Positions 1-64,000 of a DNA stretch of 64,000 bases are shown piece by piece. Numbering within the stretch: the stretch's first letter is position 1; each line of letters opens with the position of its first letter. The stretch lies in NCBI GenBank assembly GCA_902789395.1, contig CADANY010000014.1:11364-75363 (forward strand), given 5' to 3'. Origin of the DNA: an uncultured Bacteroidia bacterium. Its GTDB lineage: Bacteria; Bacteroidota; Bacteroidia; Bacteroidales; UBA932. Below the pieces are notes generated by a model that saw only the letters and a list, made by a program, of their open reading frames with translations, ran no database searches and was not told where the DNA came from. The position numbers and the translations under genes were made by a program.

Positions 1-1
1 T

Positions 2-856
2 TTCCGTCCCAACACCAAGGCTCTTTTCGGAGAAACGATATCCAATCCGGGCTGCCGGGTCCTCGATATTGAGAAATTCGCCCGGATCGCCCATGCCCAC
101 GGAGTTCCGCTCATCGTAGACAACACGTTCCCGACTCCGATCAATTGCCGTCCGTTTGAATGGGGAGCCGATATCGTGACCCATTCGACGACCAAATATA
201 TGGACGGGCACGCTACCCAGGTCGGCGGTTGTGTCGTGGACAGCGGCCATTTTGACTGGGAGGCCCATGCCGACAAGTTCCCCGGCCTGACGACTCCGGA
301 CGAATCCTACCATGGACTGACCTATACGAAGGCCTTCGGGAAACTGGCCTACATGACCAAATTGGTCGCCCAACTGATGCGGGACCTCGGGTCCATCCCC
401 TCTCCCCATAACGCTTTCCTGCTCAATCTGGGCCTGGAGACTCTCCATCTGAGAATCCCGTGCCACTGTGCCAATGCATTGACGATCGCGCGGTTCCTGC
501 AGGACGACCCTCGAGTCGCATGGGTCCGCTACAGCGGCCTTCCGGAAGATAAGGACCATGCCCTGGCAGAGAAGTACCTTCCTGACGGATCCTGCGGCGT
601 AATGGCTTTCGGCCTGAAAGGCGACCGGCAGACGGCGATCCGGTTTATGGATTCATTGAAACTGATCAGCATCGTGACGCACGTCGCGGATGCCCGCAGC
701 TGTGTCCTCCATCCGGCGAGCCATACCCACCGGCAACTTTCGGACGAGCAGCTTCGGGAAGCCGGGGTGGCACCCGATCTGATCCGCCTCTCCGTCGGGA
801 TCGAAGATGTCGAGGATTTGATAGATGATCTCCGCCAGGCGCTTGATAAAATATAA
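2..856 (+). CDS. metY: O-acetylhomoserine aminocarboxypropyltransferase / cysteine synthase family (5' truncated by window edge)
   Basis: Frame is open from base 2 (FRPNTKALFGETISNP...). It has the PLP motif THSTTKY and C-terminal DLIRLSVGIED, and lies directly upstream of metF/metH. Confidence 0.9.
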   Translation, partial: FRPNTKALFGETISNPGCRVLDIEKFARIAHAHGVPLIVDNTFPTPINCRPFEWGADIVTHSTTKYMDGHATQVGGCVVDSGHFDWEAHADKFPGLTTPDESYHGLTYTKAFGKLAYMTKLVAQLMRDLGSIPSPHNAFLLNLGLETLHLRIPCHCANALTIARFLQDDPRVAWVRYSGLPEDKDHALAEKYLPDGSCGVMAFGLKGDRQTAIRFMDSLKLISIVTHVADARSCVLHPASHTHRQLSDEQLREAGVAPDLIRLSVGIEDVEDLIDDLRQALDKI

Positions 857-865
857 GATCCGGTC

Positions 866-1789
866 ATGAAAGTTTCCGACATGCTTTCTTCAGGCGGAAG
901 GGCCTTTCCTTCGCTCGAGATCGTACCGCCACCTAAAGGGATGACGCGGAAGGAACTCGTCGAGGGCATCCGTCCGTTCATGGAATTCAATCCCCGCTAT
1001 ATCAATGTAACCTGCCATAGGGACCATTATGAATACAGGCAGCAGCCGGACGGCAGCTACACCCGCCGGCTCGTCAGGCGCCGGATCAGTGAGACGGCCG
1101 TTTGCGGAGCGATCCAGTCGGAATTCAAGGTCGAAGTCGTTCCGCATCTGATCTGTGGTGGCTCTACGGCGGAAGAGATTGAAAGTCAACTGTATGATTT
1201 CCGCTTCATGGGAATCGGCAATGTGCTTGCCCTCCGTGGGGACAGCCTGGAAGGGGAGAAGCGTTTTGTCCCGACTCCCGGTGGGTATGCCCATGCGGAC
1301 GAACTGGTCCGTGCCATCCGTTCCTTCGAGCGGGAGGCAGGTCCCGGGGACAGTTTCTGCATCGGAGTCGGAGGCTATCCGGAGAAACATTTCGAATCGC
1401 CGAATCCCGAGACAGACCTTCAGAATCTGAAAAAGAAAGTCGATGCCGGAGCAGACTATATCATTACGCAGATGTTTTTCGACAACCGGGTCTACTACGA
1501 CTTCGTCTCGCGTTGCCGCGCCGCGGGAATCACCGTCCCGGTCATCCCCGGTCTCAAGCCGCTTTCTTCGCCCCGTCAGGTAGCACTCCTTCCCGAAACC
1601 TTCTCGATCGATATTCCGGTGGAACTGACCTCCGGAATAACCGCCCGGCCGGAGTTCGCCTATGAAATAGGCCGGGAGTGGTGCCTCTCGCAGTGCAGGG
1701 ATCTGCTGGCCCACGGAGTTCCCGCCATCCATTTCTTTACGATGGGCCGCCCCGATAATATCCTGGATATCCTGCGTGCTTGCTTCTGA
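866..1789 (+). CDS. metF: 5,10-methylenetetrahydrofolate reductase
   Basis: Motifs SLEIVPP, ALRGD, GGYPEKH, GADYIITQMFFD and IHFFTMG. Confidence 0.93.
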   Translation: MKVSDMLSSGGRAFPSLEIVPPPKGMTRKELVEGIRPFMEFNPRYINVTCHRDHYEYRQQPDGSYTRRLVRRRISETAVCGAIQSEFKVEVVPHLICGGSTAEEIESQLYDFRFMGIGNVLALRGDSLEGEKRFVPTPGGYAHADELVRAIRSFEREAGPGDSFCIGVGGYPEKHFESPNPETDLQNLKKKVDAGADYIITQMFFDNRVYYDFVSRCRAAGITVPVIPGLKPLSSPRQVALLPETFSIDIPVELTSGITARPEFAYEIGREWCLSQCRDLLAHGVPAIHFFTMGRPDNILDILRACF

Positions 1790-4700
1790 TGGACCGGTTT
1801 AGAGAGTGGATCAAAGACAGGATTCTGGTCCTGGATGGTGCGATGGGAACCCAATTGCAGGCTCATGGCCTATCCGGGAACAGCGAGGCTTTCAATCTGA
1901 GCGATCCGGAGATTGTCCTTGGAATCCATCGTGCTTATATTGAGGCTGGTGCCGATATCATCGAAACCAATTCTTTCAGTGCCAATCGTCTTTCTCAGGA
2001 AGAATACGGGATGGGCGGGAAAGCCCGGGAGATGGCGCTTGCCGCTGCCCGGATCGCCAGGAAGGCGGCAGACGGGGCGTCCCGGAAGGTATGGGTCGCC
2101 GGGAGTGTCGGCCCGACCGGCAAGTCCCTTACCCTTCCGCAGCGGCTTGACGACCCGGCCTTCCGCCCCTGTGATTTCGACGGAATGGCAGCCGTCTACA
2201 GGGAGCAGATCGGAGCGCTGATAGAAGGGGGTGTCGATCTTATCCTTCTGGAAACTTGTTTCGACGCCCTTAATGCAAAAGCGGCCATCTACGCCCTCGG
2301 CGAGTTCCCCGATACGCCCGTAATCATTTCCGTTTCATCTGCAGACCGGAGCGGAAGAACCCTGACAGGACAGACGCTGGAGGCGTTTTATGCTTCTGTC
2401 CGCCATGCCCGTCCGGTCGCCTTCGGGCTTAATTGCTCACTTGGCGCGGCGGAGATGGTCCCGCTTTTGGAAGATGTGGCTTCCTGGTGTGACTGCCCGG
2501 TCAGCTGCTATCCCAATGCCGGTTTGCCGAATGAGATGGGAGAATATGACCAGTCACCATCCGAGATGGCGGAAGCGGTCCGCCTGATGGCGGAGAAAGG
2601 ACTCGTCAATATCGTAGGGGGGTGCTGCGGCACGACGCCCGCCCATATCCGGGCTCTCGCGGATGCCGTCAAGGGAATAACGCCCCGACCGCTTCCCGAG
2701 GCGGACCGCCGCCTCCATGTCAGTGGCCTCGAAGCCGTGACGGTAGACAGGGAGAAGAATCTTTTTATGAACATCGGGGAGCGGACGAATGTGGCGGGTT
2801 CCCGGAAATTTGCCCGCCTGATCGCTTCCGGTGCGTATGACGAGGCGCTCGGAGTTGCTGCCGGACAGATAGAAGGGGGGGCGTCCGTGATCGATGTCAA
2901 CATGGATGACGCCATGCTTGAACCGGCGGCCCAGATGCAGGCATTTCTCCGGTATATCGCCGGAGATCCCGCCGTGGCTCGTGCCGCCCTTATGATCGAT
3001 TCTTCCCACTGGGGCGCAGTCCTTACAGGGCTGAAAAATGCTCAGGGAAAATGCATTGTCAATTCGATCTCGCTCAAAGAAGGTGAGGAAGTCTTTCTTG
3101 CCCATGCCAGGGAACTGCGCCGGCTGGGAGCTGCAGCTGTCGTGATGGCTTTCGACGAGGAAGGCCAGGCTACAACGTACGACCGGAAGATCCGGATCTG
3201 CGAGAGGGCTTACCGCCTGCTGACGGAGGAGGCTGGATTCGTCCCCTCCGATATCATATTTGATGTCAATGTGCTTTCCGTCGGTACCGGACTTCCCGAA
3301 CACCGGCGCTATGCCGTAGATTTTATCGAAGCCGTCCGGTGGATAAAGAAGAATCTGCCCGGAGCGCTGACTTCCGGCGGCGTCTCAAATCTTTCTTTCG
3401 CCTTCCGGGGCAACAATCCGGTCCGCGAAGCCATGCATGCTGTTTTCCTCTATCATGCCATCGGCGCCGGTCTCGATATGGGAATCGTCAATCCCGGCAT
3501 GCTCCAGGTCTATGACGATATTGAACCGGATCTTCTCCGAAAAGTTGAGGATGTGATCTTGGACCGGGATTCTGGGGCGGTTGAAAGGTTGATCGAAAAG
3601 GCGGAGAAAACGGCAGGCGTTACTTTAGAAGAAAAGGCAGAATATTCTGAAAAACAGGATATTCCAGTCAAGGATAGATTGATCAGGGCTCTTTTGGCAG
3701 GCGGATCATCCACACTCCGGGAAGACCTGCTGGAGGCGCTGGAGGAGGGAACGACGGCCGTCGGTTTGATCGAGGGACCGCTGATGGAAGGCATGGCCCG
3801 GGTCGGAGAGCGATTCGGGGCCGGAAAGATGTTTCTCCCTCAGGTAGTCAAATCCGCCAAGGTCATGCGGGATGCCGTTGCCATCCTCCAGCCGTATCTG
3901 GAAGATAAAGCCGCTCACGGGGGGACGCGGAAACCGCTTATCCTGCTGGCAACGGTCAAGGGAGACGTCCATGATATCGGGAAAAATATCCTTGCTATCG
4001 TGCTGCAGTGCAATGGTTTCGAGGTGCTCGATCTCGGCGTGATGGTCCCGAAGGAAAAGATTCTGGAAGAAGCCCTTTCTGTCGGGGCCGACCTGATTGG
4101 CGTGAGCGGACTGATTTCTCCCTCCCTTCGTCAGATGGAGGACCTCTGCCGTGAGATGGCGCAACGGGGACTTCAGACACCGCTCCTTGTCGGCGGGGCT
4201 ACGACTTCCGCCCTGCATACGGCAGTCAAGCTGGCCCCGCTCTATGACCATGTCTTCTATGGCTCCGACGCATCCGCCAGTGCCGTACTTGCCGGCAGGC
4301 TCATTTCCGACCGGCTCCATACGGAAGAAACGGAACATCTTTCCCAGCAGAAACTTAGGGATGCTTATCTGAAGGCTTCGGAGAGCCGGCCCATCTTCGT
4401 GCGGAGGGCAGATCCTTTCCCGGAGGAATCCTATCTGCGTGGTAAATTTTTCGAAGATTATCCTCTTCGGGAGCTCTCTGTCTCCGAGATCCTTCCTTTC
4501 TTTGACTGGCGTCTTTTCGACACGATATGGGGACTGAAGTCCGGAGCAGCGGAGCAAGAGCGGGCCCGTCTGCAGGAAGATGCCCGGAAGGTACTTGCCG
4601 GGATGGTCTCAGGAGGCTGCCGGATTACCCTCTGTACGCGGTTCGATGCCTGTCATGCGGAAGAGGACGAGATCGTATCGGCAACGTGGCGCCTGCCGAT

Positions 4701-5235
4701 GCTCCGACAGGAAGAGGGGAGCGGCCGGTCCCTGGCTGATTATGTAGCCCCCCAGTCCTATGGGTTCGACTCGCCTGCAGGACTGTTTGCGATCAGTGTC
4801 CACAGAGCCCATCGCCGCGGGATCTGCGACTGTGAGGCCTGCGCAACGGATTATCAGCCGATGCTGGAACGGTCGGTCCGGCTGACGCTGGCCGAAGCGG
4901 CATCGGCCTGGTTGGATGAGAGCCTCAGGAAAATGCTTCCGGAAGGATCTCCCGTCCGGATTATCAAGCCGGCAGCCGGTTATGCTTCCTGTCCGGATCA
5001 TTCCCTCAAACGGGATATCCTGGACCTTCTTCCTTGCGGGGAGGCGCTTGGAATCCGCCTGACGGAGTCCTGTGCGATGATCCCCGATGCCAGCATCTGC
5101 GGCCTGGTATTCGCCCATCCCGAGGCCGCCTATCCGGAAATCCGCCATCTTTCCCGGCCGGCAATTGACAGGTATGCCAGCCGCAGAGGTCTCTCTGAAG
5201 CGGAAAAAACACTGTTTCTGGGCGGTCTGCTCTAA
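1789..5235 (+). CDS. metH: Cobalamin-dependent methionine synthase
   Basis: Motifs LDGAMGT, GGCCGTTP, IGERTNVAGSRKF, B12-binding DVHDIGKN and the C-terminal activation motif PAAGYASCPDH. The ATG overlaps the metF stop (TGATG). Confidence 0.95.
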   Translation: MDRFREWIKDRILVLDGAMGTQLQAHGLSGNSEAFNLSDPEIVLGIHRAYIEAGADIIETNSFSANRLSQEEYGMGGKAREMALAAARIARKAADGASRKVWVAGSVGPTGKSLTLPQRLDDPAFRPCDFDGMAAVYREQIGALIEGGVDLILLETCFDALNAKAAIYALGEFPDTPVIISVSSADRSGRTLTGQTLEAFYASVRHARPVAFGLNCSLGAAEMVPLLEDVASWCDCPVSCYPNAGLPNEMGEYDQSPSEMAEAVRLMAEKGLVNIVGGCCGTTPAHIRALADAVKGITPRPLPEADRRLHVSGLEAVTVDREKNLFMNIGERTNVAGSRKFARLIASGAYDEALGVAAGQIEGGASVIDVNMDDAMLEPAAQMQAFLRYIAGDPAVARAALMIDSSHWGAVLTGLKNAQGKCIVNSISLKEGEEVFLAHARELRRLGAAAVVMAFDEEGQATTYDRKIRICERAYRLLTEEAGFVPSDIIFDVNVLSVGTGLPEHRRYAVDFIEAVRWIKKNLPGALTSGGVSNLSFAFRGNNPVREAMHAVFLYHAIGAGLDMGIVNPGMLQVYDDIEPDLLRKVEDVILDRDSGAVERLIEKAEKTAGVTLEEKAEYSEKQDIPVKDRLIRALLAGGSSTLREDLLEALEEGTTAVGLIEGPLMEGMARVGERFGAGKMFLPQVVKSAKVMRDAVAILQPYLEDKAAHGGTRKPLILLATVKGDVHDIGKNILAIVLQCNGFEVLDLGVMVPKEKILEEALSVGADLIGVSGLISPSLRQMEDLCREMAQRGLQTPLLVGGATTSALHTAVKLAPLYDHVFYGSDASASAVLAGRLISDRLHTEETEHLSQQKLRDAYLKASESRPIFVRRADPFPEESYLRGKFFEDYPLRELSVSEILPFFDWRLFDTIWGLKSGAAEQERARLQEDARKVLAGMVSGGCRITLCTRFDACHAEEDEIVSATWRLPMLRQEEGSGRSLADYVAPQSYGFDSPAGLFAISVHRAHRRGICDCEACATDYQPMLERSVRLTLAEAASAWLDESLRKMLPEGSPVRIIKPAAGYASCPDHSLKRDILDLLPCGEALGIRLTESCAMIPDASICGLVFAHPEAAYPEIRHLSRPAIDRYASRRGLSEAEKTLFLGGLL

Positions 5236-5888
5236 ATATGAAGGCGAAGGGCTTCCAGATAGAAGTGGCTTCGCTGTTCAGGGAGGATGGGAAAGCGGAT
5301 GATCCGCGAATCCGGCGAAAGTCCGTCGTCCAGGTTGCAGACATACAGATTGCTCACCTCCGACAGGTAAAGCCGGTTATATCGGATATCCTGGAATTTC
5401 TGGAGGTCCATTACGTACCGGAGCGTTTTCCGGACTTTCTCATCTGTCAGGTCATCCTTGCAAAAAACATAAAGGCCGAGCCGGTCGAACGTGCCGTAGA
5501 ATCCGTTCCCGGCCTTCGAAACTTTGCTTTGGAGAATCCGTTTCAGGGGAAGTGCCATGGACCAGTAGGGCAGTTCCCTGATTCCGATGTAGCGGCCTTC
5601 CTGAAGGCCGAACCCATATCCGTTTTCGACAATCCGGGCCATCTCGTCCTCTTCGTCGTCGTTGCGGGGACGGATGCCGGACATCTCCTTCAGGAGGGAC
5701 GCTGCCGCTTCCTTGTTCTGTTCCATGGCGCGGGTCACCTCGATCCCGATCGATTTCCGGTCAGGAGACTGCAAGTCCGGCCGGTCCCGGTTTTCCAGAT
5801 CTACGAAACTGCTTCCCAGGATTTCCGAAAGGGAAATCTTGGCATACTGTTCGAAAAAACAGGTCCCGTATTTCCGGAAGGCCGCCAT
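5232..5888 (-). CDS. Hypothetical protein, possible PD-(D/E)xK-like fold
   Basis: 218-aa ORF filling the gap between metH and the lyase gene. RDRPDLQ...IGIEVT resembles a restriction-endonuclease-like core. Confidence 0.55.
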   Translation of the reverse strand: MAAFRKYGTCFFEQYAKISLSEILGSSFVDLENRDRPDLQSPDRKSIGIEVTRAMEQNKEAAASLLKEMSGIRPRNDDEEDEMARIVENGYGFGLQEGRYIGIRELPYWSMALPLKRILQSKVSKAGNGFYGTFDRLGLYVFCKDDLTDEKVRKTLRYVMDLQKFQDIRYNRLYLSEVSNLYVCNLDDGLSPDSRIIRFPILPEQRSHFYLEALRLHI

Positions 5889-5898
5889 GGGTCAGGAT

Positions 5899-7347
5899 CT
5901 ACAGGGATGCGCCGAAATCTTCGCGGAACATCTTGGTGAGGTCTTCCTGCCAGTATCCGATTTCTTTCATCCGTCCGAAGAAGAAACGGAGGACCTTCGG
6001 TTCTTCGACCCACTCCAGGCCGCCGATGAGATTTCTGTTGTCGTAGAGCCACTTGACGCGGTCTGCGCAGTATTTGATCTGGGAAAGGGTAAATACGCGG
6101 CGGGGCAGAGCCAGTCGTAGGAGTTCCAGCTCGGCATAGCGCTCGGTTCCGTCGGGTTCCCGCTGTTCGCTGACGGTTCCCCGTTCCATGCCCCGGATGC
6201 CGCCTGCGATATAAAGGGCAGCACCGACGGCTGCGGCGGGATACTGGTTGTGCGGAATGTCGGGGACGATCTCGGAGCAGTTGAGGTGGGCTCCGAGTCC
6301 GCCGGCCGGCTTGATGACCGGAACGCCGTAGCGGTCGAGTTCGTCAACGAGGTACGCGATGAATTCCGGTCCCTGGCTGATATACTCCATGTCGAGGGAT
6401 TCGAGAAGGCCGACGGCCATCGCTTCCATCGAACGGACTTCCATGCCGCCGTACGTGAGGAATCCTTCAAAGAGGGGCACGTACTCCATCATTTCGTCCG
6501 TAAACTTCTTGTCGTGAGCCGTGATGATGCCGCCGCGGGAGAAACCGAGTTTGCGGGCGGAGAAGTAGATGATATCCATCCGGTCTGCCAGTACATGGTA
6601 GATCTCTTTGGTGGTCATGAATTTGCAGCGGGGCTCCCGGGTCTTCATGAAGTAGACGTTGTCCTGCAGGAGGGAGGCGTCGAGGACGCTCTTGATGCCG
6701 AATTCGTGGCAGATGTCGGTGACGGCAAGCATATTCTCCAGCGAGACCGGCTGGCCTCCGATAAGGTTCGTCCCGGCTTCGACGCGGACGAAGGCAATCT
6801 TTTCAGGACCGAGTTCCTTGATGGTCTTCCGGAGCGCTTTCAGGTCGAAATTGCCCTTGAACGGGTCGTCTGTCTGCGGGATGAGGCCCTTCTTGTCGAC
6901 GAGTTCGATGACTTCGCCGCCGAGGCGTGTGATGTGGGCCTTGGTCGTTGTGAAATGGAAGTTCATCAGGGCATACATGCCCGGCTTGACATAAGCCTCA
7001 GCAAGGATATTCTCGGCTGCACGGCCCTGGTGGGCGGGCAGGACGTTATCGGTACCGAAGACTTCTTTGACGGCAGCCTTGACACGGTTGAACGTTTCAC
7101 TGCCGGCATAGGAGTCATCGGCGATGCTCATGGCAGCAACCTGCCGGTCGGACATTCCGTTGACGCCCGAGTCGGTAATCATATCGAGGTAGATATCCTT
7201 ATTCTGTAGCAGGAACGTATTGTTTCCGGCTTCCTGAATTCTCTTAAGACGCTCCTCGACGGGAAGGAGGAACAATTTCTGCACGACACGCACCTTGTGC
7301 ATCTCGAGGGGTACCTGGTTCTCAGGCTGGTAGAATTTAACTGCCAT
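5899..7347 (-). CDS. tnaA: Tryptophanase / tyrosine phenol-lyase family beta-eliminating lyase
   Basis: Motifs DMITDSG, HQGRAAE, PLP lysine region FSARK, GMERG and LRLALPRRVFT. Substrate (Trp or Tyr) cannot be resolved by eye. Confidence 0.8.
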   Translation of the reverse strand: MAVKFYQPENQVPLEMHKVRVVQKLFLLPVEERLKRIQEAGNNTFLLQNKDIYLDMITDSGVNGMSDRQVAAMSIADDSYAGSETFNRVKAAVKEVFGTDNVLPAHQGRAAENILAEAYVKPGMYALMNFHFTTTKAHITRLGGEVIELVDKKGLIPQTDDPFKGNFDLKALRKTIKELGPEKIAFVRVEAGTNLIGGQPVSLENMLAVTDICHEFGIKSVLDASLLQDNVYFMKTREPRCKFMTTKEIYHVLADRMDIIYFSARKLGFSRGGIITAHDKKFTDEMMEYVPLFEGFLTYGGMEVRSMEAMAVGLLESLDMEYISQGPEFIAYLVDELDRYGVPVIKPAGGLGAHLNCSEIVPDIPHNQYPAAAVGAALYIAGGIRGMERGTVSEQREPDGTERYAELELLRLALPRRVFTLSQIKYCADRVKWLYDNRNLIGGLEWVEEPKVLRFFFGRMKEIGYWQEDLTKMFREDFGASL

Positions 7348-7389
7348 GGTCTTGTCCGTTATTATAACACGGCTAAGTTAGGCAATTAT

Positions 7390-7917
7390 TTATTGTTCTG
7401 CAAGCGTTTCCGGGAGGAGTTTCTGATATGCGAGTCTGGGGTCTCCGTTTGCGAGCAGGATGGTCCCGCAGAAAGTGAATCCGTGTTTAAGGATGTTGTG
7501 CTGCATGATATGGTTGTCCGCATGCGTATCGATCCGGACATTGTCCGTGACAGAAAAGGCATACTCCATGATTGCGGAGAAGATTCCGTGTGTCCCGGCC
7601 CGTCCGGCTATCCGGTGGATCACCCTGTAGGGACGGGAGTCGTCCAGCCACTCCCCGCCGTAGATGACGGCATAGGTCGGTTCCGGGGAGGGAATCATGG
7701 CAAAATACCCGTCAGACGTTCCGCCCGGACCTACACAGAGGTAGCCGACCCCGTTTTCGATGTCGGCAGCAATGGTATCCCTTGACGGATAGCCATCCGT
7801 CCATTGATGGAGGTTCCCGGATGCACGCATGGTCCTGACGGCATCCGCGATGATACCGAGGATGGAGGGAATGTCCTCCGGCCGTGCCTTTCGTATAAAT
7901 GATTCAGAGGTGTCCAT
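7390..7917 (-). CDS. GNAT family N-acetyltransferase
   Basis: IRKARPEDIPSI, QWTDGYP, IHRIA and RIDTHADNHIMQ are typical of this GNAT subfamily. Confidence 0.85.
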   Translation of the reverse strand: MDTSESFIRKARPEDIPSILGIIADAVRTMRASGNLHQWTDGYPSRDTIAADIENGVGYLCVGPGGTSDGYFAMIPSPEPTYAVIYGGEWLDDSRPYRVIHRIAGRAGTHGIFSAIMEYAFSVTDNVRIDTHADNHIMQHNILKHGFTFCGTILLANGDPRLAYQKLLPETLAEQ

Positions 7918-7926
7918 GAACCGGGT

Positions 7927-8079
7927 TTACTCCGGATCCGGCTTTTCTTCGGATTCGGTAGAACTTACGTGTTTGAAGAACTTTTCGACGCGGTGTTCTA
8001 CATCGTGGAAAGCGGCTCTTACGTGGACGTGGGAAAGGTCTGAGCCGATTTTGTGGAAGAAATCTTTCAATTTACCCAT
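7927..8079 (-). CDS. Small 50-aa hypothetical protein (not in ORF track)
   Basis: ATG at 8079, TAA at 7927-7929; reads MGKLKDFFHKIGSDLSHVHVRAAFHDVEHRVEKFFKHVSSTESEEKPDPE. Has an A-rich leader and ends 10 bp before the GNAT start. Confidence 0.6.
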   Translation of the reverse strand: MGKLKDFFHKIGSDLSHVHVRAAFHDVEHRVEKFFKHVSSTESEEKPDPE

Positions 8080-8140
8080 GGCCTTTAGTTATTTAGTTCA
8101 TGACAATATAGTAAAATAATCTCATATAGAGATGAAAATA

Positions 8141-8222
8141 CGACAAAATGACATAAGTTATTGACATTTTGTCCTCTTTTTGCGACAATTTGTCTACTTT
8201 TTGACAATGGTCTCTAGTTTGA
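8141..8222 (+). promoter_or_regulatory. Putative heat-shock promoter: three phased GACA-N3-TG(T/A)C boxes plus a sigma54-like TGG-N7-TTTGA element
   Basis: GACA starts at 8142, 8163 and 8184 (21-bp spacing); TGGTCTCTAGTTTGA at 8208-8222. The same architecture occurs upstream of grpE. Confidence 0.5.
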
Positions 8223-8295
8223 TAACAGATGAGATGTCCCGTTTGAGGGACAAAGAAAAATGAAGTTGAACAATAAAGTATAGGAGGTTTTAATT

Positions 8296-8727
8296 ATGGT
8301 ACCTGCAAGACACAACAATCAGAATTGGCTGCCGGATTTCTTCAATGATTTCTTCGACAACACCTGGATGGAAAGGACAAAGACTACAGCCCCCGCCATC
8401 AACGTATTCGAGACTGAAAAGGCGTATGAACTTGAACTCGCCGCCCCGGGTATGACCAAGGATGATTTCAAGATCCAGCTCGATGAAGAAGGAAACCTCG
8501 TCATTAAGATGGAAAAGAAAACGAGTGAGGGAGAGAAGGACAAAAAAGGCCAGTATCTCCGCAGGGAATTCAGCTACACGCGCTTCCAGCAGACCATGCT
8601 TCTGCCTGACGACGCTGACCGCGAGGCGATTGCGGCCAAGGTTGAGAACGGAATCCTCCGCATCGACCTGCCTAAGATCCACAAAGTCGAGGTCCCTGAA
8701 AACAAGAAAGTGATCGAAATCCAGTAA
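8296..8727 (+). CDS. Hsp20 / alpha-crystallin small heat-shock protein
   Basis: Motifs PAINVFE, ELAAPG, LRREFSYTRF and AKVENGILRIDLPK. Confidence 0.93.
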   Translation: MVPARHNNQNWLPDFFNDFFDNTWMERTKTTAPAINVFETEKAYELELAAPGMTKDDFKIQLDEEGNLVIKMEKKTSEGEKDKKGQYLRREFSYTRFQQTMLLPDDADREAIAAKVENGILRIDLPKIHKVEVPENKKVIEIQ

Positions 8728-8737
8728 CGATTACTTC

Positions 8738-9772
8738 TCAACAAGTAGCCAGCAGCTCTTCCAGTCGGGAGAGCTGCTCTTTTGTCGTAGCCCAACTGGT
8801 AACGAACCGGACGACCGAGCGCCCGTCGGGAAGTTGATCCCAAATTTCGAAAAGGACCTCTTTTCTAAGTGATTCGATCTGATTCGGCGTGAGGATGACA
8901 AACTGCTGGTTCGTAGGCGAATCAATGTAAAACTCGATCCCGGCTTTGTGGAAAATGGACTTCAGTTCCTGTGCCATATCGATGGCATGTCGGCTGATCC
9001 GGAAATAGAGACCGTCGGTGAACAAGGTGTCGAACTGGATGCCGAGAAGACGCCCCTTCGCCAGCAGGGCACCGTGCTGCTTGATTGTGGTGAAAAAATG
9101 AGCGGGTGCATTGCCTCCCGGGAACACGACGGCCTCGCCGCAGAGTGCGCCGACCTTCGTTCCGCCGATATAGAAAACGTCACAAAGGGAAGCGAGTTCA
9201 TGCAGGTCGAGGTCCGATTCCCTGCTCATAAGCCCGTATCCGAGCCGGGCACCGTCGATGAAAAGGCTGAGACCGTATTGAAGACAGACTTCCCGGATGC
9301 GGGTCAGTTCTTCCTGGGAATAGAGTGTCCCGTATTCCGTAGGGAAGGAGATGTATACCATGCCCGGGAATACCATGTGGGAATAGGCTTCGTCGGCGTA
9401 GAACCGCTCCAGATAGGCTTTCAACTCTTCCGCAAGGATCTTCCCCTGATGGGACGGGATTGTCAGCACTTTGTGTCCGGTAAACTCGACGGCCCCGGCT
9501 TCATGGACCTCGATATGGCCGGTTTCGGCCGCGATGACACCTTCGTATCCTTTCAGCATGGCGGAGATAACGGTCGAGTTGGTCTGGGTCCCTCCGACGA
9601 GGAAAAATACATCGGCATCCGGGCATCCGACTGCTTCCCGTATCCTGGCCTTTGCGCTTTCGCAGAACCGGTCTTCTCCGTAACCAGGTTCCTGGTCAAG
9701 GTTGGTCTCGGCGAGCCGGTGGAGGATTTCCGGGCAGGCGCCGACGTTGTAATCGCAAGTGAAAGAGATCAT
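8738..9772 (-). CDS. ltaE: Low-specificity L-threonine aldolase family
   Basis: Motifs SFTCDYN, YGED, GGTQTN, HEAGA, DGARLG, GGTKVG and RFVTSWAT. Confidence 0.88.
   Translation of the reverse strand: MISFTCDYNVGACPEILHRLAETNLDQEPGYGEDRFCESAKARIREAVGCPDADVFFLVGGTQTNSTVISAMLKGYEGVIAAETGHIEVHEAGAVEFTGHKVLTIPSHQGKILAEELKAYLERFYADEAYSHMVFPGMVYISFPTEYGTLYSQEELTRIREVCLQYGLSLFIDGARLGYGLMSRESDLDLHELASLCDVFYIGGTKVGALCGEAVVFPGGNAPAHFFTTIKQHGALLAKGRLLGIQFDTLFTDGLYFRISRHAIDMAQELKSIFHKAGIEFYIDSPTNQQFVILTPNQIESLRKEVLFEIWDQLPDGRSVVRFVTSWATTKEQLSRLEELLATC
8751..8784 (+). terminator. Intrinsic terminator candidate for hsp20, inside the antisense ltaE 3' end
   Basis: 12-bp stem agcagctcttcc/gggagagctgct (one G-U pair), loop agtc, followed by ctttt. 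Confidence 0.55.
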
Positions 9773-9842
9773 TTTCTGTTCGTTTAATATTCGCGCAAAG
9801 ATAGAAAAATCCGATGGAAATGATTAACTTCGCAGCCTGATT

Positions 9843-10616
9843 ATGAAGAAAATGATTCTTTTTTCCGCCCTTGCGGCGACATTGCTTTCGGGATGCGTGT
9901 TCCAGCAACCGCTCCCGGCTCCGGAAGGACTTGAGATTCCCTCTTATAGCGAGAACCAGAATATCCTCTCCTATCAGGGGCATACCGTGTCTTACAATAC
10001 TTCTACCCTGATCCCGGACTGGGTTGCGTATGAACTGACGGATGAAGAGACCCATGGAGAGGCTACCCGGTTTGACAAGAATTTCTCCATGGACCCCTCG
10101 TTCCGGAAGAAACAGGCCATGCGGGAGGACTACCGCGGATCGTCATGGACCCGGGGCCATATGGCGCCGGCCGCGGATTTTGCCTGGGATGATGACGCCA
10201 TGGCCGAGACCTTCTATTTTACCAATATCTGTCCCCAGCGGGAGGAACTCAACAACAAAGACTGGCAATACCTCGAGAAACAGGTCCGTTACTGGGCCCG
10301 GGAACACGGGAAAGTCTGGGTTGTTTCCGGTCCGATCGTCGGGGAAAACCGCTATGGACGGATCGGAGACAGGGGAGTCATCGTGCCAGACGCCTTTTTC
10401 AAGGCGCTTATGTACGAAAAAGGAGGAAAGTATCATGCGATCGCTTTCGTGATGGGAAATGACGCCCAGCGTTATTATCTCCAGGATTGCTATCTGACTA
10501 TCAACGAATTGGAAAATATCACCGGGATCGATTTCTTCCCCTCTCTCGATGATGCGGTCGAAGAGGAAGTGGAGGGGCTTGCCCGTCTTTCCGACTGGGG
10601 ATTGAGAAAACGGTAA
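9843..10616 (+). CDS. DNA/RNA non-specific endonuclease, lipoprotein
   Basis: Lipobox LLSGC; active-site motif TRGHMAP; NICPQ; WQYLE. Confidence 0.92.
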   Translation: MKKMILFSALAATLLSGCVFQQPLPAPEGLEIPSYSENQNILSYQGHTVSYNTSTLIPDWVAYELTDEETHGEATRFDKNFSMDPSFRKKQAMREDYRGSSWTRGHMAPAADFAWDDDAMAETFYFTNICPQREELNNKDWQYLEKQVRYWAREHGKVWVVSGPIVGENRYGRIGDRGVIVPDAFFKALMYEKGGKYHAIAFVMGNDAQRYYLQDCYLTINELENITGIDFFPSLDDAVEEEVEGLARLSDWGLRKR

Positions 10617-10661
10617 AAAAGTATTATTTTTGCGCCGCTATATAATTATACACTATCAGAT

Positions 10662-10934
10662 ATGGAATTGAAAAACGCTGTCGCCGGGACCCTCGAGTCC
10701 GGTGATATCATGATCCAGATTTCCTCAGGGAGGGGACTGGAAATCGACCTCCAGAGCTCTGTCGCCGCCCAGTTCGGCTCTCAGATCAAGGCCGTCATTA
10801 CCGAGACGCTCAAGGGGCTCGGAATCGAAGATGCCGCCGTCAAGGCCGTGGACAAGGGAGCCCTTGATTGCACTATCCGCGCACGTGTAACTGCCGCCGC
10901 CGTCCGGGCGACGGGAAAAGATGTCTGGAAATAA
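10662..10934 (+). CDS. citD: Citrate lyase acyl carrier protein (gamma subunit)
   Basis: Motifs AGTLESGD (prosthetic-group Ser) and DKGALDCTIRARV. Confidence 0.95.
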   Translation: MELKNAVAGTLESGDIMIQISSGRGLEIDLQSSVAAQFGSQIKAVITETLKGLGIEDAAVKAVDKGALDCTIRARVTAAAVRATGKDVWK

Positions 10935-11824
10935 TGGAAAGATTACGCAGAACGATGATGTTCGTTCCGGGAAATAATCCCGGAATGATGGCCGATGCCC
11001 ACATCTACGGTCCGGATTCGATCATGCTCGATCTCGAAGACTCCGTGACCATGGCCGAAAAGGATGCCGCCCGGCTCCTGGTATATAATGCACTGAAATC
11101 CATTGATTACGGGACTACTGAAATGGTCGTCCGGATCAATCCGCTCAATACCCCTTACGGGAGAAAGGACGTCGAGGCCGTTGTCAAGGCGGGAGTCGAC
11201 GTTATCCGCATGCCGAAGACGGAGACAGCGGACGAAGTCCGTGAACTCGAGGCGGAAATTCTCAAGGTTGAGACGGAGATCGGCCGGGTAGGGGAAACAC
11301 GTATCATGGCGGCCATAGAGAGTGCACTCGGAATCCGGAACGCTTTCGAAATCGCATCCGCCTCTACAAGAATGATGGGTATTGCCCTTGGTGCCGAAGA
11401 CTACACGGCCAATCTGAAGACCCAGCGGACGCCGGGCGGAGCGGAACTGCTCCTGGCCCGTGAGACGATTGTCGTCGCCGCCCGCGCTGCAGGCATAGCC
11501 TGCTTCGATACGGTCTATTCGAACCTGGATGACATGGAGACCTTCCGCAAGGAGGTCGAACTGATCAAGACGCTTGGTTTCGACGGCAAGTCGATTATTA
11601 ACCCGCGCCAGATCGAGGTCGTCAATGAGGTATTCGCCCCTTCGCAGAAAGATATTGAAAAGGCGCTCCGTATTACGGCAGCTATCAAGGAGGCCCAGCA
11701 GCGGGGATCAGGCGTTATCGCAGTCAATGGCAAGATGGTTGACCGTCCGGTCGTGATCCGTGCTGAACGTACGATCGCGCTCGCCATCGCATCCGGTATT
11801 TTAAGCAAGGAGGAAGCATTATGA
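10934..11824 (+). CDS. citE: Citrate lyase beta subunit (citryl-ACP lyase)
   Basis: Motifs RRTMMFVPG, DLEDSV, VRINP, PKTE and FDGKSIINPRQI. The ATG overlaps the citD stop (TAATG). Confidence 0.95.
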   Translation: MERLRRTMMFVPGNNPGMMADAHIYGPDSIMLDLEDSVTMAEKDAARLLVYNALKSIDYGTTEMVVRINPLNTPYGRKDVEAVVKAGVDVIRMPKTETADEVRELEAEILKVETEIGRVGETRIMAAIESALGIRNAFEIASASTRMMGIALGAEDYTANLKTQRTPGGAELLLARETIVVAARAAGIACFDTVYSNLDDMETFRKEVELIKTLGFDGKSIINPRQIEVVNEVFAPSQKDIEKALRITAAIKEAQQRGSGVIAVNGKMVDRPVVIRAERTIALAIASGILSKEEAL

Positions 11825-13242
11825 GAAATACGAAAGTCGTTACCCTCGAAGAGGCCATCCGCCGCAGCGGACTCAAGGATGGCATGACCATCTCTTTCCA
11901 CCACCATTTCCGCGGTGGGGACAAGGTCGTCAATCTCGTCGTTGACAAACTGGCCGAAATGGGTTTCAAAGACCTGCACCTGGCCGCTTCCAGCCTCTCG
12001 GATGTCCATGCCCCGCTGATCGGACATATCCGTAACGGAGTTATCACGCAGATTTCCACTTCCGGTCTCCGGGGAGAACTCGCTAATGAGATTTCCCACG
12101 GCCTGATGGAAGAACCAGTCGTTTTCCGCTCCCATGGCGGGCGCGGCAGTGCGATCGCTTCAGGCGAACTCCATATCGACGTGGCCTTCCTGGGAGCATC
12201 GTCCTGTGATGCGCTCGGAAATGCTTCGGGCTGCCCTCGTTCGGAAAATGCGAAATCTATCTGCGGATCCCTCGGCTACGCCCTGCCGGATGCCCAGTAT
12301 GCCGACCATGTCGTCGTGATTACCGACGATCTGGTAGCTTATCCTAACGTTCCGAAGTCTATCTCTGCCTGCCAGGTTGAGTCGGTCGTCGTCGTTGACT
12401 CCGTCGGCGACAGCTCCAAGATTTCGTCCGGCGCGATCCGGGATTCCAAGAATCCCCGTGATATCCTCCTTGCCAAACAGGCAGCGAAGGTGATTATCAA
12501 CAGCGGTTATTTTGTAGACGGTTTCTCAATCCAGACCGGAACCGGCGGTGCATCGCTGGCTGCTGTCAAGTATATCCGCGAGAGCATGATAGAAAAAGGG
12601 ATCAAAGCTTCCTTCGCTCTCGGCGGCATTACCGCCCACATGGTCAAACTCCACGAAGAAGGCCTGATCGGCCGTCTCATCGATGTCCAGTCCTTTGACA
12701 AGGTCGCTGCCGAGTCGATTGCCTCCGACCAGTTCCATCAGGAAGTCTCCGCCGTTGAATATGCGAGCGCCGATCATGAAGGATCTGCCGTCCATGCCCT
12801 TGATATCGTCATCCTTTCCGCTCTTGAGGTTGATGTTGATTTCAATGTCAATGTCCTTGTCGGATCGGACGGAATCATCCGCGGAGCCATCGGCGGCCAC
12901 CCAGATACAGCCGAGGACAGCGCTCTTTCGATCATTGTATGCCCGCTCCTCCGGGGACGGATCCCGTGCGTCGTTCCGAAAGTGACGACCCTGATCACCC
13001 CGGGCGCCGGCGTGGACGTCGTCGTAACGGAGTACGGTATCGCGGTCAACCCGCGACGTCCCGAGATCGCAGAACGCCTGAAAGAAGCCGGATTGCCTGT
13101 TGTCGATATCCATGACCTGGCAGCCAAGGCAACCTCGATCATCGGTGTTCCGGACGCCCTTCCTTTCGGAGAGAAAGTGGTCGGTATCGTCATGGACCGT
13201 CACGGGAAGGTCCTGGATAAGATCCATAATATAGTGGATTAA
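11821..13242 (+). CDS. citF: Citrate lyase alpha subunit (citrate CoA-transferase)
   Basis: Motifs GMTISFHHHFRGGD, RSHGGR, QTGTGG, GAIGGHPDT and TEYGIAVNP. Confidence 0.95.
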   Translation: MRNTKVVTLEEAIRRSGLKDGMTISFHHHFRGGDKVVNLVVDKLAEMGFKDLHLAASSLSDVHAPLIGHIRNGVITQISTSGLRGELANEISHGLMEEPVVFRSHGGRGSAIASGELHIDVAFLGASSCDALGNASGCPRSENAKSICGSLGYALPDAQYADHVVVITDDLVAYPNVPKSISACQVESVVVVDSVGDSSKISSGAIRDSKNPRDILLAKQAAKVIINSGYFVDGFSIQTGTGGASLAAVKYIRESMIEKGIKASFALGGITAHMVKLHEEGLIGRLIDVQSFDKVAAESIASDQFHQEVSAVEYASADHEGSAVHALDIVILSALEVDVDFNVNVLVGSDGIIRGAIGGHPDTAEDSALSIIVCPLLRGRIPCVVPKVTTLITPGAGVDVVVTEYGIAVNPRRPEIAERLKEAGLPVVDIHDLAAKATSIIGVPDALPFGEKVVGIVMDRHGKVLDKIHNIVD

Positions 13243-13763
13243 TGGCGGTTACGCTGGAACAATTGCTGCAAAGCAGGGAAGAGAGACATCTGCACCAGAT
13301 GTCTCTCTTGCAATTGTATCCTGGGAGTACGCTGGTCTGTATGACCGTAATCATGCCCGGTCCCGTCAAGCGGGATTCCCGTTCCCTGACAGTGGCCGCA
13401 TCGGGTGAGAATGAAATGGAAAAAGCCTTTGAAGGACAGATCCGCTGGCATGAATCCCGGGACCTGGAGACCGGTTATGAGGCTTATTTCGTGACGGACG
13501 TTCCCCGTGACGAGGCCAAGCGGATCTGCTGCTGCATCGAGGATACGGCTCCGCTCGGCCGTCTTTTTGACCTCGACGTCATCGGTGAAGACGGGGCTCC
13601 TCTCAGCAGATCTGCCTATGGGGTATCTCCCCGCCGCTGTCTTCTCTGTGATCATGAAGCCCGCTACTGCATGCGCAATCATACGCATACATTGGAAGAA
13701 CTTCTGACAAAAATCGATGGAATGGTCACGAGTTTCAAAAAAGCGGATTACAAATCGAAATAA
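13242..13763 (+). CDS. citX: Apo-citrate lyase phosphoribosyl-dephospho-CoA transferase
   Basis: Motifs LLQSREER, PGPVK, TGYEA, GRLFDLDV and RRCLLC. Confidence 0.92.
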   Translation: MAVTLEQLLQSREERHLHQMSLLQLYPGSTLVCMTVIMPGPVKRDSRSLTVAASGENEMEKAFEGQIRWHESRDLETGYEAYFVTDVPRDEAKRICCCIEDTAPLGRLFDLDVIGEDGAPLSRSAYGVSPRRCLLCDHEARYCMRNHTHTLEELLTKIDGMVTSFKKADYKSK

Positions 13764-13789
13764 TTATTGCTTTATCAATAAAGATTGAT

Positions 13790-13797
13790 TACTTTTG
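13790..13797 (+). promoter_or_regulatory. Bacteroidota housekeeping -7 promoter box upstream of citC-citG
   Basis: TACTTTTG matches TAnnTTTG, about 50 bp before the ATG. Confidence 0.6.
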
Positions 13798-13847
13798 CGC
13801 ATCATATCAAGCTCTGACGTGACCGGGAGTATTGGGAAGTCGGCAAG

Positions 13848-15641
13848 ATGATGAAAACATACGGAAGATTTGAAATAGCGGAGATGCCGATGGGCTCTCC
13901 CCGTTTCCGCAACAAGGTGGAAGCATTTCTGAAAGCCAATGGACTGCGTCTCGATCCGTTGGATTTTTATCTTGCCGTAACAGATCCAGAAGGAAATATC
14001 GTCGCCGGTGCCGGCCTTTACGGAGATATCATCAAATGTGTCGCCGTCTCCGATGACGTCCGTGAAGAGGGCCTTGCGGGAACGTTAGTCTCAGAACTGG
14101 TTGCATCAGCTGCTTCCCAGGGGCTGTCAAACCTTAAAGTCTTTACAAAACCATCGAATCGCCAAGTCTTCGAATCTCTCGGTTTCCGGCAGATCGGAGA
14201 GGCTCCTGAAGCGATCCTGATGGAAAACGGCCATGGGCTGGCTGCCTATTGCGAGTATCTCCATAGCCTTCGTCGTCCCGGGAAAGCAGGCGTTATCGTC
14301 ATGCATGCCAATCCTTTCACGGTCGGGCATCTCTATCTGATCTCAGAAGCCTCGCGGAAAGTCGATTACCTTTATGTCATTCCGGTCCGGGAAGAAGGAA
14401 CGGATTTCAGTTATGAATCCCGGCGGACCATGATTGAATCGGCCCCGCTTCCCGGCAACGTGGCGCTCGTCCAGGGCAGCGGCTATACGGTCTCCGCAGC
14501 GACCTTCCCGACTTATTTCCTGAAAAATTTGGACGATGCCGCCCTGACCCAGATGCGGCTGGACCTTGATATCTTTTCCCGCCATCTTGCCCCGGCTCTT
14601 GGAGCGACAGTGCGCTTTGTCGGCTCGGAACCGGACGATCCGCTGACGGCGGCTTATAACCGGATGATGGAGGCCCTGCTTCCGGAAAGGGGAATCGACG
14701 TTTCCGTCATCGGGCGTCTTTGCGCCGAAGAAGGCCCCGTAAGTGCTTCTGCCGTGCGGTCTGCCCTTCGGGAAGGCTCATTTCGGCGGGCAGCAGAACG
14801 GGTCCCAGCGTCCGGATGGATGTATCTGACGGCTTTCCTGATGGAACGGTCGCTTCTTGCCGAGCTCGAAACGCCCCATAAACCAGGCCTTGTCGGTCCA
14901 GGGTCCCGAGGAAGCCACGAGGATATGGACATGGAACTCATGAGAAGGAGTATCCGGACCCTGCGGGAATCTTTCGAGCGTCATTTCGACCTTTCCGATC
15001 CTGTTTCGACAGGGAAAGCGGTCGAAGCTGACGTCCTTTCGGCTACGGGCGGAATCAATACCCACCGCGGTGCCATTTTCAGCCAGATTCTCGCGGCAAC
15101 CGCCTTCCTGCAACTTCTCGGCGGTTCGCAAGCATCTGATTCTCAGCTCCTTCTTGATTATTCTCTGGTAGAAATAAACCGGCGGAAAATCAATAACTTC
15201 TTGGCAGATAGGGATTTGGCCTCCACCCTCAAACAACGGATTGCAGAGCTGGCAGAAAGGGTGCAGCCCTCGTCGGATTCGCACGGCGGCCGTCTCGTTG
15301 CAAAGTATGGGGTAAAGGGGGCACTTGCGATAGCCCGGGAAGGATACGGGGTGCTTTTCCGGGAATGGCTTCCCCTCTACCGTTCTCTCGGTGGAGATCC
15401 TTACCGGAACCAGAAAACGCTGTTGAGAATCATGTCGGAACTGGACGATACCTGTATCCTGCACCGGGCCGGTCCAGAGAGGGCCCGGAACGTCAAGGAA
15501 GAGGCGGCCGAACTCCTGCTCCATTTCGATCCGGACAGGCTGAAAGAGATGGATGTGCGGTATTCCCGCGAGGGAATCTCTCCCGGCGGGGCCGCCGATA
15601 TGCTGGCTTTGACGATATTCATTGATTCGATGACTAGATAA
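13848..15641 (+). CDS. citC-citG: Fused [citrate lyase] ligase CitC plus triphosphoribosyl-dephospho-CoA synthase CitG
   Basis: N-terminal half has IIKCVAV, GVIVMHANPFTVGH, FPTYF, RFVGSEP and VSASAVR (CitC). C-terminal half has ELETPHKPGLV, GSHEDMD, GGINTHRGAIF and ISPGGAADMLAL (CitG). One continuous ORF. Confidence 0.88.
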   Translation: MMKTYGRFEIAEMPMGSPRFRNKVEAFLKANGLRLDPLDFYLAVTDPEGNIVAGAGLYGDIIKCVAVSDDVREEGLAGTLVSELVASAASQGLSNLKVFTKPSNRQVFESLGFRQIGEAPEAILMENGHGLAAYCEYLHSLRRPGKAGVIVMHANPFTVGHLYLISEASRKVDYLYVIPVREEGTDFSYESRRTMIESAPLPGNVALVQGSGYTVSAATFPTYFLKNLDDAALTQMRLDLDIFSRHLAPALGATVRFVGSEPDDPLTAAYNRMMEALLPERGIDVSVIGRLCAEEGPVSASAVRSALREGSFRRAAERVPASGWMYLTAFLMERSLLAELETPHKPGLVGPGSRGSHEDMDMELMRRSIRTLRESFERHFDLSDPVSTGKAVEADVLSATGGINTHRGAIFSQILAATAFLQLLGGSQASDSQLLLDYSLVEINRRKINNFLADRDLASTLKQRIAELAERVQPSSDSHGGRLVAKYGVKGALAIAREGYGVLFREWLPLYRSLGGDPYRNQKTLLRIMSELDDTCILHRAGPERARNVKEEAAELLLHFDPDRLKEMDVRYSREGISPGGAADMLALTIFIDSMTR

Positions 15642-15680
15642 TGCACTTATCATATAATTAACATTAAATCCAAAACTATT

Positions 15681-17921
15681 ATGGTTGAATTGATTCCTCA
15701 CGGAGTGTACCTTCTCGACGGACAGAAAATCGTGTCCGATCCTTCCGGGATGCCGGAAGCTGACGAAGCCCGTGAACAAACGATCACTTACGGAATTCTC
15801 CGCGCCCATGATGTCGATGGCGGCAAGGGTAAGAAACTGCGCATCCGTTTCGATGCCATGGTTTCTCATGACATTACCTATGTCGGCATCATCCAGACGG
15901 CCCGCGCCAGCGGTCTCGAGGAGTTCCCGATCCCGTATGCCATGACCAACTGCCACAACTCACTTTGTGCGGTAGGCGGAACGATCAACGAGGACGACCA
16001 TGTCTTCGGTCTTTCTGCGGCAAAGAAATACGGCGGTATCTATGTTCCTGCAAACCAGGCGGTTATCCACCAGTATGCCAGGGAAGCCCTGACTGCATGC
16101 GGAAATATGATTCTCGGCTCGGACAGCCATACGCGCTATGGCTCCCTCGGTAATATGGGTGTCGGCGAAGGCGGCGGTGAGCTGGTCAAGCAGCTCCTGA
16201 AAAATACCTGGGATATCAATGCTCCCGAGGTCGTCCTTGTCTGGCTGGAAGGGAAACCCCGTCACGGCATCGGTCCGCATGACGTGGCCATCTCCCTTGT
16301 CAAGGCCGTCTTCGAAAGCGGTTTCGTCAAGAACAAAGTCCTTGAGTTCGCAGGTCCTGGCGTTGCCGAACTGCCGATCGACTTCCGTAACGGCATCGAT
16401 GTCATGACGACCGAGACGACCTGTCTGAGTTCCATCTGGATCACCGATGACAAGGTCAAGGAATACTTCGAGATGCACCGTCGCCCCGAGGCTTACCGGA
16501 CCCTCGCTCCGGGCAAGGTCGCATGGTATGACAGCATGATCCGGATCGATCTCTCTACCCAGGAAAGCATGATCGCCCTTCCGTTCCATCCGTCCAATGC
16601 CGTAACGATCCATGAGCTCCAGGCGGATCCGGAAGGTGTCCTCAAGGCTGTTGAAGAAGATACGAAGAAACGTTTCGGCGACCGGGTCCAGGTCGATCTC
16701 CTTTCTAAGATCAAAGACGGAAAGGTCGTCGCAGACCAGGGTATCATTGCGGGCTGCTCCGGCGGTACCTATGACAACCTCTCCGAGGCCGCGACGATTC
16801 TCAAAGGCAAGTCCATCGGCAACGATTACTTCACGATGAGCGCTTACCCGCAGTCGACCCCTGTTTACCTTGCTACGACCCGCGGCCATATCGCCGAGGA
16901 GCTTCTCGAAGCGGGCGTTGTCATTAAGCCTGCCTTCTGCGGCCCTTGCTTCGGCGCCGGCGACGTCCCGTCCAACAACGGTTTCTCCATCCGGCATACG
17001 ACCCGTAACTTCCCGAACCGGGAAGGCTCAAAGCCCGGTCAGGGGCAGATTTCTCTCGTTTCCCTGATGGATGCCCGCTCGATTGCCGCAACGGCTGCTA
17101 ACGGCGGTGTCATCACGGCCGCGACTGACATCGAATACGAAGATACGCATAAGCCTTACACCTTCGATGACCGGATCTACAAGAACCGGATCTTCAATGG
17201 ATTCGGAAAGGCAGACCCGACTGTCGAACTTCGTTACGGACCGAATATCAAGGACTGGCCGAAGATGTATCCGATGGAGGAGAATATGCTGGTCGAGCTG
17301 GCCGCTGTCATCCATGACCCCGTCACGACGACGGATGAGCTCATACCTTCCGGAGAGACTTCTTCCTATCGTTCCAACCCGCTCAAGCTCAGTGAGTTCG
17401 CTCTGAGCCGCCGCGTCCCTGAGTACGTCGGTATTTCGAAGCGGATCCAGAAAGAGGATCTCGAGCGCCGCGCAGGGAATGTCCCTGAGCATGTTGCCGC
17501 CGCCCTGAAGGCCGTCGGTGCGTCTGCTGCCGATACTTCCTTCGGTTCCTGCGTCTTTGCCAATAAGCCCGGAGACGGATCCGCCCGCGAACAGGCTGCT
17601 TCCTGTCAGAAGGTGCTCGGCGGTGATGCGAATATCTGCTACGAGTATGCGACCAAGCGTTACCGCTCCAATTGTATCAACTGGGGAATCGTTCCCTTCA
17701 CGATCGCTCCCGAAACGGCGTTCGACTATGAGCCGGGTGACTTTGTTTTCGTCCCGGGAATCCGGAAGGCCATCCTCGGCGGTGCCGAAGAGATCGATGC
17801 CTGCGTTATCACCAAGGGAGACGTGAAACCGATCCACCTCTATTTCCAGAACCTGACCGCCGCCGAGCGTGAAATCCTCGCGGACGGCTGCCTTATGAAC
17901 TATTATAAAAATCGTAAATAA
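15681..17921 (+). CDS. acn: Aconitate hydratase (Bacteroides-type hydratase)
   Basis: Motifs HDITY, TNCHNSLC, GSDSHT, AGCSGG, CGPCFG, TTRNFPNREG and GDGSAREQA. Confidence 0.92.
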   Translation: MVELIPHGVYLLDGQKIVSDPSGMPEADEAREQTITYGILRAHDVDGGKGKKLRIRFDAMVSHDITYVGIIQTARASGLEEFPIPYAMTNCHNSLCAVGGTINEDDHVFGLSAAKKYGGIYVPANQAVIHQYAREALTACGNMILGSDSHTRYGSLGNMGVGEGGGELVKQLLKNTWDINAPEVVLVWLEGKPRHGIGPHDVAISLVKAVFESGFVKNKVLEFAGPGVAELPIDFRNGIDVMTTETTCLSSIWITDDKVKEYFEMHRRPEAYRTLAPGKVAWYDSMIRIDLSTQESMIALPFHPSNAVTIHELQADPEGVLKAVEEDTKKRFGDRVQVDLLSKIKDGKVVADQGIIAGCSGGTYDNLSEAATILKGKSIGNDYFTMSAYPQSTPVYLATTRGHIAEELLEAGVVIKPAFCGPCFGAGDVPSNNGFSIRHTTRNFPNREGSKPGQGQISLVSLMDARSIAATAANGGVITAATDIEYEDTHKPYTFDDRIYKNRIFNGFGKADPTVELRYGPNIKDWPKMYPMEENMLVELAAVIHDPVTTTDELIPSGETSSYRSNPLKLSEFALSRRVPEYVGISKRIQKEDLERRAGNVPEHVAAALKAVGASAADTSFGSCVFANKPGDGSAREQAASCQKVLGGDANICYEYATKRYRSNCINWGIVPFTIAPETAFDYEPGDFVFVPGIRKAILGGAEEIDACVITKGDVKPIHLYFQNLTAAEREILADGCLMNYYKNRK

Positions 17922-17927
17922 ACCATC

Positions 17928-19136
17928 ATGGAAAAAATCAAAATGACTACACCGCTCGTCGAGATGGACGGCGATGAAATGACCCGAATCCTTTGGAAGA
18001 TGATCAAGGATGAACTGATCCTTCCCTTCGTAGACCTCAAGACCGAATACTATGACCTTGGCCTCGAATACCGGGACAAGACTTCCGATCAGGTAACCGT
18101 TGATTCCGCCCTTGCGACGAAAAAGTACGGTGTCGCCGTCAAATGTGCGACCATTACGCCGAATGTCCAGCGTATGAGCGAGTACAATCTGCATGAGATG
18201 TGGAAGAGCCCGAACGGGACCATCCGTGCCATGCTCGACGGTACCGTTTTCCGTTGCCCGATCACGATCCCTTCGATCCATCCGGCCGTTAAGTTCTGGA
18301 AGAAACCGATCACGATCGCCCGTCATGCCTATGGCGATGTCTATCGTGACGTTGAGATCCAGACGACCGAACCCGGCGTCGCCAAACTCGTTTTCGAAGG
18401 GGAAAGCGGCAAGAGAGAGGAACTCGTAATCAATAAGTTCACCGGCCCTGGCGTCATCGAAGGCATGCATAATACCGATGCTTCGATCCGCAGTTTCGCG
18501 CATTCCTGCTTCAAATATGCCCTTGACATCAAGCAGACGATCTGGTTTGCTACCAAGGATACCATCTCCAAGAAATACGACGGCCGCTTCAAGGCGATCT
18601 TCGAAGAGGTCTTCCAGGAATACAAGGAGGCCTTCGACGCTGCCGGTATCGAGTATTTCTATACCCTGATCGACGATGCCGTCGCCCGCGTCATGCGCAG
18701 CGAAGGCGGTTTCATCTGGGCCTGCAAGAATTATGACGGCGACGTCATGTCCGATATGGTCTCTACCGCATTCGGTTCCCTCGCCATGATGACTTCCGTT
18801 CTCGTCAGCCCGGACGGCAAGTATGAGTACGAGGCCGCTCACGGTACCGTAACCCGTCACTACTACAAGTACCTGAAGGGAGAAGAGACTTCGACCAATC
18901 CGATTGCGACGATCTTCGCATGGAGCGGCGCTTTCCGCAAGAGGGGAGAGCTCGACAACCTTCCGGAACTGGTCAACTATGCCAATCAGCTCGAGGCCGC
19001 CTGCTTCGATACCCTCAATGAGGGCTTGGTCACCAAGGACCTCGTCAACCTGATGGAAGGAGTCGAGGCGAAGGCCCTCAATTCCGCTGATTTCCTCAAG
19101 GCCATCCGGGTCCGTCTCGAGAAACGTCTGAGCTAA
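17928..19136 (+). CDS. icd: NADP-dependent isocitrate dehydrogenase
   Basis: Motifs [31 protein letters not shown] and [11 protein letters not shown]. Confidence 0.97.
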
Positions 19137-19144
19137 TTCAGTAT

Positions 19145-20071
19145 ATGAAAATCGTTTTTCTCGATGCGGCCACGATGGGCACAACTCCGATGACGGCAAT
19201 TGCCGCCATCGGAGACTTTGTCTGCTATGATTCCTCGACGGCCGACGAGGCTAGGGAAAGAGCTCATGACGCCGATGTTGTGATCCTGAATAAGATCATC
19301 GTAGACAAGGCTTTCCTGGATGCCGCTCCGAAGGTGCGGCTGATTTGCGAGGCGGGTACCGGCATCAACAACATCGACGTGGATCTGTGTCGCGAACGCG
19401 GTGTAATCGTCCGGAATGTTGCCGGTTATTCGACCGATTCTGTCGCCCAGCTGACCTGGATGCACATCCTGAATCTTGTAGGGAATGCCTTCCACTATGA
19501 CCGTTACGTCAAAGACGGGCGCTATTCCGCCGGCAAGATCCATACGGATGCGGCCCATCCTTTCACGGAACTCGCGGGAAAAACGATCGGAATCGTAGGT
19601 ATGGGGGCGATCGGACAGAAAGTCGCTTCGATCGCCCGTGCCTTCGGTATGGAAGTTATTTATTTCTCGACGTCCGGTACTTCGCACTGCAAGGAGTATC
19701 CGTCCGTGTCTCTCGAAGAATTGCTCCGTCGGAGTGATGTCGTCAGCATCCATGCGCCGTATAACGCCAAAACCGCCGGTCTCATCGGGTATGAGCAGCT
19801 CAAGCTGATGAAACCGACGGCGGTTCTGGTCAATACCGGACGCGGGGGAATCGCCGTTGAGAAAGATCTCGTCCGGGCCATTGATGAGGAAATCATCGCC
19901 GGCATCGGAATCGATGTGTATGAAAGGGAGCCGATTCCTTTGGACCATCCCTATCTCCATTCCGCCCACCCGGAAAGGATTCTTCTGTCGCCTCATGTGG
20001 CATGGACCAGTAACGAGGCCCGTCAACGGCTTGCCGATGAAATGGCGGCTAATATCATGAAAGGTTGGTAA
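19145..20071 (+). CDS. D-2-hydroxyacid dehydrogenase (glycerate dehydrogenase-like)
   Basis: Motifs GIVGMGAIG, SIHAP, NTGRGG, DVYEREP and SPHVAW. Confidence 0.9.
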   Translation: MKIVFLDAATMGTTPMTAIAAIGDFVCYDSSTADEARERAHDADVVILNKIIVDKAFLDAAPKVRLICEAGTGINNIDVDLCRERGVIVRNVAGYSTDSVAQLTWMHILNLVGNAFHYDRYVKDGRYSAGKIHTDAAHPFTELAGKTIGIVGMGAIGQKVASIARAFGMEVIYFSTSGTSHCKEYPSVSLEELLRRSDVVSIHAPYNAKTAGLIGYEQLKLMKPTAVLVNTGRGGIAVEKDLVRAIDEEIIAGIGIDVYEREPIPLDHPYLHSAHPERILLSPHVAWTSNEARQRLADEMAANIMKGW

Positions 20072-20077
20072 AGCATT

Positions 20078-21001
20078 ATGAATAAAGCAATTGTTTATTT
20101 TACCCGCGAACTGACCCCGGAGGGGCTGGTTCGGATTTATGAGGCCCTCGGCCGTCCGGCTAAAGGGCGTGTCGCCGTCAAGATTTCGACAGGAGAGGCC
20201 GGCGGACACAACTATCTCAAACCGGAACTCATCGGTGCCCTTGTTAAGAAAGTGGATGGTACGATCGTCGAATGCAATACGGCTTATGAAGGTCAGCGCA
20301 TGGAGACCGCGGACCATCTGAAAGTAATCGAGGATCATGGGTTCAATGCGATCGCAAAGGTTGATATCATGGATGCGGACGGAGAGATCAGGATCCCGGT
20401 CCGGGATTCGTCCTGGATCAAGTATGACATCGTTGGCGATCATATCAAAAACTATGATTTCATGATCAACCTCGCCCATTTCAAAGGCCACGCGATGGGT
20501 GGATTCGGCGGCGTCCTGAAAAACCAGTCCATTGGAGTCGCTTCCCGAAACGGGAAAGGGTATATCCACAGCGCTGGCAAGTCCGAAGATTACCGTACCG
20601 CATGGGACAATCTCCCGGAGGGCTGGGAAGATGATCCCAGGAAGAACGATCCCTTTATTGAGTCCATGGCCTCGGCAGCACAGGCTGTCCATGACTATTT
20701 CGGGGGCGATCGCATCCTCTATATCGATGTCATGAACAACATTTCCATCGATTGCGACTGCGATTCCCATCCGGCCGATCCGACAATCCAGGATATCGGC
20801 ATCGCTGCGTCTCTTGATCCTGTCGCCCTCGACCGTTTCTGCCTGGACCAGGTCTTCAATCTTGAACCCTCTCCGGAGAATGACAATGCCGCCCTTCTCG
20901 AACGGATCAGGCAGCGTCATGGAATCCATATTGTCGACCATGCAGAGAAAATCGGACTCGGAACGACGAAGTACACGGTTGTCGATATTGACAAGAAGTA
21001 A
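20078..21001 (+). CDS. DUF362 domain protein (Fe-S-associated family)
   Basis: Motifs VAVKISTGE, VECNTAY, HFKGHAMGGFGGVLKN, DCDCD and SLDPVALD. Confidence 0.85.
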   Translation: MNKAIVYFTRELTPEGLVRIYEALGRPAKGRVAVKISTGEAGGHNYLKPELIGALVKKVDGTIVECNTAYEGQRMETADHLKVIEDHGFNAIAKVDIMDADGEIRIPVRDSSWIKYDIVGDHIKNYDFMINLAHFKGHAMGGFGGVLKNQSIGVASRNGKGYIHSAGKSEDYRTAWDNLPEGWEDDPRKNDPFIESMASAAQAVHDYFGGDRILYIDVMNNISIDCDCDSHPADPTIQDIGIAASLDPVALDRFCLDQVFNLEPSPENDNAALLERIRQRHGIHIVDHAEKIGLGTTKYTVVDIDKK

Positions 21002-21003
21002 TC

Positions 21004-21789
21004 ATGAAAAGATTCTGTCTGACTCTTACTGCCGTTCTCATGATGGGAACGGCTTTCGCGCAGGAATTCGCCCTGCCGCAGCGGCCGAAGGAGGAAGGTG
21101 AAATCCGGGTCCTCCTGATCGGTAATTCCTTTACCTATGTCTCCCATACGGATTCCATGCTGCTGGATATTGCCGGGAGCCAGGGCGTCAGGCTGCAGAT
21201 CGGGAAGTATCTCCATGGCGGACGGACCTTCGGGCAGCACCTGAATCTCGAACGTTCCCGTCAGGCCGTCGATTTCGGAGGATATGATTTCGCATTCCTG
21301 CAGGATCAGAGCTGTACGCCTGCAAAATACGCGCTGACAGGGGATACGACCATCCTCAATAACTTCCTCCGTCTCAAGGATAACGTCCTGCGTTCTTCGC
21401 CGGGCTGTACCGTTTTTCTGGAAAGGACATGGACCTACCCGAACCTTCATTCCGGGAATGCCGAAGTTTTCGGAACGGCCGAATCATTGGACCGTTATCT
21501 CGGTGAAGGCTGCCGGAAGATGGCACTTATCGGCGGGACGCGCGTCTCTCCGATCGGAGATGCCTTCGCCCGTGCGGCGCTCGTCGCCCCCGGGATCCGT
21601 CTCCTTGCGAAGGACGACCATCATCAGAGCCCTGCCGGGGCTTATCTGAAAGCTTGTGTCAACTATCTGCTTATCAGTGGGAAGCCATTCCATGGAAAGG
21701 TCGCTTACTGCGGACTGAAACCCACGGACGCTGCCGCTCTGCAGGAAATCGCTGAGGAGATCGTTTTCCCTAAAGTCTCTCTTCCGTAA
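21004..21789 (+). CDS. Exported SGNH/DUF4886-like hydrolase
   Basis: Signal peptide; LLIGNSFT block I; LQDQS; C-terminal DDHHQSPAGAYL (DxxH). Confidence 0.75.
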   Translation: MKRFCLTLTAVLMMGTAFAQEFALPQRPKEEGEIRVLLIGNSFTYVSHTDSMLLDIAGSQGVRLQIGKYLHGGRTFGQHLNLERSRQAVDFGGYDFAFLQDQSCTPAKYALTGDTTILNNFLRLKDNVLRSSPGCTVFLERTWTYPNLHSGNAEVFGTAESLDRYLGEGCRKMALIGGTRVSPIGDAFARAALVAPGIRLLAKDDHHQSPAGAYLKACVNYLLISGKPFHGKVAYCGLKPTDAAALQEIAEEIVFPKVSLP

Positions 21790-21808
21790 ATTGAAGATCA
21801 TTAGAAAC

Positions 21809-21844
21809 AAAAAAGCCACTGAAAATCATTTCAGTGGCTTTTTT
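21809..21844. terminator. Bidirectional intrinsic terminator
   Basis: aaaaaagccactgaaa-atca-tttcagtggctttttt lies between the convergent operon end and the tRNA. Confidence 0.85.
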
Positions 21845-21845
21845 G

Positions 21846-21919
21846 TGACTCCAACAGGACTCAAACCTGTAACCTTTTGATCCGTAGTCAAATGCTCTAT
21901 TCAATTGAGCTATGGAGCC
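21846..21919 (-). tRNA. tRNA-Arg (anticodon ACG)
   Basis: Minus strand GGCTCCATAGCTCAATTGAATAGAGCATTTGACTACGGATCAAAAGGTTACAGGTTTGAGTCCTGTTGGAGTCA folds as a cloverleaf with anticodon arm TTTGA-CTACGGA-TCAAA. Confidence 0.95.
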
Positions 21920-21948
21920 ATTTCGGTGCCGACGTAGCGGCGACCTTT

Positions 21949-22329
21949 TTATTCTTCAGCTTCGGCTTTGCGAACGTACTTTCTCTCCTTGATACGTGCC
22001 TTCTTACCGGAGAGGTCACGGAGATAGAAGATGCGAGCCCGACGGACTTTACCGTACTTGTTCACTTCGATGCTGTCAATGAACGGGGACTGATAAGGGA
22101 AGATTCTTTCGACACCGATTCCACCGGAAACTTTGCGTACGGTGAAGGTCTTCGTAAAGGCATCCTTGCCCTTCGTCTGGATGACGACTCCTCTGAATTT
22201 CTGAAGTCTCTCCTTGTCACCTTCTTTGATCCGGTAGGTAACGGTGATCGTATCACCCGCCTTGAAATCCGGATATTTCGCGACTTTTTCGTTCTCAAAA
22301 GCCTGCTCTGCAATTTTGATCAAATCCAT
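21949..22329 (-). CDS. rplS: 50S ribosomal protein L19
   Basis: Motifs [24 protein letters not shown] and [10 protein letters not shown]. Confidence 0.98.
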
Positions 22330-22439
22330 TTCTTTCGTCTTTTAATGCAACTTTACGCTAACTTTGAAACGATTCGTAAGAGGTTGCTCGTTTTTTCGGA
22401 CTGCAAATATACGGATTATTTTTGAAACTCCAACTTTTT

Positions 22440-23636
22440 TCAGAAAATATTTTTCTCTTTGTCAAAAAGTGCCTTGTCTTCCCGGCTCAGATCCGGCGTA
22501 AAACTGGAGTCGTTCCGCAGACTTTCAAACATCTCCTTCTCGCCCCGGCTGAGTTTCCGCGGAATCCAAACCAAGATTTTGACATATAGGTCGCCCGTAC
22601 CGCTTCCATATCCTTGCACGGACGGCAGGCCTTTCCCACGCAGTTTTACGACCGTTCCGGACTGGGTGCCCGGTTCGACCTTGACTTTATAGTTTCCATC
22701 GAGGCAGGGGACTGATATCTCCGTCCCGAGCATGGCATCCATCACGGAGATAATCGTCGTATAGAAGAGATTCTTTCCGTCGCGGAGGAGATTCTTGTGG
22801 GGCTCCTCTTTTACAACGATGAGCAGATCCCCGTTGATCCCGCCGTGCATGGCGGCATGACCCTCTCCGGAGACTGTAATCTGCATGCCGTCTTCGACTC
22901 CGGCAGGAATCTTGACCGTCACGGTTTCTTTCTTGCGCTCCAGGCCGGTCCCGTTGCAGCGCCGGCAAGGATTGCTGATGATATGCCCTTCGCCGCCGCA
23001 CTGGGGACAGACGCTCTGGGTAACCGTCTGGCCGAACAGGCTGTTGGCAACCCTGCGGACATAACCCGTTCCGTTACACTTCGGGCAGGTCTTAACGTCC
23101 GATGCGTTTTTCGTTCCACGGCCGCCGCATTCGGCGCAGGCACGGTTTCTCTCAATCGTGACCTGTTTGGTACAACCTTTAGCAATTTCTTCAAGGGTCA
23201 GTTTGACGCTGGTCCGGATATCCCGTCCGCGGTAGACCCGCTGCTGCTGTGAAGAGCCTGCGGATCCGGCGCCGAATCCGCGGAAGAAATCTCCGAATCC
23301 GCCGCCGAAATTGAATCCGCCTTCTCCAAAGACGCTCCGGAGGATGTCGTTGAGATCCATGTCCGTGAATCCGCCACCGCCGGCGCCCATGTTCTCCGTG
23401 CCGGCGAAACCGAACTGGTCATAACGGGCCTTCTTGTCCGGATCGCTGAGAACCGAATAGGCTTCAGCCGCTTCCTTGAAGTGATCCTCGGCGGTCTTTT
23501 TTTCGGCATCGGTTCCATTGACCCAACGGTCAGGGTGCCATTTCAAGGCGAGTTTCCGGTAGGCGGACTTGATTTCGTCAGCCGTTGCGGACTTCGTCAC
23601 GCCGAGAACCTCATAATAATCTCTTTTTCCTGCCAT
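22440..23636 (-). CDS. dnaJ: Chaperone DnaJ
   Basis: J domain with HPD, G/F-rich region, four CxxCxGxG repeats and C-terminal domain. Confidence 0.98.
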   Translation of the reverse strand: MAGKRDYYEVLGVTKSATADEIKSAYRKLALKWHPDRWVNGTDAEKKTAEDHFKEAAEAYSVLSDPDKKARYDQFGFAGTENMGAGGGGFTDMDLNDILRSVFGEGGFNFGGGFGDFFRGFGAGSAGSSQQQRVYRGRDIRTSVKLTLEEIAKGCTKQVTIERNRACAECGGRGTKNASDVKTCPKCNGTGYVRRVANSLFGQTVTQSVCPQCGGEGHIISNPCRRCNGTGLERKKETVTVKIPAGVEDGMQITVSGEGHAAMHGGINGDLLIVVKEEPHKNLLRDGKNLFYTTIISVMDAMLGTEISVPCLDGNYKVKVEPGTQSGTVVKLRGKGLPSVQGYGSGTGDLYVKILVWIPRKLSRGEKEMFESLRNDSSFTPDLSREDKALFDKEKNIF

Positions 23637-23640
23637 ATCC

Positions 23641-24192
23641 TTATGCTCCTACGATCACTTTGGCATACCGGAGGACTTTCCCGTAGAGGGTATAACCGTT
23701 CTGGACGACGTCAATGACCTTCCCTTTCTGGCTCTCATCCGGTGCGGGGAACATCGTGACGGCTTCGTGGTACTCCGTATCGAATTCCTTGCCGCGTGCG
23801 TCGATGGGCTCCAGTCCACGGGTCTTCAGGTATGCTTTCAATTTATTGTATATCAGAAGGGTCCCTTCTTTAGCCGCCTCGCTGTCCGTAGACTTCTCCA
23901 ATTGTGCGAGAGCGATTTCGCAATCGTCCAGGACAGGCAGCAGGCCTTTGATCGTGTCCGAAGAGGCGGATTTGACCAGTTCCAGTTTTTCCTCTGCTGT
24001 ACGGCGGCGGAATGTATCGAATTCCGCCATCAGGCGAAGGTAATCGTTTTTCGCGGCTGCCGCTTTTTCTTCAGCGGATTTAAGCGAGGCCATCGCTTCT
24101 TCCAGTTCTTTATCGATGGGTTCCTTTCCGACTTCCTTCGTACTCTCCTTTTCCGGAACTTCCTTCTTGACGCTTTCTTTTTTCTTTGACAT
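23641..24192 (-). CDS. grpE: Nucleotide exchange factor GrpE
   Basis: Motifs LRLMAEFDTFRRR, LLPVLDD, FDTEYHEAV and GYTLYGKVLRYAKV. Confidence 0.97.
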   Translation of the reverse strand: MSKKKESVKKEVPEKESTKEVGKEPIDKELEEAMASLKSAEEKAAAAKNDYLRLMAEFDTFRRRTAEEKLELVKSASSDTIKGLLPVLDDCEIALAQLEKSTDSEAAKEGTLLIYNKLKAYLKTRGLEPIDARGKEFDTEYHEAVTMFPAPDESQKGKVIDVVQNGYTLYGKVLRYAKVIVGA

Positions 24193-24251
24193 ATCTTGTT
24201 CCTTTTATTACATAATAAATCCTGCCGGATTGCTCCGGCAAAAAGATTCTC

Positions 24252-24292
24252 TCAAATAGCTTGCCAATGGAACGGAGGCTGACAGAATGTCA
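24252..24292 (-). promoter_or_regulatory. Putative heat-shock promoter of grpE-dnaJ (sigma54-like element plus palindrome)
   Basis: Minus-strand TGGCAAGCTATTTGA at 24266-24252; palindrome TGACA-GAA-TGTCA at 24280-24292. Confidence 0.5.
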
Positions 24293-24375
24293 GTCGGGCT
24301 ATTTTGGCCTGGAAAATTAGGCGATTTCAAAAAAGAATGGCTAACTTTACATGCTTAAACCAACATATAATTGAA

Positions 24376-25773
24376 ATGGCACGTTTTCTAGATCCGCCCA
24401 AGCCGAAGGCGCAAATCCCGGCCGAAAAAGTAGATAAAGAATATAAGGCAATGAGAATCAAGGTGTTCCTTGGTGCATTCCTGGGTTATGCTGCGTATTA
24501 TCTTGTCCGCAAAAACCTCTCCTTGGCGGCTCCTGACATGATCAAGGACGGCATCCTGGACGCCGGCAAGGTCGGCCTTGCCATGTCTGCGGTTTCGATC
24601 GCCTATGCGTTCAGCAAGTTCGTCATGGGAAGCGTTTCGGACCGCTCCGATGCCCGGAAATTCCTCTGCGTCGGCCTGATCCTCTCTGCTTTGACGATGA
24701 TGTCTGTCGGTCTGATCCCGTTCGGTCCGAATACCGCGGTCAACACGGCCATTATTTTTGTTCTCATGCTGGCTGTCGGCTGGCTGAGCGGGTTCGGATG
24801 GCCTCCTTGCGGCCGTATCATGGCCCACTGGTTCAGCCAGAATGAGCGGAGTTTCAAGATGAGCGTGTGGAATGTTTCCCATACCATCGGCAGTTTCTCC
24901 CTTGGTTTCCTGGCAATCGCCGGCGTCTCTCTCGCCGCGGATCTCGGCATCGCCCAGACCTGGCGCGGAAACTTCGTTTTCCCGGCCGTCGTCGCCATGG
25001 TGATCGCATTGTTCTGCTGGTGGGCGATCCGCGATACGCCGGAGTCCTGCGGCCTTCCTTCCGTCGGAGACTGGCGCAACGACCACAGTGGCCTCAAGTC
25101 CAAGGGGGCGGCAGGGGAGAAGCTCCCTTTCAAGGTCCTCTTCGTCGATTATGTCCTTAAGAATAAGCTCCTTTGGATCGTCGCCATCTCCAATGTCGCA
25201 GTCTATATGGTCCGTTACGGAATCGGAGACTGGGCTCCGACCTATCTCCAGGAAAAGGGTATCATGACGGCCGCCGAAAGCAAGATCGCGTTCTCGGTCC
25301 ATAATATCGTCGGAGCCGTCGGTACCATCGCCTGCGGCTGGGCAACGTCTAAGATCTTCAAGGGACGCTGCGCTCCGATGAACGTAATCTGTATGTTCCT
25401 CTGTGCCATCGGTGTCCTCCTTTACTGGATGGTCGGTTCCGGCATCGTCCAGGTCAATCCGTCGATGCAGAAAGTCCTGGTCTATGTCGCCTTGTGCCTC
25501 ATCGGTTTCTTCATTTATGGCCCGGTTGCCCTGACAGGCGTCCAGGCGCTCAACCTTGTTCCGAAGAATGCTGCGGGTACGGCGGCCGGTTTTGTCGGTC
25601 TGTTCGGATACCTGATCGGCGATGCGATCTGCTCCAAGATCGTTGTCGGCGGTATCGCCAACAGCTTCTCATGGGATACGGCTATGCTTTCCGTTGCCAT
25701 CGGATCCCTGATCGGCGTATTCCTGTGCGCCCTGCTGATCCCGAGTGAAAAGAAACTTTCTGAAGCCAATTAA
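24376..25773 (+). CDS. glpT: MFS organophosphate:Pi antiporter, glycerol-3-phosphate transporter-like
   Basis: Motifs YYLVRKN, SDRSDAR, GWPPCGR, WNVSH, RYGIGDWAPTYL, YGPV and GTAAGFVGLFGY. Start placed at the ATG at 24376. Confidence 0.85.
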   Translation: MARFLDPPKPKAQIPAEKVDKEYKAMRIKVFLGAFLGYAAYYLVRKNLSLAAPDMIKDGILDAGKVGLAMSAVSIAYAFSKFVMGSVSDRSDARKFLCVGLILSALTMMSVGLIPFGPNTAVNTAIIFVLMLAVGWLSGFGWPPCGRIMAHWFSQNERSFKMSVWNVSHTIGSFSLGFLAIAGVSLAADLGIAQTWRGNFVFPAVVAMVIALFCWWAIRDTPESCGLPSVGDWRNDHSGLKSKGAAGEKLPFKVLFVDYVLKNKLLWIVAISNVAVYMVRYGIGDWAPTYLQEKGIMTAAESKIAFSVHNIVGAVGTIACGWATSKIFKGRCAPMNVICMFLCAIGVLLYWMVGSGIVQVNPSMQKVLVYVALCLIGFFIYGPVALTGVQALNLVPKNAAGTAAGFVGLFGYLIGDAICSKIVVGGIANSFSWDTAMLSVAIGSLIGVFLCALLIPSEKKLSEAN

Positions 25774-25781
25774 CCGTTGAA

Positions 25782-27728
25782 ATGAAACAGAGACGCATTC
25801 TATCTCTTCTCGTTTTTTTGTCCGCGGCCCTGCTGGTGTTTTCCTGCCAGGAGAAAAACGGGCCCGAACAAACGGCGCAACCTGTTCCGACCCATATTAT
25901 TCTTCCGACCGTGCTGGAAATAGAGCAGGGGAAGGGTGCGCAGCTCCTGTTCAAGGCAGATCCCCTTCTTGAACCGACGGACCGTCTCGTATTCAAGTCT
26001 GTCAGCGGAACGGAATTTACCGCTGCGATCCGTTCCCTCGATCCGAAGAGCGGGTTGACGTTCGATCCCGATCCATCCATGCCGGGAGGCTATTATACCG
26101 TTTATGTCCTCCGCGGAGAGCAGAAGTATTATGTTGGCAAATCGGAGGTCGTCATCCTTTCCGGCATTGATGTCGATCCCGATGAAGGTGTGACGGTCTA
26201 TGGGATGATCACCTGTGAAGGGAAGGGCGTCCCCGGAGTTGTCGTCTCTGACGGGGCTCTTGTGACGGTGACGGACCAGGACGGTATGTACCAGCTCAAG
26301 TCCGAGAAGAAATGGAACTATGTGTTCATGTCCGTTCCGAGCGGGTATGAGCCGATCTCAGATGGCATCCTTCCCGAATTTCATGCGACGCTCAAGCAGG
26401 CTCCGGGCGTAAAGGAGCGCAAGGATTTCGAATTGAAAGCCGTCCCGAACGATAAGTTCACCCTGTATGTCCTTGGCGATATGCATCTGGCGAACCGCAC
26501 GGAGGACATCAAACAGTTCCGCCAGGTCTGTACGGACCTGAACCGGACCATGGATGCGACTTCCGGTCCCCAGTATATCCTGACCCTCGGCGATATGACC
26601 TGGGATCTCTACTGGTATGACAGGAATTTCTGTTTCCCGGAGTATATCGCGGAAGCGAACTACAATTTCAAGGATATCCTCTTCTATCACACGATGGGAA
26701 ACCATGACAACGACATGAATTCCGTCGGTGATTACAACAAGGCGTTCCGGTATACGCGTGACGTTGCGCCGACGTTCTATTCCTTCAATATCGGGAAGAT
26801 CCACTTCATCGTCCTTGACGATATCGACTACAACAATGTCGGGACCGGTTCCGCCGCCCGCAAAGACTATGTCCGGGATATCACGGCCGAGCAGATGGAC
26901 TGGCTCCGCAAGGATCTCGCCTACGTCGACAAGTCGACGCCGGTCTACGTCTCTTCCCACGCACCGGTCTTCATGCCCAGCGGCGCGACCGGCTGGCACA
27001 ACAACCTGACGGGCGCCAACGCCACCGGGGAAGCCAATACGGACGATCTCCTGAATGTCCTGAAAGACTATAAAGTCCATTTCCTGTCCGGCCATACCCA
27101 TAATGTATTCAATTACCATAAATCGGACAATTGGATCGAACACAACGTCGGTGCTGTCTGTGCGTCCTGGTGGTGGAGCGGTCACCTGACACCCGGCGTC
27201 CATGTCTCCCAGGACGGAGCTCCGGGCGGATACGGGGTCTTCACGTTCGACGGAAAGGATATGAGCCACTATTTCAAAGCCTCCGGCTGGGGAAAGGATT
27301 ATCAGTTCCGCGCCTATGATATGGCGGAGGTGAAAAAGGTCATTACGCTGGAGTCCGGCGGCAGCAAGGAACTCTTCAAAGTCCATGTCGATGATATCCA
27401 GTCCTATAACGACAAGGATATCCTCATCAATGTCTGGGATTATGATCCCGAGTGGACCGTTACGGTTACGGAGAATGGAAAGGATCTTCCTCTGACCCCC
27501 GTCCTCGGGCGGGATCCGCTCCACGAGGCTGCCCTGACGGCCAAGCGTTACAAGACGGCGGATAACCCGACTTTTGTGACCGGTCAGTGGAATCACTTCT
27601 TCAAAGCGACCTCCTCCGACACACGTTCGACGGTTGTCATTACGGTAAAGGACCGTAACGGCAATGTCTACCAGGAGACGATGCAGCGGCCCAAACCATT
27701 TACCCTGGACGACTATACGGCCAAATAA
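25782..27728 (+). CDS. Calcineurin-like metallophosphoesterase lipoprotein (MetallophosN/C flanked)
   Basis: Lipobox VFSC; motifs GVVVSDG, GDMH, LGD, MGNHD, LSGHTH, HNVGAVC and DGAPGGY. Confidence 0.88.
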   Translation: MKQRRILSLLVFLSAALLVFSCQEKNGPEQTAQPVPTHIILPTVLEIEQGKGAQLLFKADPLLEPTDRLVFKSVSGTEFTAAIRSLDPKSGLTFDPDPSMPGGYYTVYVLRGEQKYYVGKSEVVILSGIDVDPDEGVTVYGMITCEGKGVPGVVVSDGALVTVTDQDGMYQLKSEKKWNYVFMSVPSGYEPISDGILPEFHATLKQAPGVKERKDFELKAVPNDKFTLYVLGDMHLANRTEDIKQFRQVCTDLNRTMDATSGPQYILTLGDMTWDLYWYDRNFCFPEYIAEANYNFKDILFYHTMGNHDNDMNSVGDYNKAFRYTRDVAPTFYSFNIGKIHFIVLDDIDYNNVGTGSAARKDYVRDITAEQMDWLRKDLAYVDKSTPVYVSSHAPVFMPSGATGWHNNLTGANATGEANTDDLLNVLKDYKVHFLSGHTHNVFNYHKSDNWIEHNVGAVCASWWWSGHLTPGVHVSQDGAPGGYGVFTFDGKDMSHYFKASGWGKDYQFRAYDMAEVKKVITLESGGSKELFKVHVDDIQSYNDKDILINVWDYDPEWTVTVTENGKDLPLTPVLGRDPLHEAALTAKRYKTADNPTFVTGQWNHFFKATSSDTRSTVVITVKDRNGNVYQETMQRPKPFTLDDYTAK

Positions 27729-27743
27729 ACAGAAATCACAGCC

Positions 27744-28148
27744 ATGGACGAGAACGAAGTCAAGTATGAGCTGGAAACAGCTTCCGGAAAGTATGAAAAG
27801 AACTACTCCGAAAACAAGTTTTGGGATAAATTGGGCACCGTTGCCAAAAAGGCGGGCATCAAGGTCGTCTATGCCGCTCTGCTGCTCTATTATGTCCTTA
27901 AGAATCCGATGACGCCCCGGAAGGACCGGAACAAGATCCTTGGGGCGCTTGGTTATCTGATCCTTCCGCTCGACCTGATTCCCGACTGGATTCCGGTGGC
28001 CGGCTATACCGACGATCTGGCTGCACTCACTTGGGCTATCTACACGGTTGCAAAGTGCATTACGCCCGAGGTCAAAGAGCAGGCCGCGGCCAAATGCCAT
28101 GAATGGTTCGGTGCGTTCGATCCGTCGATTCTGGAAAGTCTGTTCTGA
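27744..28148 (+). CDS. YkvA / DUF1232 family membrane protein
   Basis: Motif GALGYLILPLDLIPDWIPVAGYTDD. Confidence 0.9.
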   Translation: MDENEVKYELETASGKYEKNYSENKFWDKLGTVAKKAGIKVVYAALLLYYVLKNPMTPRKDRNKILGALGYLILPLDLIPDWIPVAGYTDDLAALTWAIYTVAKCITPEVKEQAAAKCHEWFGAFDPSILESLF

Positions 28149-28173
28149 GATTATCAATTAAAAACTGCCTACC

Positions 28174-30447
28174 ATGAAAAAGATCCTGATTGCCCTGTCG
28201 GTCCTTTTGGCGGTATCGCTTCCGGCCGACGCCCGCAAAGTCCGCGGAACGGTACGGGGTGAGGGCGAGGCCCTTCCCGGAGTTATCGTCACGGACGGTG
28301 TCCATTTCACTACGACGGATGCCCAAGGCGCCTATAAACTCAATGTCGCGAAAGACTCCCGTTTCGTTTATGTCGTTACCCCGTCAGGGTATACGGCCGA
28401 TTTCTCTTCCGGAACGGTCGAATTCTACCAGAGGCTGACAAAGGATAAGGTCTATGACTTTACTCTGCAGCGGGTGGCTCCCGTAGCGGATTATACCCTT
28501 TTCTCGATCTCTGATCCGCAGATGAAACCCCAGCATGTGCAACAGTTCCTTGCTGAGCCGATTGAGGATATCGTCGCCCAGGCAAAGACCTACAGTGCAA
28601 AGAATCCCACGGTCATCGTGGCCCTTGGGGATATCGGATGGAATATCCTGGAGATATTCCCGGCCTATAAGGAGGCCATGGCCCGGACAGGCGTCCCCTG
28701 TTACGCCATCATCGGGAACCATGATCACAATCAGGACCGTTCCGGGAAAGCGGCCTGCGAGGGTTATGAGAATGCTTTCGGTCCGGTCAATTATGCCTTC
28801 TTCCTCGGGAATGATCTCGTCATCGGCCTCGACAACCTGATCTTCAAGGGGAACGATAGCGGCGACCCGACCAAATCCGGCAAGTATGCCGAAGGCTATT
28901 CCGAAGAAACCCTGGCCTTTGTGCGGAACCTGCTGTCCTATATCCCGTCGGATACGCATCTTTTCATCGCCCAGCACAGTCCGCTCTACCGCTGGTTCAA
29001 TGAAGAAAAGCCCGATATCGTAAACGGGCAGGAAATGCTGGATCTTCTGGAAGGACGCCAGGTTGATTTCCTCTCCGGCCATACGCATATCCAGAATAAT
29101 CTCATCTACAGCGATGATATCATTGAGCACAATGCGGCCAGCATCTGCGGCGCCTGGTGGTCGACCAAGATATGCAATGACGGGACGCCCCGTGGGTATG
29201 AGATTTTCAATAACAACAACGGCGTGCTTTCCTGGTACTGGCATAATATCGACTATCCCGATGACTATCAGGTTGAGTTCATCGATCCCGGGCAGTCTCC
29301 CCGTCACCCCAATTCGCTGGTCGCCAACGTTTGGGACTATGATCCTTCCTGGTCCGTTTCCTGGACTCAGGACGGTGTGGAAATGGGTGAGCTTTCTGAA
29401 AGCCGGGATGTTTCGCCTACCTATATCCGCGAGATTCAGTCGGTCTATCCCGAGAAGATTTCCAATTACAAGCGTCCGCGGACCAATCTCCATTATTTTG
29501 CAGCGACTCCGAGCCAGTATGCCCATAAGGTCGGAATCAAGGTCGTCAATCCGGCCGGCCAGACGTGGAAATACGAATTCGACATGCGAAATTACGTCGA
29601 TGTCCAGGGCCATCGCGGTGGAGCGGGGCTCATGCCGGAGAACACGATTCCGGCTATGCTCCACGCCGTCCGGCTTGGTGAGAATACCCTCGAGATGGAC
29701 CTGCAGATAAGCAGGGACCGTCAGGTCGTCGTCTCTCACGAGAACTACTTCCATCCCCGCTATTCAATGCGCCCGGACAGTTCCCTCGTGCAGAAAGAAG
29801 ATCCGAGAACTTATCTCTACCACATGGATTATGAGGATATTGCGAAGTGGGATGTCGGTCTCCGTCCGAATGAACTTTGGCCTACCCAGGAAAATATCCC
29901 GGCGGTAAAGCCGCTGGCCTCCGAACTGATCGACACCGTTGAGGATTATACGGTAAGTCACGGTTTCTCTCCGGTCCGCTACAACGTCGAGATAAAGACG
30001 ACTGCCAGTAAGAATGAAGGGAAAGTTTGTCCCGAATACAAAGAATTCGTCGATCTCTGCATCCCGCTTCTGGAAAGCAAAGATCTCGGCGACCGGCTGG
30101 TTATCCAGAGTTTTGATACGCGTGCCCTGAACTACATCCACCAGAAATACCCCTCGATCTTCCTGTCGTATCTGACAACGAAGGAGTCCTCCATTGAGAA
30201 ACTCCTCGAGAAACTGGACTTCGTTCCGGACTGGTGGAGTCCGAATTCAAAGGACCTGACGGCAGAAAATGTTGCTTATTGCCGTGAACACGGTATCAAG
30301 ATCGTCGTATGGACTGTGGATGATCCCGATGAGATCAAAAGGATGGTTGACTTGGGCGTAGATGCGATTATCTCCAACTATCCCGACCGCGTCCTCAAGC
30401 AGACCAGAGGGTACACGGACGTCCAGTATGCGAAGGAACCGCTATAG
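28174..30447 (+). CDS. Exported calcineurin-like phosphoesterase fused to glycerophosphodiester phosphodiesterase (GDPD)
   Basis: N-terminal part has SDPQ, LGD, IGNHD and SGHTH. C-terminal part has GHRGGAGLMPENT, LEMDLQ, NVEIK, IQSFD, WTVDD and IISNYPD. Confidence 0.9.
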   Translation: MKKILIALSVLLAVSLPADARKVRGTVRGEGEALPGVIVTDGVHFTTTDAQGAYKLNVAKDSRFVYVVTPSGYTADFSSGTVEFYQRLTKDKVYDFTLQRVAPVADYTLFSISDPQMKPQHVQQFLAEPIEDIVAQAKTYSAKNPTVIVALGDIGWNILEIFPAYKEAMARTGVPCYAIIGNHDHNQDRSGKAACEGYENAFGPVNYAFFLGNDLVIGLDNLIFKGNDSGDPTKSGKYAEGYSEETLAFVRNLLSYIPSDTHLFIAQHSPLYRWFNEEKPDIVNGQEMLDLLEGRQVDFLSGHTHIQNNLIYSDDIIEHNAASICGAWWSTKICNDGTPRGYEIFNNNNGVLSWYWHNIDYPDDYQVEFIDPGQSPRHPNSLVANVWDYDPSWSVSWTQDGVEMGELSESRDVSPTYIREIQSVYPEKISNYKRPRTNLHYFAATPSQYAHKVGIKVVNPAGQTWKYEFDMRNYVDVQGHRGGAGLMPENTIPAMLHAVRLGENTLEMDLQISRDRQVVVSHENYFHPRYSMRPDSSLVQKEDPRTYLYHMDYEDIAKWDVGLRPNELWPTQENIPAVKPLASELIDTVEDYTVSHGFSPVRYNVEIKTTASKNEGKVCPEYKEFVDLCIPLLESKDLGDRLVIQSFDTRALNYIHQKYPSIFLSYLTTKESSIEKLLEKLDFVPDWWSPNSKDLTAENVAYCREHGIKIVVWTVDDPDEIKRMVDLGVDAIISNYPDRVLKQTRGYTDVQYAKEPL

Positions 30448-32223
30448 TTGCAGCTCCAGCCAACGGGTCTCTTTCTCGTCGAGAAGGGCCTGGATCTGGC
30501 TATAGCGGTCCGAAAGTTTCCGGACTTCGTCCGGACCGAGCAGACCGCCCGAAAGACTCTCTTCGATTGAAGCCTTCTCCGTTTCCAGATCGGAGAGGGC
30601 TTTTTCCAAATCCTCCAGTTCCCGGCTTTCCTTCCAGGACAGCTTCCGTTTCTTCTCCGGTGCCGTTTGGGGCGGGAGAGCTGTCTCCGGCCGGGCGCTT
30701 TTTTTCAGGGCGGCCTGCTGCTTCTCATATTCCTTGAGATAGTCCCGGTATTGGGAATAGCTGCCTATGAAATCTTTGATGACACCGTTTCCGCAGAAGA
30801 TGAAAAGATGGTCGACAAGCCGGTCCAGGAAATGCCGGTCATGCGAAACGATAATCAGGCTTCCCTTGAATTCCTTCAAATATTCTTCGAGGATATTCAG
30901 CGTTACGATGTCGAGGTCGTTCGTCGGCTCGTCCAGGATCAGAAGGTTCGGCTGCTGCATCAGGACCGTCAGCAGGTATAACCGCCGTTTTTCGCCTCCG
31001 GAAAGGCGTCCGACGCGGCTCGAGAGCATATCGTGGGTAAAGAGGAAGCGGCCGAGGAGGTGGGTGTCGTTGACTGTCTCCAGAACGGTCTGGTCTTCGT
31101 CGAAATGCATTCCTGACTGGTTATAGTATCCGATCCGGAGGGATTCTCCCCGGTCGATCGTCCCGGTCATCTCGCCTCCCAGCGAGGGATCCCATCCTCC
31201 GGTCAGCAGGTTCAGGAAAGTCGTTTTCCCTGCCGCGTTCCGTCCGACGATTCCGACCCTTTCGTAACGCTGGAAGTTATAGGTAAAATGGTCCAGATAG
31301 CACTTCCCGTCCCACCAGAAAGACAGGTCCCGGCAGTTGATTACCTTATTGCCGAGATAGGATGAGCCGGCCGGCAGTTCCTTTAAGTCAATATTTTTCT
31401 CGCGATAGACTTCACCGGCCCGGTCCCGCAGGCCGTAGAAGGCGTTTTTCCGGGCTTTCGCCTTGCCGGTCCGGGCGCAGGGTGAACTGTGCATCCACTC
31501 GAGTTCACGCCGGAGAATATTCCGCACCCGGTCTGTTTCCGCGTTGTACTGGTCGATCCGTTCCGCTCTCTTTTCCAGAAAGTTCCGGTAGTTTCCCCGG
31601 TAGGTATAGAGGTTTCCGCGGTCGAGTTCCATGACGATATTGCAGATGCTGTCGAGGAAATAGCGGTCGTGCGTGACCATCAGCAAGGTGCACCGCGACC
31701 GGGTCAGTTCATCTTCGAGAAATTCGATGGCGTCGATGTCGAGGTGGTTCGTGGGCTCATCCATGATGAAAAAATCTGCCTCTGAGGCCAGCATCTCCGT
31801 AATCGCGACGCGCTTGATTTCTCCGCCGGAGAGTTCGGACATGGGCTTGTCCCGGTCTGTCAAGCCGAATCCGGTCAGGAGTTCCACAACGCGGCGCTCG
31901 TAGGCATACCAGTGTTCAGTATCGAGGTGCCGGGTCCATTCTTCGGACCCGTCCATGATCTGTTGCATGATGGTTTTCCGGGGATCATACGCGTATTCCT
32001 GTTCCAGAAAAGCAATACGGATGTCCTTCAGGAAAAGGATCTTCCCGCCGCTGTCCGACTTGTCTTTCCCGGCGAGAATCCTCAGCAGGGAGGTCTTCCC
32101 GGTTCCGTTCGGGGCAATCAAGGCGATTTTATCCCCCTCGTTGACATTCATGGAGATGTTTTCGAACAGGACTTTGGGTCCGTAAGACTTCGATATGTTC
32201 TCGATCTGCAGGTAACTTGCCAT
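30442..32223 (-). CDS. ABC-F family ATP-binding protein (Uup-like)
   Basis: Two ABC domains (APNGTGKT, LSGGE, DEPTNHLD; GRNAAGKT, LSGGEKRR, DEPTNDLD), no TM segments, C-terminal coiled coil KRKLSWKE. Confidence 0.93.
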   Translation of the reverse strand: MASYLQIENISKSYGPKVLFENISMNVNEGDKIALIAPNGTGKTSLLRILAGKDKSDSGGKILFLKDIRIAFLEQEYAYDPRKTIMQQIMDGSEEWTRHLDTEHWYAYERRVVELLTGFGLTDRDKPMSELSGGEIKRVAITEMLASEADFFIMDEPTNHLDIDAIEFLEDELTRSRCTLLMVTHDRYFLDSICNIVMELDRGNLYTYRGNYRNFLEKRAERIDQYNAETDRVRNILRRELEWMHSSPCARTGKAKARKNAFYGLRDRAGEVYREKNIDLKELPAGSSYLGNKVINCRDLSFWWDGKCYLDHFTYNFQRYERVGIVGRNAAGKTTFLNLLTGGWDPSLGGEMTGTIDRGESLRIGYYNQSGMHFDEDQTVLETVNDTHLLGRFLFTHDMLSSRVGRLSGGEKRRLYLLTVLMQQPNLLILDEPTNDLDIVTLNILEEYLKEFKGSLIIVSHDRHFLDRLVDHLFIFCGNGVIKDFIGSYSQYRDYLKEYEKQQAALKKSARPETALPPQTAPEKKRKLSWKESRELEDLEKALSDLETEKASIEESLSGGLLGPDEVRKLSDRYSQIQALLDEKETRWLELQL

Positions 32224-32282
32224 AACGATTGCAAAAATAATAATTAATTGTTTAAATTTGCAGGATTAGCAATAAGACGGAT

Positions 32283-33647
32283 ATGAGAATCATAATTGTA
32301 GGAGCGGGAGAAGTCGGCTCGCATCTGGCCAAGATGCTGAGTCATGAATCCAATGATATCACAGTCATTGATGAAGATCAAGCCAGACTTACCCGGCTGG
32401 TCAGTTCCGCCGATGTCGTGACGGTCCATGGGGATCCGACATCCATATCGGTTCTGGAGCAGGCCGGTGCGGAAACGGCGGACCTGCTTGTTGCAGTCAG
32501 TCCGCATGTCCCCCAGTCCGTCAATATCGTCAGCGCCCTGCTGGCCAAGAAACTGGGAACGGCCAGAGTAACGGCCAGAGTCGATGATCCGGATTATCTC
32601 AATTCTGAGAACAGGCTGATTTTCAAGGATATGGGTCTTGATCTACTCTTCTGCCCCGAAAAAATCGCCTGTGACGAAATTATCGATCTCCTTCGGCATA
32701 CGGCCTCTACCGATTCGATGGACTTTGCCCGCGGTAAACTCCAGCTGGCCGTTTTCAAGATTGACGAAGACTCGCCGATCCTCGACATGAAGGTCGCCGA
32801 ATTCGTCAAATCCGTTTCTGCCGTGAATTCCGAGGTCCAATTCCGGATTATCGCCATCGCCCGCCATGATGAGACGATTATCCCGAAGTTCGATACGAAG
32901 TTCAAGTATATGGACCATATCTACATCATCTCCAAGCGGGAGGGGATGGCTTCGCTGATGCACTTTCTGGGCAAAGACAATATCGAGGTCGACAGTACAA
33001 TGATCCTCGGGGGAAGCCGTATCGGCGAGCTGGTCGCCGAGCAGCTCAGCGGCCAGATCTCCAATGTGAAGATCATTGATTCCGACCGGAGCCGGTGCCT
33101 GGAACTTTCCGAACGGCTCCCCGAGTCGGTTACGGTCGTCAATGGCGACGGACGGAATTCGGATTTTCTCGTAGAGGAGTCAATCAAGAATTTTGATGCT
33201 TTCGTTGCCGTTACGGATAATGACGAAGCCAATATCCTCGCCTGTGTCGTGGCTAAGAAATTTGGCGTCGAACGGGTGATTGCCGAGGTTGAAAATATTG
33301 AGTATCTGAAACTTGCAGATGAGATGGGCGTTGATGCCGTCATCAATAAAAAGTTGATTACGGCGGGCCGCATCTTTAAGTTCACGCTTTCGGACAAAGT
33401 CCGTTTCGTCAAGTACATGAGCGGTACCGATGCCGAGGCGCTTGAGTATACGGCGGCTCCCGGAAGCAGGATTACCAAGGCTCCGCTGAAAGAAACCGAT
33501 TTCCCGAAGAACGCCATCATCGGCGGTGTTATCCGCGGAGGAGACTCCTTTATCGCCGTCGGCGATACCCATATCGAACCGTATGACCGCGTCGCCGTGT
33601 TTGCCCTTCCGGATGCGGTCAAGGAAGTTGATAAATTCTTCCGGTAG
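32283..33647 (+). CDS. trkA: Trk system potassium uptake protein TrkA
   Basis: Two RCK_N/RCK_C repeats with GAGEVG and GGSRIG nucleotide-binding motifs. Confidence 0.95.
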   Translation: MRIIIVGAGEVGSHLAKMLSHESNDITVIDEDQARLTRLVSSADVVTVHGDPTSISVLEQAGAETADLLVAVSPHVPQSVNIVSALLAKKLGTARVTARVDDPDYLNSENRLIFKDMGLDLLFCPEKIACDEIIDLLRHTASTDSMDFARGKLQLAVFKIDEDSPILDMKVAEFVKSVSAVNSEVQFRIIAIARHDETIIPKFDTKFKYMDHIYIISKREGMASLMHFLGKDNIEVDSTMILGGSRIGELVAEQLSGQISNVKIIDSDRSRCLELSERLPESVTVVNGDGRNSDFLVEESIKNFDAFVAVTDNDEANILACVVAKKFGVERVIAEVENIEYLKLADEMGVDAVINKKLITAGRIFKFTLSDKVRFVKYMSGTDAEALEYTAAPGSRITKAPLKETDFPKNAIIGGVIRGGDSFIAVGDTHIEPYDRVAVFALPDAVKEVDKFFR

Positions 33648-33653
33648 GGGAGG

Positions 33654-34673
33654 CTACAGTTTCCTGAAAACAGCCCTTGGGATCATCCAGAAATCGCACA
33701 GGCCGTCCAGACGGACGGCTTTTTGCGTCCTGACCTTTTCCGGATCCGGACGGCGGCGCAGGGACCGGAATTCCTTGTGGGCGGAAAAGACGGCTTTGAA
33801 ATAAGGAATGTTGCCTGTCAGGAGATAGACCAGGGCGGATCCCCCGTCGAGAATCTGCCGGAAGAACAGGACTCGCGCGGCCTTGCCGAAAGGATGGCGG
33901 CAGCCCCTGGACGCATACGTACGGGCGAGGTTGTTCTCCATCATCAACAGGTTGTTCCGGAAATTCAGTCTTAGTTTCCATGGAGAAGTCGACGGCAAAG
34001 TCCCGCCGCCGATATGGTAGACGGAGGACTGGGGAACAACGGTAACCAGGAATCCTTCCAGGTGGGCTCTCCAACAGAAATCGATTTCTTCCATGTGGGC
34101 GAAAAAACGGTCGTCGAGCCCGCCGAGCGACTTCCAGAGACTGCTCCGTACGACCATACAGGCGCCCGACACCCACATTACGTCCGCAGGAGTATCATAC
34201 TGGCCGGTATCTTTCTCCACCTTGCTCATGACCCGGCCCCTGCAGAAGGGATAACCATAGCGGTCCAGCAGTCCGCCGGCTGCCCCGGCGTACTCGAAGG
34301 TGTCCCGCCGGTACCAGGATAAGAGCTTAGGACCGCAGACTCCACACTCCGGATGGGTATCCATCCACCCGACGAGCGGCTCCAGCCACTCCGGGGTGAC
34401 TTCGATATCCGAGTTGATCAGGACGTAGTAGGTCGCTGCCACTTCAGCAAGGGCCCGGTTGTATCCGCCCGTGAATCCGTAATTATCCGCAAGCGGGATC
34501 CGGCGCACATCGGGGAACTCTGCGGCCATCATTTCCATGGATCCGTCCGTCGATGCGCTGTCCGCCACGATAACCTCGGCATCCAGCCCCCGCACCGAAT
34601 CAAGGAGCGGCGGAAGGAACTTTCGGAGATAGTCTTTTGTGTTCCAGTTCAGTATGACGACTGCGGTCTTCAC
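33654..34673 (-). CDS. Glycosyltransferase family 2
   Basis: Motifs VVILNWN, DSASTDGS, NYGFTGGYN, LINSD, WVSGAC, HMEEIDFCWR and HIGGGTL. Confidence 0.93.
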   Translation of the reverse strand: MKTAVVILNWNTKDYLRKFLPPLLDSVRGLDAEVIVADSASTDGSMEMMAAEFPDVRRIPLADNYGFTGGYNRALAEVAATYYVLINSDIEVTPEWLEPLVGWMDTHPECGVCGPKLLSWYRRDTFEYAGAAGGLLDRYGYPFCRGRVMSKVEKDTGQYDTPADVMWVSGACMVVRSSLWKSLGGLDDRFFAHMEEIDFCWRAHLEGFLVTVVPQSSVYHIGGGTLPSTSPWKLRLNFRNNLLMMENNLARTYASRGCRHPFGKAARVLFFRQILDGGSALVYLLTGNIPYFKAVFSAHKEFRSLRRRPDPEKVRTQKAVRLDGLCDFWMIPRAVFRKL

Positions 34674-34676
34674 GAT

Positions 34677-35294
34677 CTATTCTTCATCGTCGTGGTGGCA
34701 GCAATGGCCTTCTCCTTTGCCGTGGCAGCATTCGCCGTCGCCGTGGTGGCCTTCGCCATGGTGATGGCAGTGCCCCTTTCCATGGCAGCAGTGGTGCCCT
34801 TCCTCGGGGGGAAGATACTCTCCGTGAAGCCCTTCTGTCAGTTCTTTTTCCGTTGCATCGCGGACGGAAAGAACCTTCCCGGTAAAGTGCAATTCCTTCC
34901 CGGCCATCGGGTGATTGAAATCGAGGGTAACGCCGTTGTCTTTCACATCGACAATCAGGGCCTGGAGTACATTGCCGTCACGTCCCATCATCGGGACGGT
35001 CCGCCCGACCTGCATCAGATCCTCCCGGATCTCTCCATTGATGGTAAAGGCAGAGCGGGGAACATCGAAACGCATCTTCTCGTCATACGGGCCATACCCT
35101 TCTTCCGGGGAGACGGTAAAGGCGAATGCGGCCCCTTCTTCGAGTCCTTCGATTTCAGCTTCGAATTTTGGAATGAGCATATGGGTCCCGTGGATATAGT
35201 CCAGGGGACGTTCTTCAGTAGCACGGTCGGCAAGGGCTCCGTCTACGGTAAGGTCGTAAGTGACGACCACGACTTTATTCTTTTCTATTTTCAT
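34677..35294 (-). CDS. slyD: FKBP-type peptidyl-prolyl isomerase SlyD-like with His/Cys-rich tail
   Basis: Motifs PLDYIHG, PEEGYG and DFNHPMAG; C-terminal HHCCHGKGHCHHH. Confidence 0.9.
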   Translation of the reverse strand: MKIEKNKVVVVTYDLTVDGALADRATEERPLDYIHGTHMLIPKFEAEIEGLEEGAAFAFTVSPEEGYGPYDEKMRFDVPRSAFTINGEIREDLMQVGRTVPMMGRDGNVLQALIVDVKDNGVTLDFNHPMAGKELHFTGKVLSVRDATEKELTEGLHGEYLPPEEGHHCCHGKGHCHHHGEGHHGDGECCHGKGEGHCCHHDDEE

Positions 35295-35295
35295 G

Positions 35296-36636
35296 TTATC
35301 CGCTGAAATCAACGTTTGAGAAGGCTAAGGTAGGAATAATTTTCGACATACAGGGTCTGGCATCTTCCGCAGCGGCGAAAAGGTTGTTCCAAAGCGTGAT
35401 GAAATTTCCGGTTATGAGCATCTCCCGAACAGGATGGAGGATTTTTCCGTCTTTGAAATAAAAACCTTCGATGCCGAAGGAGAAGTCTCCGGTCGTGGAA
35501 TTGCTGTTCCCGCCGTTGAATCCGGTGACGAGAATACCTTCTCCCGCCTTTGCCAGTACGTCATCCCGGGTTTTGCAACCGCCTACGGGGAGGATGACAG
35601 GGCGGGTACAATCCTCGACCGTCGGATCCGTCCCGAGCTTCCCGGCAATGTAGGAATTTATGAAATAGGTCTTGATAACACCTTTCTCGATGATGGCCAT
35701 CGGCCGTGTAGCGACGCCTTCGCTGTCAAACAGTCGTGATCCGGTCTTTCCGCTCTCGTGCGGCTCATCAAGAAGGGTCAGGCATTCCGGGAAGACTTTT
35801 TCCCCGAGCTTGTCCATCAGGAATGAATTCTTCTGCTGGATCGCATAGCCGCCGAGTGCGTTCAAAATGGGTTTGACAACTTTTGATGCACATTCCGTGT
35901 CGATGACGAGATTCATCTTGCCGCCCCGGTGTTCCTGCGGCCCGATCTGGGCGGCTGCACGCTCGAGCGCTTTCTCGGAGCAGGTCCGGATCGATCCGAG
36001 GACCTCTTCCAGGCGAGGTGCCGCATCCCACCAGTAGGCGCTGAACCGCTCCCCGGAAGGCGTTTCGACGGTCGCCTCATAACCGATTTCAAAGGACGTT
36101 TCGGTATGTCTTGCAAATAACCCTTCCGAATCCATGACGACACTGTCGAAAATGCTGTCGGAGTATTCCCCTTCTTCGGAAATCAGGGTGAACCCCTTCT
36201 CCCATTCTGCTTTCCTGGACCAGATGGAACTCCCGAGCGAGAGCTCAAGCCGCCGTTCCGTCCCGATTGTCGGATAGGCCGGATCGTACAGATCCAATTC
36301 CGTTCCTTTCCGGGCATCCGTGATCTTCCGGTCCGGGGCGGGAAGGACCCTGAAACGGTCTTCCGCCAGCATCCGGACGGTATCGATAGCTTGGAGGATA
36401 AAGCGTTCCAAGCCTTCTTCTTCCAACTTGTTCGTGGAGAAACTGCCGAACCGCCCGTCGACGAAAAGGGAAAGACTCAGGCTCCGGTCAAGGGCGCTTG
36501 CGACCTTGTCTATTTCTCCGTTGAGGATTCCCAGCAGGTTCATCAGGCTCTTGCTCAGGGTAACCCGGACCTTGTCCGCTCCATGGCCCAGGGCAAAACG
36601 AATACTCTTCCGTGCTATTTCTATTTCTTTCTCCAT
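35296..36636 (-). CDS. pmbA: TldD/PmbA family protein (PmbA/TldE-like, no HExxxH)
   Basis: Motifs FDSEG, GGNSNSTTGDFS and EMLITGN; translationally coupled to tldD (TAATG overlap at 36636). Confidence 0.88.
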   Translation of the reverse strand: MEKEIEIARKSIRFALGHGADKVRVTLSKSLMNLLGILNGEIDKVASALDRSLSLSLFVDGRFGSFSTNKLEEEGLERFILQAIDTVRMLAEDRFRVLPAPDRKITDARKGTELDLYDPAYPTIGTERRLELSLGSSIWSRKAEWEKGFTLISEEGEYSDSIFDSVVMDSEGLFARHTETSFEIGYEATVETPSGERFSAYWWDAAPRLEEVLGSIRTCSEKALERAAAQIGPQEHRGGKMNLVIDTECASKVVKPILNALGGYAIQQKNSFLMDKLGEKVFPECLTLLDEPHESGKTGSRLFDSEGVATRPMAIIEKGVIKTYFINSYIAGKLGTDPTVEDCTRPVILPVGGCKTRDDVLAKAGEGILVTGFNGGNSNSTTGDFSFGIEGFYFKDGKILHPVREMLITGNFITLWNNLFAAAEDARPCMSKIIPTLAFSNVDFSG

Positions 36637-38072
36637 TACTCTCCTCCTACTGTCAGGTTTTTTACGAGTACCGTCGGGATTCCGCACGATACGGGCACAT
36701 TCTGTTCTTTTCCGCAGACCCAGGCTCCTTCATCGATCTTCAGGTCATTTCCCACGGCAACAATATCTGCGAGGGCCTGGGGGCCGTTCCCGATTATGTT
36801 GATGTCTTTGACAGGGCGGGTAAGCCGTCCGTCTTCAATCAGGTAGCCGCTCTTGACGTAGAATGTGAAATCTCCTTCCCCGATCTTGACCTGTCCGTTC
36901 GAGAACTCGTCGACATAGATTCCTTTCCGAACCTCGGCGATGATATCTTCGGGTGCAGCATCTCCGCTTTCCATATATGTTGCCCGCATACGAGGGAGGG
37001 GAGCGTAACGGAACGATTCCCGCCGTCCGTTCCCAGTCGGAGTTACGCCGAAGTGCCGGGCGCTGATCCGGTCATGGAGATAAGACGTAAGTACGCCATT
37101 CTCGACCATGCAGGTCCGTTGTCCGGGAACGCCCTCGTCATCGAAGTTCAGCGAGCCCCGGTTGCCCCGGAGGGTTGCGTCATCGATGATGCTGATATTC
37201 CCGGCACAGATTTTCTGACCGATCTTCCCGGTGAAAATCGATTGCCCTTTCCGGTTGAAATCAGCTTCAAAGGCATGGCCCATGGCTTCGTGGAGGAGGA
37301 TGCCGGAGGCTCCCGCCCCCATGACAACGCTCATCTGTCCGCCCTTCGGACGTCGTGCTTCGAAGCGGTCATCAATTCCCTTGACGATCAGCGATGCCAT
37401 CTCTTCGATGAGTCCTTCCGTCAGCATCTCGGTGCCGGTACGGAAACTTCTGGAGGCCGTCTTGTTCTCTGTTTTCCCGTCCTTCTGGAAAATGGCTGAG
37501 ACAGAAACGCTTCCCATCGGGCGGGTATCGTATTTCAGTTCTGAAAGGGAATTGAACATCAGAATGTCGCTGACTTGCCAGGAAAGCATGGCGACGACTT
37601 TTACAATCCGGGGATCCCTGCTTCGTACCGTTTGTTCCAGCAATTGAAGGAAAGGCAGAAACTCCCCGACGGGCGTGCTCCGCCAGTGTTTGGAGACGGG
37701 ATAGCGGTCCGCGGCCGGATTCGGCTTTCCCCGGAAAGGGGCTGCGGTCCCATAATCCGTTACGGCCGTCGTGCCGGAAGCAATGGCTGAAGCCGCCCGG
37801 CAGGCGGCCATCATATCGGCCGCCCCCGTACTTTCCGAGTAGGCATACCCGGTCTTTTCTCCGCTGAGTACGCGGATCCCTACGCCGAAATCAATATGCT
37901 GTCCGCCGGAAGTGACCTCCGAATCCCGGAGCATCAGGTTCCCGTACGTCGTGTTTTCAAAAAAGAGATCGACATAATCTCCTCCCCGCGAGATCCCCTC
38001 GCGGGTCAGGCGGAGGAGATCCTGTTCGGTTACCCCGAACATATCCAAGTACTGCTGCTTGTCTTTGATCAT
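36636..38072 (-). CDS. tldD: TldD family metalloprotease
   Basis: Motifs HEAMGH, FDDEG, GNGRRES and PRMRATYM. Confidence 0.92.
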   Translation of the reverse strand: MIKDKQQYLDMFGVTEQDLLRLTREGISRGGDYVDLFFENTTYGNLMLRDSEVTSGGQHIDFGVGIRVLSGEKTGYAYSESTGAADMMAACRAASAIASGTTAVTDYGTAAPFRGKPNPAADRYPVSKHWRSTPVGEFLPFLQLLEQTVRSRDPRIVKVVAMLSWQVSDILMFNSLSELKYDTRPMGSVSVSAIFQKDGKTENKTASRSFRTGTEMLTEGLIEEMASLIVKGIDDRFEARRPKGGQMSVVMGAGASGILLHEAMGHAFEADFNRKGQSIFTGKIGQKICAGNISIIDDATLRGNRGSLNFDDEGVPGQRTCMVENGVLTSYLHDRISARHFGVTPTGNGRRESFRYAPLPRMRATYMESGDAAPEDIIAEVRKGIYVDEFSNGQVKIGEGDFTFYVKSGYLIEDGRLTRPVKDINIIGNGPQALADIVAVGNDLKIDEGAWVCGKEQNVPVSCGIPTVLVKNLTVGGE

Positions 38073-38638
38073 GTATAGTCTTTACTTATCGTTTCATATA
38101 GTTGTGGATCATGGACCGTGATCCCTTTCCGTCCCCCTTCCGCGATCAGGCGGAAAGGCGGGGTGGAATTGTCCGCCAGGGTCCAGTGGTCGCATTCGGG
38201 AAGGTAGATCCCGAAGAAGTTTTTCAGGCCGGCTTCATAGCGGCGCTGGATCGTCTCGTCCTTGACATTATGGCCTCCGGCCGCTACCCGGGCCCGGACC
38301 CGTTGCCGGGCCAGTTCCGGTGAAGATACCCAGAGGTATAGGATTGAGACGGTATAGCCCATCTCCTTCGAAGATCGGATCATCTGAAGGAGTGACCTTG
38401 TCGCCAGGGTGCTTTCTATGCAAAAATCGACCCGCCGGCTGAGAAGGCGCTGGATTTTCATAAGCATGTACCGTCCGGCCATGATGGAAGCGGCGTCGGG
38501 ATTGGACGGAGAGAGGGCTTTTGCGAATTCGTCCGAATTGACGAATTCCGTGCAGTCCAACAGCTCCGGCAGCTCTTTATAGGAGGCCGTCGTCTTTCCC
38601 GAGCCGTTGCATCCGGCGATGATGTAGAGTCTGGGCAT
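38069..38638 (-). CDS. Zeta-toxin-like / AAA_33 P-loop kinase-fold protein
   Basis: Walker A IIAGCNGSGKTT, FVNSDE, ESTLA and RVAAGGHNV. Start placed at MPRLY (38638). Confidence 0.8.
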   Translation of the reverse strand: MPRLYIIAGCNGSGKTTASYKELPELLDCTEFVNSDEFAKALSPSNPDAASIMAGRYMLMKIQRLLSRRVDFCIESTLATRSLLQMIRSSKEMGYTVSILYLWVSSPELARQRVRARVAAGGHNVKDETIQRRYEAGLKNFFGIYLPECDHWTLADNSTPPFRLIAEGGRKGITVHDPQLYETISKDYT

Positions 38639-38649
38639 TATCTGTCTGG

Positions 38650-38690
38650 GAATAGAAGAAGCGCCCGCCCGTATTGGCGAGGGCGAGCGC
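38650..38690 (-). terminator. Intrinsic terminator candidate after POT transporter
   Basis: Minus strand gcgctcgccc-N10-gggcgggcgc followed by ttcttctattc. Confidence 0.5.
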
Positions 38691-38728
38691 ATACAGAGAA
38701 CTATCTATTGTCTTTTGGACACGCCGTT

Positions 38729-40282
38729 TTATGCGTTTGTTACTCTTTCAAGCCATTTGACCATGCCGAGCATGACGCCCATCGAGATGAGGCAGACGAC
38801 GAGGAATACCGTCCAGCACTTCCAGATCGGCCATGCATTGTACATGACGGGACCGATCCAGATCAGCAGGTTGCCAAGGGCGGTAGCGCCGAGCCAGAGG
38901 CCCTGGCAGAGACCGAGAAGGTTCTTCGGGGCGACTTTCGATACGAAGGACAGGCCGAGCGGGGAGATGAACAGTTCCGCTACCGTCAGGAAGAAATAGG
39001 TGACGATCAGAACCCACCAGTCGCATTTCATGCCTGCGGCGACGCTCTCGTCAAGGGCGCGGAATTCGGTGCCGGAAGGGTAGTGGTTGATATAAGAGAA
39101 TACGGCAAGGAATAAGTATGCGCACCCTGCGATTGCCATACCGTACGCAATCTTTCGCGGAGTCGAAACGACCTTGCCCTTTTTGGCGAGGGAAGCGAAA
39201 ATTGCCATGATAATCGGCGTGAGCACGATGACGAAGAACGGGTTGACGGCCTGCCAGATTTCCGGGGCAATCTTGTCGGTCTTGACAAAGTCGCGGGCAA
39301 AGACGGAGAGGGACTGTCCGTTCTGGTGGAACGAGAACCAGAAGAAGATGGCGATGCCGAGGACGGCGAAGAGCGCATACATTCTCTGCTTGATTTCCTT
39401 GGCCATGGCGAGTTTCTCTTCATTCGTATAGGAAAGAGATTCCGCGGCAATAGCGGCTTTGGAGGCCGGGTTGGGGAATATTCTCTTGTTATAGAGGAAG
39501 ATAGCAAGGGAAATCAGCATCGCTGCGACCGAGGCGATGAAGGAGAAATGGACACCCTGATTGAAGACCTCAAGGTAAGCGGCGGGATCGAAGGAACCGC
39601 CTGCAAGGGTAACCTTTTCGGAGAGTTCGGCAAACTTGGTTGCCTGGTCTCCCAAGGTTCCGTTAAGGGCTTTGTGGCAGAGTTCCGGAAGGTTGGAGTT
39701 ATACAGGAAGCCATTGGTCTTGAGCCACCACTGACGGAGCAGCGGAGCGACGAACGGAGCGATCAGACCGCCGATGTTAATGAAAACATAGAAAATCTGG
39801 AAACCGGCATCCCGCTGACCTTTGGCCTGGGCCAGGGCCTCGGGACCTTTCTTCGCGGCCTCTGCTTCAAAATTATCGTACATCTGTCCGACGATCGCCT
39901 GGAGGTTCCCTTTGAAGAGACCGTTACCGAAAGCGATCAGTGCAAGGGCGATGCAGGTAAAGGGAAGGAGCCAGGAGGTGTTGCCGCTCGTCGCGGTAAT
40001 CGGGATGGCCAGGAGGATATAGCCTGTGGCCATGACGATCAGACCTTTCTGGATCGTGCCCTTATAGTCCTGGGACCGGTCGGCGATGATACCGCCTACC
40101 AGTGCGAGAACGTAGATCGCGGAGTAGAAGACGGAATAAATCAAACCGCCTTTGGCATCGCTGATGCCGAATTTGGAGCAGAGGAAGAGCAGCAGGACTG
40201 CATTCATGATGTAGTAGCCGAACCGCTCACCCATGTTGCTGAGGGCGGCGGCCAGCAGTCCTTTCGGATGATTTTTGAACAT
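38729..40282 (-). CDS. POT/PTR family proton-dependent di/tripeptide transporter
   Basis: Motifs NMGERFGYY, GNGLFKGN, FYVFINIGG and ELFISPLGLSFVSKVAP. Confidence 0.93.
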   Translation of the reverse strand: MFKNHPKGLLAAALSNMGERFGYYIMNAVLLLFLCSKFGISDAKGGLIYSVFYSAIYVLALVGGIIADRSQDYKGTIQKGLIVMATGYILLAIPITATSGNTSWLLPFTCIALALIAFGNGLFKGNLQAIVGQMYDNFEAEAAKKGPEALAQAKGQRDAGFQIFYVFINIGGLIAPFVAPLLRQWWLKTNGFLYNSNLPELCHKALNGTLGDQATKFAELSEKVTLAGGSFDPAAYLEVFNQGVHFSFIASVAAMLISLAIFLYNKRIFPNPASKAAIAAESLSYTNEEKLAMAKEIKQRMYALFAVLGIAIFFWFSFHQNGQSLSVFARDFVKTDKIAPEIWQAVNPFFVIVLTPIIMAIFASLAKKGKVVSTPRKIAYGMAIAGCAYLFLAVFSYINHYPSGTEFRALDESVAAGMKCDWWVLIVTYFFLTVAELFISPLGLSFVSKVAPKNLLGLCQGLWLGATALGNLLIWIGPVMYNAWPIWKCWTVFLVVCLISMGVMLGMVKWLERVTNA

Positions 40283-40376
40283 ATAACTAAACTTTTTAAA
40301 GAATCATCATTTCTTATTTCACAAATATAGTAAAGTTTTCGTGATCAGACAAAGATTTATTATATTTGTCCTAATT

Positions 40377-41306
40377 ATGGAAAAGAAGAAAATGAATTTC
40401 GGAGAGAAACTGATGGCTTCCCTGGTCCGTCTGCTGGGACGGTTGCCCCTTGGGTTCCACCATGCCTGCGCCGATGTGATCGCCTGGTTTCTCGGGAGTG
40501 TACTGCATTACCGGGAGAAAGTGCTGGTTACCAACATTGCGCGCAGTTTTCCCGAAATGAAATATGATGAAATCAAGAAGACAGCAAAACAGTTTTACCG
40601 GCATTTCGCGGATATCTATACCGAAGCCGTCTGGATTGCTGCCTGTCATGGGGAAAAAGGGCTGAAGCGGATTCACGACAGCCACATCGTAGAGCTGACC
40701 AATGTCGAGGAAATCAACCGGTTCTATGAGAAAGTCCCGAGCGTGATGCTCCTGAGCAGTCATACCGGCAATTGGGAACTGTTCGGCGGATTCCAGGAGT
40801 ACAACTACAGCGCGGAACCTCTCTTGATCAAGAAAGAAGAACTGACGGTCGTCTACAAGGAACTCCATAGCAAACTGTGGAACCGGGTTATTGAAGAAAT
40901 GCGTCTGGCTCCGCTGGAGGACTCCGGTTTCTGCGGGTACCTTGAAACGGGCAATATCCTTCGTTATGCTGTCCAGCACCGGAATCAGAAATTGCTTTAT
41001 TATTTCATTACCGACCAGCATCCGTACGGCAACGCCGCCCGGTTTGATCTCGAGTTCATGCACCAGAAGACCAAGGCCATGTTCGGCGGCACGTCGCTTG
41101 CATGTAAGTTCGGGTTCGGCGTCATGTACCTTCGGTGGGAAATCGTCGAAAGGGGGAAGTACCGGATGACTTTCGTCCCGATCTGCGAAGATGCTTCGAA
41201 GATGACCCCCGAGGAAGTAATGAGGGAGTTCTACCGCCTCCTTGAAGAAGATTTGAATAAACAGCCATGGGATTACCTGTGGACACATAAAAGATGGAAA
41301 TCCTGA
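40377..41306 (+). CDS. Lipid A biosynthesis / lysophospholipid acyltransferase (LpxL/HtrB-like)
   Basis: Motifs HTGNWE, ITDQHP and YLWTHKRWK. Confidence 0.9.
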   Translation: MEKKKMNFGEKLMASLVRLLGRLPLGFHHACADVIAWFLGSVLHYREKVLVTNIARSFPEMKYDEIKKTAKQFYRHFADIYTEAVWIAACHGEKGLKRIHDSHIVELTNVEEINRFYEKVPSVMLLSSHTGNWELFGGFQEYNYSAEPLLIKKEELTVVYKELHSKLWNRVIEEMRLAPLEDSGFCGYLETGNILRYAVQHRNQKLLYYFITDQHPYGNAARFDLEFMHQKTKAMFGGTSLACKFGFGVMYLRWEIVERGKYRMTFVPICEDASKMTPEEVMREFYRLLEEDLNKQPWDYLWTHKRWKS

Positions 41307-41307
41307 T

Positions 41308-42333
41308 ATGAAGATCCGTTTTCTCGCAGCACTGGGCCTGCTGATGGCCCTCCCTACGGCCCTTTCCGGCCAGAACACCCTTACTTATTTTCTGCCTTCG
41401 ACGCATGTCGGCGTTGAAGTCGAGGCAGTTGTGGAAACCTTCCATGCCGGTCCCTATGCCCAGTATGCCAAAAAGTATCTTGGCATCGAGGCGAAAGGGG
41501 AAGATGCCGTCAGGACCTATATTTCGTCCGTAACGGTCGACCCGACCATCGAAGCGGATCCCTTGTCCCGCTATACGGCCGTTTCTTCCGAAGCGGTTTC
41601 GCGGGCGCTGGGCCTTTCCGCCCAGGGGCTCGTCTCCCTCGGGGGCGGCAGCGGTTCAGAGGGCCTTCGGTGGACCTTCCCGGTCCACGATGCCGCTGAT
41701 TTCTCGCGTATCGGCGTCAGCTCTCCTTATCGGACGGAAAAGAAAGTAACCTACAAGAACGTACAGACCGATACCTCCGTTACTCGGGTTGCCATGACCC
41801 AGGATATTACCGTTGCCAAAACGCCCGAGCAGAAGGCACGCGAAGCGGCGGATATGGTTCTTCGCGCCCGTCAGGAGCGTTTCAATATTACGATCGGAAA
41901 TACCGACGCGACCTACAGCGGCGCAGCCCTCGGCAGCGCGATCGAAGAACTGACGCGTCTGGAAGAGGAGTATCTGACCCTTTTCGTCGGCTATACGACC
42001 CGTCAGGTCCAGCAGGCGTCCTTCTCTGTCATTCCGATCCAGGGGAAGGATGATATTTCCTATCCTGTTTTCCGTCTTTCTCCGGATGGCGGACTGACTC
42101 CGCCCGAGTCCGGGGAAGGTACCCTCTGGTTTATGACTTTCAAGGCTTCGGCTCCTGCACCGGCAGCAGAAGATGCATCCGCGCGGAAGTCCTCCAAGGG
42201 CGCACAGATCCTGTATTACCGGATACCGGCTGTCTGCGAGACTGCTCTGACCAACGGAAGAGAGACCCTTGTCAAGACACGGATCCCGGTCTATCAGTTC
42301 GGCGAAATTTCGACTTATCCAATTATTAAATAA
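41308..42333 (+). CDS. DUF4831-like exported protein
   Basis: Signal peptide; YFLP, GPYAQYAKKYLG and YLTLFVG typical of this Bacteroidota family. Confidence 0.7.
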   Translation: MKIRFLAALGLLMALPTALSGQNTLTYFLPSTHVGVEVEAVVETFHAGPYAQYAKKYLGIEAKGEDAVRTYISSVTVDPTIEADPLSRYTAVSSEAVSRALGLSAQGLVSLGGGSGSEGLRWTFPVHDAADFSRIGVSSPYRTEKKVTYKNVQTDTSVTRVAMTQDITVAKTPEQKAREAADMVLRARQERFNITIGNTDATYSGAALGSAIEELTRLEEEYLTLFVGYTTRQVQQASFSVIPIQGKDDISYPVFRLSPDGGLTPPESGEGTLWFMTFKASAPAPAAEDASARKSSKGAQILYYRIPAVCETALTNGRETLVKTRIPVYQFGEISTYPIIK

Positions 42334-42345
42334 CACATCAGACAA

Positions 42346-43800
42346 ATGACAATCAAAGACTTACAGCCTAAGGTCGTTTGGGAGAACTTCTACGGCCTTA
42401 CCCAGATTCCGAGACCCTCAAAGCATGAAGGAAAGGTTATCGAGTATCTCTATAACTGGGGCATCGCCCACGGCCTTGAAACGATCAAGGACGAAACCGG
42501 CAACATCATCATCCGCAAGCCTGCGACCCCGGGATTCGAGAACCGCAAGGGTGTGATCCTTCAGGGACATATGGACATGGTCCCGCAGAAAACCGGCGAC
42601 AGCAACCATAACTTCCTGACCGATCCGATCACGACCCTGATCGACGGGGATTGGGTTACGGCGGACCGCACCACCCTCGGCGCGGACAACGGAATCGGCG
42701 TCGCCCTGGGCCTCGCCGTCCTCGAGGACCCTTCCGTCAAGCACGGCCCCGTCGAAGTCCTGGTGACCTATGACGAAGAGACCGGCATGACCGGTGCCAA
42801 TAAGCTCCGTCCCGGTGTCTTGAAAGGGGACATCCTCATCAATCTCGATTCCGAGGACGAGGGCGAGCTTTGCGTCGGCTGCGCTGGCGGACTTGATGCT
42901 GAAGCCGATTTCAAATACCGCAAATACACGACTCCGAAGGGTTACAAGGGTCTCCGGATCAAAGTCAGCGGCCTGCAGGGCGGTCACTCGGGCATGGATA
43001 TCTCCCTCTACCGGGCCAACGCCAACAAGGTCATGTGCCGCATCCTCCTTCCGCTCCTGGAGAACTTCGGCGCGAAGGTCGTATCCTTTACCGGCGGCTC
43101 CCTGAGGAATGCCATCCCGTTCGAGGCCGTTTCCGAAATCGTTATTCCCGAGGAAAATGTCGGAGCTGTCAAGAAACTGATTGCCAATATCTTCGATGAG
43201 GTCAAGGCAGAATACGTCGAGAGTGATCCTTCTGCGGCGATGGAGCTGTCCGAGATCCCCGCTGCCCCGAAATTCATCCAGGGGAGCGTCATGCTCAATG
43301 CCGTCAAGGCGATGATAGCCTGCCCTTCGAACGTCATCCGGATGAGCCAGAGCATGCCTGGTCTGACTGAAACGTCGATCAACATGGCCATCGTCCGTAC
43401 CGAGCGCGGCCATATCCGGGTCCATTCCCTGATGCGCAGCGCCATTGACACAGCGAAAGCCGATCTCGCCGAGCGGGTCCGCTGCATTTTCGAACTGGCC
43501 GGAGCGGAGATTTCCTTCGCCGGCGGTTACAGCGGCTGGCGTCCGAAACTGGATACGCCGATGAACAAGGTCATGATGGAGCAGTTCGAAAAGATCTACG
43601 GCTATCCGATGAAGGTCATGGCAACCCACGGCGGTCTTGAATGCGCAATCATGGGCGCGAAATACCCGAACTGGGAGATGGTCTCGATCGGACCTACGAT
43701 CCGTTATCCGCACTCTCCGGACGAGCGTCTGAAGATCGATACCGTCGGACGGACCTGGGACTACCTCAAGGCCGTTCTTGAGAACGTTCCCGAGAAATAA
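42346..43800 (+). CDS. pepD: Aminoacyl-histidine dipeptidase (M20)
   Basis: Motifs IPRPSKHE, LQGHMDMV, TLGADNGIG, DEETG, NLDSE, GGHSG, HGGLEC and HSPDE. Confidence 0.96.
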   Translation: MTIKDLQPKVVWENFYGLTQIPRPSKHEGKVIEYLYNWGIAHGLETIKDETGNIIIRKPATPGFENRKGVILQGHMDMVPQKTGDSNHNFLTDPITTLIDGDWVTADRTTLGADNGIGVALGLAVLEDPSVKHGPVEVLVTYDEETGMTGANKLRPGVLKGDILINLDSEDEGELCVGCAGGLDAEADFKYRKYTTPKGYKGLRIKVSGLQGGHSGMDISLYRANANKVMCRILLPLLENFGAKVVSFTGGSLRNAIPFEAVSEIVIPEENVGAVKKLIANIFDEVKAEYVESDPSAAMELSEIPAAPKFIQGSVMLNAVKAMIACPSNVIRMSQSMPGLTETSINMAIVRTERGHIRVHSLMRSAIDTAKADLAERVRCIFELAGAEISFAGGYSGWRPKLDTPMNKVMMEQFEKIYGYPMKVMATHGGLECAIMGAKYPNWEMVSIGPTIRYPHSPDERLKIDTVGRTWDYLKAVLENVPEK

Positions 43801-44678
43801 TGGGGAAGAGCTGGAAATCCAGGATCTTGGGCATGGCCGTTCTCGCGGTCATGTCCTTTTCCTGTACCAAACCCGTTGTCGTCGAAGTCCCTCCGGAGCC
43901 GGAGGAGGAACAGCGGATATGGGAAGTTACCGTCCGCGAACTGGATTCCTCAGTCGGGACGGAGAAGATATTCGGGCAACTCCATTTTCCCAAGGGCCGC
44001 CAGGGAAAGGTTCCGCTCCTGATTTGCTCGCACGGTCTTGGCGGGACCTATAAGGACTGCATCGCCTATGCCGATTCTGCTGCGACCCATGGCTACGCCG
44101 CCTATGTGTTCGATTTCAGGGGCGGGGGAAGCAAGGCCAGTAAAAGCGACGGGAATGTACTCGATATGTCCATTTTTACCGAGGCGGAAGACCTGGAGGC
44201 CGTCTGGGAGACCCTGCGCAGGGAGTCCTTCTATGATGCGTCCCGTGTCTTCCTCTGCGGCGGCAGCCAGGGTGGACTGGTTTCTGCCCTTGTCGGGGCA
44301 CGTCATCCTTCTGAGGTCCGGGGAATGGTCCTGCTGTTCCCGGCATTCAACATCCCGGAGTATGCGCGGATGTTGTATAAGGATTATGATTCCGTACCGG
44401 AAAAAGTCAATCTTTTCGGCTTTACCTTTGGACGGAAATACGCCGACGGGCTTTTCGAATACGATCCCTATAAAGATATGCGTTCCTTCCGGAATCCGGT
44501 CCTGATCCTGCACGGGACGGCTGATATCCTGGTTCCTGTCACTTATTCGGAGAAGGCGGTTTCCACCTACCCGAATGCCGAGCTTGAGAAAATGAAAGGG
44601 CAGCCGCACGGATTTGACCGCGATGGCGTTCCTTATGCCGCAGGACGGGCGATCGAGTTCCTCCGCAGCGTGAAATAA
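43800..44678 (+). CDS. Alpha/beta hydrolase lipoprotein
   Basis: Lipobox SFSC; motifs HGLGG, FDFRGG, GGSQGG nucleophile elbow, HGTAD and HGF. Confidence 0.9.
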   Translation: MGKSWKSRILGMAVLAVMSFSCTKPVVVEVPPEPEEEQRIWEVTVRELDSSVGTEKIFGQLHFPKGRQGKVPLLICSHGLGGTYKDCIAYADSAATHGYAAYVFDFRGGGSKASKSDGNVLDMSIFTEAEDLEAVWETLRRESFYDASRVFLCGGSQGGLVSALVGARHPSEVRGMVLLFPAFNIPEYARMLYKDYDSVPEKVNLFGFTFGRKYADGLFEYDPYKDMRSFRNPVLILHGTADILVPVTYSEKAVSTYPNAELEKMKGQPHGFDRDGVPYAAGRAIEFLRSVK

Positions 44679-44713
44679 TACGGGAAAGGGTTTGATTTTC
44701 CGAAAATTATCTC

Positions 44714-44721
44714 TATCTTTG
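44714..44721 (+). promoter_or_regulatory. Bacteroidota -7 promoter box for rpsF-rpsR-rplI
   Basis: TATCTTTG matches TAnnTTTG upstream of rpsF. Confidence 0.7.
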
Positions 44722-44789
44722 CAGTCCTTTTCGGGCGAGTATGTCCCGAGAGGACTGTAAATTTATAATAAACAATTAATTACAAACCA

Positions 44790-45161
44790 ATGGTACAGAA
44801 GTACGAGACCGTTTTCATTGCAACTCCCGTTTTGTCTGAAGCCCAGATGAAGGAAGCGGTTGCCAAGTACACCAAGCTGATCCAGGACAATGGCGGCGAA
44901 GTCGTGTACGAAGAGGATTGGGGCCTGCGTCAGCTCGCTTATCCGATCCAGCACAAGACCACAGGTTTCTATTACCTGATCGAATTCAATTCCGATCCCC
45001 AGTTCGTCGCAACGCTGGAGACCCAGTATCACCGTGACGAGCGGATCATCCGTTACCTCACTGTCGCCCTCGACAAGAACGCAGCTGCTTACGCTGAGAA
45101 GAGAAGGGCCAACAAAGCCGCCAAGGCAGTTGCTGCCGAGGCCGCTCCGCAGGCAGAATAA
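44790..45161 (+). CDS. rpsF: 30S ribosomal protein S6
   Basis: Motifs [16 protein letters not shown] and DERIIRYL. Confidence 0.98.
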
Positions 45162-45181
45162 TCATTAGGAGGAATCAAATT

Positions 45182-45448
45182 ATGGCAAACGAAAACGAAA
45201 TCCGCTATCTCAACCCTCCGACTGTAGAGGTTAGAAAGAAGAAATACTGCCGTTTCAAAAAGGCTGGTATCAAGTATGTTGATTACAAGGATCCTGAGTT
45301 CCTGAAGAAGTTCCTCAACGAGCAGGGTAAGATTCTCCCTCGCCGCATTACCGGAACCTCCCTCAAGTTCCAGAGGAAAGTCGCCCAGGCGATCAAGCGT
45401 GCCCGCACCCTTGCCCTCCTTCCGTATGTTACTGACCTTCTTAAATAA
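45182..45448 (+). CDS. rpsR: 30S ribosomal protein S18
   Basis: Motifs [16 protein letters not shown] and AIKRAR. Confidence 0.98.
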
Positions 45449-45456
45449 TCTGCCTT

Positions 45457-45903
45457 ATGGAAATTTTGCTCAAGAAAGATGTAGCCAACCTCGGCTATGC
45501 AGATGAGATCGTAAATGTCAAGACAGGTTACGCACTCAACTATCTCGTTCCCCAGGGCTTCGCTACGGTAGCTACCCCTTCCGTCAAGAAGCAGCATGAG
45601 GAGACCCTTCGCCAGAGGGCTCACAAGGAGGCCAAGTTCGTCGCTGACGCCGAGGCGCTCGCTGCTCAGCTCGCCGCCCAGACCGTAAAGGTCGCTGTCA
45701 AGGTCAGCGAATCCGGTAAGATCTACGGTTCCGTAACGACCGCTCAGCTCGCTGACGCGCTTGCCCAGGTCGGAATCAACATCGACAAGAAAGACATTAC
45801 CATCACCTCCGCAGAGGTCAAGGAGCCCGGTACCTATGAGGCTTGCGCAAAGCTTTACAAAGCCATCAAGGGTGCTTTCAACTTCGAAGTTGTCGCTGAA
45901 TAA
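45457..45903 (+). CDS. rplI: 50S ribosomal protein L9
   Basis: Motifs MEILLKKDVANLG, GYALNYLVP and GKIYGSVT. Confidence 0.98.
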   Translation: MEILLKKDVANLGYADEIVNVKTGYALNYLVPQGFATVATPSVKKQHEETLRQRAHKEAKFVADAEALAAQLAAQTVKVAVKVSESGKIYGSVTTAQLADALAQVGINIDKKDITITSAEVKEPGTYEACAKLYKAIKGAFNFEVVAE

Positions 45904-45943
45904 TTTCTACCCAGAAATACCAATCCGATACGGAGATAAAGAT

Positions 45944-45978
45944 AGAAAGGGGCTGACTCTCAGAGTCGGCCCCTTTCT
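45944..45978. terminator. Bidirectional intrinsic terminator
   Basis: agaaaggggctgactc-tca-gagtcggcccctttct between rplI and the convergent higA. Confidence 0.85.
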
Positions 45979-45981
45979 TGC

Positions 45982-46347
45982 CTAGATGCCTAAGACCGTT
46001 GCGGGAGGGATACGAAGATTCTGGACCATTTTCCTGGCCTGCTTCAAGGTAGGCTCCGATTTTCCGGAAAGAATTTCACTGATCTTTGATTGATGCATGC
46101 CCAGAAGAGAGGCCAATCCGGATTGAGAAAGCCCCATCTCGTACATCCTTAACCTTAGGATATCCGGAAGAGTGGGTTTCTTGATCGGGAAATGAATGTC
46201 TTCATAATCGGCTGCAAGATTGGACAGAAGATCGAGTTCTATACTGTTTCTGTCATCAGAAGGAGTGCTGTCGTCGACGATTTTCAGCAATTCCTCTATG
46301 CGGGCCATGGTTGCTGCATACTGTTTTTCGTTCTCAATCTTTGCCAT
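45982..46347 (-). CDS. higA: HigA-type HTH antitoxin
   Basis: KIENEKQY...ELDLLSNLAADYE, then an XRE HTH (LSQSGLA...ISEILSGK). Confidence 0.9.
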   Translation of the reverse strand: MAKIENEKQYAATMARIEELLKIVDDSTPSDDRNSIELDLLSNLAADYEDIHFPIKKPTLPDILRLRMYEMGLSQSGLASLLGMHQSKISEILSGKSEPTLKQARKMVQNLRIPPATVLGI

Positions 46348-46348
46348 T

Positions 46349-46651
46349 TCAGATATCCTTTATTTGTCTTTCCGTCAGACCGTCATATTCTTTATGAGTA
46401 CCGATGAAACGGATATATACCATTTTGATCCGGAACAGAACAAGGGTTATTAACCTGTAATCGTTCCCTTTAATGTTGAAAACAATTCTTTTATTCCCGA
46501 CATTATCAGCTGAGTTGAAAGATCTTTTGACATCGGAAAAGTTCTCCCATTCAGCAGATTCCGTTTTATGGTACCATTCTTCCAGTGCTGTTTCAGCATC
46601 TGCATGTTTCGTATAAAAGGCGACCAAAGTCTTTCTGGCGATAATTCTCAT
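46349..46651 (-). CDS. higB: HigB (RelE superfamily) toxin
   Basis: MRIIARKTL...LEEWY...VFNIKGNDYRLI...IRFIGTHKEYD; toxin precedes antitoxin. Confidence 0.92.
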   Translation of the reverse strand: MRIIARKTLVAFYTKHADAETALEEWYHKTESAEWENFSDVKRSFNSADNVGNKRIVFNIKGNDYRLITLVLFRIKMVYIRFIGTHKEYDGLTERQIKDI

Positions 46652-46707
46652 AGTCTTTTGTTTGGTATGCAAATGTAGCGAAATAATCTGAATTTTAAAA
46701 AAATATT

Positions 46708-46870
46708 CTAAAAATTAGAAAACTCTCCTTCTTTCAATAAGTTCGAATCTTTCGCTATTCTTCTTGTTCCGAACTCTATGAACCGTACGGTTACGATGCC
46801 GGCATCGGGATCATCGTCGATTACCGTGCCGTCTCCGAATACGGGATGATGGACCCGAGCACCCGCCCCT
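46708..46870 (-). pseudogene. Gene remnant resembling a PcrA/UvrD C-terminal Tudor-like domain
   Basis: A frame without a start codon reads GARVHHPVFGDGTVIDDDPDAGIVTVRFIEFGTRRIAKDSNLLKE, similar to G.RV.H..FG.G.V...V.F. Confidence 0.35.
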
Positions 46871-47633
46871 CCGTCGTCGGGACGGCGGACACCTGCTCCT
46901 CGGTCATAACCCTTAGATACGTACGCGTTGCAAGCATACTGCGAAGGTATACTTTTTTCGGTCCACTTGTTAAGAATTCCGCGGGTCGCCGATCATACTG
47001 CATTCCTTCATGGCATAAGTTCTGCGAAGCTTGTTGCGGTCTGGTTCCGTTAGGAAGCGGACCGCATTGTCTTACGACAAGCTTGCTGTTTTATTGTCCT
47101 GCGAACTCTCAACATTATTTTTGTGGCCCACATCCGTTTTTTGCAATACTCCGCATCGTATGTGAGAAACATTTTGTATATTTGCAATTGTCGGGAATCG
47201 GCCTAAACCCGAGTGACCGATGTACATAATGCGATGAAAGTGTTTGCTTTTATCCTGTAATTCGAAATCTGGTAAATTTTTAGTGCAGGGATAAGACAAA
47301 TGGTTCATCACCTTGTATGGTTTCATGTGCCTTTCAAGGCATATCTCCATACGGGTGTGGAGTATTGTTTTATTGGCACTAAGGCTTACCAGAGCCCCGA
47401 ATACAATAAAATCAAATGCTCCACACTTTCTTTATTGTAACTCCTTCTTGGGGCGGAAGGCGACAGGTTTACTAAGGCAAAATGACGTTTCCGACGATTC
47501 GGAATAATTCTTTTCAACAGTTGACTGATTTACAATTGTTTGCTTATTTGTTTTCATAATTAATATCAAAGATCCTTTATGAGTATTTAATGGACCGTAA
47601 TAATTTTTCAAAATGCACTGATCAATTTCATAT

Positions 47634-48002
47634 ATGGCGGATTATATATATTTCAAATCACGAGATGAGCTTTTGCGCTTTAACACGAGTGCAATTGTAT
47701 ATTTCGAAGCTATGGGGAATTTTACTAAGATAATCCTTGCCAATGGCTTTGAGGGGCATGTTTGTATTAATCTCGCCAAAATGCAGGAAAGGCTTACTCA
47801 CAGACTTGAAGAGAAAGCTAAATTATTTGTGCGTGTGGGTAAAAGTCATATCATCAATGTCACATATCTTTTACAGGTCATACCTCTTCGACATAAACTC
47901 GTTTTGAGTGATCAAAAGTCTTTCTTGTATGAATTGTCGATCTCGAAGGAAGCTCTCAGATCATTTATGGATATTATTATTGAATCGAAATCGAGCAAGT
48001 AA
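47634..48002 (+). CDS. Stand-alone LytTR DNA-binding domain protein
   Basis: Motifs IVYFEAMGNFT and FVRVGKSHIIN; no receiver domain. Confidence 0.85.
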   Translation: MADYIYFKSRDELLRFNTSAIVYFEAMGNFTKIILANGFEGHVCINLAKMQERLTHRLEEKAKLFVRVGKSHIINVTYLLQVIPLRHKLVLSDQKSFLYELSISKEALRSFMDIIIESKSSK

Positions 48003-48697
48003 TGGAGGTAATTATTGGAAGAGAAGCTAGGGTACCTAACCCCAGATTATGTTTAAAGATTGGCAATAGTGCCAAATTCATAGGAAACCCCGGTAGCGTT
48101 CCTAAAACGGTCAGTCGGAATCATTGTCAGTTAGAGATAATGGATGACGGTAAGATGAGGGTAAACAATATCTCTGACCAAAATACCCTGTTCGTAAACG
48201 GGACAGAGTATAAAACAAAGCTTATTACAAAAGATGATTTCATCCAACTTGGAGCAGATCGGTTTAATCTGGACATCCCAGCCATTCTTAAAGTTTTGGC
48301 TAGTGATAATGCACAACCTAAAACTTATAAGATTTCCCATTTACGACATATTTGGGAGGATTATACGCAAGCGAGATTGGATATCCAGATTCATGAGAGG
48401 AAGGTTAATGCCCTAAGTGCTATACCCGGAGTAATCTCAATGATTTCCATTGCCCTGAGTTTTATTGATGGATTACGTGCTGTTTTTATAAGTGTGGCTG
48501 CGATATTCGCCTTGATTTTTGCGTTAATACGGATGAAAAATGCAGGGAAAGTTCCTCTCAAGCAAAAAGAACTAGAAGACTGTTTTCAAGATGAATATGT
48601 TTGTCCGAATTGCAAGCATTACCTGGGTTACAAGAGTTATAAGCTAGTATTAAAAGATGGTGGATGTCCGTGGTGCAAAGTCAAATACACGGAATAA
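48002..48697 (+). CDS. FHA domain protein with TM hairpin and C-terminal Zn ribbon
   Basis: FHA motifs IGR, VSRNH and FVNG; two hydrophobic segments; CPNC...CPWC. Confidence 0.85.
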   Translation: MEVIIGREARVPNPRLCLKIGNSAKFIGNPGSVPKTVSRNHCQLEIMDDGKMRVNNISDQNTLFVNGTEYKTKLITKDDFIQLGADRFNLDIPAILKVLASDNAQPKTYKISHLRHIWEDYTQARLDIQIHERKVNALSAIPGVISMISIALSFIDGLRAVFISVAAIFALIFALIRMKNAGKVPLKQKELEDCFQDEYVCPNCKHYLGYKSYKLVLKDGGCPWCKVKYTE

Positions 48698-48779
48698 TCC
48701 TCTCATTACGTACATTATCGAACCTTTTCATTGTTTAGTGATTAATTAGATTGTATTTTGGACACAAATCAGAATTACC

Positions 48780-49007
48780 ATGGCAAAAGATCCCAATGTC
48801 TTACATGAAGCTGATCTGATACAAGTTTTTGATGAAACAGATGATCTCGTGCAGGTGTTAGGTGTTGTCCCCTCTGAAGAAGATGAGGAGATTCCCGTAC
48901 AGTCCGTGGAACTGGGAGATGATTCATCTGTCTTCATTGACGTTGAAGAGGATAACATAGTCTCAGATTCTTCGGACTTTATAGATTCTTCTGAACAACA
49001 ATGCTGA
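48780..49007 (+). CDS. Small, highly acidic hypothetical protein
   Basis: 75-aa Asp/Glu-rich ORF, co-oriented within the operon. Confidence 0.5.
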   Translation: MAKDPNVLHEADLIQVFDETDDLVQVLGVVPSEEDEEIPVQSVELGDDSSVFIDVEEDNIVSDSSDFIDSSEQQC

Positions 49008-49037
49008 TGTTTCTTCTGATGTAGATGTTATTGAAGG

Positions 49038-49760
49038 ATGAGATCTTTCTTACTCACATTGCTCCTGACCTTTATATGCACGCTGGCCCTTTCCCAGAAT
49101 GTATATTTGGTCGCTGTCGGAATAGCTGATTATCCGGGAACTGATAGTGATTTGGTTCTACCTGTTGCAGACGCATCGGCTATTGTCGATTTGTACAAAT
49201 CCAACAAATCAGCTCAGACATGTTTGCTTAGTAATAGCAATGCTACCAGGAGAAGTATTATTGAAACAACCAAAGCCCTTTTCTGTCAAGCCCGTTCCAA
49301 CGATATTGTAGTATTATTTTTCTCTGGGCATGGATATCCCGGTGGCTTTATGGCATATGATCAGAAGCTAGACTATGCTGATGTCAAGAGTATCTTTTCC
49401 GCTTGCAAATCCAAACACAAGATGGTATTTGCTGACGCATGTTTCTCTGGTTCCTTTAGAGACGTAAAGAGTGAGAAACAGAAGTTGAATGCAGCGTTTG
49501 ATGGCAACGTGATGCTCTTTTTGTCATCTCGGCATAATGAAACATCTATTGAAACGCCCAGTATGAAGAATGGTTTCTTCACAACATGTCTGCTCAGGTG
49601 TCTCAAAGGCGGGTCAGATTATAACAAAGACCGCGTCATTACAACAAAAGAATTGTACACTGGTGTTAGTAAAGGGGTAATACAACTATCCGATGGAAGG
49701 CAGCACCCTGTTATGTGGGGTAGTTTTAATGATGATATGGCTGTTTTAAAATGGCAATGA
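49038..49760 (+). CDS. Caspase family (peptidase C14, metacaspase-like) protein with signal peptide
   Basis: Motifs VGIADYP, FFSGHG (catalytic His), ADACFSG (catalytic Cys), SSRHNETS and QHP; hydrophobic N-terminus. Confidence 0.9.
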   Translation: MRSFLLTLLLTFICTLALSQNVYLVAVGIADYPGTDSDLVLPVADASAIVDLYKSNKSAQTCLLSNSNATRRSIIETTKALFCQARSNDIVVLFFSGHGYPGGFMAYDQKLDYADVKSIFSACKSKHKMVFADACFSGSFRDVKSEKQKLNAAFDGNVMLFLSSRHNETSIETPSMKNGFFTTCLLRCLKGGSDYNKDRVITTKELYTGVSKGVIQLSDGRQHPVMWGSFNDDMAVLKWQ

Positions 49761-50314
49761 GTGAACGTATGAATACAATTAAAATCAAGTGCCCAAATTG
49801 TGGCGCTATTCTATTAGTCCAGGATAACCCCTCAAATCAGGGGAAAAGCGTCCGTTGTCCGGCTTGCAAAGATAGGCACAAGTTCATCGAATTCAAGTTG
49901 ATTAAACCTGTTTTTGAAGAGGATAAGACTTGTATTGGACAAAGTCTCCCCAATGAAGACAGGACTCGGCTTCCGAACATGCCCGTATCCACCATAGGAT
50001 ACCTTGTGAATGAGACCGATAATCAAAAGTATTCTTTGGTCGAAGGTGTTAATCTAATAGGCCGGAAAACATATCAACAGGCTCCGCTCGCCAGTGTTCC
50101 TATTTTTACTGATGACAGAGGCTTCAGCCGTAAACATATGTTTATCGAGGTGACAAAAGGCGCGGATGGAATTATTCGTCACTTTGCGTATAATGCATAT
50201 AATAAAAACGAGACAAAAGTAAATGGGTCACTTTTAGTTGAGGGCGATAAGGTCATTTTACATAGTGGTGACCGAATTGAATCGTCACGAACGACTTTAT
50301 TATTCAAAATTTAG
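49757..50314 (+). CDS. Zn-ribbon plus FHA domain protein
   Basis: N-terminal CPNC...CPAC; FHA motifs LIGRK, FSRKH and NETKVNG. Confidence 0.85.
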   Translation: MSERMNTIKIKCPNCGAILLVQDNPSNQGKSVRCPACKDRHKFIEFKLIKPVFEEDKTCIGQSLPNEDRTRLPNMPVSTIGYLVNETDNQKYSLVEGVNLIGRKTYQQAPLASVPIFTDDRGFSRKHMFIEVTKGADGIIRHFAYNAYNKNETKVNGSLLVEGDKVILHSGDRIESSRTTLLFKI

Positions 50315-50327
50315 CTTTGTATTCGTT

Positions 50328-51257
50328 ATGAAGATTGAGGCCAAATACTTGTCTATACACGAATTAGGTCAACGGAGTAACCAGGAAGATAGTATCTTTC
50401 CTGCCATTGGTAATATAATCCCACATAATGATTTGTTCATCTTATGTGATGGGATGGGTGGTCATGCCCTAGGTGAAGTCGCCTCTCAAACTGTATGTGA
50501 TGCTCTCAGCGAATATATCCATTCTCATCCTAACGCTGATTTTGAGTCTGCGTTAAGTTATGCATATGATGCTCTAGATGCCAAAGATTTGGATGCCGAG
50601 AAAAAGATGGGGACTACATTGACGCTGGTTAAATTCGAGGCAGAGGGTTGCATCGTTGCACATATCGGCGACAGCCGTGTTTATCAGATTCGACCTTCAG
50701 AGAAGAAGGTTGTATTTGTGACTAAAGACCACTCTTTAGTCAACGATCTTGTAGATTGTGGGGAACTCACTCCGGAAGAAGCAAAACATAGTTCCCAAAG
50801 GAACGTGATAACCCGTGCCATGCAACCGCATCAGGATAGGCGCACTAAGGCAGACGTGTCCATCCTGACTGACATCAAGAAGGGTGACTATTTCTATATG
50901 TGCTCTGATGGGATGCTGGAGATCAGTGAGGACCAAGATATTATCAACGTCCTCTCCATGAATAAGACAGACGAGGAAAAGATTGCGATTTTGAGAAGGG
51001 TCACAGAAAACAATAATGACAATCATTCAGCTCACCTAATTCATATTACCGATGTGAATGATTCACCTTTTGATTCCTCAATGCCGAAGCTCAATAAAAA
51101 GTCATTTTGGCATCTGATTCTTCCTGTAATCATAACTATTGTTTTATTCGCTTTAGCTATCCTGCTTCTCCCTCGACATAAGAAATCACTTGACGAGCCG
51201 CTTAACATAGGGACGTTGACCGACACAACGCAAAATGAACTGGATATTGTACCATAA
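50328..51257 (+). CDS. PP2C/PPM-family Ser/Thr phosphatase with C-terminal TM
   Basis: Motifs RSNQED, CDGMGG, MGTT, HIGDSRVY, TKDHS, NVITRAM, MCSDG and DNHS. Start placed at the ATG at 50328. Confidence 0.95.
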   Translation: MKIEAKYLSIHELGQRSNQEDSIFPAIGNIIPHNDLFILCDGMGGHALGEVASQTVCDALSEYIHSHPNADFESALSYAYDALDAKDLDAEKKMGTTLTLVKFEAEGCIVAHIGDSRVYQIRPSEKKVVFVTKDHSLVNDLVDCGELTPEEAKHSSQRNVITRAMQPHQDRRTKADVSILTDIKKGDYFYMCSDGMLEISEDQDIINVLSMNKTDEEKIAILRRVTENNNDNHSAHLIHITDVNDSPFDSSMPKLNKKSFWHLILPVIITIVLFALAILLLPRHKKSLDEPLNIGTLTDTTQNELDIVP

Positions 51258-51354
51258 CAATAATATCAAAAATGTATAGTCCTGATTGTCGTATTATTTG
51301 ATCTGCAAAAGGATAATATAACCGAGTTATTCATTTTTTTCTGAAAACATAACA

Positions 51355-52263
51355 TTGATAATTATGAAAATCGTTGACGAATCCACTATTATCTCCCATC
51401 ATGGAGAAACCCCCGAAAAGAAAGTAAAAGCAGAACAACCGAATAACAATTATTTTTGGCGCGGCGTAGTTATTGGTGGCGTACCTGGTTTGCTGTTGGG
51501 TTCTGCCGATACAGTGTTCTCTTCCATTCATTCCTCTGTTGTTAGTACCGAAGAGGCTGCTGAGATTGAGGAGATTGACGAAGTCGCCGTACTTAAAGAA
51601 GAAGTTATTGCTCTTAAGGAAGAGATCTCTGAACTTAAGGAAGACCTTAACGCGATTCAAAACGGTAATCACGTTCCCAGCATTGGTGAAACTGTTGATG
51701 TCGCGCATGACGTTAATGACGACATGCCTTTCTCTGAGGCTTTTGCTGCTGCACGTCATGAGGTCGGTCCTGGAGGTGTGTTTATCTGGCATGGTAACGT
51801 GTACGGGACTTATTATGCCAATGAGTGGAATAACATGACCGACGAACAAAAAGCGCAATACTCGCAAGCCGTCCACAACACCAATTATAATGAAGACTAT
51901 TCGCAGACTAGCCATAATAGTTCAGGTAGTAGTGATTATCAAGAAGTTTCTCATGAAGATAGCGGTATCAAGGTCCTAGATACAGAAACCGTTGAAACCG
52001 AGGATGGCGTAATCAATGTCGCAAAGGTTGAGATAGATGGCCATTATGGAGAGATCTACGATTTGAATAACGATGGGACTCCGGATGCAGCCCTTATCGA
52101 TTCTAATGACGATGGCTTACCTGATATTGCAATGATGGATGATAATGGTGATGGCGCTATTGATGAGAACGAGGTTTATTATGATCCGAATCTCCAATTA
52201 GATGCGCTTTATGAAGATATGCCGGATTATTCCAACGATGCGGATGCGTCCAGTTTTGTTTGA
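51355..52263 (+). CDS. Membrane-anchored acidic protein with coiled coil and DxDxDG (Ca-binding-like) repeats
   Basis: Glycine-rich TM segment; coiled coil; FSEAFAAARHEVGPGGVFIWHG; DLNNDGTPD, DSNDDGLPD and DDNGDGAID. Confidence 0.7.
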   Translation: MIIMKIVDESTIISHHGETPEKKVKAEQPNNNYFWRGVVIGGVPGLLLGSADTVFSSIHSSVVSTEEAAEIEEIDEVAVLKEEVIALKEEISELKEDLNAIQNGNHVPSIGETVDVAHDVNDDMPFSEAFAAARHEVGPGGVFIWHGNVYGTYYANEWNNMTDEQKAQYSQAVHNTNYNEDYSQTSHNSSGSSDYQEVSHEDSGIKVLDTETVETEDGVINVAKVEIDGHYGEIYDLNNDGTPDAALIDSNDDGLPDIAMMDDNGDGAIDENEVYYDPNLQLDALYEDMPDYSNDADASSFV

Positions 52264-52940
52264 GAATAAGTTTGATTACTATATCCTGTGTTGAATAATT
52301 GATTATTGGAATTGAACTGTATTATTAACGATATAATGAGGCGCCTTTTGTAAATACTCAAATTAAGAGTTCGTTATGTCGGGTGCATGATACTACATCC
52401 CTTATTGGGATAGAATGGGTGAAAGAAGATGATTCAGAAGCAGGTATTTATTACTATTGGATTGATAACTCTAGGTGGAACTGCATAGATAATAATCATA
52501 ATAGCCCCTATTTCGATAACAAGCTGTTTAATTTTTATTGTATGAATTTACGGCAGGAGTAATTATTTCTGGAGCGTCAGAAGTAGGGCCAAGAAACGCC
52601 CATAGACCTAGTATTTACTTGTCAATTAGGGCAATCTAGATTAATGACGTTATTTATGTATTTCTACAATTTGAAAGATTAAACTGAAAGAATGGTTAAA
52701 CGGTGACATTAATAAGCGGCAAATTCTGCAACACTCGAATGAATCAACTCTCGTACTTCTTTCACTTCGTAATAGTGAAGCTCTCCCCCTCCCATGGCGT
52801 TCTCAAAATGATTCTATTGGAAAGGAGATTACTCTATCAACTGTAATACTTCTACAAACTAATGATGAAGATATGGGAAAAGAATTATTTGAGATTTCTT
52901 GTTTATATCGCACGTAACAGATTTTAGAAAAAATTATAAT

Positions 52941-55544
52941 ATGCAGTTAAAACCTGGAACAATACTTCAAAAAGGCAATTATCGTATTATTAAGACTATA
53001 GGCCAAGGTGGGTTTGGTATTACCTATCTTGCAGAACAGGTTGCGCTTGGTCGGAAAGTGGCAATCAAAGAGTTTTTCATGAATGCTTACTGTGATAGAG
53101 AAGATGGTAGTACGCATGTTTCTGTTCCAACTGAAAATAACCGTGAATTAGTTGAGAGTTACAAGCAGAAGTTTGTCAAAGAAGCTCAATTGATAGCATC
53201 ATTACGCAATCCCCATATCGTAAGTATTCACGACATTTTTCTCGAAAATGGAACTGCGTACTATGTTATGGAATACCTTAACAATGGCTCTCTTATGGAT
53301 ATTGTTAAGAAACGAGGACCAATCCCTGAAATAGATGCCGTAAAATACATAACCCAGGTCGGTGATGCTTTGTCTTATATCCATGACCGTAATATACTTC
53401 ATTTAGATGTTAAGCCATCAAACATTCTGATTAATGAAAATGGAGGTGTCGTTTTAATTGATTTTGGCATTTCGAAGCATTATGATGATGCAGGTGGCCA
53501 AACAAGTACTACTCCTGTCGGCATAAGCAAAGGTTTTGCGCCTATGGAGCAATACCAACAAGTAAGTGTTGCCCTTTTTTCTCCTGCTACAGATGTCTAT
53601 TCATTGGGTGCCACATTATTCTATCTACTAACTGGCCTTATCCCTCCTGAAGCGGCGATAGTTTATGAAGAAGGACTTCCGGAGATTGGGGGAAAAGTTC
53701 AAGCGAATACTATTGCAGCGATTAAAGCAGCAATGGAACCAAACCGAAAGAAAAGGATTCAGAGTGCCAAAGAATTCATAGTTTTGCTGAACTCATCTAC
53801 AAAAAAGGAAGATAGAGGCGAACCTCAAACACCAGCAGGACAACCGTTTATTAACGACCTTGAGGGACTCAATAAAGATGAATCAACCTTTGTTTATAAT
53901 TCAACCGTCAAACCATCTTCTTCATCGCATAACAAATCACCGAAAGATTATGAAGAAGATAGAAAGGAGAAAAACGGTAAAGTTAGATTATGGCCACTTG
54001 TAGCAATTATTGTTGCTGCACTGGCCGGTGTTTTCATCTTTGGAAATCCAAAAGGAGAACATGATAGTACCGACAATAATACTTTAACGGCATCCTCGAA
54101 TGATCAAACTAATGGTTTTTCCCCTGTCGAAAATGCGGCAGAGATTGACCAGCAATTAATTATTGATAAATCACTTCCAATTAAAAAAGTTCATTATCGC
54201 GGAGAAGGTTATGTTAATGGTCGGAGTTTTGATATAAAGAGAATAGAATTGGATTATGGTGAGAAGAAAGGAGAAATATATTATAGTGATCAAAAACTAC
54301 CAGTCTCCTTGTCAATACTTCCCACTAATGATGATTCTTTATTAGCTAGAATTCTTATTATTGAGCGAAATCCTTTAGCGAAAAATATGTTGTCTCGTTT
54401 GGGTGGAGATACATCTGCTATATATAAGGGTGTAATTGGAAAAGATTATATAATAAAAGGGACGGGAGAGAGTTGGAAGCATAAAAGTTTCTCGTTTACC
54501 TTTATCCCTGATTGGTTATTAGGGAATGAAGGCACCACTGAAGCAAAGAGTGAACAGGGATCATCTATAGTATTGAAAGAGACTGTACACAAAGAAAAAC
54601 CGATATTGAATATTGTGAATAGGTCGATCAAAGTAGGTGATTCTTTTAAGATAATAGTTAAGAATTGGACAGAGAGTGTTAAGTGGCAATCTTCCTCTCC
54701 AACTCATGTCTCAGTCTCTGCTACAGGTTTGGTTACTGGCGTTTCTGAGGGCGTTTCTATAATAAGGGCTAAATGCGGGAATACTACACTCGAATGCAAA
54801 GTGACGGTTCTTTCTACTCCGAAAATAGATAAAACAACTATAAGTATTGTCGAAAATGAATCGTCACGCATTACTGTCCTAAATTATAATGGTAAAACCA
54901 AATGGAGAAGTTATTCTCCAGCGATAGCGTCAGTTAATGAAGAAGGTTTAGTTGTTGCTAATAGTTCGGGAGAGACGGATATCGAAATACTTTGTGGAAA
55001 ACAGTTATTAAAATGTCATGTGATTGTTCTTAAAAGAGAGGACAGTGTTCCTCTTATTCCTACATCTGTTCAGCTGAATTATCCAGATAATGAAGTAAAA
55101 AACATCAAATGGACTTCAGATAATAAGTATATAGCAATAGTAACGGATTCAGGAATTGTAAGAGCTGTTTCACTGGGAAAAGTTAATATAATAGCTTCTT
55201 CTGGGGAGCAATCTTATGACTATTTGATAGAGGTTATTCAGAAAGATAGAAAATTAGTCCCAGTAATTCTTAAGAAACCAGAAATAATAGCTAAGAATCC
55301 ATCAACATCTACTTCAAGAGTGGTTAGTGGTTGTGTTTTAGATTCAAATGAGAAACCCATTATAGGGGCCGCTATTATAGTCCAAGGAACAACTCACGGT
55401 ACGATGACAGACAATAATGGTCTATATAAGATATCCGTTCGAACAGGAGACGTTCTTGAATTTTCCTCTCGGAAATATCGAAACCTGACGAAGAAGATAG
55501 AAGAAGGAAGAAATACTTATAATGTATACTTAGAAAAAAAGTGA
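52941..55544 (+). CDS. Hanks-type receptor Ser/Thr protein kinase with Ig-like (Big_2) and CarboxypepD_reg-like ectodomain
   Basis: Kinase motifs GQGGFG, VAIKE, HLDVKPSN, IDFG, APME and DVYSLG; TM segment; repeated W.S....ASV...G.V.A Ig-like units; C-terminal VSGCVLDSNEKPIIGA. Start placed at the ATG at 52941. Confidence 0.93.
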   Translation: MQLKPGTILQKGNYRIIKTIGQGGFGITYLAEQVALGRKVAIKEFFMNAYCDREDGSTHVSVPTENNRELVESYKQKFVKEAQLIASLRNPHIVSIHDIFLENGTAYYVMEYLNNGSLMDIVKKRGPIPEIDAVKYITQVGDALSYIHDRNILHLDVKPSNILINENGGVVLIDFGISKHYDDAGGQTSTTPVGISKGFAPMEQYQQVSVALFSPATDVYSLGATLFYLLTGLIPPEAAIVYEEGLPEIGGKVQANTIAAIKAAMEPNRKKRIQSAKEFIVLLNSSTKKEDRGEPQTPAGQPFINDLEGLNKDESTFVYNSTVKPSSSSHNKSPKDYEEDRKEKNGKVRLWPLVAIIVAALAGVFIFGNPKGEHDSTDNNTLTASSNDQTNGFSPVENAAEIDQQLIIDKSLPIKKVHYRGEGYVNGRSFDIKRIELDYGEKKGEIYYSDQKLPVSLSILPTNDDSLLARILIIERNPLAKNMLSRLGGDTSAIYKGVIGKDYIIKGTGESWKHKSFSFTFIPDWLLGNEGTTEAKSEQGSSIVLKETVHKEKPILNIVNRSIKVGDSFKIIVKNWTESVKWQSSSPTHVSVSATGLVTGVSEGVSIIRAKCGNTTLECKVTVLSTPKIDKTTISIVENESSRITVLNYNGKTKWRSYSPAIASVNEEGLVVANSSGETDIEILCGKQLLKCHVIVLKREDSVPLIPTSVQLNYPDNEVKNIKWTSDNKYIAIVTDSGIVRAVSLGKVNIIASSGEQSYDYLIEVIQKDRKLVPVILKKPEIIAKNPSTSTSRVVSGCVLDSNEKPIIGAAIIVQGTTHGTMTDNNGLYKISVRTGDVLEFSSRKYRNLTKKIEEGRNTYNVYLEKK

Positions 55545-55547
55545 GAT

Positions 55548-56868
55548 CATTGCTGTCCACTAAAAGTTGTGGACGTAGTTAAAAGTTAAAAATCAAACAA
55601 CGTGGGTTCATAGACCCCGTCAAGTTCTTTGTCAATATTGAGGTTAGATTTGTTGAATAGGTCTTCAAGAGGAGTCGTATCCGTGAGCGAGATTCCAGTA
55701 CTTGGAGCGTGTTGTAGACCGACATCTGAAGTTTCAACTTGTGGTGAACAACGGCAACCAGGCAGTATGAGATGATTGCAGTGTAGATCTGGATGCGGAC
55801 TGCATTTTCAGAGTCTCCCCAGAAGTTCTTGATCTTCAGATGCTGCTTCACCCATTTGAAGAACAGCTCCACGGACCAATGGTTCTTGTAAAAGGAGCGC
55901 TACTTCTAAAGCGGTGATATCCACTGCGTTAGTCAAGAAAACGAAGTATCTGTCCTGTTCCTCATCGTAGTACTCAACACGGCGGAGTTGCGCCGGATAA
56001 TCGTTGTGACTCTTGTACGTAGTGAGCTCGATGATGGAGTCCGACAACACATTTTGGGGCATCCTTCTCTTCCATTTGACTGCCTTGTACTGGAGGTTCT
56101 TCTTGGCTCTCACCACGAAGAAAGCACCCGCACAATGGAACCTGAAGAGCTGTGCGAAGAAGTTGTACGCACGGTCAAAGATGTAGTAAGATCCGGTCTC
56201 GACCGGTATCTCCTTCATTGCCTGAGAGTCATGAACGGACGCTGTCGTGATATGGAAAAACGCCGGCACCCGGGTTTCAACATCGTAGAGAGTATGGATT
56301 TTTATCCCGCCTTTCTTCTTGCGGAACTACGCCCCGCAGAAGACTGCAAGGCAGAGTTCGACGGTTGTGGAATCGAAGGCATAGACCGTTCCACCAAGGT
56401 TGAATATCGTCGTATCGTTCAGATTACGAGCAAGTTCCATCATTTAGAAAGCATACTCTTCGAAGATGCGGCAGTCCCGATTCTGGTTCGCTTTTGCCAA
56501 GTTGCTGCGTGTAACGGAGTCCCCGAAACCGAGGAACTTAGCCTTGCCGCTATGAGCTCCACCGCCACGATCAAATCGCGTAAACTTTCACGCCGGGAGA
56601 GTTGACCGAACATAAGGACTTTGAGCTGATTCCAGCATGAGAAGTGCTTTATGTAGCTGTCAACCTGATACTTACGGACGAGATAGTTGAACTTGTTTCT
56701 ATCCAGGTACGATGTTAATCGAGCAAAAACGAATGAACCTTCATGAATAACTGTCTGATTTACAGACAAAGTTACAATTGAAAACCGTTTACTCCTCAAA
56801 CACCTCCTAACTATCTAACTATCAATATTTTCAAAGACCTATATATAAATTTTTAGTGGACACTAATG
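55548..56868 (-). mobile_element. IS4-family insertion sequence, degenerate
   Basis: Terminal inverted repeats CATTGCTGTCCACTAAAA (55548-55565) and the reverse complement of TTTTAGTGGACACTAATG (56851-56868) match at 16/18. No flanking direct repeat seen. Confidence 0.88.
55579..56750 (-). pseudogene. IS4 (DUF4372 + DDE) transposase, frameshifted
   Basis: Three frames carry pieces: FSCWNQL...GQLSRRESLRD; HITTASVHD...FDRAY...FVVRAK; ELFFKWVKQHLKIK. The start codon appears mutated to ATT. Confidence 0.88.
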
Positions 56869-56878
56869 AATTAATGAA

Positions 56879-57334
56879 ATGAAAAAATGTGTTACTCTTC
56901 TTCCAATCATGGTATTGGTTTTTTTTTGTGCTCAACTTAAAGCTCAAGGGCTTGTCTACACTCCTTTTATTCCACAGACTTCATCTCCGTCTTATGGGAA
57001 CTACACAGTCCCAAGGTCAACACGTCCCACAGCCCGTCCGAGTTCCCAAGTGCAGACTGTTCAAGTGACCGCGTATTATGCTGATATCCTCGGTGATTAT
57101 TACAAGGTCCCCATTAGAATAGAGTATACGGTTTATTCTAATGGAGCATCTACAATTTATGTTACTGAACAGTGGAAAAGCAATAGCTATTCTGGGGGGT
57201 GGGTCAGAATTTCCCCTTTGGCTTCCATTCAAGAATGCCACCCATTGTTCGGATCTGGAAACAACGCAGAACTGGAAAAGAGTTTTATGTATAAAGCGCA
57301 GGTGGGATCACGATGGTATTACTTTGATTTATAG
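56879..57334 (+). CDS. Exported hypothetical protein
   Basis: Signal peptide (MKK...QLKA), Pro/Ser/Thr linker, aromatic-rich C-terminal domain. Confidence 0.7.
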   Translation: MKKCVTLLPIMVLVFFCAQLKAQGLVYTPFIPQTSSPSYGNYTVPRSTRPTARPSSQVQTVQVTAYYADILGDYYKVPIRIEYTVYSNGASTIYVTEQWKSNSYSGGWVRISPLASIQECHPLFGSGNNAELEKSFMYKAQVGSRWYYFDL

Positions 57335-57391
57335 GAAGTTTACGTTTCAATTATCACGATTTAAGGAGACTAATGACAGAGCGAAAGAACG

Positions 57392-57847
57392 ATGTACATT
57401 TTAAGGTCATTCGGCTTTCCGGTAATGGATGTGGACGATTTTGTTGCGAAGGCGGATTCTGCTTTCGCGGCGGAATGGAGCCCCGGGAACTATCTGCGGA
57501 AAGCCCAGGCTCTCGATATCTGCGGAGCTCATCAAGCAGCATTGAATTGTACGGATACGATTCTCGCCGTATGCAAAGACAATATCGAATTAATCTGCAT
57601 GGCCCGTCGGCTTCGTGCAATGATTTACTTGTCGACGGACGATACGGAAAAGGAGCGGGAAGAATAACGGAAGATCATCGGAGTGGCCAATGGCGAGATC
57701 GTCAGGGAGACCATGGAGGCGATGGCGAGAAGTTATTTCCACGAGGGCCTTTACAAAGAAGCACTGGTGGCTCTTCCGGACTCTCTATCCGAAGAAGGGA
57801 AAAAGTATTATCAGTTGATTATGAAATCGTTAGAGTGCAATAACTAA
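57392..57847 (+). pseudogene. TPR-like helical protein interrupted by an in-frame TAA
   Basis: Frame reads through TAA at 57665-57667 into RKIIGVANGEIVRETMEAMARSYFHEGLYKEAL... and ends at TAA 57845-57847. Confidence 0.55.
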
Positions 57848-57854
57848 AGGTTAT

Positions 57855-58448
57855 ATGGTAGGATATTTTATTATTCTGGGAGCGATTATCGCGGTACTAT
57901 TTATCTTTCTGACAATTGAGGATGCGAAGTGTGATAAGTTGCTGGATGAAAATGGTCATTTGAAGGGACTGATTGCAGGGATGGAGAAGCAACAGCAGGA
58001 TAAGCCTGAACCGCTGACGGTCGAAAAAATCGCAGATGCGGTCCGCTTTGCCGGATATGTCCCACAAGTGAAGGAGAGTGCAGTTTTTTTTATGGATGGC
58101 GGAGATCGTTATTGTATTGATGCAGATCAACTTCCTCAAATTTCTTTGGACCTCTGTTATAAAGTAGATCCGAATGAATGGGATGTGGATCTGTTAAAGG
58201 AAGCTGCGCATCAGATGTCTGACAAGTTGTTCATCATCAAGGCGCTTTTCAGCGAAGATGAAACGGGCTCGATCATACTCAGGTTTCTGGTGACGGCGTT
58301 CGGACGCGATGATGAGAGTTTCAAGCAAGATTTGGTCAATTATCTTCGTATCATTGATGAAGGGACTCGTATGTTGCATGAAATATACGAGAAGCTGGTG
58401 AAGGCGAAGAGAGATGAGGCGATGAGGGAAACAAAAGTTCTGTCATAG
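57855..58448 (+). CDS. Hypothetical membrane-anchored protein (possible YbjN-like domain)
   Basis: N-terminal TM, coiled coil and an alpha/beta domain. Family assignment is tentative. Confidence 0.6.
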   Translation: MVGYFIILGAIIAVLFIFLTIEDAKCDKLLDENGHLKGLIAGMEKQQQDKPEPLTVEKIADAVRFAGYVPQVKESAVFFMDGGDRYCIDADQLPQISLDLCYKVDPNEWDVDLLKEAAHQMSDKLFIIKALFSEDETGSIILRFLVTAFGRDDESFKQDLVNYLRIIDEGTRMLHEIYEKLVKAKRDEAMRETKVLS

Positions 58449-58484
58449 TGTTATGGAATGAAACGATTGATGAGGTAGATTCAT

Positions 58485-59441
58485 ATGGAAAAAAGTAAAA
58501 AAGTATTTTGGATTGCCCTGGTGACGACGGGCGCTTTTGCCGTCGGGATGGCCTTGTTGGGAAATGAACTGGAAGAACGAAAGATCCGTCCTGATAAGGT
58601 GTCCGGTCTTTTGTCTGCACCGTTAAAAGTGGTAATGGAGCAGGAGGATTCCGTGTTTAGCGGAATTGTGCTGATTAAACGCCTGGGAAGCCGTGAAACC
58701 CCGAGGTCGGTCAGGCTTTATAAGAGGGAAGGGTCTGGCGAGATTCAGGATTGTTCCTATTATGAAGACCGTTCGACCGTCATCCCAGGAAGGATAATGC
58801 AAACTGCTGTAAAAGCGTATTTGATTGATAGAAACTATCTCCGACCGCAGGATCCGGCTTTTCAGAGAGATAGCATCGGGGTTGGGTTTGTGAAGATGCT
58901 GAGGAATTCATATTGGATATGGGAAGATTTTATGGACAGGTTCGAGGACTATTTCGGTAGTTCTGAAGCTTGTTATCTTCCCAATAGCAAATACCATTTT
59001 GAAGAAGCACTGGAAGAGATATTCGATGGTTATGGGGTACTGCTTTCACCTGAGCAGGTCTTGACTTTCTGGGATGCCCTTTCCAATGGCGGAGTCCGCC
59101 CGGGAACGTGGTATTCACTTTGTTGCCGTATTCTTTCAGATAGATCCTTTGCTGCGGTTAGGGATTTGTGCCTTATTGAGGGAAGCCTGCCAGTCATCGG
59201 CCAGTCAGGCGGCGGTCAGCTTCCGTTTGGATTCGTGTCTGGAATCGGGAATATCAATGATTGCCCGTATCTGGTCCGATCGGATACTTTTGTGGGTGCA
59301 TTCCCGGCGGATGAGCCGAAATATACGATGTCATTGACACTGTTCAGCATTGCCGGTACGCCTCAAGCCGTTCTTGTACAGGAATTATTCACTAAAATGG
59401 GAGAACTCATTCTTGAAAGCGAAGAAATATGGAAAGAATAA
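58485..59441 (+). CDS. Penicillin-binding-protein transpeptidase-like protein, catalytic motifs degenerate
   Basis: FVGAFPADEPKYT resembles FtsI-type C-termini. The SxxK position reads PGRIMQ and the KTG position reads GQSG. Confidence 0.65.
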   Translation: MEKSKKVFWIALVTTGAFAVGMALLGNELEERKIRPDKVSGLLSAPLKVVMEQEDSVFSGIVLIKRLGSRETPRSVRLYKREGSGEIQDCSYYEDRSTVIPGRIMQTAVKAYLIDRNYLRPQDPAFQRDSIGVGFVKMLRNSYWIWEDFMDRFEDYFGSSEACYLPNSKYHFEEALEEIFDGYGVLLSPEQVLTFWDALSNGGVRPGTWYSLCCRILSDRSFAAVRDLCLIEGSLPVIGQSGGGQLPFGFVSGIGNINDCPYLVRSDTFVGAFPADEPKYTMSLTLFSIAGTPQAVLVQELFTKMGELILESEEIWKE

Positions 59442-60172
59442 ACAGTCGATATGAAAATGCTTCTGTAGTTATAGCGGGAGCGGCATGCCTGCCGATTCTT
59501 GTCTCGTGGTTGCATTTGCCGGGATTCAGATGTCTGACGGTCTTAAGCTATATGGTTTTCAGCGCCTGGATTGGGCTTCTTTTAGGATCATTGATAAAAA
59601 GGCGCCGGTGGTGGATGCTTGTGCTGATTCTCAGCGTCGCCTTCGTCGGCATGATCTATTACAGGCAAGTGATGGACCATGGGTATATGTTGATTCACAC
59701 GGTGACCCCTTTTTTGATGTCTGCCGGATTGGGGTGCCTGTTCTCTTTGGGATGGGTCCGGACAGCGGAAGGGCAAAAAGGCTGGGAGTTCTTGTTCCTG
59801 CTGCTGACCATAACTTTTTGTTGGGTAGCTATTTCCGTTATTCATGAAAGACTTGTGAGCGGGATGTGGATCCCGGAGCATCAAGACATGGAGCGGTTAA
59901 TGGAGAATCTTTCTGCCGATGCGGAGATTCTGTTGTTTTTCCCACTGATGTACAGTCTGGTTATGTTCGCCTTCTCCAAGACGGGACTATGGCTGGGCCG
60001 CCAGAGTTGGTTTCGGGGAATCGTTTTGGTCCCGGTCGTCCTCTCTTTCGTTAGCGCGGCTGGTCGGATAGGGTATTACTGGCGCGAACAGTTCCTGATA
60101 CCTTTCCTAGTTCAGCCGTTGACTGTTTGGATAATGATAAATATTGTACATTGGGTTATGGACAGAAAATAA
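59429..60172 (+). CDS. Polytopic membrane hypothetical protein
   Basis: Several hydrophobic segments (about 6-7 by eye); overlaps the previous stop. Confidence 0.7.
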   Translation: MERINSRYENASVVIAGAACLPILVSWLHLPGFRCLTVLSYMVFSAWIGLLLGSLIKRRRWWMLVLILSVAFVGMIYYRQVMDHGYMLIHTVTPFLMSAGLGCLFSLGWVRTAEGQKGWEFLFLLLTITFCWVAISVIHERLVSGMWIPEHQDMERLMENLSADAEILLFFPLMYSLVMFAFSKTGLWLGRQSWFRGIVLVPVVLSFVSAAGRIGYYWREQFLIPFLVQPLTVWIMINIVHWVMDRK

Positions 60173-60180
60173 ATACGATC

Positions 60181-61320
60181 ATGAAAGGTCGTGATTATTT
60201 GATTCTTATTATCTCTTTATCGGTTCTTTTACTTTCAAGTTGCAAGAGCCGGAATGGCCAACCCGGTATAAGACAAACGGAGGTGCAAACCGTTTTGGAA
60301 AAACTGGATTATACTCCAAAGACAACGTTTACCGGGATGGAGCAGATGTCAGCAAAGATATCTGAAGAAGAAGCAGGGATTGCGATAGGGGAGGTGAGTA
60401 AGCAGTTCCTTGAGGGGTGCTACTATATCGGGGACACATCGACGCCCTTTCTGGCGTCTTTCGCCGAGTGGTGGAACCGCCTGGCATTCCTCCGTCGTTT
60501 TGCCAGTGCCGAGGAAGTGTTTGAAAGAGTTAATACGAATATAGAAGATTCACTGACGACTGAAACGGTGCGGGGAACGATTTCTTTGTTGCCGGATGAA
60601 TACGATCGTGCATTCCGGGATAAGAAACTTCAGTCGAAAGCAAAAGAACTTGTCCGATTATTTAGAACAATAGATTATACTGCCCAGGAAACTCAAAAAA
60701 TGTACAAGTGCTTTATGGACCTGGCCGGAGCCCCTTATCAAACACCTGATTTCATTACGGAGGAAGATAAAGATGCAGTAGATAATGATTACTGGGTGCT
60801 TTATGATAAGTCGAAATACGTGGAAAACTATGAGTCGATCCGCGACAAGCGTAAGCCAGAAGAGGTCGACGAAAAGGAACTCGAGAAAATGAGCCTCCCG
60901 CTGCAGCATGCATACATCAATGCAAAAGACTTCGATGCGAAGTGCATTTATGCCTTGGAGATGGGGTGCTATGGTTTTCCGGAAGTGATAGATTATCTTG
61001 GGGAGTTGATCGAAGATGGCCGTTATTCGAAGTATCTTTTTGAGGTATGGATATCCTGGCGACTCCGTGCCCAGGCGAGTGTGTTCGGCAGATCGACGTG
61101 GTCTGAGATTCCGGATAACTTGTACGACAATGCCCGGCTACTCGTTGCTCAAACCTATGTACGACATATCATTGAGAATCCCTCAGATGCGCAGGCCAAG
61201 TATTTCCTGATGGCCCTCATTTATACGGAAAATCTCCACCGTGCCGGTGGGCTTTACGGGAATGAGGCAATGGCTGCCGAAGTAGCACTTCGGACGCAGT
61301 ATTTCCTGCCAGTAAAATAG
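60181..61320 (+). CDS. Hypothetical lipoprotein
   Basis: Lipobox LLSSC after MKGRDY; helical acidic body. Start placed at the ATG at 60181. Confidence 0.75.
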   Translation: MKGRDYLILIISLSVLLLSSCKSRNGQPGIRQTEVQTVLEKLDYTPKTTFTGMEQMSAKISEEEAGIAIGEVSKQFLEGCYYIGDTSTPFLASFAEWWNRLAFLRRFASAEEVFERVNTNIEDSLTTETVRGTISLLPDEYDRAFRDKKLQSKAKELVRLFRTIDYTAQETQKMYKCFMDLAGAPYQTPDFITEEDKDAVDNDYWVLYDKSKYVENYESIRDKRKPEEVDEKELEKMSLPLQHAYINAKDFDAKCIYALEMGCYGFPEVIDYLGELIEDGRYSKYLFEVWISWRLRAQASVFGRSTWSEIPDNLYDNARLLVAQTYVRHIIENPSDAQAKYFLMALIYTENLHRAGGLYGNEAMAAEVALRTQYFLPVK

Positions 61321-61544
61321 GCATAAGCAGTTGTTGAGCACATGGATATGTCGATACGATTGGTGACTCTTGCTTGTGCATGTATGGCAGGAAATCAGGG
61401 GAATGGGGATTGATCCATGTCCGCCAAATGTTTTAGGGCTTTCCGTTCGTGAGACTTCGGCTTGTCTGTGTCATCATCCAGTCCGTATCGGATTGCTTGT
61501 TCGTCTGGTTATTAAGGAAGTCTGCAGTTTGAGTAATGAATTGA

Positions 61545-61838
61545 ATGATGAGAAAGAAAGTTAAAAAGAAGAAAGGACACTTGCTATTGCCCCATATACC
61601 GAATCGCATTGAGCGAATGTGGAGCCAACTTAAGTGGATTCATGAGTGGAATCGAATGGGCGGGACAACCATTTACGTTGAGCCAAGAATTGACGCGATT
61701 GATCAGTGGCCACGTATGAAAAGAGAGGCGGAGAAGAGGTATATAAAGTACAACAAGGCCTGGATAAAGGAAAGAAGAATCGGATTCATGGAAGCCGTCA
61801 AGAGCATCTGGAATGCAGGATTTAGAACGAAATTGTAA
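61545..61838 (+). CDS. Small basic hypothetical protein
   Basis: 97-aa Lys/Arg/Trp-rich ORF ending 8 bp before the MreB-like gene. Confidence 0.5.
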   Translation: MMRKKVKKKKGHLLLPHIPNRIERMWSQLKWIHEWNRMGGTTIYVEPRIDAIDQWPRMKREAEKRYIKYNKAWIKERRIGFMEAVKSIWNAGFRTKL

Positions 61839-61846
61839 TTTGAATT

Positions 61847-62875
61847 ATGGCATGGTTTAGACAGGAGTTGGCCATCGACCTGGGTACGGCCAACACGGTG
61901 ATTTTCAAGGATGACAAGGTCATCCTCGACGAGCCCAGTATCATCGCGATTGAGACCAAGACGGAAAAGATCATGGCGATCGGCAATGAGGCGCAGTTGA
62001 TTGAGGAACACACGAATCCCCGGATCTATACGATCCGTCCCCTGATGAACGGGGTTATCGCCGATTATGACGCGGCGGAGAAGATGCTGACGGGGTTCAT
62101 CCAGAAAGCGACTGGAAAAAGGAGAGGTCTTTTCAAGCCGGCTCTCAAGATCGTGATCGGTATCCCCGGAGGCAGTACGCCCGTGGACATGCGCTCTATC
62201 CGCGATTCAGCGTCCCACGCCGGTGCACATGAACTGTATATGATCTATGAGCCGATGGCTTCGGCGCTGGGTATCGGCCTGGATGTGATGGCCCCGAATG
62301 GGAACATGGTGGTCGATATCGGCGGCGGTACGACCGAAATCGCAGTCATATCACTCGGGGGGATCTGCGGGGATGCTGCGGCGAGTATCCATATTGCCGG
62401 GAATGAAATTACGACCGACATCATCGACTATCTCGGGCAGCAGCACAATATCATCATCGGACGGACGACCGCTGAGCAGATCAAGTTCTCCGTGGGCTCG
62501 GTACTGGCCGAACTGCCTCCCGAAGAGGAGCCGGAACCCTTTACGGTTATCGGCAGGAACATCGTAACAGCCCATCCGGCGGAGGCTGTGATCTCCTATC
62601 ATGAGATTGCCGCCTGCATTGATAAAACGATCTCCAAGATCGAAGGTGAGATTATCAAGGTCCTTCAGAAAACGCCGCCGGAACTCTATTCGAATATCGT
62701 ACGGAACGGAATCTGGCTCGCCGGAGGCGGATCGTTGCTGCGGGGAATCGCCAAGAGGTTCACGGACAGGGTCAACATCCAGTTCCGTGTCGCCGAGGAT
62801 CCGCTCAAGGCCGTGGCAAGAGGGACCTGCCTTGCCCTGAAAAAGACAGAGCAGTATCCCTTCCTGATGCGATGA
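61847..62875 (+). CDS. mreB: MreB-like actin homologue (orphan paralogue)
   Basis: Motifs IDLGTANT, GVIADY, YEPMASA, VDIGGGTTE, AEQIK, AGGGSLL and VAEDPL. No mreC/mreD downstream. Confidence 0.88.
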   Translation: MAWFRQELAIDLGTANTVIFKDDKVILDEPSIIAIETKTEKIMAIGNEAQLIEEHTNPRIYTIRPLMNGVIADYDAAEKMLTGFIQKATGKRRGLFKPALKIVIGIPGGSTPVDMRSIRDSASHAGAHELYMIYEPMASALGIGLDVMAPNGNMVVDIGGGTTEIAVISLGGICGDAAASIHIAGNEITTDIIDYLGQQHNIIIGRTTAEQIKFSVGSVLAELPPEEEPEPFTVIGRNIVTAHPAEAVISYHEIAACIDKTISKIEGEIIKVLQKTPPELYSNIVRNGIWLAGGGSLLRGIAKRFTDRVNIQFRVAEDPLKAVARGTCLALKKTEQYPFLMR

Positions 62876-62903
62876 CGCTAATAAGAATCAACCGAGTAAA
62901 GAT

Positions 62904-63401
62904 ATGGGAGCGAGACATTTTACGGTAAAGCTTGCGGATAGAAGAAGACCCGCAGAAGTTATGGGCGTAGAGATTAAGTACACATACGAAAATGTAATAG
63001 AGGCCCAATGCTTCTCTGCCGGGACAGATCATTATCTTTCCGCTTACGAGGAAAGGCGTGAACTGATCGAAGCCGGTAAACTGAAAGGATTCTATTGCTT
63101 TGAGCCGGAACTCATCGATGAGTATCGAAATGAAATAAGATTTGGACCGGACAATTCAGCGGAATCAGTGCAGTTGATTAAGCATTATATGGGGAAATGC
63201 TTCAAAGACAACAAGATAAGTGCGCTGCTTACATTCGATGAGCCGGATGGGCAGTACGCGATTACTCTGGAGTGGTATCAAACCACCCGGGAGCTTTCCG
63301 AAAAACCTCTTGTGTCTTTGATTCAGGAAATGGCCGGTCGATTGAAATACGAAGACATCAAGAAGTATTGCAAGTTCACCAGCTGGCTGGAGTTGGATTG
63401 A
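62904..63401 (+). CDS. Hypothetical protein
   Basis: 165-aa ORF with plausible composition, directly upstream of the retron-like ncRNA. Confidence 0.65.
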   Translation: MGARHFTVKLADRRRPAEVMGVEIKYTYENVIEAQCFSAGTDHYLSAYEERRELIEAGKLKGFYCFEPELIDEYRNEIRFGPDNSAESVQLIKHYMGKCFKDNKISALLTFDEPDGQYAITLEWYQTTRELSEKPLVSLIQEMAGRLKYEDIKKYCKFTSWLELD

Positions 63402-63422
63402 AAATGATAGTTTAAAGCTCTT

Positions 63423-63600
63423 TGTCATACCGGGGCGTGATTTTGAATTTCGTCCGTCAAAGTTGACGGATGTCCGGGAGACCGGACAGGTATGATTGCC
63501 CTGTTACACCTGCATACCGTCAAACGCTTTTTGCCGGCATGCAGGGGATATTGCACGGCTTTGCCGGCATCTCTTTTTAGAAAACAGCCCCGGTTTGTCA
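63423..63600 (+). ncRNA. Candidate retron msr-msd non-coding RNA
   Basis: Flanking inverted repeat tgtcataccggggc (63423-63436) / gccccggtttgtca (63587-63600), 12/14 complementary. Two adjacent 7-bp hairpins (tccgtca-aagt-tgacgga; tgtccgg-gaga-ccggaca) and further stems downstream. Lies just 5' of the RT. Confidence 0.6.
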
Positions 63601-63619
63601 AGGCGCATTTTAATGAAAG

Positions 63620-64000
63620 ATGACAGATCCCATCACATCCCCCCTTGAACGACCCTCGACGGCACTGGATCTTCTCAATGCGCTCAACAGCATAAAGAGT
63701 AAGGAATTCGGTGAAAATGCTTTCCTGTTTACGATGGAACAGATGATGTATTTCTCCTCCCCAAGGAGGAACTTCCTTCATTACCGACACTTTGTCATCC
63801 CGAAACGGAACGGTGGTGTACGGGAGATTACTGCCCCGAGGAACATGCTGAAGTCTCTACAGACGGTCATTGCCAGGATGTTGCAAGATTTTTATGAGCC
63901 GTCATCGGCCGTGACAGGGTTTGTTCCGGGCCGTTCTGTCATGAACAATGCTTTGAAGCATGTCCGGAAGAACTATGTGTACAATGCCGACCTCAAAGAT
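63620..64000 (+). CDS. Retron-type reverse transcriptase (5' part, runs off the window; not in ORF track)
   Basis: Reads MTDPITSPLERPSTALDLLNALNSIK...YRHFVIPKRNGGVREITAP...VTGFVPGRSVMNNALKHVRKNYVYNADLKD, containing the retron NAxxH motif and the first catalytic Asp (DLKD). Confidence 0.88.
   Translation, partial: MTDPITSPLERPSTALDLLNALNSIKSKEFGENAFLFTMEQMMYFSSPRRNFLHYRHFVIPKRNGGVREITAPRNMLKSLQTVIARMLQDFYEPSSAVTGFVPGRSVMNNALKHVRKNYVYNADLKD

Follow-up and report, generated by a model that had tools for sequence, protein, structure and literature searches.

In a rumen member of the Bacteroidales, the genes for an ACP-dependent citrate lyase run directly into those for an aconitase-family hydratase and an isocitrate dehydrogenase, and these three enzymes very probably make up a single pathway that connects oxaloacetate and acetate with 2-oxoglutarate. 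The cluster occupies positions 10662–19136 of the window (i.e., the whole 64,000-nucleotide stretch of DNA that was analysed) and consists of the co-oriented genes citD, citE, citF, citX, a fused citC::citG, acn for a YbhJ-type aconitase-family hydratase and icd for an NADP-dependent isocitrate dehydrogenase (NADP-IDH). This cit-acn-icd module is common to hundreds of gut and rumen species, and no published description of it was found in the literature. As to its direction, the chances are about even that net flux runs toward 2-oxoglutarate, with the lyase standing in place of citrate synthase.

The first five genes, on the plus strand like the other window features described here, form a complete gene set for a predicted citrate (pro-3S)-lyase (EC 4.1.3.6) along with its activation enzymes. 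The acyl carrier protein (gamma subunit) is coded by citD (10662–10934; TIGR01608, 106.7 bits vs a cut-off of 63.5), and its prosthetic-group serine, Ser13 in AGTLESGD, aligns with its counterpart in E. coli CitD and does not vary among the four sequences compared. The start of citE (10934–11824) overlaps the citD stop codon as TAATG, and it codes for the citryl-ACP oxaloacetate-lyase (beta subunit; TIGR01588, 462.2 vs 443.4; Pfam HpcH_HpaI) with 52% identity to E. coli CitE. It is followed by citF (11821–13242), coding for the citrate:acetyl-ACP transferase (alpha subunit; TIGR01584, 684.9 vs 501.45; 59% identity to E. coli CitF), and by citX (13242–13763), coding for the holo-ACP synthase, i.e., the phosphoribosyl-dephospho-CoA transferase (TIGR03124, 161.1 vs 105). 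The first-pass annotation had treated citC and citG as separate genes; they are instead fused in a single 597-aa ORF (13848–15641; TIGR00124 and Pfam CitG PF01874), and one alignment covers both halves in 73 of 79 related loci. The N-terminal part combines a GNAT domain with the acetate:SH-citrate lyase ligase, CitC, which passes TIGR00124 marginally (264.1 vs 262.1, residues 22–332). The C-terminal CitG part, a triphosphoribosyl-dephospho-CoA synthase (residues 331–593), scores 183 bits vs 27 with PF01874 and lies below the NCBIfam equivalog cut-off (134.8 vs 272), marking it as a divergent version of the domain.

The acn product (15681–17921) is an Fe-S hydratase of the YbhJ/PRK11413 type (NF008503, 1179.9 vs 641, residues 1–746), showing 54% identity to E. 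coli YbhJ over its full length. Its motifs GSDSHT, CSGG, CGPCFG, RNFPNREG and GDGSARE align with the regions of pig aconitase that contain Asp165-Ser166-His167, Cys358, Cys421/424, Arg447/452 and Ser642/Arg644; all three cysteines for the Fe-S cluster are retained, as are residues equivalent to Ser642, Arg644, Arg447 and Arg452. It is presumed to be the operon's aconitase; in the literature, no YbhJ/PRK11413 member has been shown to be an aconitase or been assigned a substrate specificity. The genome has no acn paralogue, its only other aconitase-family protein being LeuC. A mitochondrial-like aconitase of the Bacteroides kind was considered for acn and rejected (TIGR01340, 111.9 bits vs a cut-off of 825). 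The parallel that the first-pass annotation had drawn with the acn of Bacteroides thus needs adjusting, because the enzyme here belongs to a different, uncharacterised subfamily, of which B. thetaiotaomicron has no member (NF008503). The last gene, icd (17928–19136), codes for a homodimeric, eukaryote-type NADP-IDH (NF006156, 639 vs 335; TIGR00127, 539 vs 397), which is the sole isocitrate dehydrogenase of the genome, without a paralogue.

From citD through icd the junctions measure -1, -4, -1, 84, 39 and 6 nt, and the intergenic gaps have no terminator-like site, the number of such sites being what is expected from shuffling. The co-orientation, gaps below 90 bp and lack of an evident terminator claimed at first pass are hence borne out, with the ORFs lying exactly where they had been placed. 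A Bacteroidetes-type -7 promoter box, TATTTTTG (10625–10632), read from the sequence by the TAnnTTTG motif 30 nt 5' of citD, is likely the main operon promoter. The strict motif occurs within 120 nt 5' of citD in 21 of 58 related loci and almost never before the internal genes, and near-variants of it are common. An internal -7 box similarly read, TACTTTTG (13790–13797), lies 50 nt 5' of citC::citG and matches the one already noticed before citC; it may serve citCG-acn-icd as a secondary promoter, with a comparable box preceding citCG in only 6 of 60 related loci. The region before acn in the window has no TAnnTTTG -7 box. The whole block is best explained as a single operon, citD-citE-citF-citX-citC::citG-acn-icd, specifying a CoA-independent route. 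Beyond it, 8 nt past icd and in the same orientation, comes a gene for a D-2-hydroxyacid dehydrogenase (19145–20071; NF006263, 386.9 vs a cut-off of 389), and then one for a DUF362 protein and another ORF. The dehydrogenase is the sole recurrent flank gene, found at 20 of 80 loci and often convergent; it is a lineage-specific neighbour that may lie outside the pathway.

These 80 are the best public loci, counted at species level, from Cryptobacteroides, Prevotella and Muribaculaceae. Among them citC::citG lies directly 5' of acn-icd in 78, and all seven genes occur in order in 58, with median gaps of 30 nt for citCG-acn and 41 nt for acn-icd. The flanks are variable and unrelated, and the recurrence of the arrangement in 78 of the 80 is therefore far beyond chance. 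Where citDEFX is detached (e.g., G149, L043 and L045), citCG-acn-icd still stays together, in keeping with the unit that had been proposed for these genes, and an acn-icd pair of the YbhJ-linked type is almost never seen without citCG. A distant CitDEF type in other Bacteroidales families (CitF 46–49% identical) is joined to non-orthologous partners, either AcnB and a monomeric IDH or AcnB and a dimeric IDH; it has thus acquired different acn and icd genes independently. The view that the adjacency is meaningless, with the acn-icd pair lying by chance beside an independent fermentative cit operon, could draw on the promoter-like box between citX and citC::citG in the window and on the detachability of citDEFX in some genomes. 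It is, however, exceedingly improbable given the close citCG-acn junction with no promoter box, the near-absence of such acn-icd pairs elsewhere and the parallel gain by the second lyase type; further, in 43 of 50 carriers of the module the lyase is the only citrate-forming or -consuming partner for acn-icd.

The source genome, 98.6% complete, has no citrate synthase of the PF00285 family, a profile that matches 13 of 14 control genomes; a whole-genome search for citrate synthase had been suggested by the first-pass annotation. Its three HMGL-family genes code for LeuA, a CimA-like protein and an OadA-like carboxyltransferase, the last on contig C5 and unlinked to the cluster. The CimA-like protein matches NF042433 best (600 bits), and its gene lies between leuD and leuB inside the leu operon, a context that argues for a citramalate synthase, although on its sequence alone it may also have Re-citrate synthase activity. 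The only POR_N protein is PFOR, and hence KorA (2-oxoglutarate:ferredoxin oxidoreductase) is lacking; SucCD, GltB and 2-oxoglutarate dehydrogenase are likewise absent from the genome, and two glutamate dehydrogenases (GDHs) are present, one of them NADP-specific. Thus, with no citrate synthase, KorAB or other aconitase or IDH, the module is the only recognisable 2-oxoglutarate route. The core idea of the first pass, that the lyase and not citrate synthase partners acn-icd, is thereby well supported by both the conserved adjacency and the genome without citrate synthase.

In the synthetic direction, CitG and CitX would place the 2'-(5''-phosphoribosyl)-3'-dephospho-CoA arm onto CitD, and CitC would acetylate this arm once, using acetate and ATP. 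CitE would then combine acetyl-S-ACP with oxaloacetate to give citryl-S-ACP, whereupon CitF would exchange the citryl group for a new acetyl group, drawn from the plentiful free acetate of the rumen and gut, so as to liberate citrate. The YbhJ-type aconitase and NADP-IDH would convert citrate to 2-oxoglutarate, which the NADP-glutamate dehydrogenase would draw to glutamate while recycling the NADPH from IDH. The net conversion would be oxaloacetate + acetate + NH4+ to glutamate + CO2, and the saving relative to citrate synthase would be the thioester, about one ATP. The module would thus probably supply the glutamate carbon skeleton from oxaloacetate and acetate. The equilibrium constant of citrate lyase is about 0.3–0.9 M, and the pull of GDH makes the conversion to glutamate exergonic overall. 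Taken by itself, however, the lyase step tends toward cleavage at physiological concentrations: at 80 mM acetate, with an assumed K of 0.4 M, the computed level of citrate is no more than about 0.2 times that of oxaloacetate, and citrate would consequently be micromolar and the flux kinetically demanding. To our knowledge, there is no earlier case of an ACP-type citrate lyase acting anabolically in vivo.

The distribution of alternative enzymes bears on this direction, in raw counts that ignore kinship among carrier genomes, which are mostly MAGs from several families. In the window's family, 3 of 151 genomes carry the module. Citrate synthase is absent from 43 of 50 carriers and present in 7; this is no enrichment, since the gene is rare in the family anyway (12/151, 8%), and the strict anti-correlation with gltA anticipated at first pass fails, the carriers having citrate synthase no less often than the family background. 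KorA, on the other hand, is present in 139 of 151 family genomes (92%) vs 17 of 53 carriers, being absent in the other 36, and in the window's genus it is missing in both carriers and present in 6 of 7 non-carriers. Both citrate synthase and KorA are missing in 28 of 50 carriers. The 7 carriers with citrate synthase and the 17 with KorA imply that the module is not a strict replacement for either. Prevotella merdae has a citrate synthase alongside the module; its gltA adjoins gdhA, and its acn-icd lies within the cit cluster. Within the window's family, genomes that encode citrate synthase have gltA paired with an icd of the prokaryote type. Across the 80 loci, gltA is never found within 10 kb of acn.

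The reverse, catabolic direction would also account for the gene content and the KorA complementarity, which counts against the synthetic reading. Run backward as a route for degrading glutamate or 2-oxoglutarate, the pathway would begin with GDH or a transaminase yielding 2-oxoglutarate, which, under the CO2-rich conditions of the rumen, NADP-IDH would reductively carboxylate; aconitase would give citrate, and the lyase would split it into acetate and oxaloacetate, the latter going to succinate by reduction or to pyruvate by decarboxylation. Cleavage is the lyase's textbook direction, GDH and IDH would be redox-balanced, and the genome has the second, non-NADP-specific GDH, fumarate reductase, FumB, AspA and the OadA-like carboxyltransferase; with KorAB and 2-oxoglutarate dehydrogenase absent, this would also be the sole means of 2-oxoglutarate disposal. 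The sporadic spread (3/151 in the family) resembles that of an accessory trait, and the KorA complementarity fits equally if KorAB is the usual catabolic outlet. Against this, Allison and co-workers reportedly regarded KorAB as an anabolic 2-oxoglutarate synthase in rumen Bacteroides and Prevotella, the GDH reaction is strongly unfavourable in the oxidative, deaminating direction, the module is accompanied at none of the 80 loci by a transporter or regulator for glutamate or 2-oxoglutarate, genomes without citrate synthase and KorAB would be left unable to make glutamate, and the Prevotella, Muribaculaceae and Cryptobacteroides carriers are mainly saccharolytic ammonia assimilators. On balance, the catabolic direction seems unlikely. 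A further and very doubtful possibility is that in carriers with KorAB (17/53) and fumarate reductase the module closes a complete reductive TCA loop, proceeding from oxaloacetate via succinate, succinyl-CoA, 2-oxoglutarate, isocitrate and citrate back to oxaloacetate plus acetate. Were this true, an ACP-type citrate lyase that needs no ATP would carry out the cleavage, CO2 could serve the Bacteroidales of gut and rumen as an electron sink from which acetate is formed, and the module would act as a two-way valve governed by acetate, CO2 and the redox state.

The other alternative of the first-pass annotation was an operon for utilising citrate, aconitate or isocitrate from plant feed, with its transporter encoded elsewhere; part of the citrate would be cleaved to acetate and oxaloacetate, ending in succinate, and the rest would go to 2-oxoglutarate via acn-icd. 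Forage does contain citrate and aconitate, and the enzymes of citrate fermentation have their orthologues here in CitDEF, CitX, CitC and CitG (with CitF at 59% identity to that of E. coli). The E. coli ybhJ gene adjoins those for a DASS 'putative tricarboxylate transporter' and a PrpF-like isomerase. A genome-wide search for transporters outside the 2HCT and TctA families recovered one candidate, a DASS/CitMHS-superfamily permease on contig C5 (23% identity to CitT), whose presence elsewhere in the genome counts against the synthetic reading, and a DcuB homologue is also encoded. The permease gene, however, is far from the cluster, between two genes for peptidase-like lipoproteins, the genome has neither a CitA/DpiB-like kinase (by tblastn) nor a YbhH or YbhI homologue, and the loss of KorAB in carriers would be left unexplained. 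The cluster itself, as noticed at first pass, lacks genes for citrate synthase, a transporter, oxaloacetate decarboxylase and CitAB, no citrate transporter gene lies at 8–25 kb of the window, the window is also without a regulator of the CitI or CitO type, and no conserved transporter, oxaloacetate decarboxylase, sensor kinase or regulator adjoins the module across the 80 loci. We therefore consider the utilisation operon improbable. The lack of such conserved neighbours, together with the tendency of carriers to lose KorAB, makes synthesis of 2-oxoglutarate the better fit of the two alternatives first proposed, with the direction being one that we infer.

The module may be compared with several known systems. 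The classical fermentative operons are Klebsiella pneumoniae citCDEFG with citS-oadGAB-citAB, E. coli citCDEFXG-citT with dpiAB, and citMCDEFXG-citP of lactic acid bacteria; it shares with these the set of CitD, CitE, CitF, CitX, CitG and CitC, at or near equivalog scores. It differs from them in having no linked transporter, oxaloacetate decarboxylase or two-component regulator in the window or the 80 loci, in its citC::citG fusion, in the appended aconitase and IDH genes and in a host without citrate synthase. Baughn and Malamy are said to have described, in 2002, an operon for the oxidative Krebs branch of Bacteroides fragilis, acnA-icd-citrate synthase. There, as here, aconitase and NADP-IDH are grouped with a citrate-handling enzyme, and the arrangement presumably serves likewise to furnish 2-oxoglutarate for glutamate synthesis in an anaerobe whose TCA pathway is branched; in the module, however, the ACP-dependent lyase complex replaces citrate synthase as the third enzyme, and the aconitase is of the YbhJ/PRK11413 type rather than mitochondrial-like. 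The acn gene is an orthologue-level relative of ybhJ in the uncharacterised E. coli ybhD-ybhH-ybhI-ybhJ locus, where the neighbours code for a PrpF-like isomerase, a DASS transporter and a LysR regulator instead of citrate lyase and IDH. Finally, citrate synthase works reversibly in the reversed oxidative TCA cycle of Desulfurella and Thermosulfidibacter, and ATP-citrate lyase forms citrate in Desulfobacter postgatei. Unlike these, the Bacteroidales module is predicted to use a citrate (pro-3S)-lyase that depends on ACP and turns over neither CoA nor ATP; what it shares with them is the concept of a near-equilibrium citrate enzyme whose direction is set by metabolite levels, with ATP being saved or gained.

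The seven co-oriented open reading frames identified in the window by ORF calling with NCBIfam and Pfam searches lie at exactly the coordinates of the first-pass annotation, whose gaps below 90 bp without an evident terminator, and whose promoter box ahead of citC, also stand. All on the forward strand, they comprise citD (10662–10934), for the citrate lyase acyl carrier protein with its prosthetic-group serine conserved in alignment; citE (10934–11824), for the beta subunit, with its real start at an ATG overlapping the citD stop (TAATG); citF (11821–13242), for the alpha subunit; citX (13242–13763), for the holo-ACP synthase; a citC::citG fusion (13848–15641) of 597 aa, in which GNAT and citrate lyase ligase regions are followed by a CitG domain; acn (15681–17921), for an aconitase-family protein of 746 aa; and icd (17928–19136), for an NADP isocitrate dehydrogenase (IDH). 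CitD, CitE, CitF, CitX and IDH exceed their curated NCBIfam equivalog cut-offs; CitC is barely over its own, and the CitG domain is divergent by NCBIfam/Pfam. The successive junctions measure -1, -4, -1, 84, 39 and 6 nt, with no terminator-like hairpin between module genes in a scan of the window.

Sigma-70 promoter and terminator scans returned counts equal to the shuffle expectation, and because the former is uninformative for Bacteroidetes promoters, the -7 box TAnnTTTG was sought instead: it occurs 5' of citD (10625–10632) and 5' of citC::citG (13790–13797). Across related loci this box is common ahead of citD and rare elsewhere, with near-variants also seen. The cluster has the genomic G+C value (0.54–0.56) and thus no sign of recent acquisition; a separate low-G+C island lies at 46000–56000 (0.38–0.41 vs ~0.55 elsewhere). 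An Rfam scan found no riboswitch or leader in 8–23 kb, its sole match being a tRNA gene on the reverse strand (21846–21919; RF00005, 64.5 bits) that overlaps the listed start of a 182-aa ORF (21877–22425), which, if real, probably starts later. In some related loci, the citD 5' leader carries one of two lineage-specific hairpins, both absent from the window: one in L057, L060, L066, L068, L071, L072, L074, L077, L081, L083 and L090, followed by a conserved ACACTGATGAC, and the other in L087, L088 and L104. With apparent compensatory changes in their stems (e.g., CCCTG...CAGGG vs CCCGC...GCGGG), these may act as RNA regulators or as operators.

The proposal that citrate lyase, rather than citrate synthase, is the partner of acn-icd gains from the genome at large. 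The host assembly (2.66 Mb, 98.6% complete) has no match to PF00285, so that the lack of citrate synthase noted in the cluster extends, for this family, to the whole genome, and its three HMGL-family genes are leuA, a CimA-like gene between leuD and leuB, and one for an OadA-like carboxyltransferase. Also absent from the genome are KorA, of the 2-oxoglutarate:ferredoxin oxidoreductase KorAB (TIGR03710 has no match and the sole POR_N protein is a 1184-aa PFOR), a second aconitase or IDH, and SucCD, GltB, a CitA-like kinase, YbhH and YbhI. It does encode two glutamate dehydrogenases (GDH), one of them NADP-specific, along with fumarate reductase, FumB, AspA and a DcuB homologue. Ammonia assimilation through GDH requires 2-oxoglutarate, and with citrate synthase, KorA and a second aconitase or IDH all lacking, the module is the only recognisable enzymatic connection to this compound.

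The same partnership recurs well beyond this genome. With each prokaryotic species represented by one genome, a scan gave at least 588 stretches related to the aconitase gene, and the best 80 of these, 83–96% identical, belong to Cryptobacteroides, Prevotella (including P. merdae), Hallella faecis, Muribaculaceae and many rumen and gut MAGs. Among these 80 loci, citC::citG directly precedes acn in 78, and all seven genes follow the window order in 58, most of the others being cut by contig ends; the median gaps along the operon are 12, 109, 15, -29, 30 and 41 nt. Even where citDEFX has been relocated (about seven loci and the congener G149), citCG-acn-icd persists as one unit. The flanks vary, with acetate kinase, FeoB, phosphomutase and others each in a few loci, and they have no recurrent transporter, regulator or decarboxylase family in the best 80. 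The sole recurrent neighbour is a D-2-hydroxyacid dehydrogenase (20/80, often convergent), which in the window (19145–20071, forward strand; NF006263, 386.9 bits vs a cut-off of 389) opens, 8 nt past icd, a co-oriented string continued by a DUF362 protein and one further ORF; its substrate might be 2-oxoglutarate or glyoxylate/hydroxypyruvate. Within the module, CitX and CitC::CitG (13242–15641) diverge much faster than the catalytic genes. Compared with the nearest relative, L035, the window shows 77% identity for these two but 96–99% for CitE, CitF, Acn and IDH, and compared with G149 the identity of CitCG falls to 47% where Acn stays at 89%; the contrast suggests that constraint has been relaxed or that segments have been replaced.

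A parallel is found in a distant CitDEF type from order-level Bacteroidales sampling, with a CitF 46–49% identical to that of the window, separate citG and citC genes, and the order citD-E-F-(X)-G-C. Directly upstream of citD, 7 of the 19 loci of this type (L129, L136, L137, L139, L141, L142 and L143, from other Bacteroidales families) carry AcnB with either monomeric (PF03971) or dimeric IDH, and in two more another aconitase-family gene lies by the lyase genes, one with monomeric IDH nearby. Citrate lyase has thus acquired aconitase and IDH partners repeatedly, from different and non-orthologous isozymes, a pattern that classically marks a functional pathway and not a frozen accident. That the adjacency is meaningless, despite its retention in 78 of 80 loci, is thus very hard to credit; lyase, aconitase and IDH very probably constitute one pathway, oxaloacetate + acetate <-> citrate <-> isocitrate <-> 2-oxoglutarate + CO2. 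The order-level CitF sample contains only two genomes with the lyase type of the window and is hence no use as a baseline. It also shows a third tier of CitF-like PF04223 proteins, which score 450–486 bits, well below true CitF, and occur in about 150 of the 401 Bacteroidales genomes sampled.

The aconitase calls for a correction to the first-pass annotation. Unlike its counterpart in the acn-icd-gltA operon of Bacteroides, it is not of the mitochondrial-like type but a member of the PRK11413/YbhJ hydratase subfamily (1180 bits vs a cut-off of 641), which is absent from B. thetaiotaomicron, and it shares 54% identity with E. coli YbhJ. Since the alignment retains the three Fe-S cysteines and the active-site serine and arginine residues of aconitase, and IDH follows 6 nt downstream, aconitase activity would be the natural reading. 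A protein search shows its near relatives to run to thousands of protein clusters in gut and rumen metagenomes (at least 88% identity among the matches listed), under the NCBI label of merely "hydratase". A literature search of full texts, with subscription journals outside its coverage, brought up no study that addresses the function of this subfamily, for which the module, in whichever direction it runs, offers a first functional context. In E. coli K-12, the orthologue ybhJ (L146, 800.7–805.8 kb) is accompanied by ybhH for a PrpF-like isomerase, ybhI for a DASS "putative tricarboxylate transporter" and ybhD for a LysR regulator, a layout that looks like an aconitate or tricarboxylate utilisation locus.

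The distribution of the module was also compared with that of other routes to 2-oxoglutarate. In the family of the window, true CitF occurs in 3 of 151 sampled genomes, and eukaryote-type IDH in the same three plus one with citrate synthase. A strict anti-correlation with gltA, which the first-pass annotation had put forward, was rejected: citrate synthase is present in 7/50 genomes with the module (carriers) and 12/148 family non-carriers, and as it is rare in the family anyway (12 of the 151; in G029, the one such genome examined, paired with a prokaryote-type icd), its absence from carriers is no enrichment. Nevertheless, with 43 of the 50 carriers lacking it, acn-icd would be orphaned there without the lyase. 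KorA is found in 139/151 family genomes (92/97 of high quality) vs 17/53 carriers (Fisher test, p ~6e-18, uncorrected), a strong but descriptive co-occurrence, as the counts ignore phylogeny and carriers span several families. Within the genus of the window, KorA is absent from both carriers and present in six of seven non-carriers, and 28 of 50 carriers lack both citrate synthase and KorA. At the P. merdae loci looked at, gltA adjoins an NADP-specific gdhA (L121; G596:C2, ~225 kb), with acn-icd in the cit operon; close to gltA-gdhA there is also a reverse transcriptase of the group II intron kind.

The direction of the pathway is a more delicate matter, and we would give about an even chance to synthesis of 2-oxoglutarate. 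Favouring it, the module replaces citrate synthase and KorAB, the two known anabolic 2-oxoglutarate sources in Bacteroidales (the anabolic role of KorAB being established in rumen Bacteroides and Prevotella), and its hosts are saccharolytic, ammonia-assimilating bacteria living in 50–100 mM acetate, in which NADP-IDH and NADP-GDH would be redox-balanced. The P. merdae arrangement points the same way and suggests that its acn-icd run oxidatively. The main weakness is the equilibrium of citrate lyase (constant ~0.3–0.9 M), from which citrate at 80 mM acetate is computed to reach about 1/5 of the oxaloacetate level, so that high enzyme levels or high affinity would be demanded; the pull of IDH and GDH is what would render citrate formation feasible. 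The reverse, catabolic course from glutamate or 2-oxoglutarate to acetate and oxaloacetate by reductive carboxylation appears rather unlikely. That citrate or aconitate is instead imported, by a transporter whose gene lies elsewhere, and then used by the module seems a shade less probable still. The genome has one DASS/CitMHS-superfamily permease; its gene is flanked by two for peptidase-like lipoproteins, a setting that does not point to citrate.

The constituent parts are known families, and the same literature search turned up no paper describing a Bacteroidales cit-acn-icd operon; as far as searched, the seven-gene architecture, the association of the citC::citG fusion with acn-icd, the connection between citrate lyase and the YbhJ family and the distribution in genomes without citrate synthase and KorAB are undescribed. 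The carriers are no rare oddities, the module occurring widely among important bacteria of the gut and rumen, on whose glutamate synthesis it bears: with more than half of those examined lacking another 2-oxoglutarate route, automatic reconstructions would infer glutamate auxotrophy or gap-fill an absent citrate synthase. It is directly testable in the cultured Prevotella merdae Marseille-P4119 and Hallella faecis CLA-AA-H145. Were it to run in reverse, it would be an undescribed route of glutamate or 2-oxoglutarate breakdown. Synthesis is further favoured by comparison with the fermentative cit operons, which are marked by uptake, decarboxylation and sensing genes, whereas the Bacteroidales module has none of them; if its lyase forms citrate, a textbook fermentative enzyme would take on a new physiological role, make ATP-saving use of the acetate flooding these habitats, and join the near-equilibrium TCA enzymes that run against their textbook direction.

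Follow-up and report, generated by a model that had tools for sequence, protein, structure and literature searches.

A recurrent Ser/Thr phospho-signalling gene module of gut and rumen Bacteroidales encoding a predicted exported caspase-like protease and a stand-alone LytTR regulator

Eight genes lying in one orientation at positions 47634–55544 of the DNA analysed here (a stretch of 64,000 nt from an uncultured Bacteroidia bacterium, hereafter the window) were delimited by ORF and domain analysis, and their sequences indicate that the module combines a membrane Ser/Thr kinase, a phosphatase and two readers of phosphothreonine with a predicted exported caspase-like protease and with a small DNA-binding regulator. 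The interpretation we favour, with moderate confidence, is that it transmits phosphothreonine signals across the envelope of Bacteroidota as an accessory module that is horizontally mobile, with a LytTR output tethered to the membrane and a caspase arm in the periplasm. A preliminary description had depicted a co-oriented AT-rich block with intact catalytic motifs, and ORFs, Pfam and base composition agreed with it: all the domains and catalytic motifs it named were found in the eight genes, and the GC content of the block is 36–42%, against 52–58% for the genome (in the GC profile, 0.35–0.42 over 47–56 kb and 0.52–0.58 in the native flanks). The catalytic and phosphothreonine-binding residues by which Hanks/PP2C/FHA signalling is recognised are all intact in writer, eraser and readers.

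The module recurs in gut and rumen Bacteroidales. The same gene set was found in about 24 other independent contigs, so that its co-occurrence is far beyond chance; carriers include Prevotella/Segatella, Alistipes, Muribaculaceae, Butyricimonas and Bacteroidaceae. As expected for the self-contained circuit proposed earlier, the genes keep together in two conserved orders across Bacteroidales: the order of the window, with all eight genes or seven of them, in loci L001, L004, L015, L045, L046 and L047, and a second order in some 15 more loci, which represent at least six lineages. A reduced set (FHA/acidic-domain protein/FHA/PP2C/caspase), adjoined by a VWA gene, is held by a plasmid of Runella rosea. 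No orthologue of the module was retrieved from 26 genomes of the same genus (24 plus two further), and a marker protein of the module occurs in only 12 of the 301 genomes of the order (~4%). The nearest relatives share 77% nucleotide identity and lie in unrelated genomic contexts. In L001 and L004 the module is placed between housekeeping genes. Its patchy distribution marks the module as accessory cargo, acquired here by transfer.

At the flanks, HigBA adjoins one side of the module and a frameshifted IS4-type transposase (55579..56799, − strand; ORFs and Pfam), whose DUF4372 and DDE_Tnp_1 domains sit in separate frames, adjoins the other, marking the right edge. Together with the drop in GC, the absence from the 26 same-genus genomes and the unrelated contexts of the relatives, these flanks bear out the horizontal acquisition assumed in the preliminary description. 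A retron-like RT was also observed 8 kb from the module in the window genome. Upstream of the LytTR gene, covariance modelling and folding delimited a structured element, a leader or sRNA-like, about 217 nt long (47222..47438, + strand), scoring 203.8 bits with covariance model R1, with a folding z-score of −5.3 and no Rfam match at E<=1. It is preceded by a Bacteroidetes-type −7 promoter box, TATATTTG (47177..47184, + strand), retrieved by pattern scan, which is the TAnnTTTG box closest to the LytTR start on that strand; a second one lies at 47116–47123, and the same −7 box is present 5' of the homologous RNA copies in L015 and in the C1 copy of the same genome. Of 301 genomes of the order, 71 contain the element, as several copies with unrelated downstream genes; among the 28 sources searched (window and module loci) only 3 have it. 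It stands at the head of the low-GC island without being specific to the module.

The kinase gene is preceded by a non-coding spacer of 677 nt (52264..52940, + strand), unique in the genome, the equivalent gap being 20 nt in both L046, the closest relative of the window module, and L047. It could be argued that the window copy is inert transferred cargo, decaying or silent, whose kinase has been uncoupled by the spacer and the IS insertion: the spacer is found in this copy alone, the frameshifted IS abuts the kinase gene, and the GC content has not been ameliorated towards the host value. We consider this very unlikely, given eight intact reading frames with every catalytic residue present and a high and even identity of the core proteins to those of L046 (69–89%), as expected under purifying selection.

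The putative writer, a receptor Hanks-type Ser/Thr kinase (52941..55544, + strand; Pfam Pkinase, E 1e-40), probably starts at ATG 52941 and carries the motifs GQGGFG, VAIKE, HLD (non-RD), DFG and APME, a TM helix predicted at residues 347–373 and an ectodomain with three Big_2 domains and a CarboxypepD_reg (Pfam Big_2, CarbopepD_reg_2). Identity with the L046 kinase is 75% in the kinase domain and 22–26% in the ectodomain, values that point to an ectodomain swapped between close relatives; FGE-sulfatase or PEGA/Lcl_C ectodomains are found elsewhere, and LRR_5 and Lcl_C proteins are additional components of other loci. Receptor topology and swapped ectodomains fit the earlier view of a system sensing something at the cell envelope, which is the most likely one. 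The putative eraser is an Stp1/IreP-like PP2C phosphatase with a C-terminal membrane anchor (50328..51257, + strand; Pfam PP2C_2 and PP2C; TM helix predicted at residues 258–285), probably starting at ATG 50328 and not at TTG 50238, with its metal-binding motifs present (RSNQED, DGMGGH, GDSR, DG and DN read directly in the translation) and a score of 160 bits with NCBIfam Stp1_PP2C_phos, which is under the cut-off of that model. One of the two readers is a soluble protein with an MJ0042-type zinc ribbon and an FHA domain (ZnR-FHA; 49757..50314, + strand; Pfam and NCBIfam), in which the phosphothreonine-pocket residues (GR, SR, H and N) vary little or not at all across 19 homologues, as do three Cys of the zinc ribbon.

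Genes of the block had been described as overlapping or abutting, and indeed the LytTR and FHA-TM genes have one base in common, at 48002, while ZnR-FHA probably starts at 49757, where an ATGA would make it overlap the stop of the caspase gene, an arrangement also seen in L046. Only 13 nt separate ZnR-FHA from the PP2C gene. Three larger intergenic gaps, of 82 nt, about 106 nt and 677 nt, make more than one transcription unit possible for the module.

The stand-alone LytTR DNA-binding protein (47634..48002, + strand; 122 aa) matches Pfam PF04397 (E 2e-7) over profile positions 2–96 of 98 with its residues 12–114 and has no receiver or other domain in Pfam; its homologues, 46–78% identical, occur in at least 13 loci. 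The second reader, FHA-TM (48002..48697, + strand; Pfam FHA, hydropathy), combines an FHA domain with a two-helix membrane hairpin (hydropathy peak at residues 135–181) and a C-terminal zinc ribbon of the pattern CxxC...CxxC; G6, S38/R39, H41, N61 and the four Cys are kept in 15 homologues, with the pocket Arg changed to Lys in about one third of homologues. As the two genes are adjacent in 13 of the 16 loci holding both, FHA-TM is, on sequence grounds, a candidate membrane tether or anti-activator of LytTR. A membrane inhibitor paired with a stand-alone LytTR is an established design (PMC6193735): in the LytTR regulatory systems (LRS), such as HdrRM and BrsRM of Streptococcus mutans, the membrane protein holds its regulator in an inactive state (Zou et al. 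2018, PMC6193735). The window module resembles the LRS in having a receiver-less LytTR gene adjoining, here overlapping, a membrane-protein gene, and differs in that the partner has FHA and zinc ribbon and no LRS inhibitor domain (Pfam matches being of FHA type only) and that these two genes form part of a kinase/phosphatase/caspase module. A scan for 9-mers with at most one mismatch and a spacing of 19–23 nt, covering the region upstream of LytTR and every intergenic gap, detected none of the direct repeats that define the LRS, and the upstream regions of 12 loci, compared by eye, displayed no common motif and are not conserved.

The protease (49038..49760, + strand; 240 aa) is a minimal member of Peptidase_C14 (Pfam, E 2e-19) with an N-terminal signal peptide and the motifs FSGHG and DACFSG. 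H98 (SGHG) and C135 (DAC) are invariant in 37 homologues, and a signal peptide was predicted in 25 of the 25 homologues examined. The AF2 model (pLDDT 87.8) best matched, by Foldseek, GSU0716 (PDB 3bij), MALT1 and metacaspases (E ~1e-11), the range including caspases being E 1e-11 to 1e-8 with TM ~0.7, and it predicts a caspase-haemoglobinase fold with a His-Cys dyad. Compared with other prokaryotic caspase homologues (orthocaspases, metacaspase-like C14, GSU0716), the protein is minimal, has a signal peptide, no sensor or adaptor domain and a short linker of 16 residues after the catalytic Cys, and is genetically tied to a Ser/Thr phospho-relay.

Such a protease could also serve in an anti-phage or conflict system, in which the receptor kinases would detect phage attachment or a competitor at the surface and the relay would license the caspase and a LytTR regulon as effectors, either killing or arresting the cell or harming the invader. 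Caspase-fold proteases do occur in conflict systems (PMC7159879), and defence can be mediated by kinase-phosphatase modules such as KKP (PMC11341870). The sensor domains are exchangeable, and the module is patchy and mobile, with HigBA, an IS element and the retron-like RT nearby. The suggestion that the island might be a defence system found an echo in PADLOC-DB 2.0 as far as single domains go, with generic kinase, PP2C and caspase matches and weak ones to PDC-M21C and PDC-S64 (E 7e-5 for the latter), and failed at the level of systems, no system-specific model being matched. Against a defence role stand also the export signal predicted in all homologues examined, the location of the L001 and L004 modules among housekeeping genes, the lack of caspase relatives encoded in phage records, and the lack of an NTPase, nuclease, pore-forming or gasdermin-like partner in the module. 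To our knowledge, the caspases of known defence systems are cytoplasmic, which makes an exported protease atypical. A defence role is possible, its support being of an unspecific kind, and both this reading and the killing, arrest or damage it entails appear rather unlikely to us.

The envelope signalling module that we favour also includes a predicted single-pass, N-in acidic membrane protein (51364..52263, + strand, from ATG 51364), defined from homologues, the A1 alignment and AF2, with 64 D/E and 12 K/R. The sequence DESTIIS lies in its cytoplasmic tail, and its TM helix is rich in Gly; the other parts are a coiled coil, a domain of ~55 aa that is nearly invariant and a beta domain bearing DxDxDG-like repeats. 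The TM-flanking charges obey the positive-inside rule in the A1 alignment, and pLDDT exceeds 90 at residues ~110–175. No sequence match in Pfam, NCBIfam or PDB and no fold match were obtained. Homologues are present in 19 of 21 Bacteroidales loci, making it a conserved core member of the module with a predicted single-pass topology. The small acidic protein (48780..49007, + strand; 75 aa, with 23 D/E and a single K/R) has homologues at the same position in L046, L045, L015, L001 and L004, and hhalign of its alignment (A7) against A1 (probability 83%, E 9e-6) identifies it as the beta-rich domain of the membrane protein in free form. It has no export signal, although its counterpart in the membrane protein is predicted to lie in the periplasm, which leaves the compartment logic incomplete.

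A [DN]E-x-T-x-hydrophobic motif is present in 23 copies in the acidic-protein family (3.86/1000 aa), located in the N-terminal tails in the A1 alignment, and at 0.70/1000 aa in the kinases, where 10 of 11 copies fall at residues 294–315, directly after the kinase domain; the background is 0.097/1000 aa. This enrichment (~40-fold in the acidic-protein tail, ~7-fold in the kinase juxtamembrane linkers) makes both regions candidate phospho-sites and FHA docking sites. The motif is missing from 18 of the 27 kinases in the loci, and the two copies of the window, DESTIIS and the DESTFVY of the kinase juxtamembrane linker, do not have the +3 Asp seen in many relatives.

In the mechanism we propose, one or more receptor Hanks kinases with freely exchanged ectodomains would be activated by a ligand in the periplasm or at the surface and would phosphorylate these motifs in their own juxtamembrane linker and in the cytoplasmic N-tail of the acidic protein, the marks being read by the two FHA/zinc-ribbon proteins. 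The hairpin-anchored reader, translationally coupled to LytTR, probably holds it inactive, and engagement of FHA with phosphothreonine would release LytTR, or the reverse, giving a transcriptional output; the membrane-anchored PP2C would reset the system. Across the membrane, the ectodomain of the acidic protein may pair with the exported caspase-like protease. This pairing is proposed because in most loci the two genes lie side by side or overlap, directly so in the second gene order, and they also form a stand-alone pair in Segatella copri and Leyella stercorea; it would allow the single-pass protein to couple a cytoplasmic phospho-code to periplasmic proteolysis. That LytTR and the caspase are the outputs is what we infer, and the caspase could equally be an input. 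More tentatively, and with some doubt, we suggest that the acidic protein is a new transmembrane coupler, having a kinase-written, FHA-read phosphothreonine "barcode" tail and periplasmic domains that bind the caspase and gate it. If this is true, Bacteroidota would have a two-way device by which cytoplasmic Ser/Thr phosphorylation controls extracytoplasmic proteolysis or, alternatively, by which periplasmic cleavage triggers a phospho-dependent LytTR switch.

Among known systems, the vWA-MoxR and ternary conflict systems (Kaur et al. 2020) differ from the window module, in which no vWA, MoxR AAA+ or VMAP was found by Pfam. KKP of Pf prophages is alike in being a mobile Ser/Thr kinase and phosphatase cassette with a regulatory role. 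The abstract of its description presents it as a set of kinases with a phosphatase that governs both the production of Pf virions and defence against lytic phages, and names no FHA reader, caspase or LytTR among its components (PMC11341870). Our literature searches retrieved no published account of the eight-gene module, in line with the earlier remark that no system of this composition has been characterised, and no trans-membrane link between a Hanks kinase and a caspase-fold protease in bacteria.

In the PpkA-PppA-Fha1-TagQRST pathway of the Pseudomonas aeruginosa H1-T6SS, a trans-envelope signal reaches a Hanks kinase, FHA reads the phosphorylation and PP2C erases it. Receptor Hanks kinase, FHA reader, PP2C eraser and trans-envelope signal are all shared with the window module; its output, however, is presumably transcription and/or periplasmic proteolysis and not the assembly of a secretion machine, and no T6SS family was matched by any of the eight proteins or of the ten flanking ORFs tested.

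The actinobacterial fhaA-fhaB(fipA)-pstP-rodA-pbpA-pknA-pknB operon brings together two FHA proteins, a membrane PP2C and receptor Hanks kinases, and its FHA proteins dock on phosphothreonine in the kinase juxtamembrane regions. With the same parts list, all components predicted at the envelope and the module embedded among core genes in some genomes, a housekeeping-type control of envelope growth or surface remodelling, like that by FhaA/FhaB-PstP-PknA/PknB, may be considered, the caspase then being a periplasmic processing enzyme. We hold this to be improbable, because a module that only ~4% of the genomes sampled in the order contain, and that same-genus relatives lack, cannot be essential, and neither rodA nor pbpA genes are present, with no PASTA, FtsW/RodA or transpeptidase domain detected by Pfam in any of the eight proteins. 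We know of no counterpart of LytTR, caspase or acidic protein in the actinobacterial cluster. Compared with this core cluster and its PASTA sensors and cell-wall synthesis genes, the Bacteroidales module is accessory and mobile, and adds the predicted exported caspase, the acidic single-pass protein and LytTR.

Eight co-oriented ORFs were borne out at window 47634–55544 by the reading frames themselves, by Pfam and by motifs in the translations, and the domains attributed to them in the preliminary description are present according to Pfam assignment and hydropathy-supported topologies. The first gene encodes a LytTR protein that stands alone, and the second an FHA protein (FHA-TM) that has, besides a hydrophobic hairpin, a CxxC...CxxC at its C-terminus. 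Then come an acidic protein of 75 aa without Pfam match, a Peptidase_C14 (caspase) with a signal peptide, a zinc ribbon-FHA protein (ZnR-FHA) and a PP2C phosphatase whose TM helix is C-terminal. The last two products are an acidic membrane protein of 299 aa, also without Pfam match, and a Hanks kinase that continues into a TM helix, three Big_2 domains and one CarboxypepD_reg domain. Comparison with the closest relative suggests positions 49757, 50328, 51364 and 52941 as the likely real starts of ZnR-FHA, PP2C, the acidic membrane protein and the kinase, respectively. Catalytic motifs, as read off the translations, are intact in the kinase (GQGGFG, VAIKE, HLD, DFG, APME), in the PP2C (RSNQED, DGMGGH, GDSR, DG, DN) and in the caspase (FSGHG and DACFSG), and the whole block is of low GC (0.35–0.42, versus 0.52–0.58 in native DNA).

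Gene neighbourhoods were read around seven of the ≈1960 database relatives of the caspase, and the window proteins were mapped by tblastn around 21 Bacteroidales genome loci. The genes do co-occur in other genomes, a point on which the preliminary description had staked its interpretation, in two conserved orders and on a plasmid of Runella rosea. The window order, with all eight genes or all but one, was found at loci L001, L004 (where the acidic membrane protein has no homologue), L015, L045, L046 and L047. The second order (LytTR / FHA-TM / kinase / ... / acidic protein / caspase / ZnR-FHA / PP2C / kinase), frequently extended by a BspA-type LRR protein and two small proteins of unknown kind, was seen in Prevotellaceae, Alistipes, Muribaculaceae, Butyricimonas and Bacteroidaceae. 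Such conservation of the gene set rules out a chance juxtaposition of unrelated genes, and the module is carried by abundant gut and rumen lineages (Prevotella/Segatella, Alistipes, Muribaculaceae). In the Cytophagales, the R. rosea plasmid (NZ_CP030851.1; locus L097, 1–6775), annotated only generically in RefSeq, codes for PKD, VWA, FHA, acidic-domain, FHA, PP2C and caspase proteins, with neither a kinase nor a LytTR over the 12 kb inspected; this reduced version shows that the module core is older than Bacteroidales. A radical-SAM/SPASM gene lies inside the Butyricimonas module (L020, 998–2460), with LytTR on one side and FHA-TM on the other, and another lies 5 kb upstream of the acidic-protein/caspase pair of Segatella copri (L025, 1936–3045); these genes may be linked to peptide maturation or else be there by coincidence.

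The acidic membrane protein is a new core piece of the module. Of the 21 Bacteroidales loci, 19 have a homologue, whose gene in most cases immediately precedes that of the caspase and often overlaps it, and S. copri and Leyella stercorea possess the acidic-protein/caspase pair by itself. In the family alignment, an N-terminal tail is followed by a Gly-rich hydrophobic segment, a near-invariant segment of ≈55 aa (consensus VATGVxDDMSFGEAFAAARAEVGPGGxFEWHGNVYGTY, modelled with pLDDT above 90), a variable acidic linker and a beta domain with DxDxDG-like repeats. Since basic residues precede and acidic residues follow the hydrophobic segment, an N-in, C-out orientation would be expected from the positive-inside rule. 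No match was retrieved in Pfam, NCBIfam or PDB sequences, and no Foldseek hit below E 0.75. The 75-aa acidic protein, which lacks an export signal, is a free copy of the beta domain of the acidic membrane protein (hhalign 83%, E 9e-6). Two conserved protein families of the module have neither a Pfam or NCBIfam match nor a fold match.

A threonine motif, (D/N)E-x-T-x-(Y/F/I/L/V), often DExTQ(F/Y)D, is present in one to four copies in the tails of the acidic membrane proteins. The motif occurs 23 times in this family (3.86 per 1000 aa), the copies found in the alignment being in the N-terminal tails, and 11 times in the module kinases (0.70 per 1000 aa), where 10 of the 11 fall at residues 294–315, directly after the catalytic domain. 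Three copies were counted in the ZnR-FHA family (0.72 per 1000 aa), none in the PP2C, caspase, LytTR and FHA-TM families (0 per 1000 aa), and nine in the unassigned ORFs of the same loci (0.097 per 1000 aa over 93,046 aa). The window copies are DESTIIS, in the acidic-protein tail, and DESTFVY, in the kinase linker. Autophosphorylation and FHA-docking sites of bacterial Hanks kinases have acidic residues before the Thr and a juxtamembrane linker position, and by analogy we infer that the motif resembles such sites. The FHA readers look competent as judged from their binding pockets, whose GR, SR, H and N residues vary little or not at all among 19 ZnR-FHA homologues and are mostly conserved, with Arg sometimes replaced by Lys, in 15 FHA-TM homologues. 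The common threonine motif is a concrete and cheap experimental entry point.

A signal peptide, in some cases of lipoprotein type, was found at the start of all 25 close caspase homologues examined, and H98 and C135 are invariant among 37 caspase sequences. The AF2 model (pLDDT 87.8) is confident except for a 16-residue loop after the catalytic Cys, and the fold search matched GSU0716 (3bij), the MALT1 paracaspase, metacaspases and caspases (E ≈1e-11 to 1e-8); a PDB sequence search with the caspase gave no hit. Because of the universal signal peptide, the invariant dyad and the fold matches, the protein is predicted to be a genuine, minimal, exported caspase-fold enzyme, which would put the membrane between it and the kinase, phosphatase and FHA domains. 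On the input side, core proteins of the window and of L046 are 69–89% identical and the kinase domains 75%, whereas the kinase ectodomains share only 22–26%. Kinase ectodomains are of FGE-sulfatase type in L001 and L004 and of PEGA/Lcl_C type in L045, and elsewhere the number of kinases ranges from one to four, with ectodomains of FGE-sulfatase, PEGA/Lcl_C or another type and with LRR_5 or Lcl_C proteins as accessories. At its sensing end the system is thus modular and quick to change, as would suit the recognition of variable external ligands, and the exchange of ectodomains points to a sensor family that serves different cues of the envelope or surface.

Overlaps and short gaps speak for coupling inside LytTR/FHA-TM and inside caspase/ZnR-FHA/PP2C. 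Internal promoters could lie in the gaps of 82, ≈106 and 677 nt. The small acidic gene is preceded by a -7-like box that has the canonical form in L046 and L045 and differs from it by one base in the window. The largest gap is a non-coding spacer (52264–52940) between the acidic-protein and kinase genes, reduced to 20 nt in the closest relatives; it is not a repeat, being unique in the genome, nor a gene, having no ORF over 59 aa and being closed in the one frame translated. On the plus strand, the TAnnTTTG box nearest to the LytTR start is at 47177, with another at 47116, and a structured RNA-like element of ≈217 nt, without Rfam match, follows the former (47177–47438 including the promoter box TATATTTG) and is itself followed by a terminator-like hairpin (47489–47504). 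A second copy is located elsewhere in the source genome (contig G000:C1, 150975–151191; ≈7976–8192 of locus L050), and both copies examined, of three genome matches, sit exactly where native DNA of 55% GC changes to a low-GC island. A covariance model recovered the element from 71 genomes of the order out of 301, with copy numbers from one to six or more, often near contig ends, upstream of unrelated genes and with no recurrent neighbour. Since only 3 of the 28 sources searched carry it and unrelated genes lie downstream elsewhere, this leader RNA was rejected as a part of the module. The second low-GC island (0.32–0.40; G000:C1 ≈151000–160000, L050 8000–17000), which starts with the same leader element directly after nqrF, has genes for proteins of 696, 301 and 835 aa, the second a coiled-coil membrane protein and the third Hsp70-like at its N-terminus (DLGTTNS), and may be another accessory system.

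The module is accessory and was gained here by transfer: the horizontal acquisition proposed earlier is supported by GC, by absence from same-genus genomes and by the unrelated contexts of the nearest relatives. The caspase orthologue is absent from 24 same-genus genomes. In an order-wide sample of 301 genomes (208 genera), the acidic-protein family, the most specific marker, was found in 12 (12 genera), and two more same-genus genomes lack it. The nearest relatives are metagenome contigs with 77% nucleotide identity, in which homology begins two bases upstream of the LytTR start codon and the context beyond differs (IS element). The window copy is flanked on the right by a frameshifted DUF4372/DDE transposase and on the left by a HigB-toxin/HTH-antitoxin (HigB/HigA) pair (45982–46672, minus strand), which adjoins rplI where the variable region has its left margin. 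Immediately beyond rplI, synteny with same-genus genomes breaks off, and no clean empty site was found, nothing of window 46–64 kb recurring within 18 kb in three same-genus relatives. Further right, between the IS remnant and an MreB-like gene, are five co-oriented ORFs (56879–61320, plus strand; 151–397 aa) of intermediate GC (0.45–0.49) and without Pfam match; signal peptides or TM segments are present in several of them. Another ≈8 kb downstream from the module, an open frame (63620–64000, plus strand) whose motifs resemble those of reverse transcriptases (NGGVREITAP...) runs off the window end.

A patchy, mobile distribution and the neighbours of the window copy (toxin–antitoxin, IS, retron-like RT at the window end) are compatible with the earlier suggestion that the module may be a conflict or defence system, but PADLOC, one of the checks proposed for it, returned only generic kinase, PP2C and caspase matches, the protease is exported, and several copies lie among housekeeping genes. 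The phage collection contained no caspase relative, for which reason a phage origin was rejected; the same result also speaks against defence, a reading that we consider unlikely.

Full-text literature searches retrieved no published description of the module, and the conflict-system papers based on comparative genomics refer to FHA and PP2C in other contexts only. Ser/Thr kinase signalling in Bacteroidota is, to our knowledge, barely explored, and we know of no earlier case of a kinase/phosphatase/FHA circuit genetically tied to an exported caspase-fold protease and a stand-alone LytTR regulator. Here the LytTR regulator is a bare DNA-binding domain, and its gene overlaps that of FHA-TM by one base, the two being adjacent at 13 of 16 loci. 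In the LytTR regulatory systems (LRS) of Streptococcus mutans, a stand-alone LytTR is likewise encoded beside a membrane protein, which keeps it inactive (PMC6193735). The LRS-defining autoregulatory direct repeats, however, were found neither upstream of LytTR nor in any intergenic gap, and 12 loci had no common upstream motif; for want of the repeats the pair was not filed as an LRS, although by analogy it may work like one. The overall observation of the preliminary description is thus confirmed and its interpretation supported, with a mechanism that we infer: in its architecture the module represents a new form of Hanks-kinase/PP2C/FHA signalling, to which an exported caspase, a novel single-pass acidic protein as putative coupler and a probably tethered LytTR are joined.
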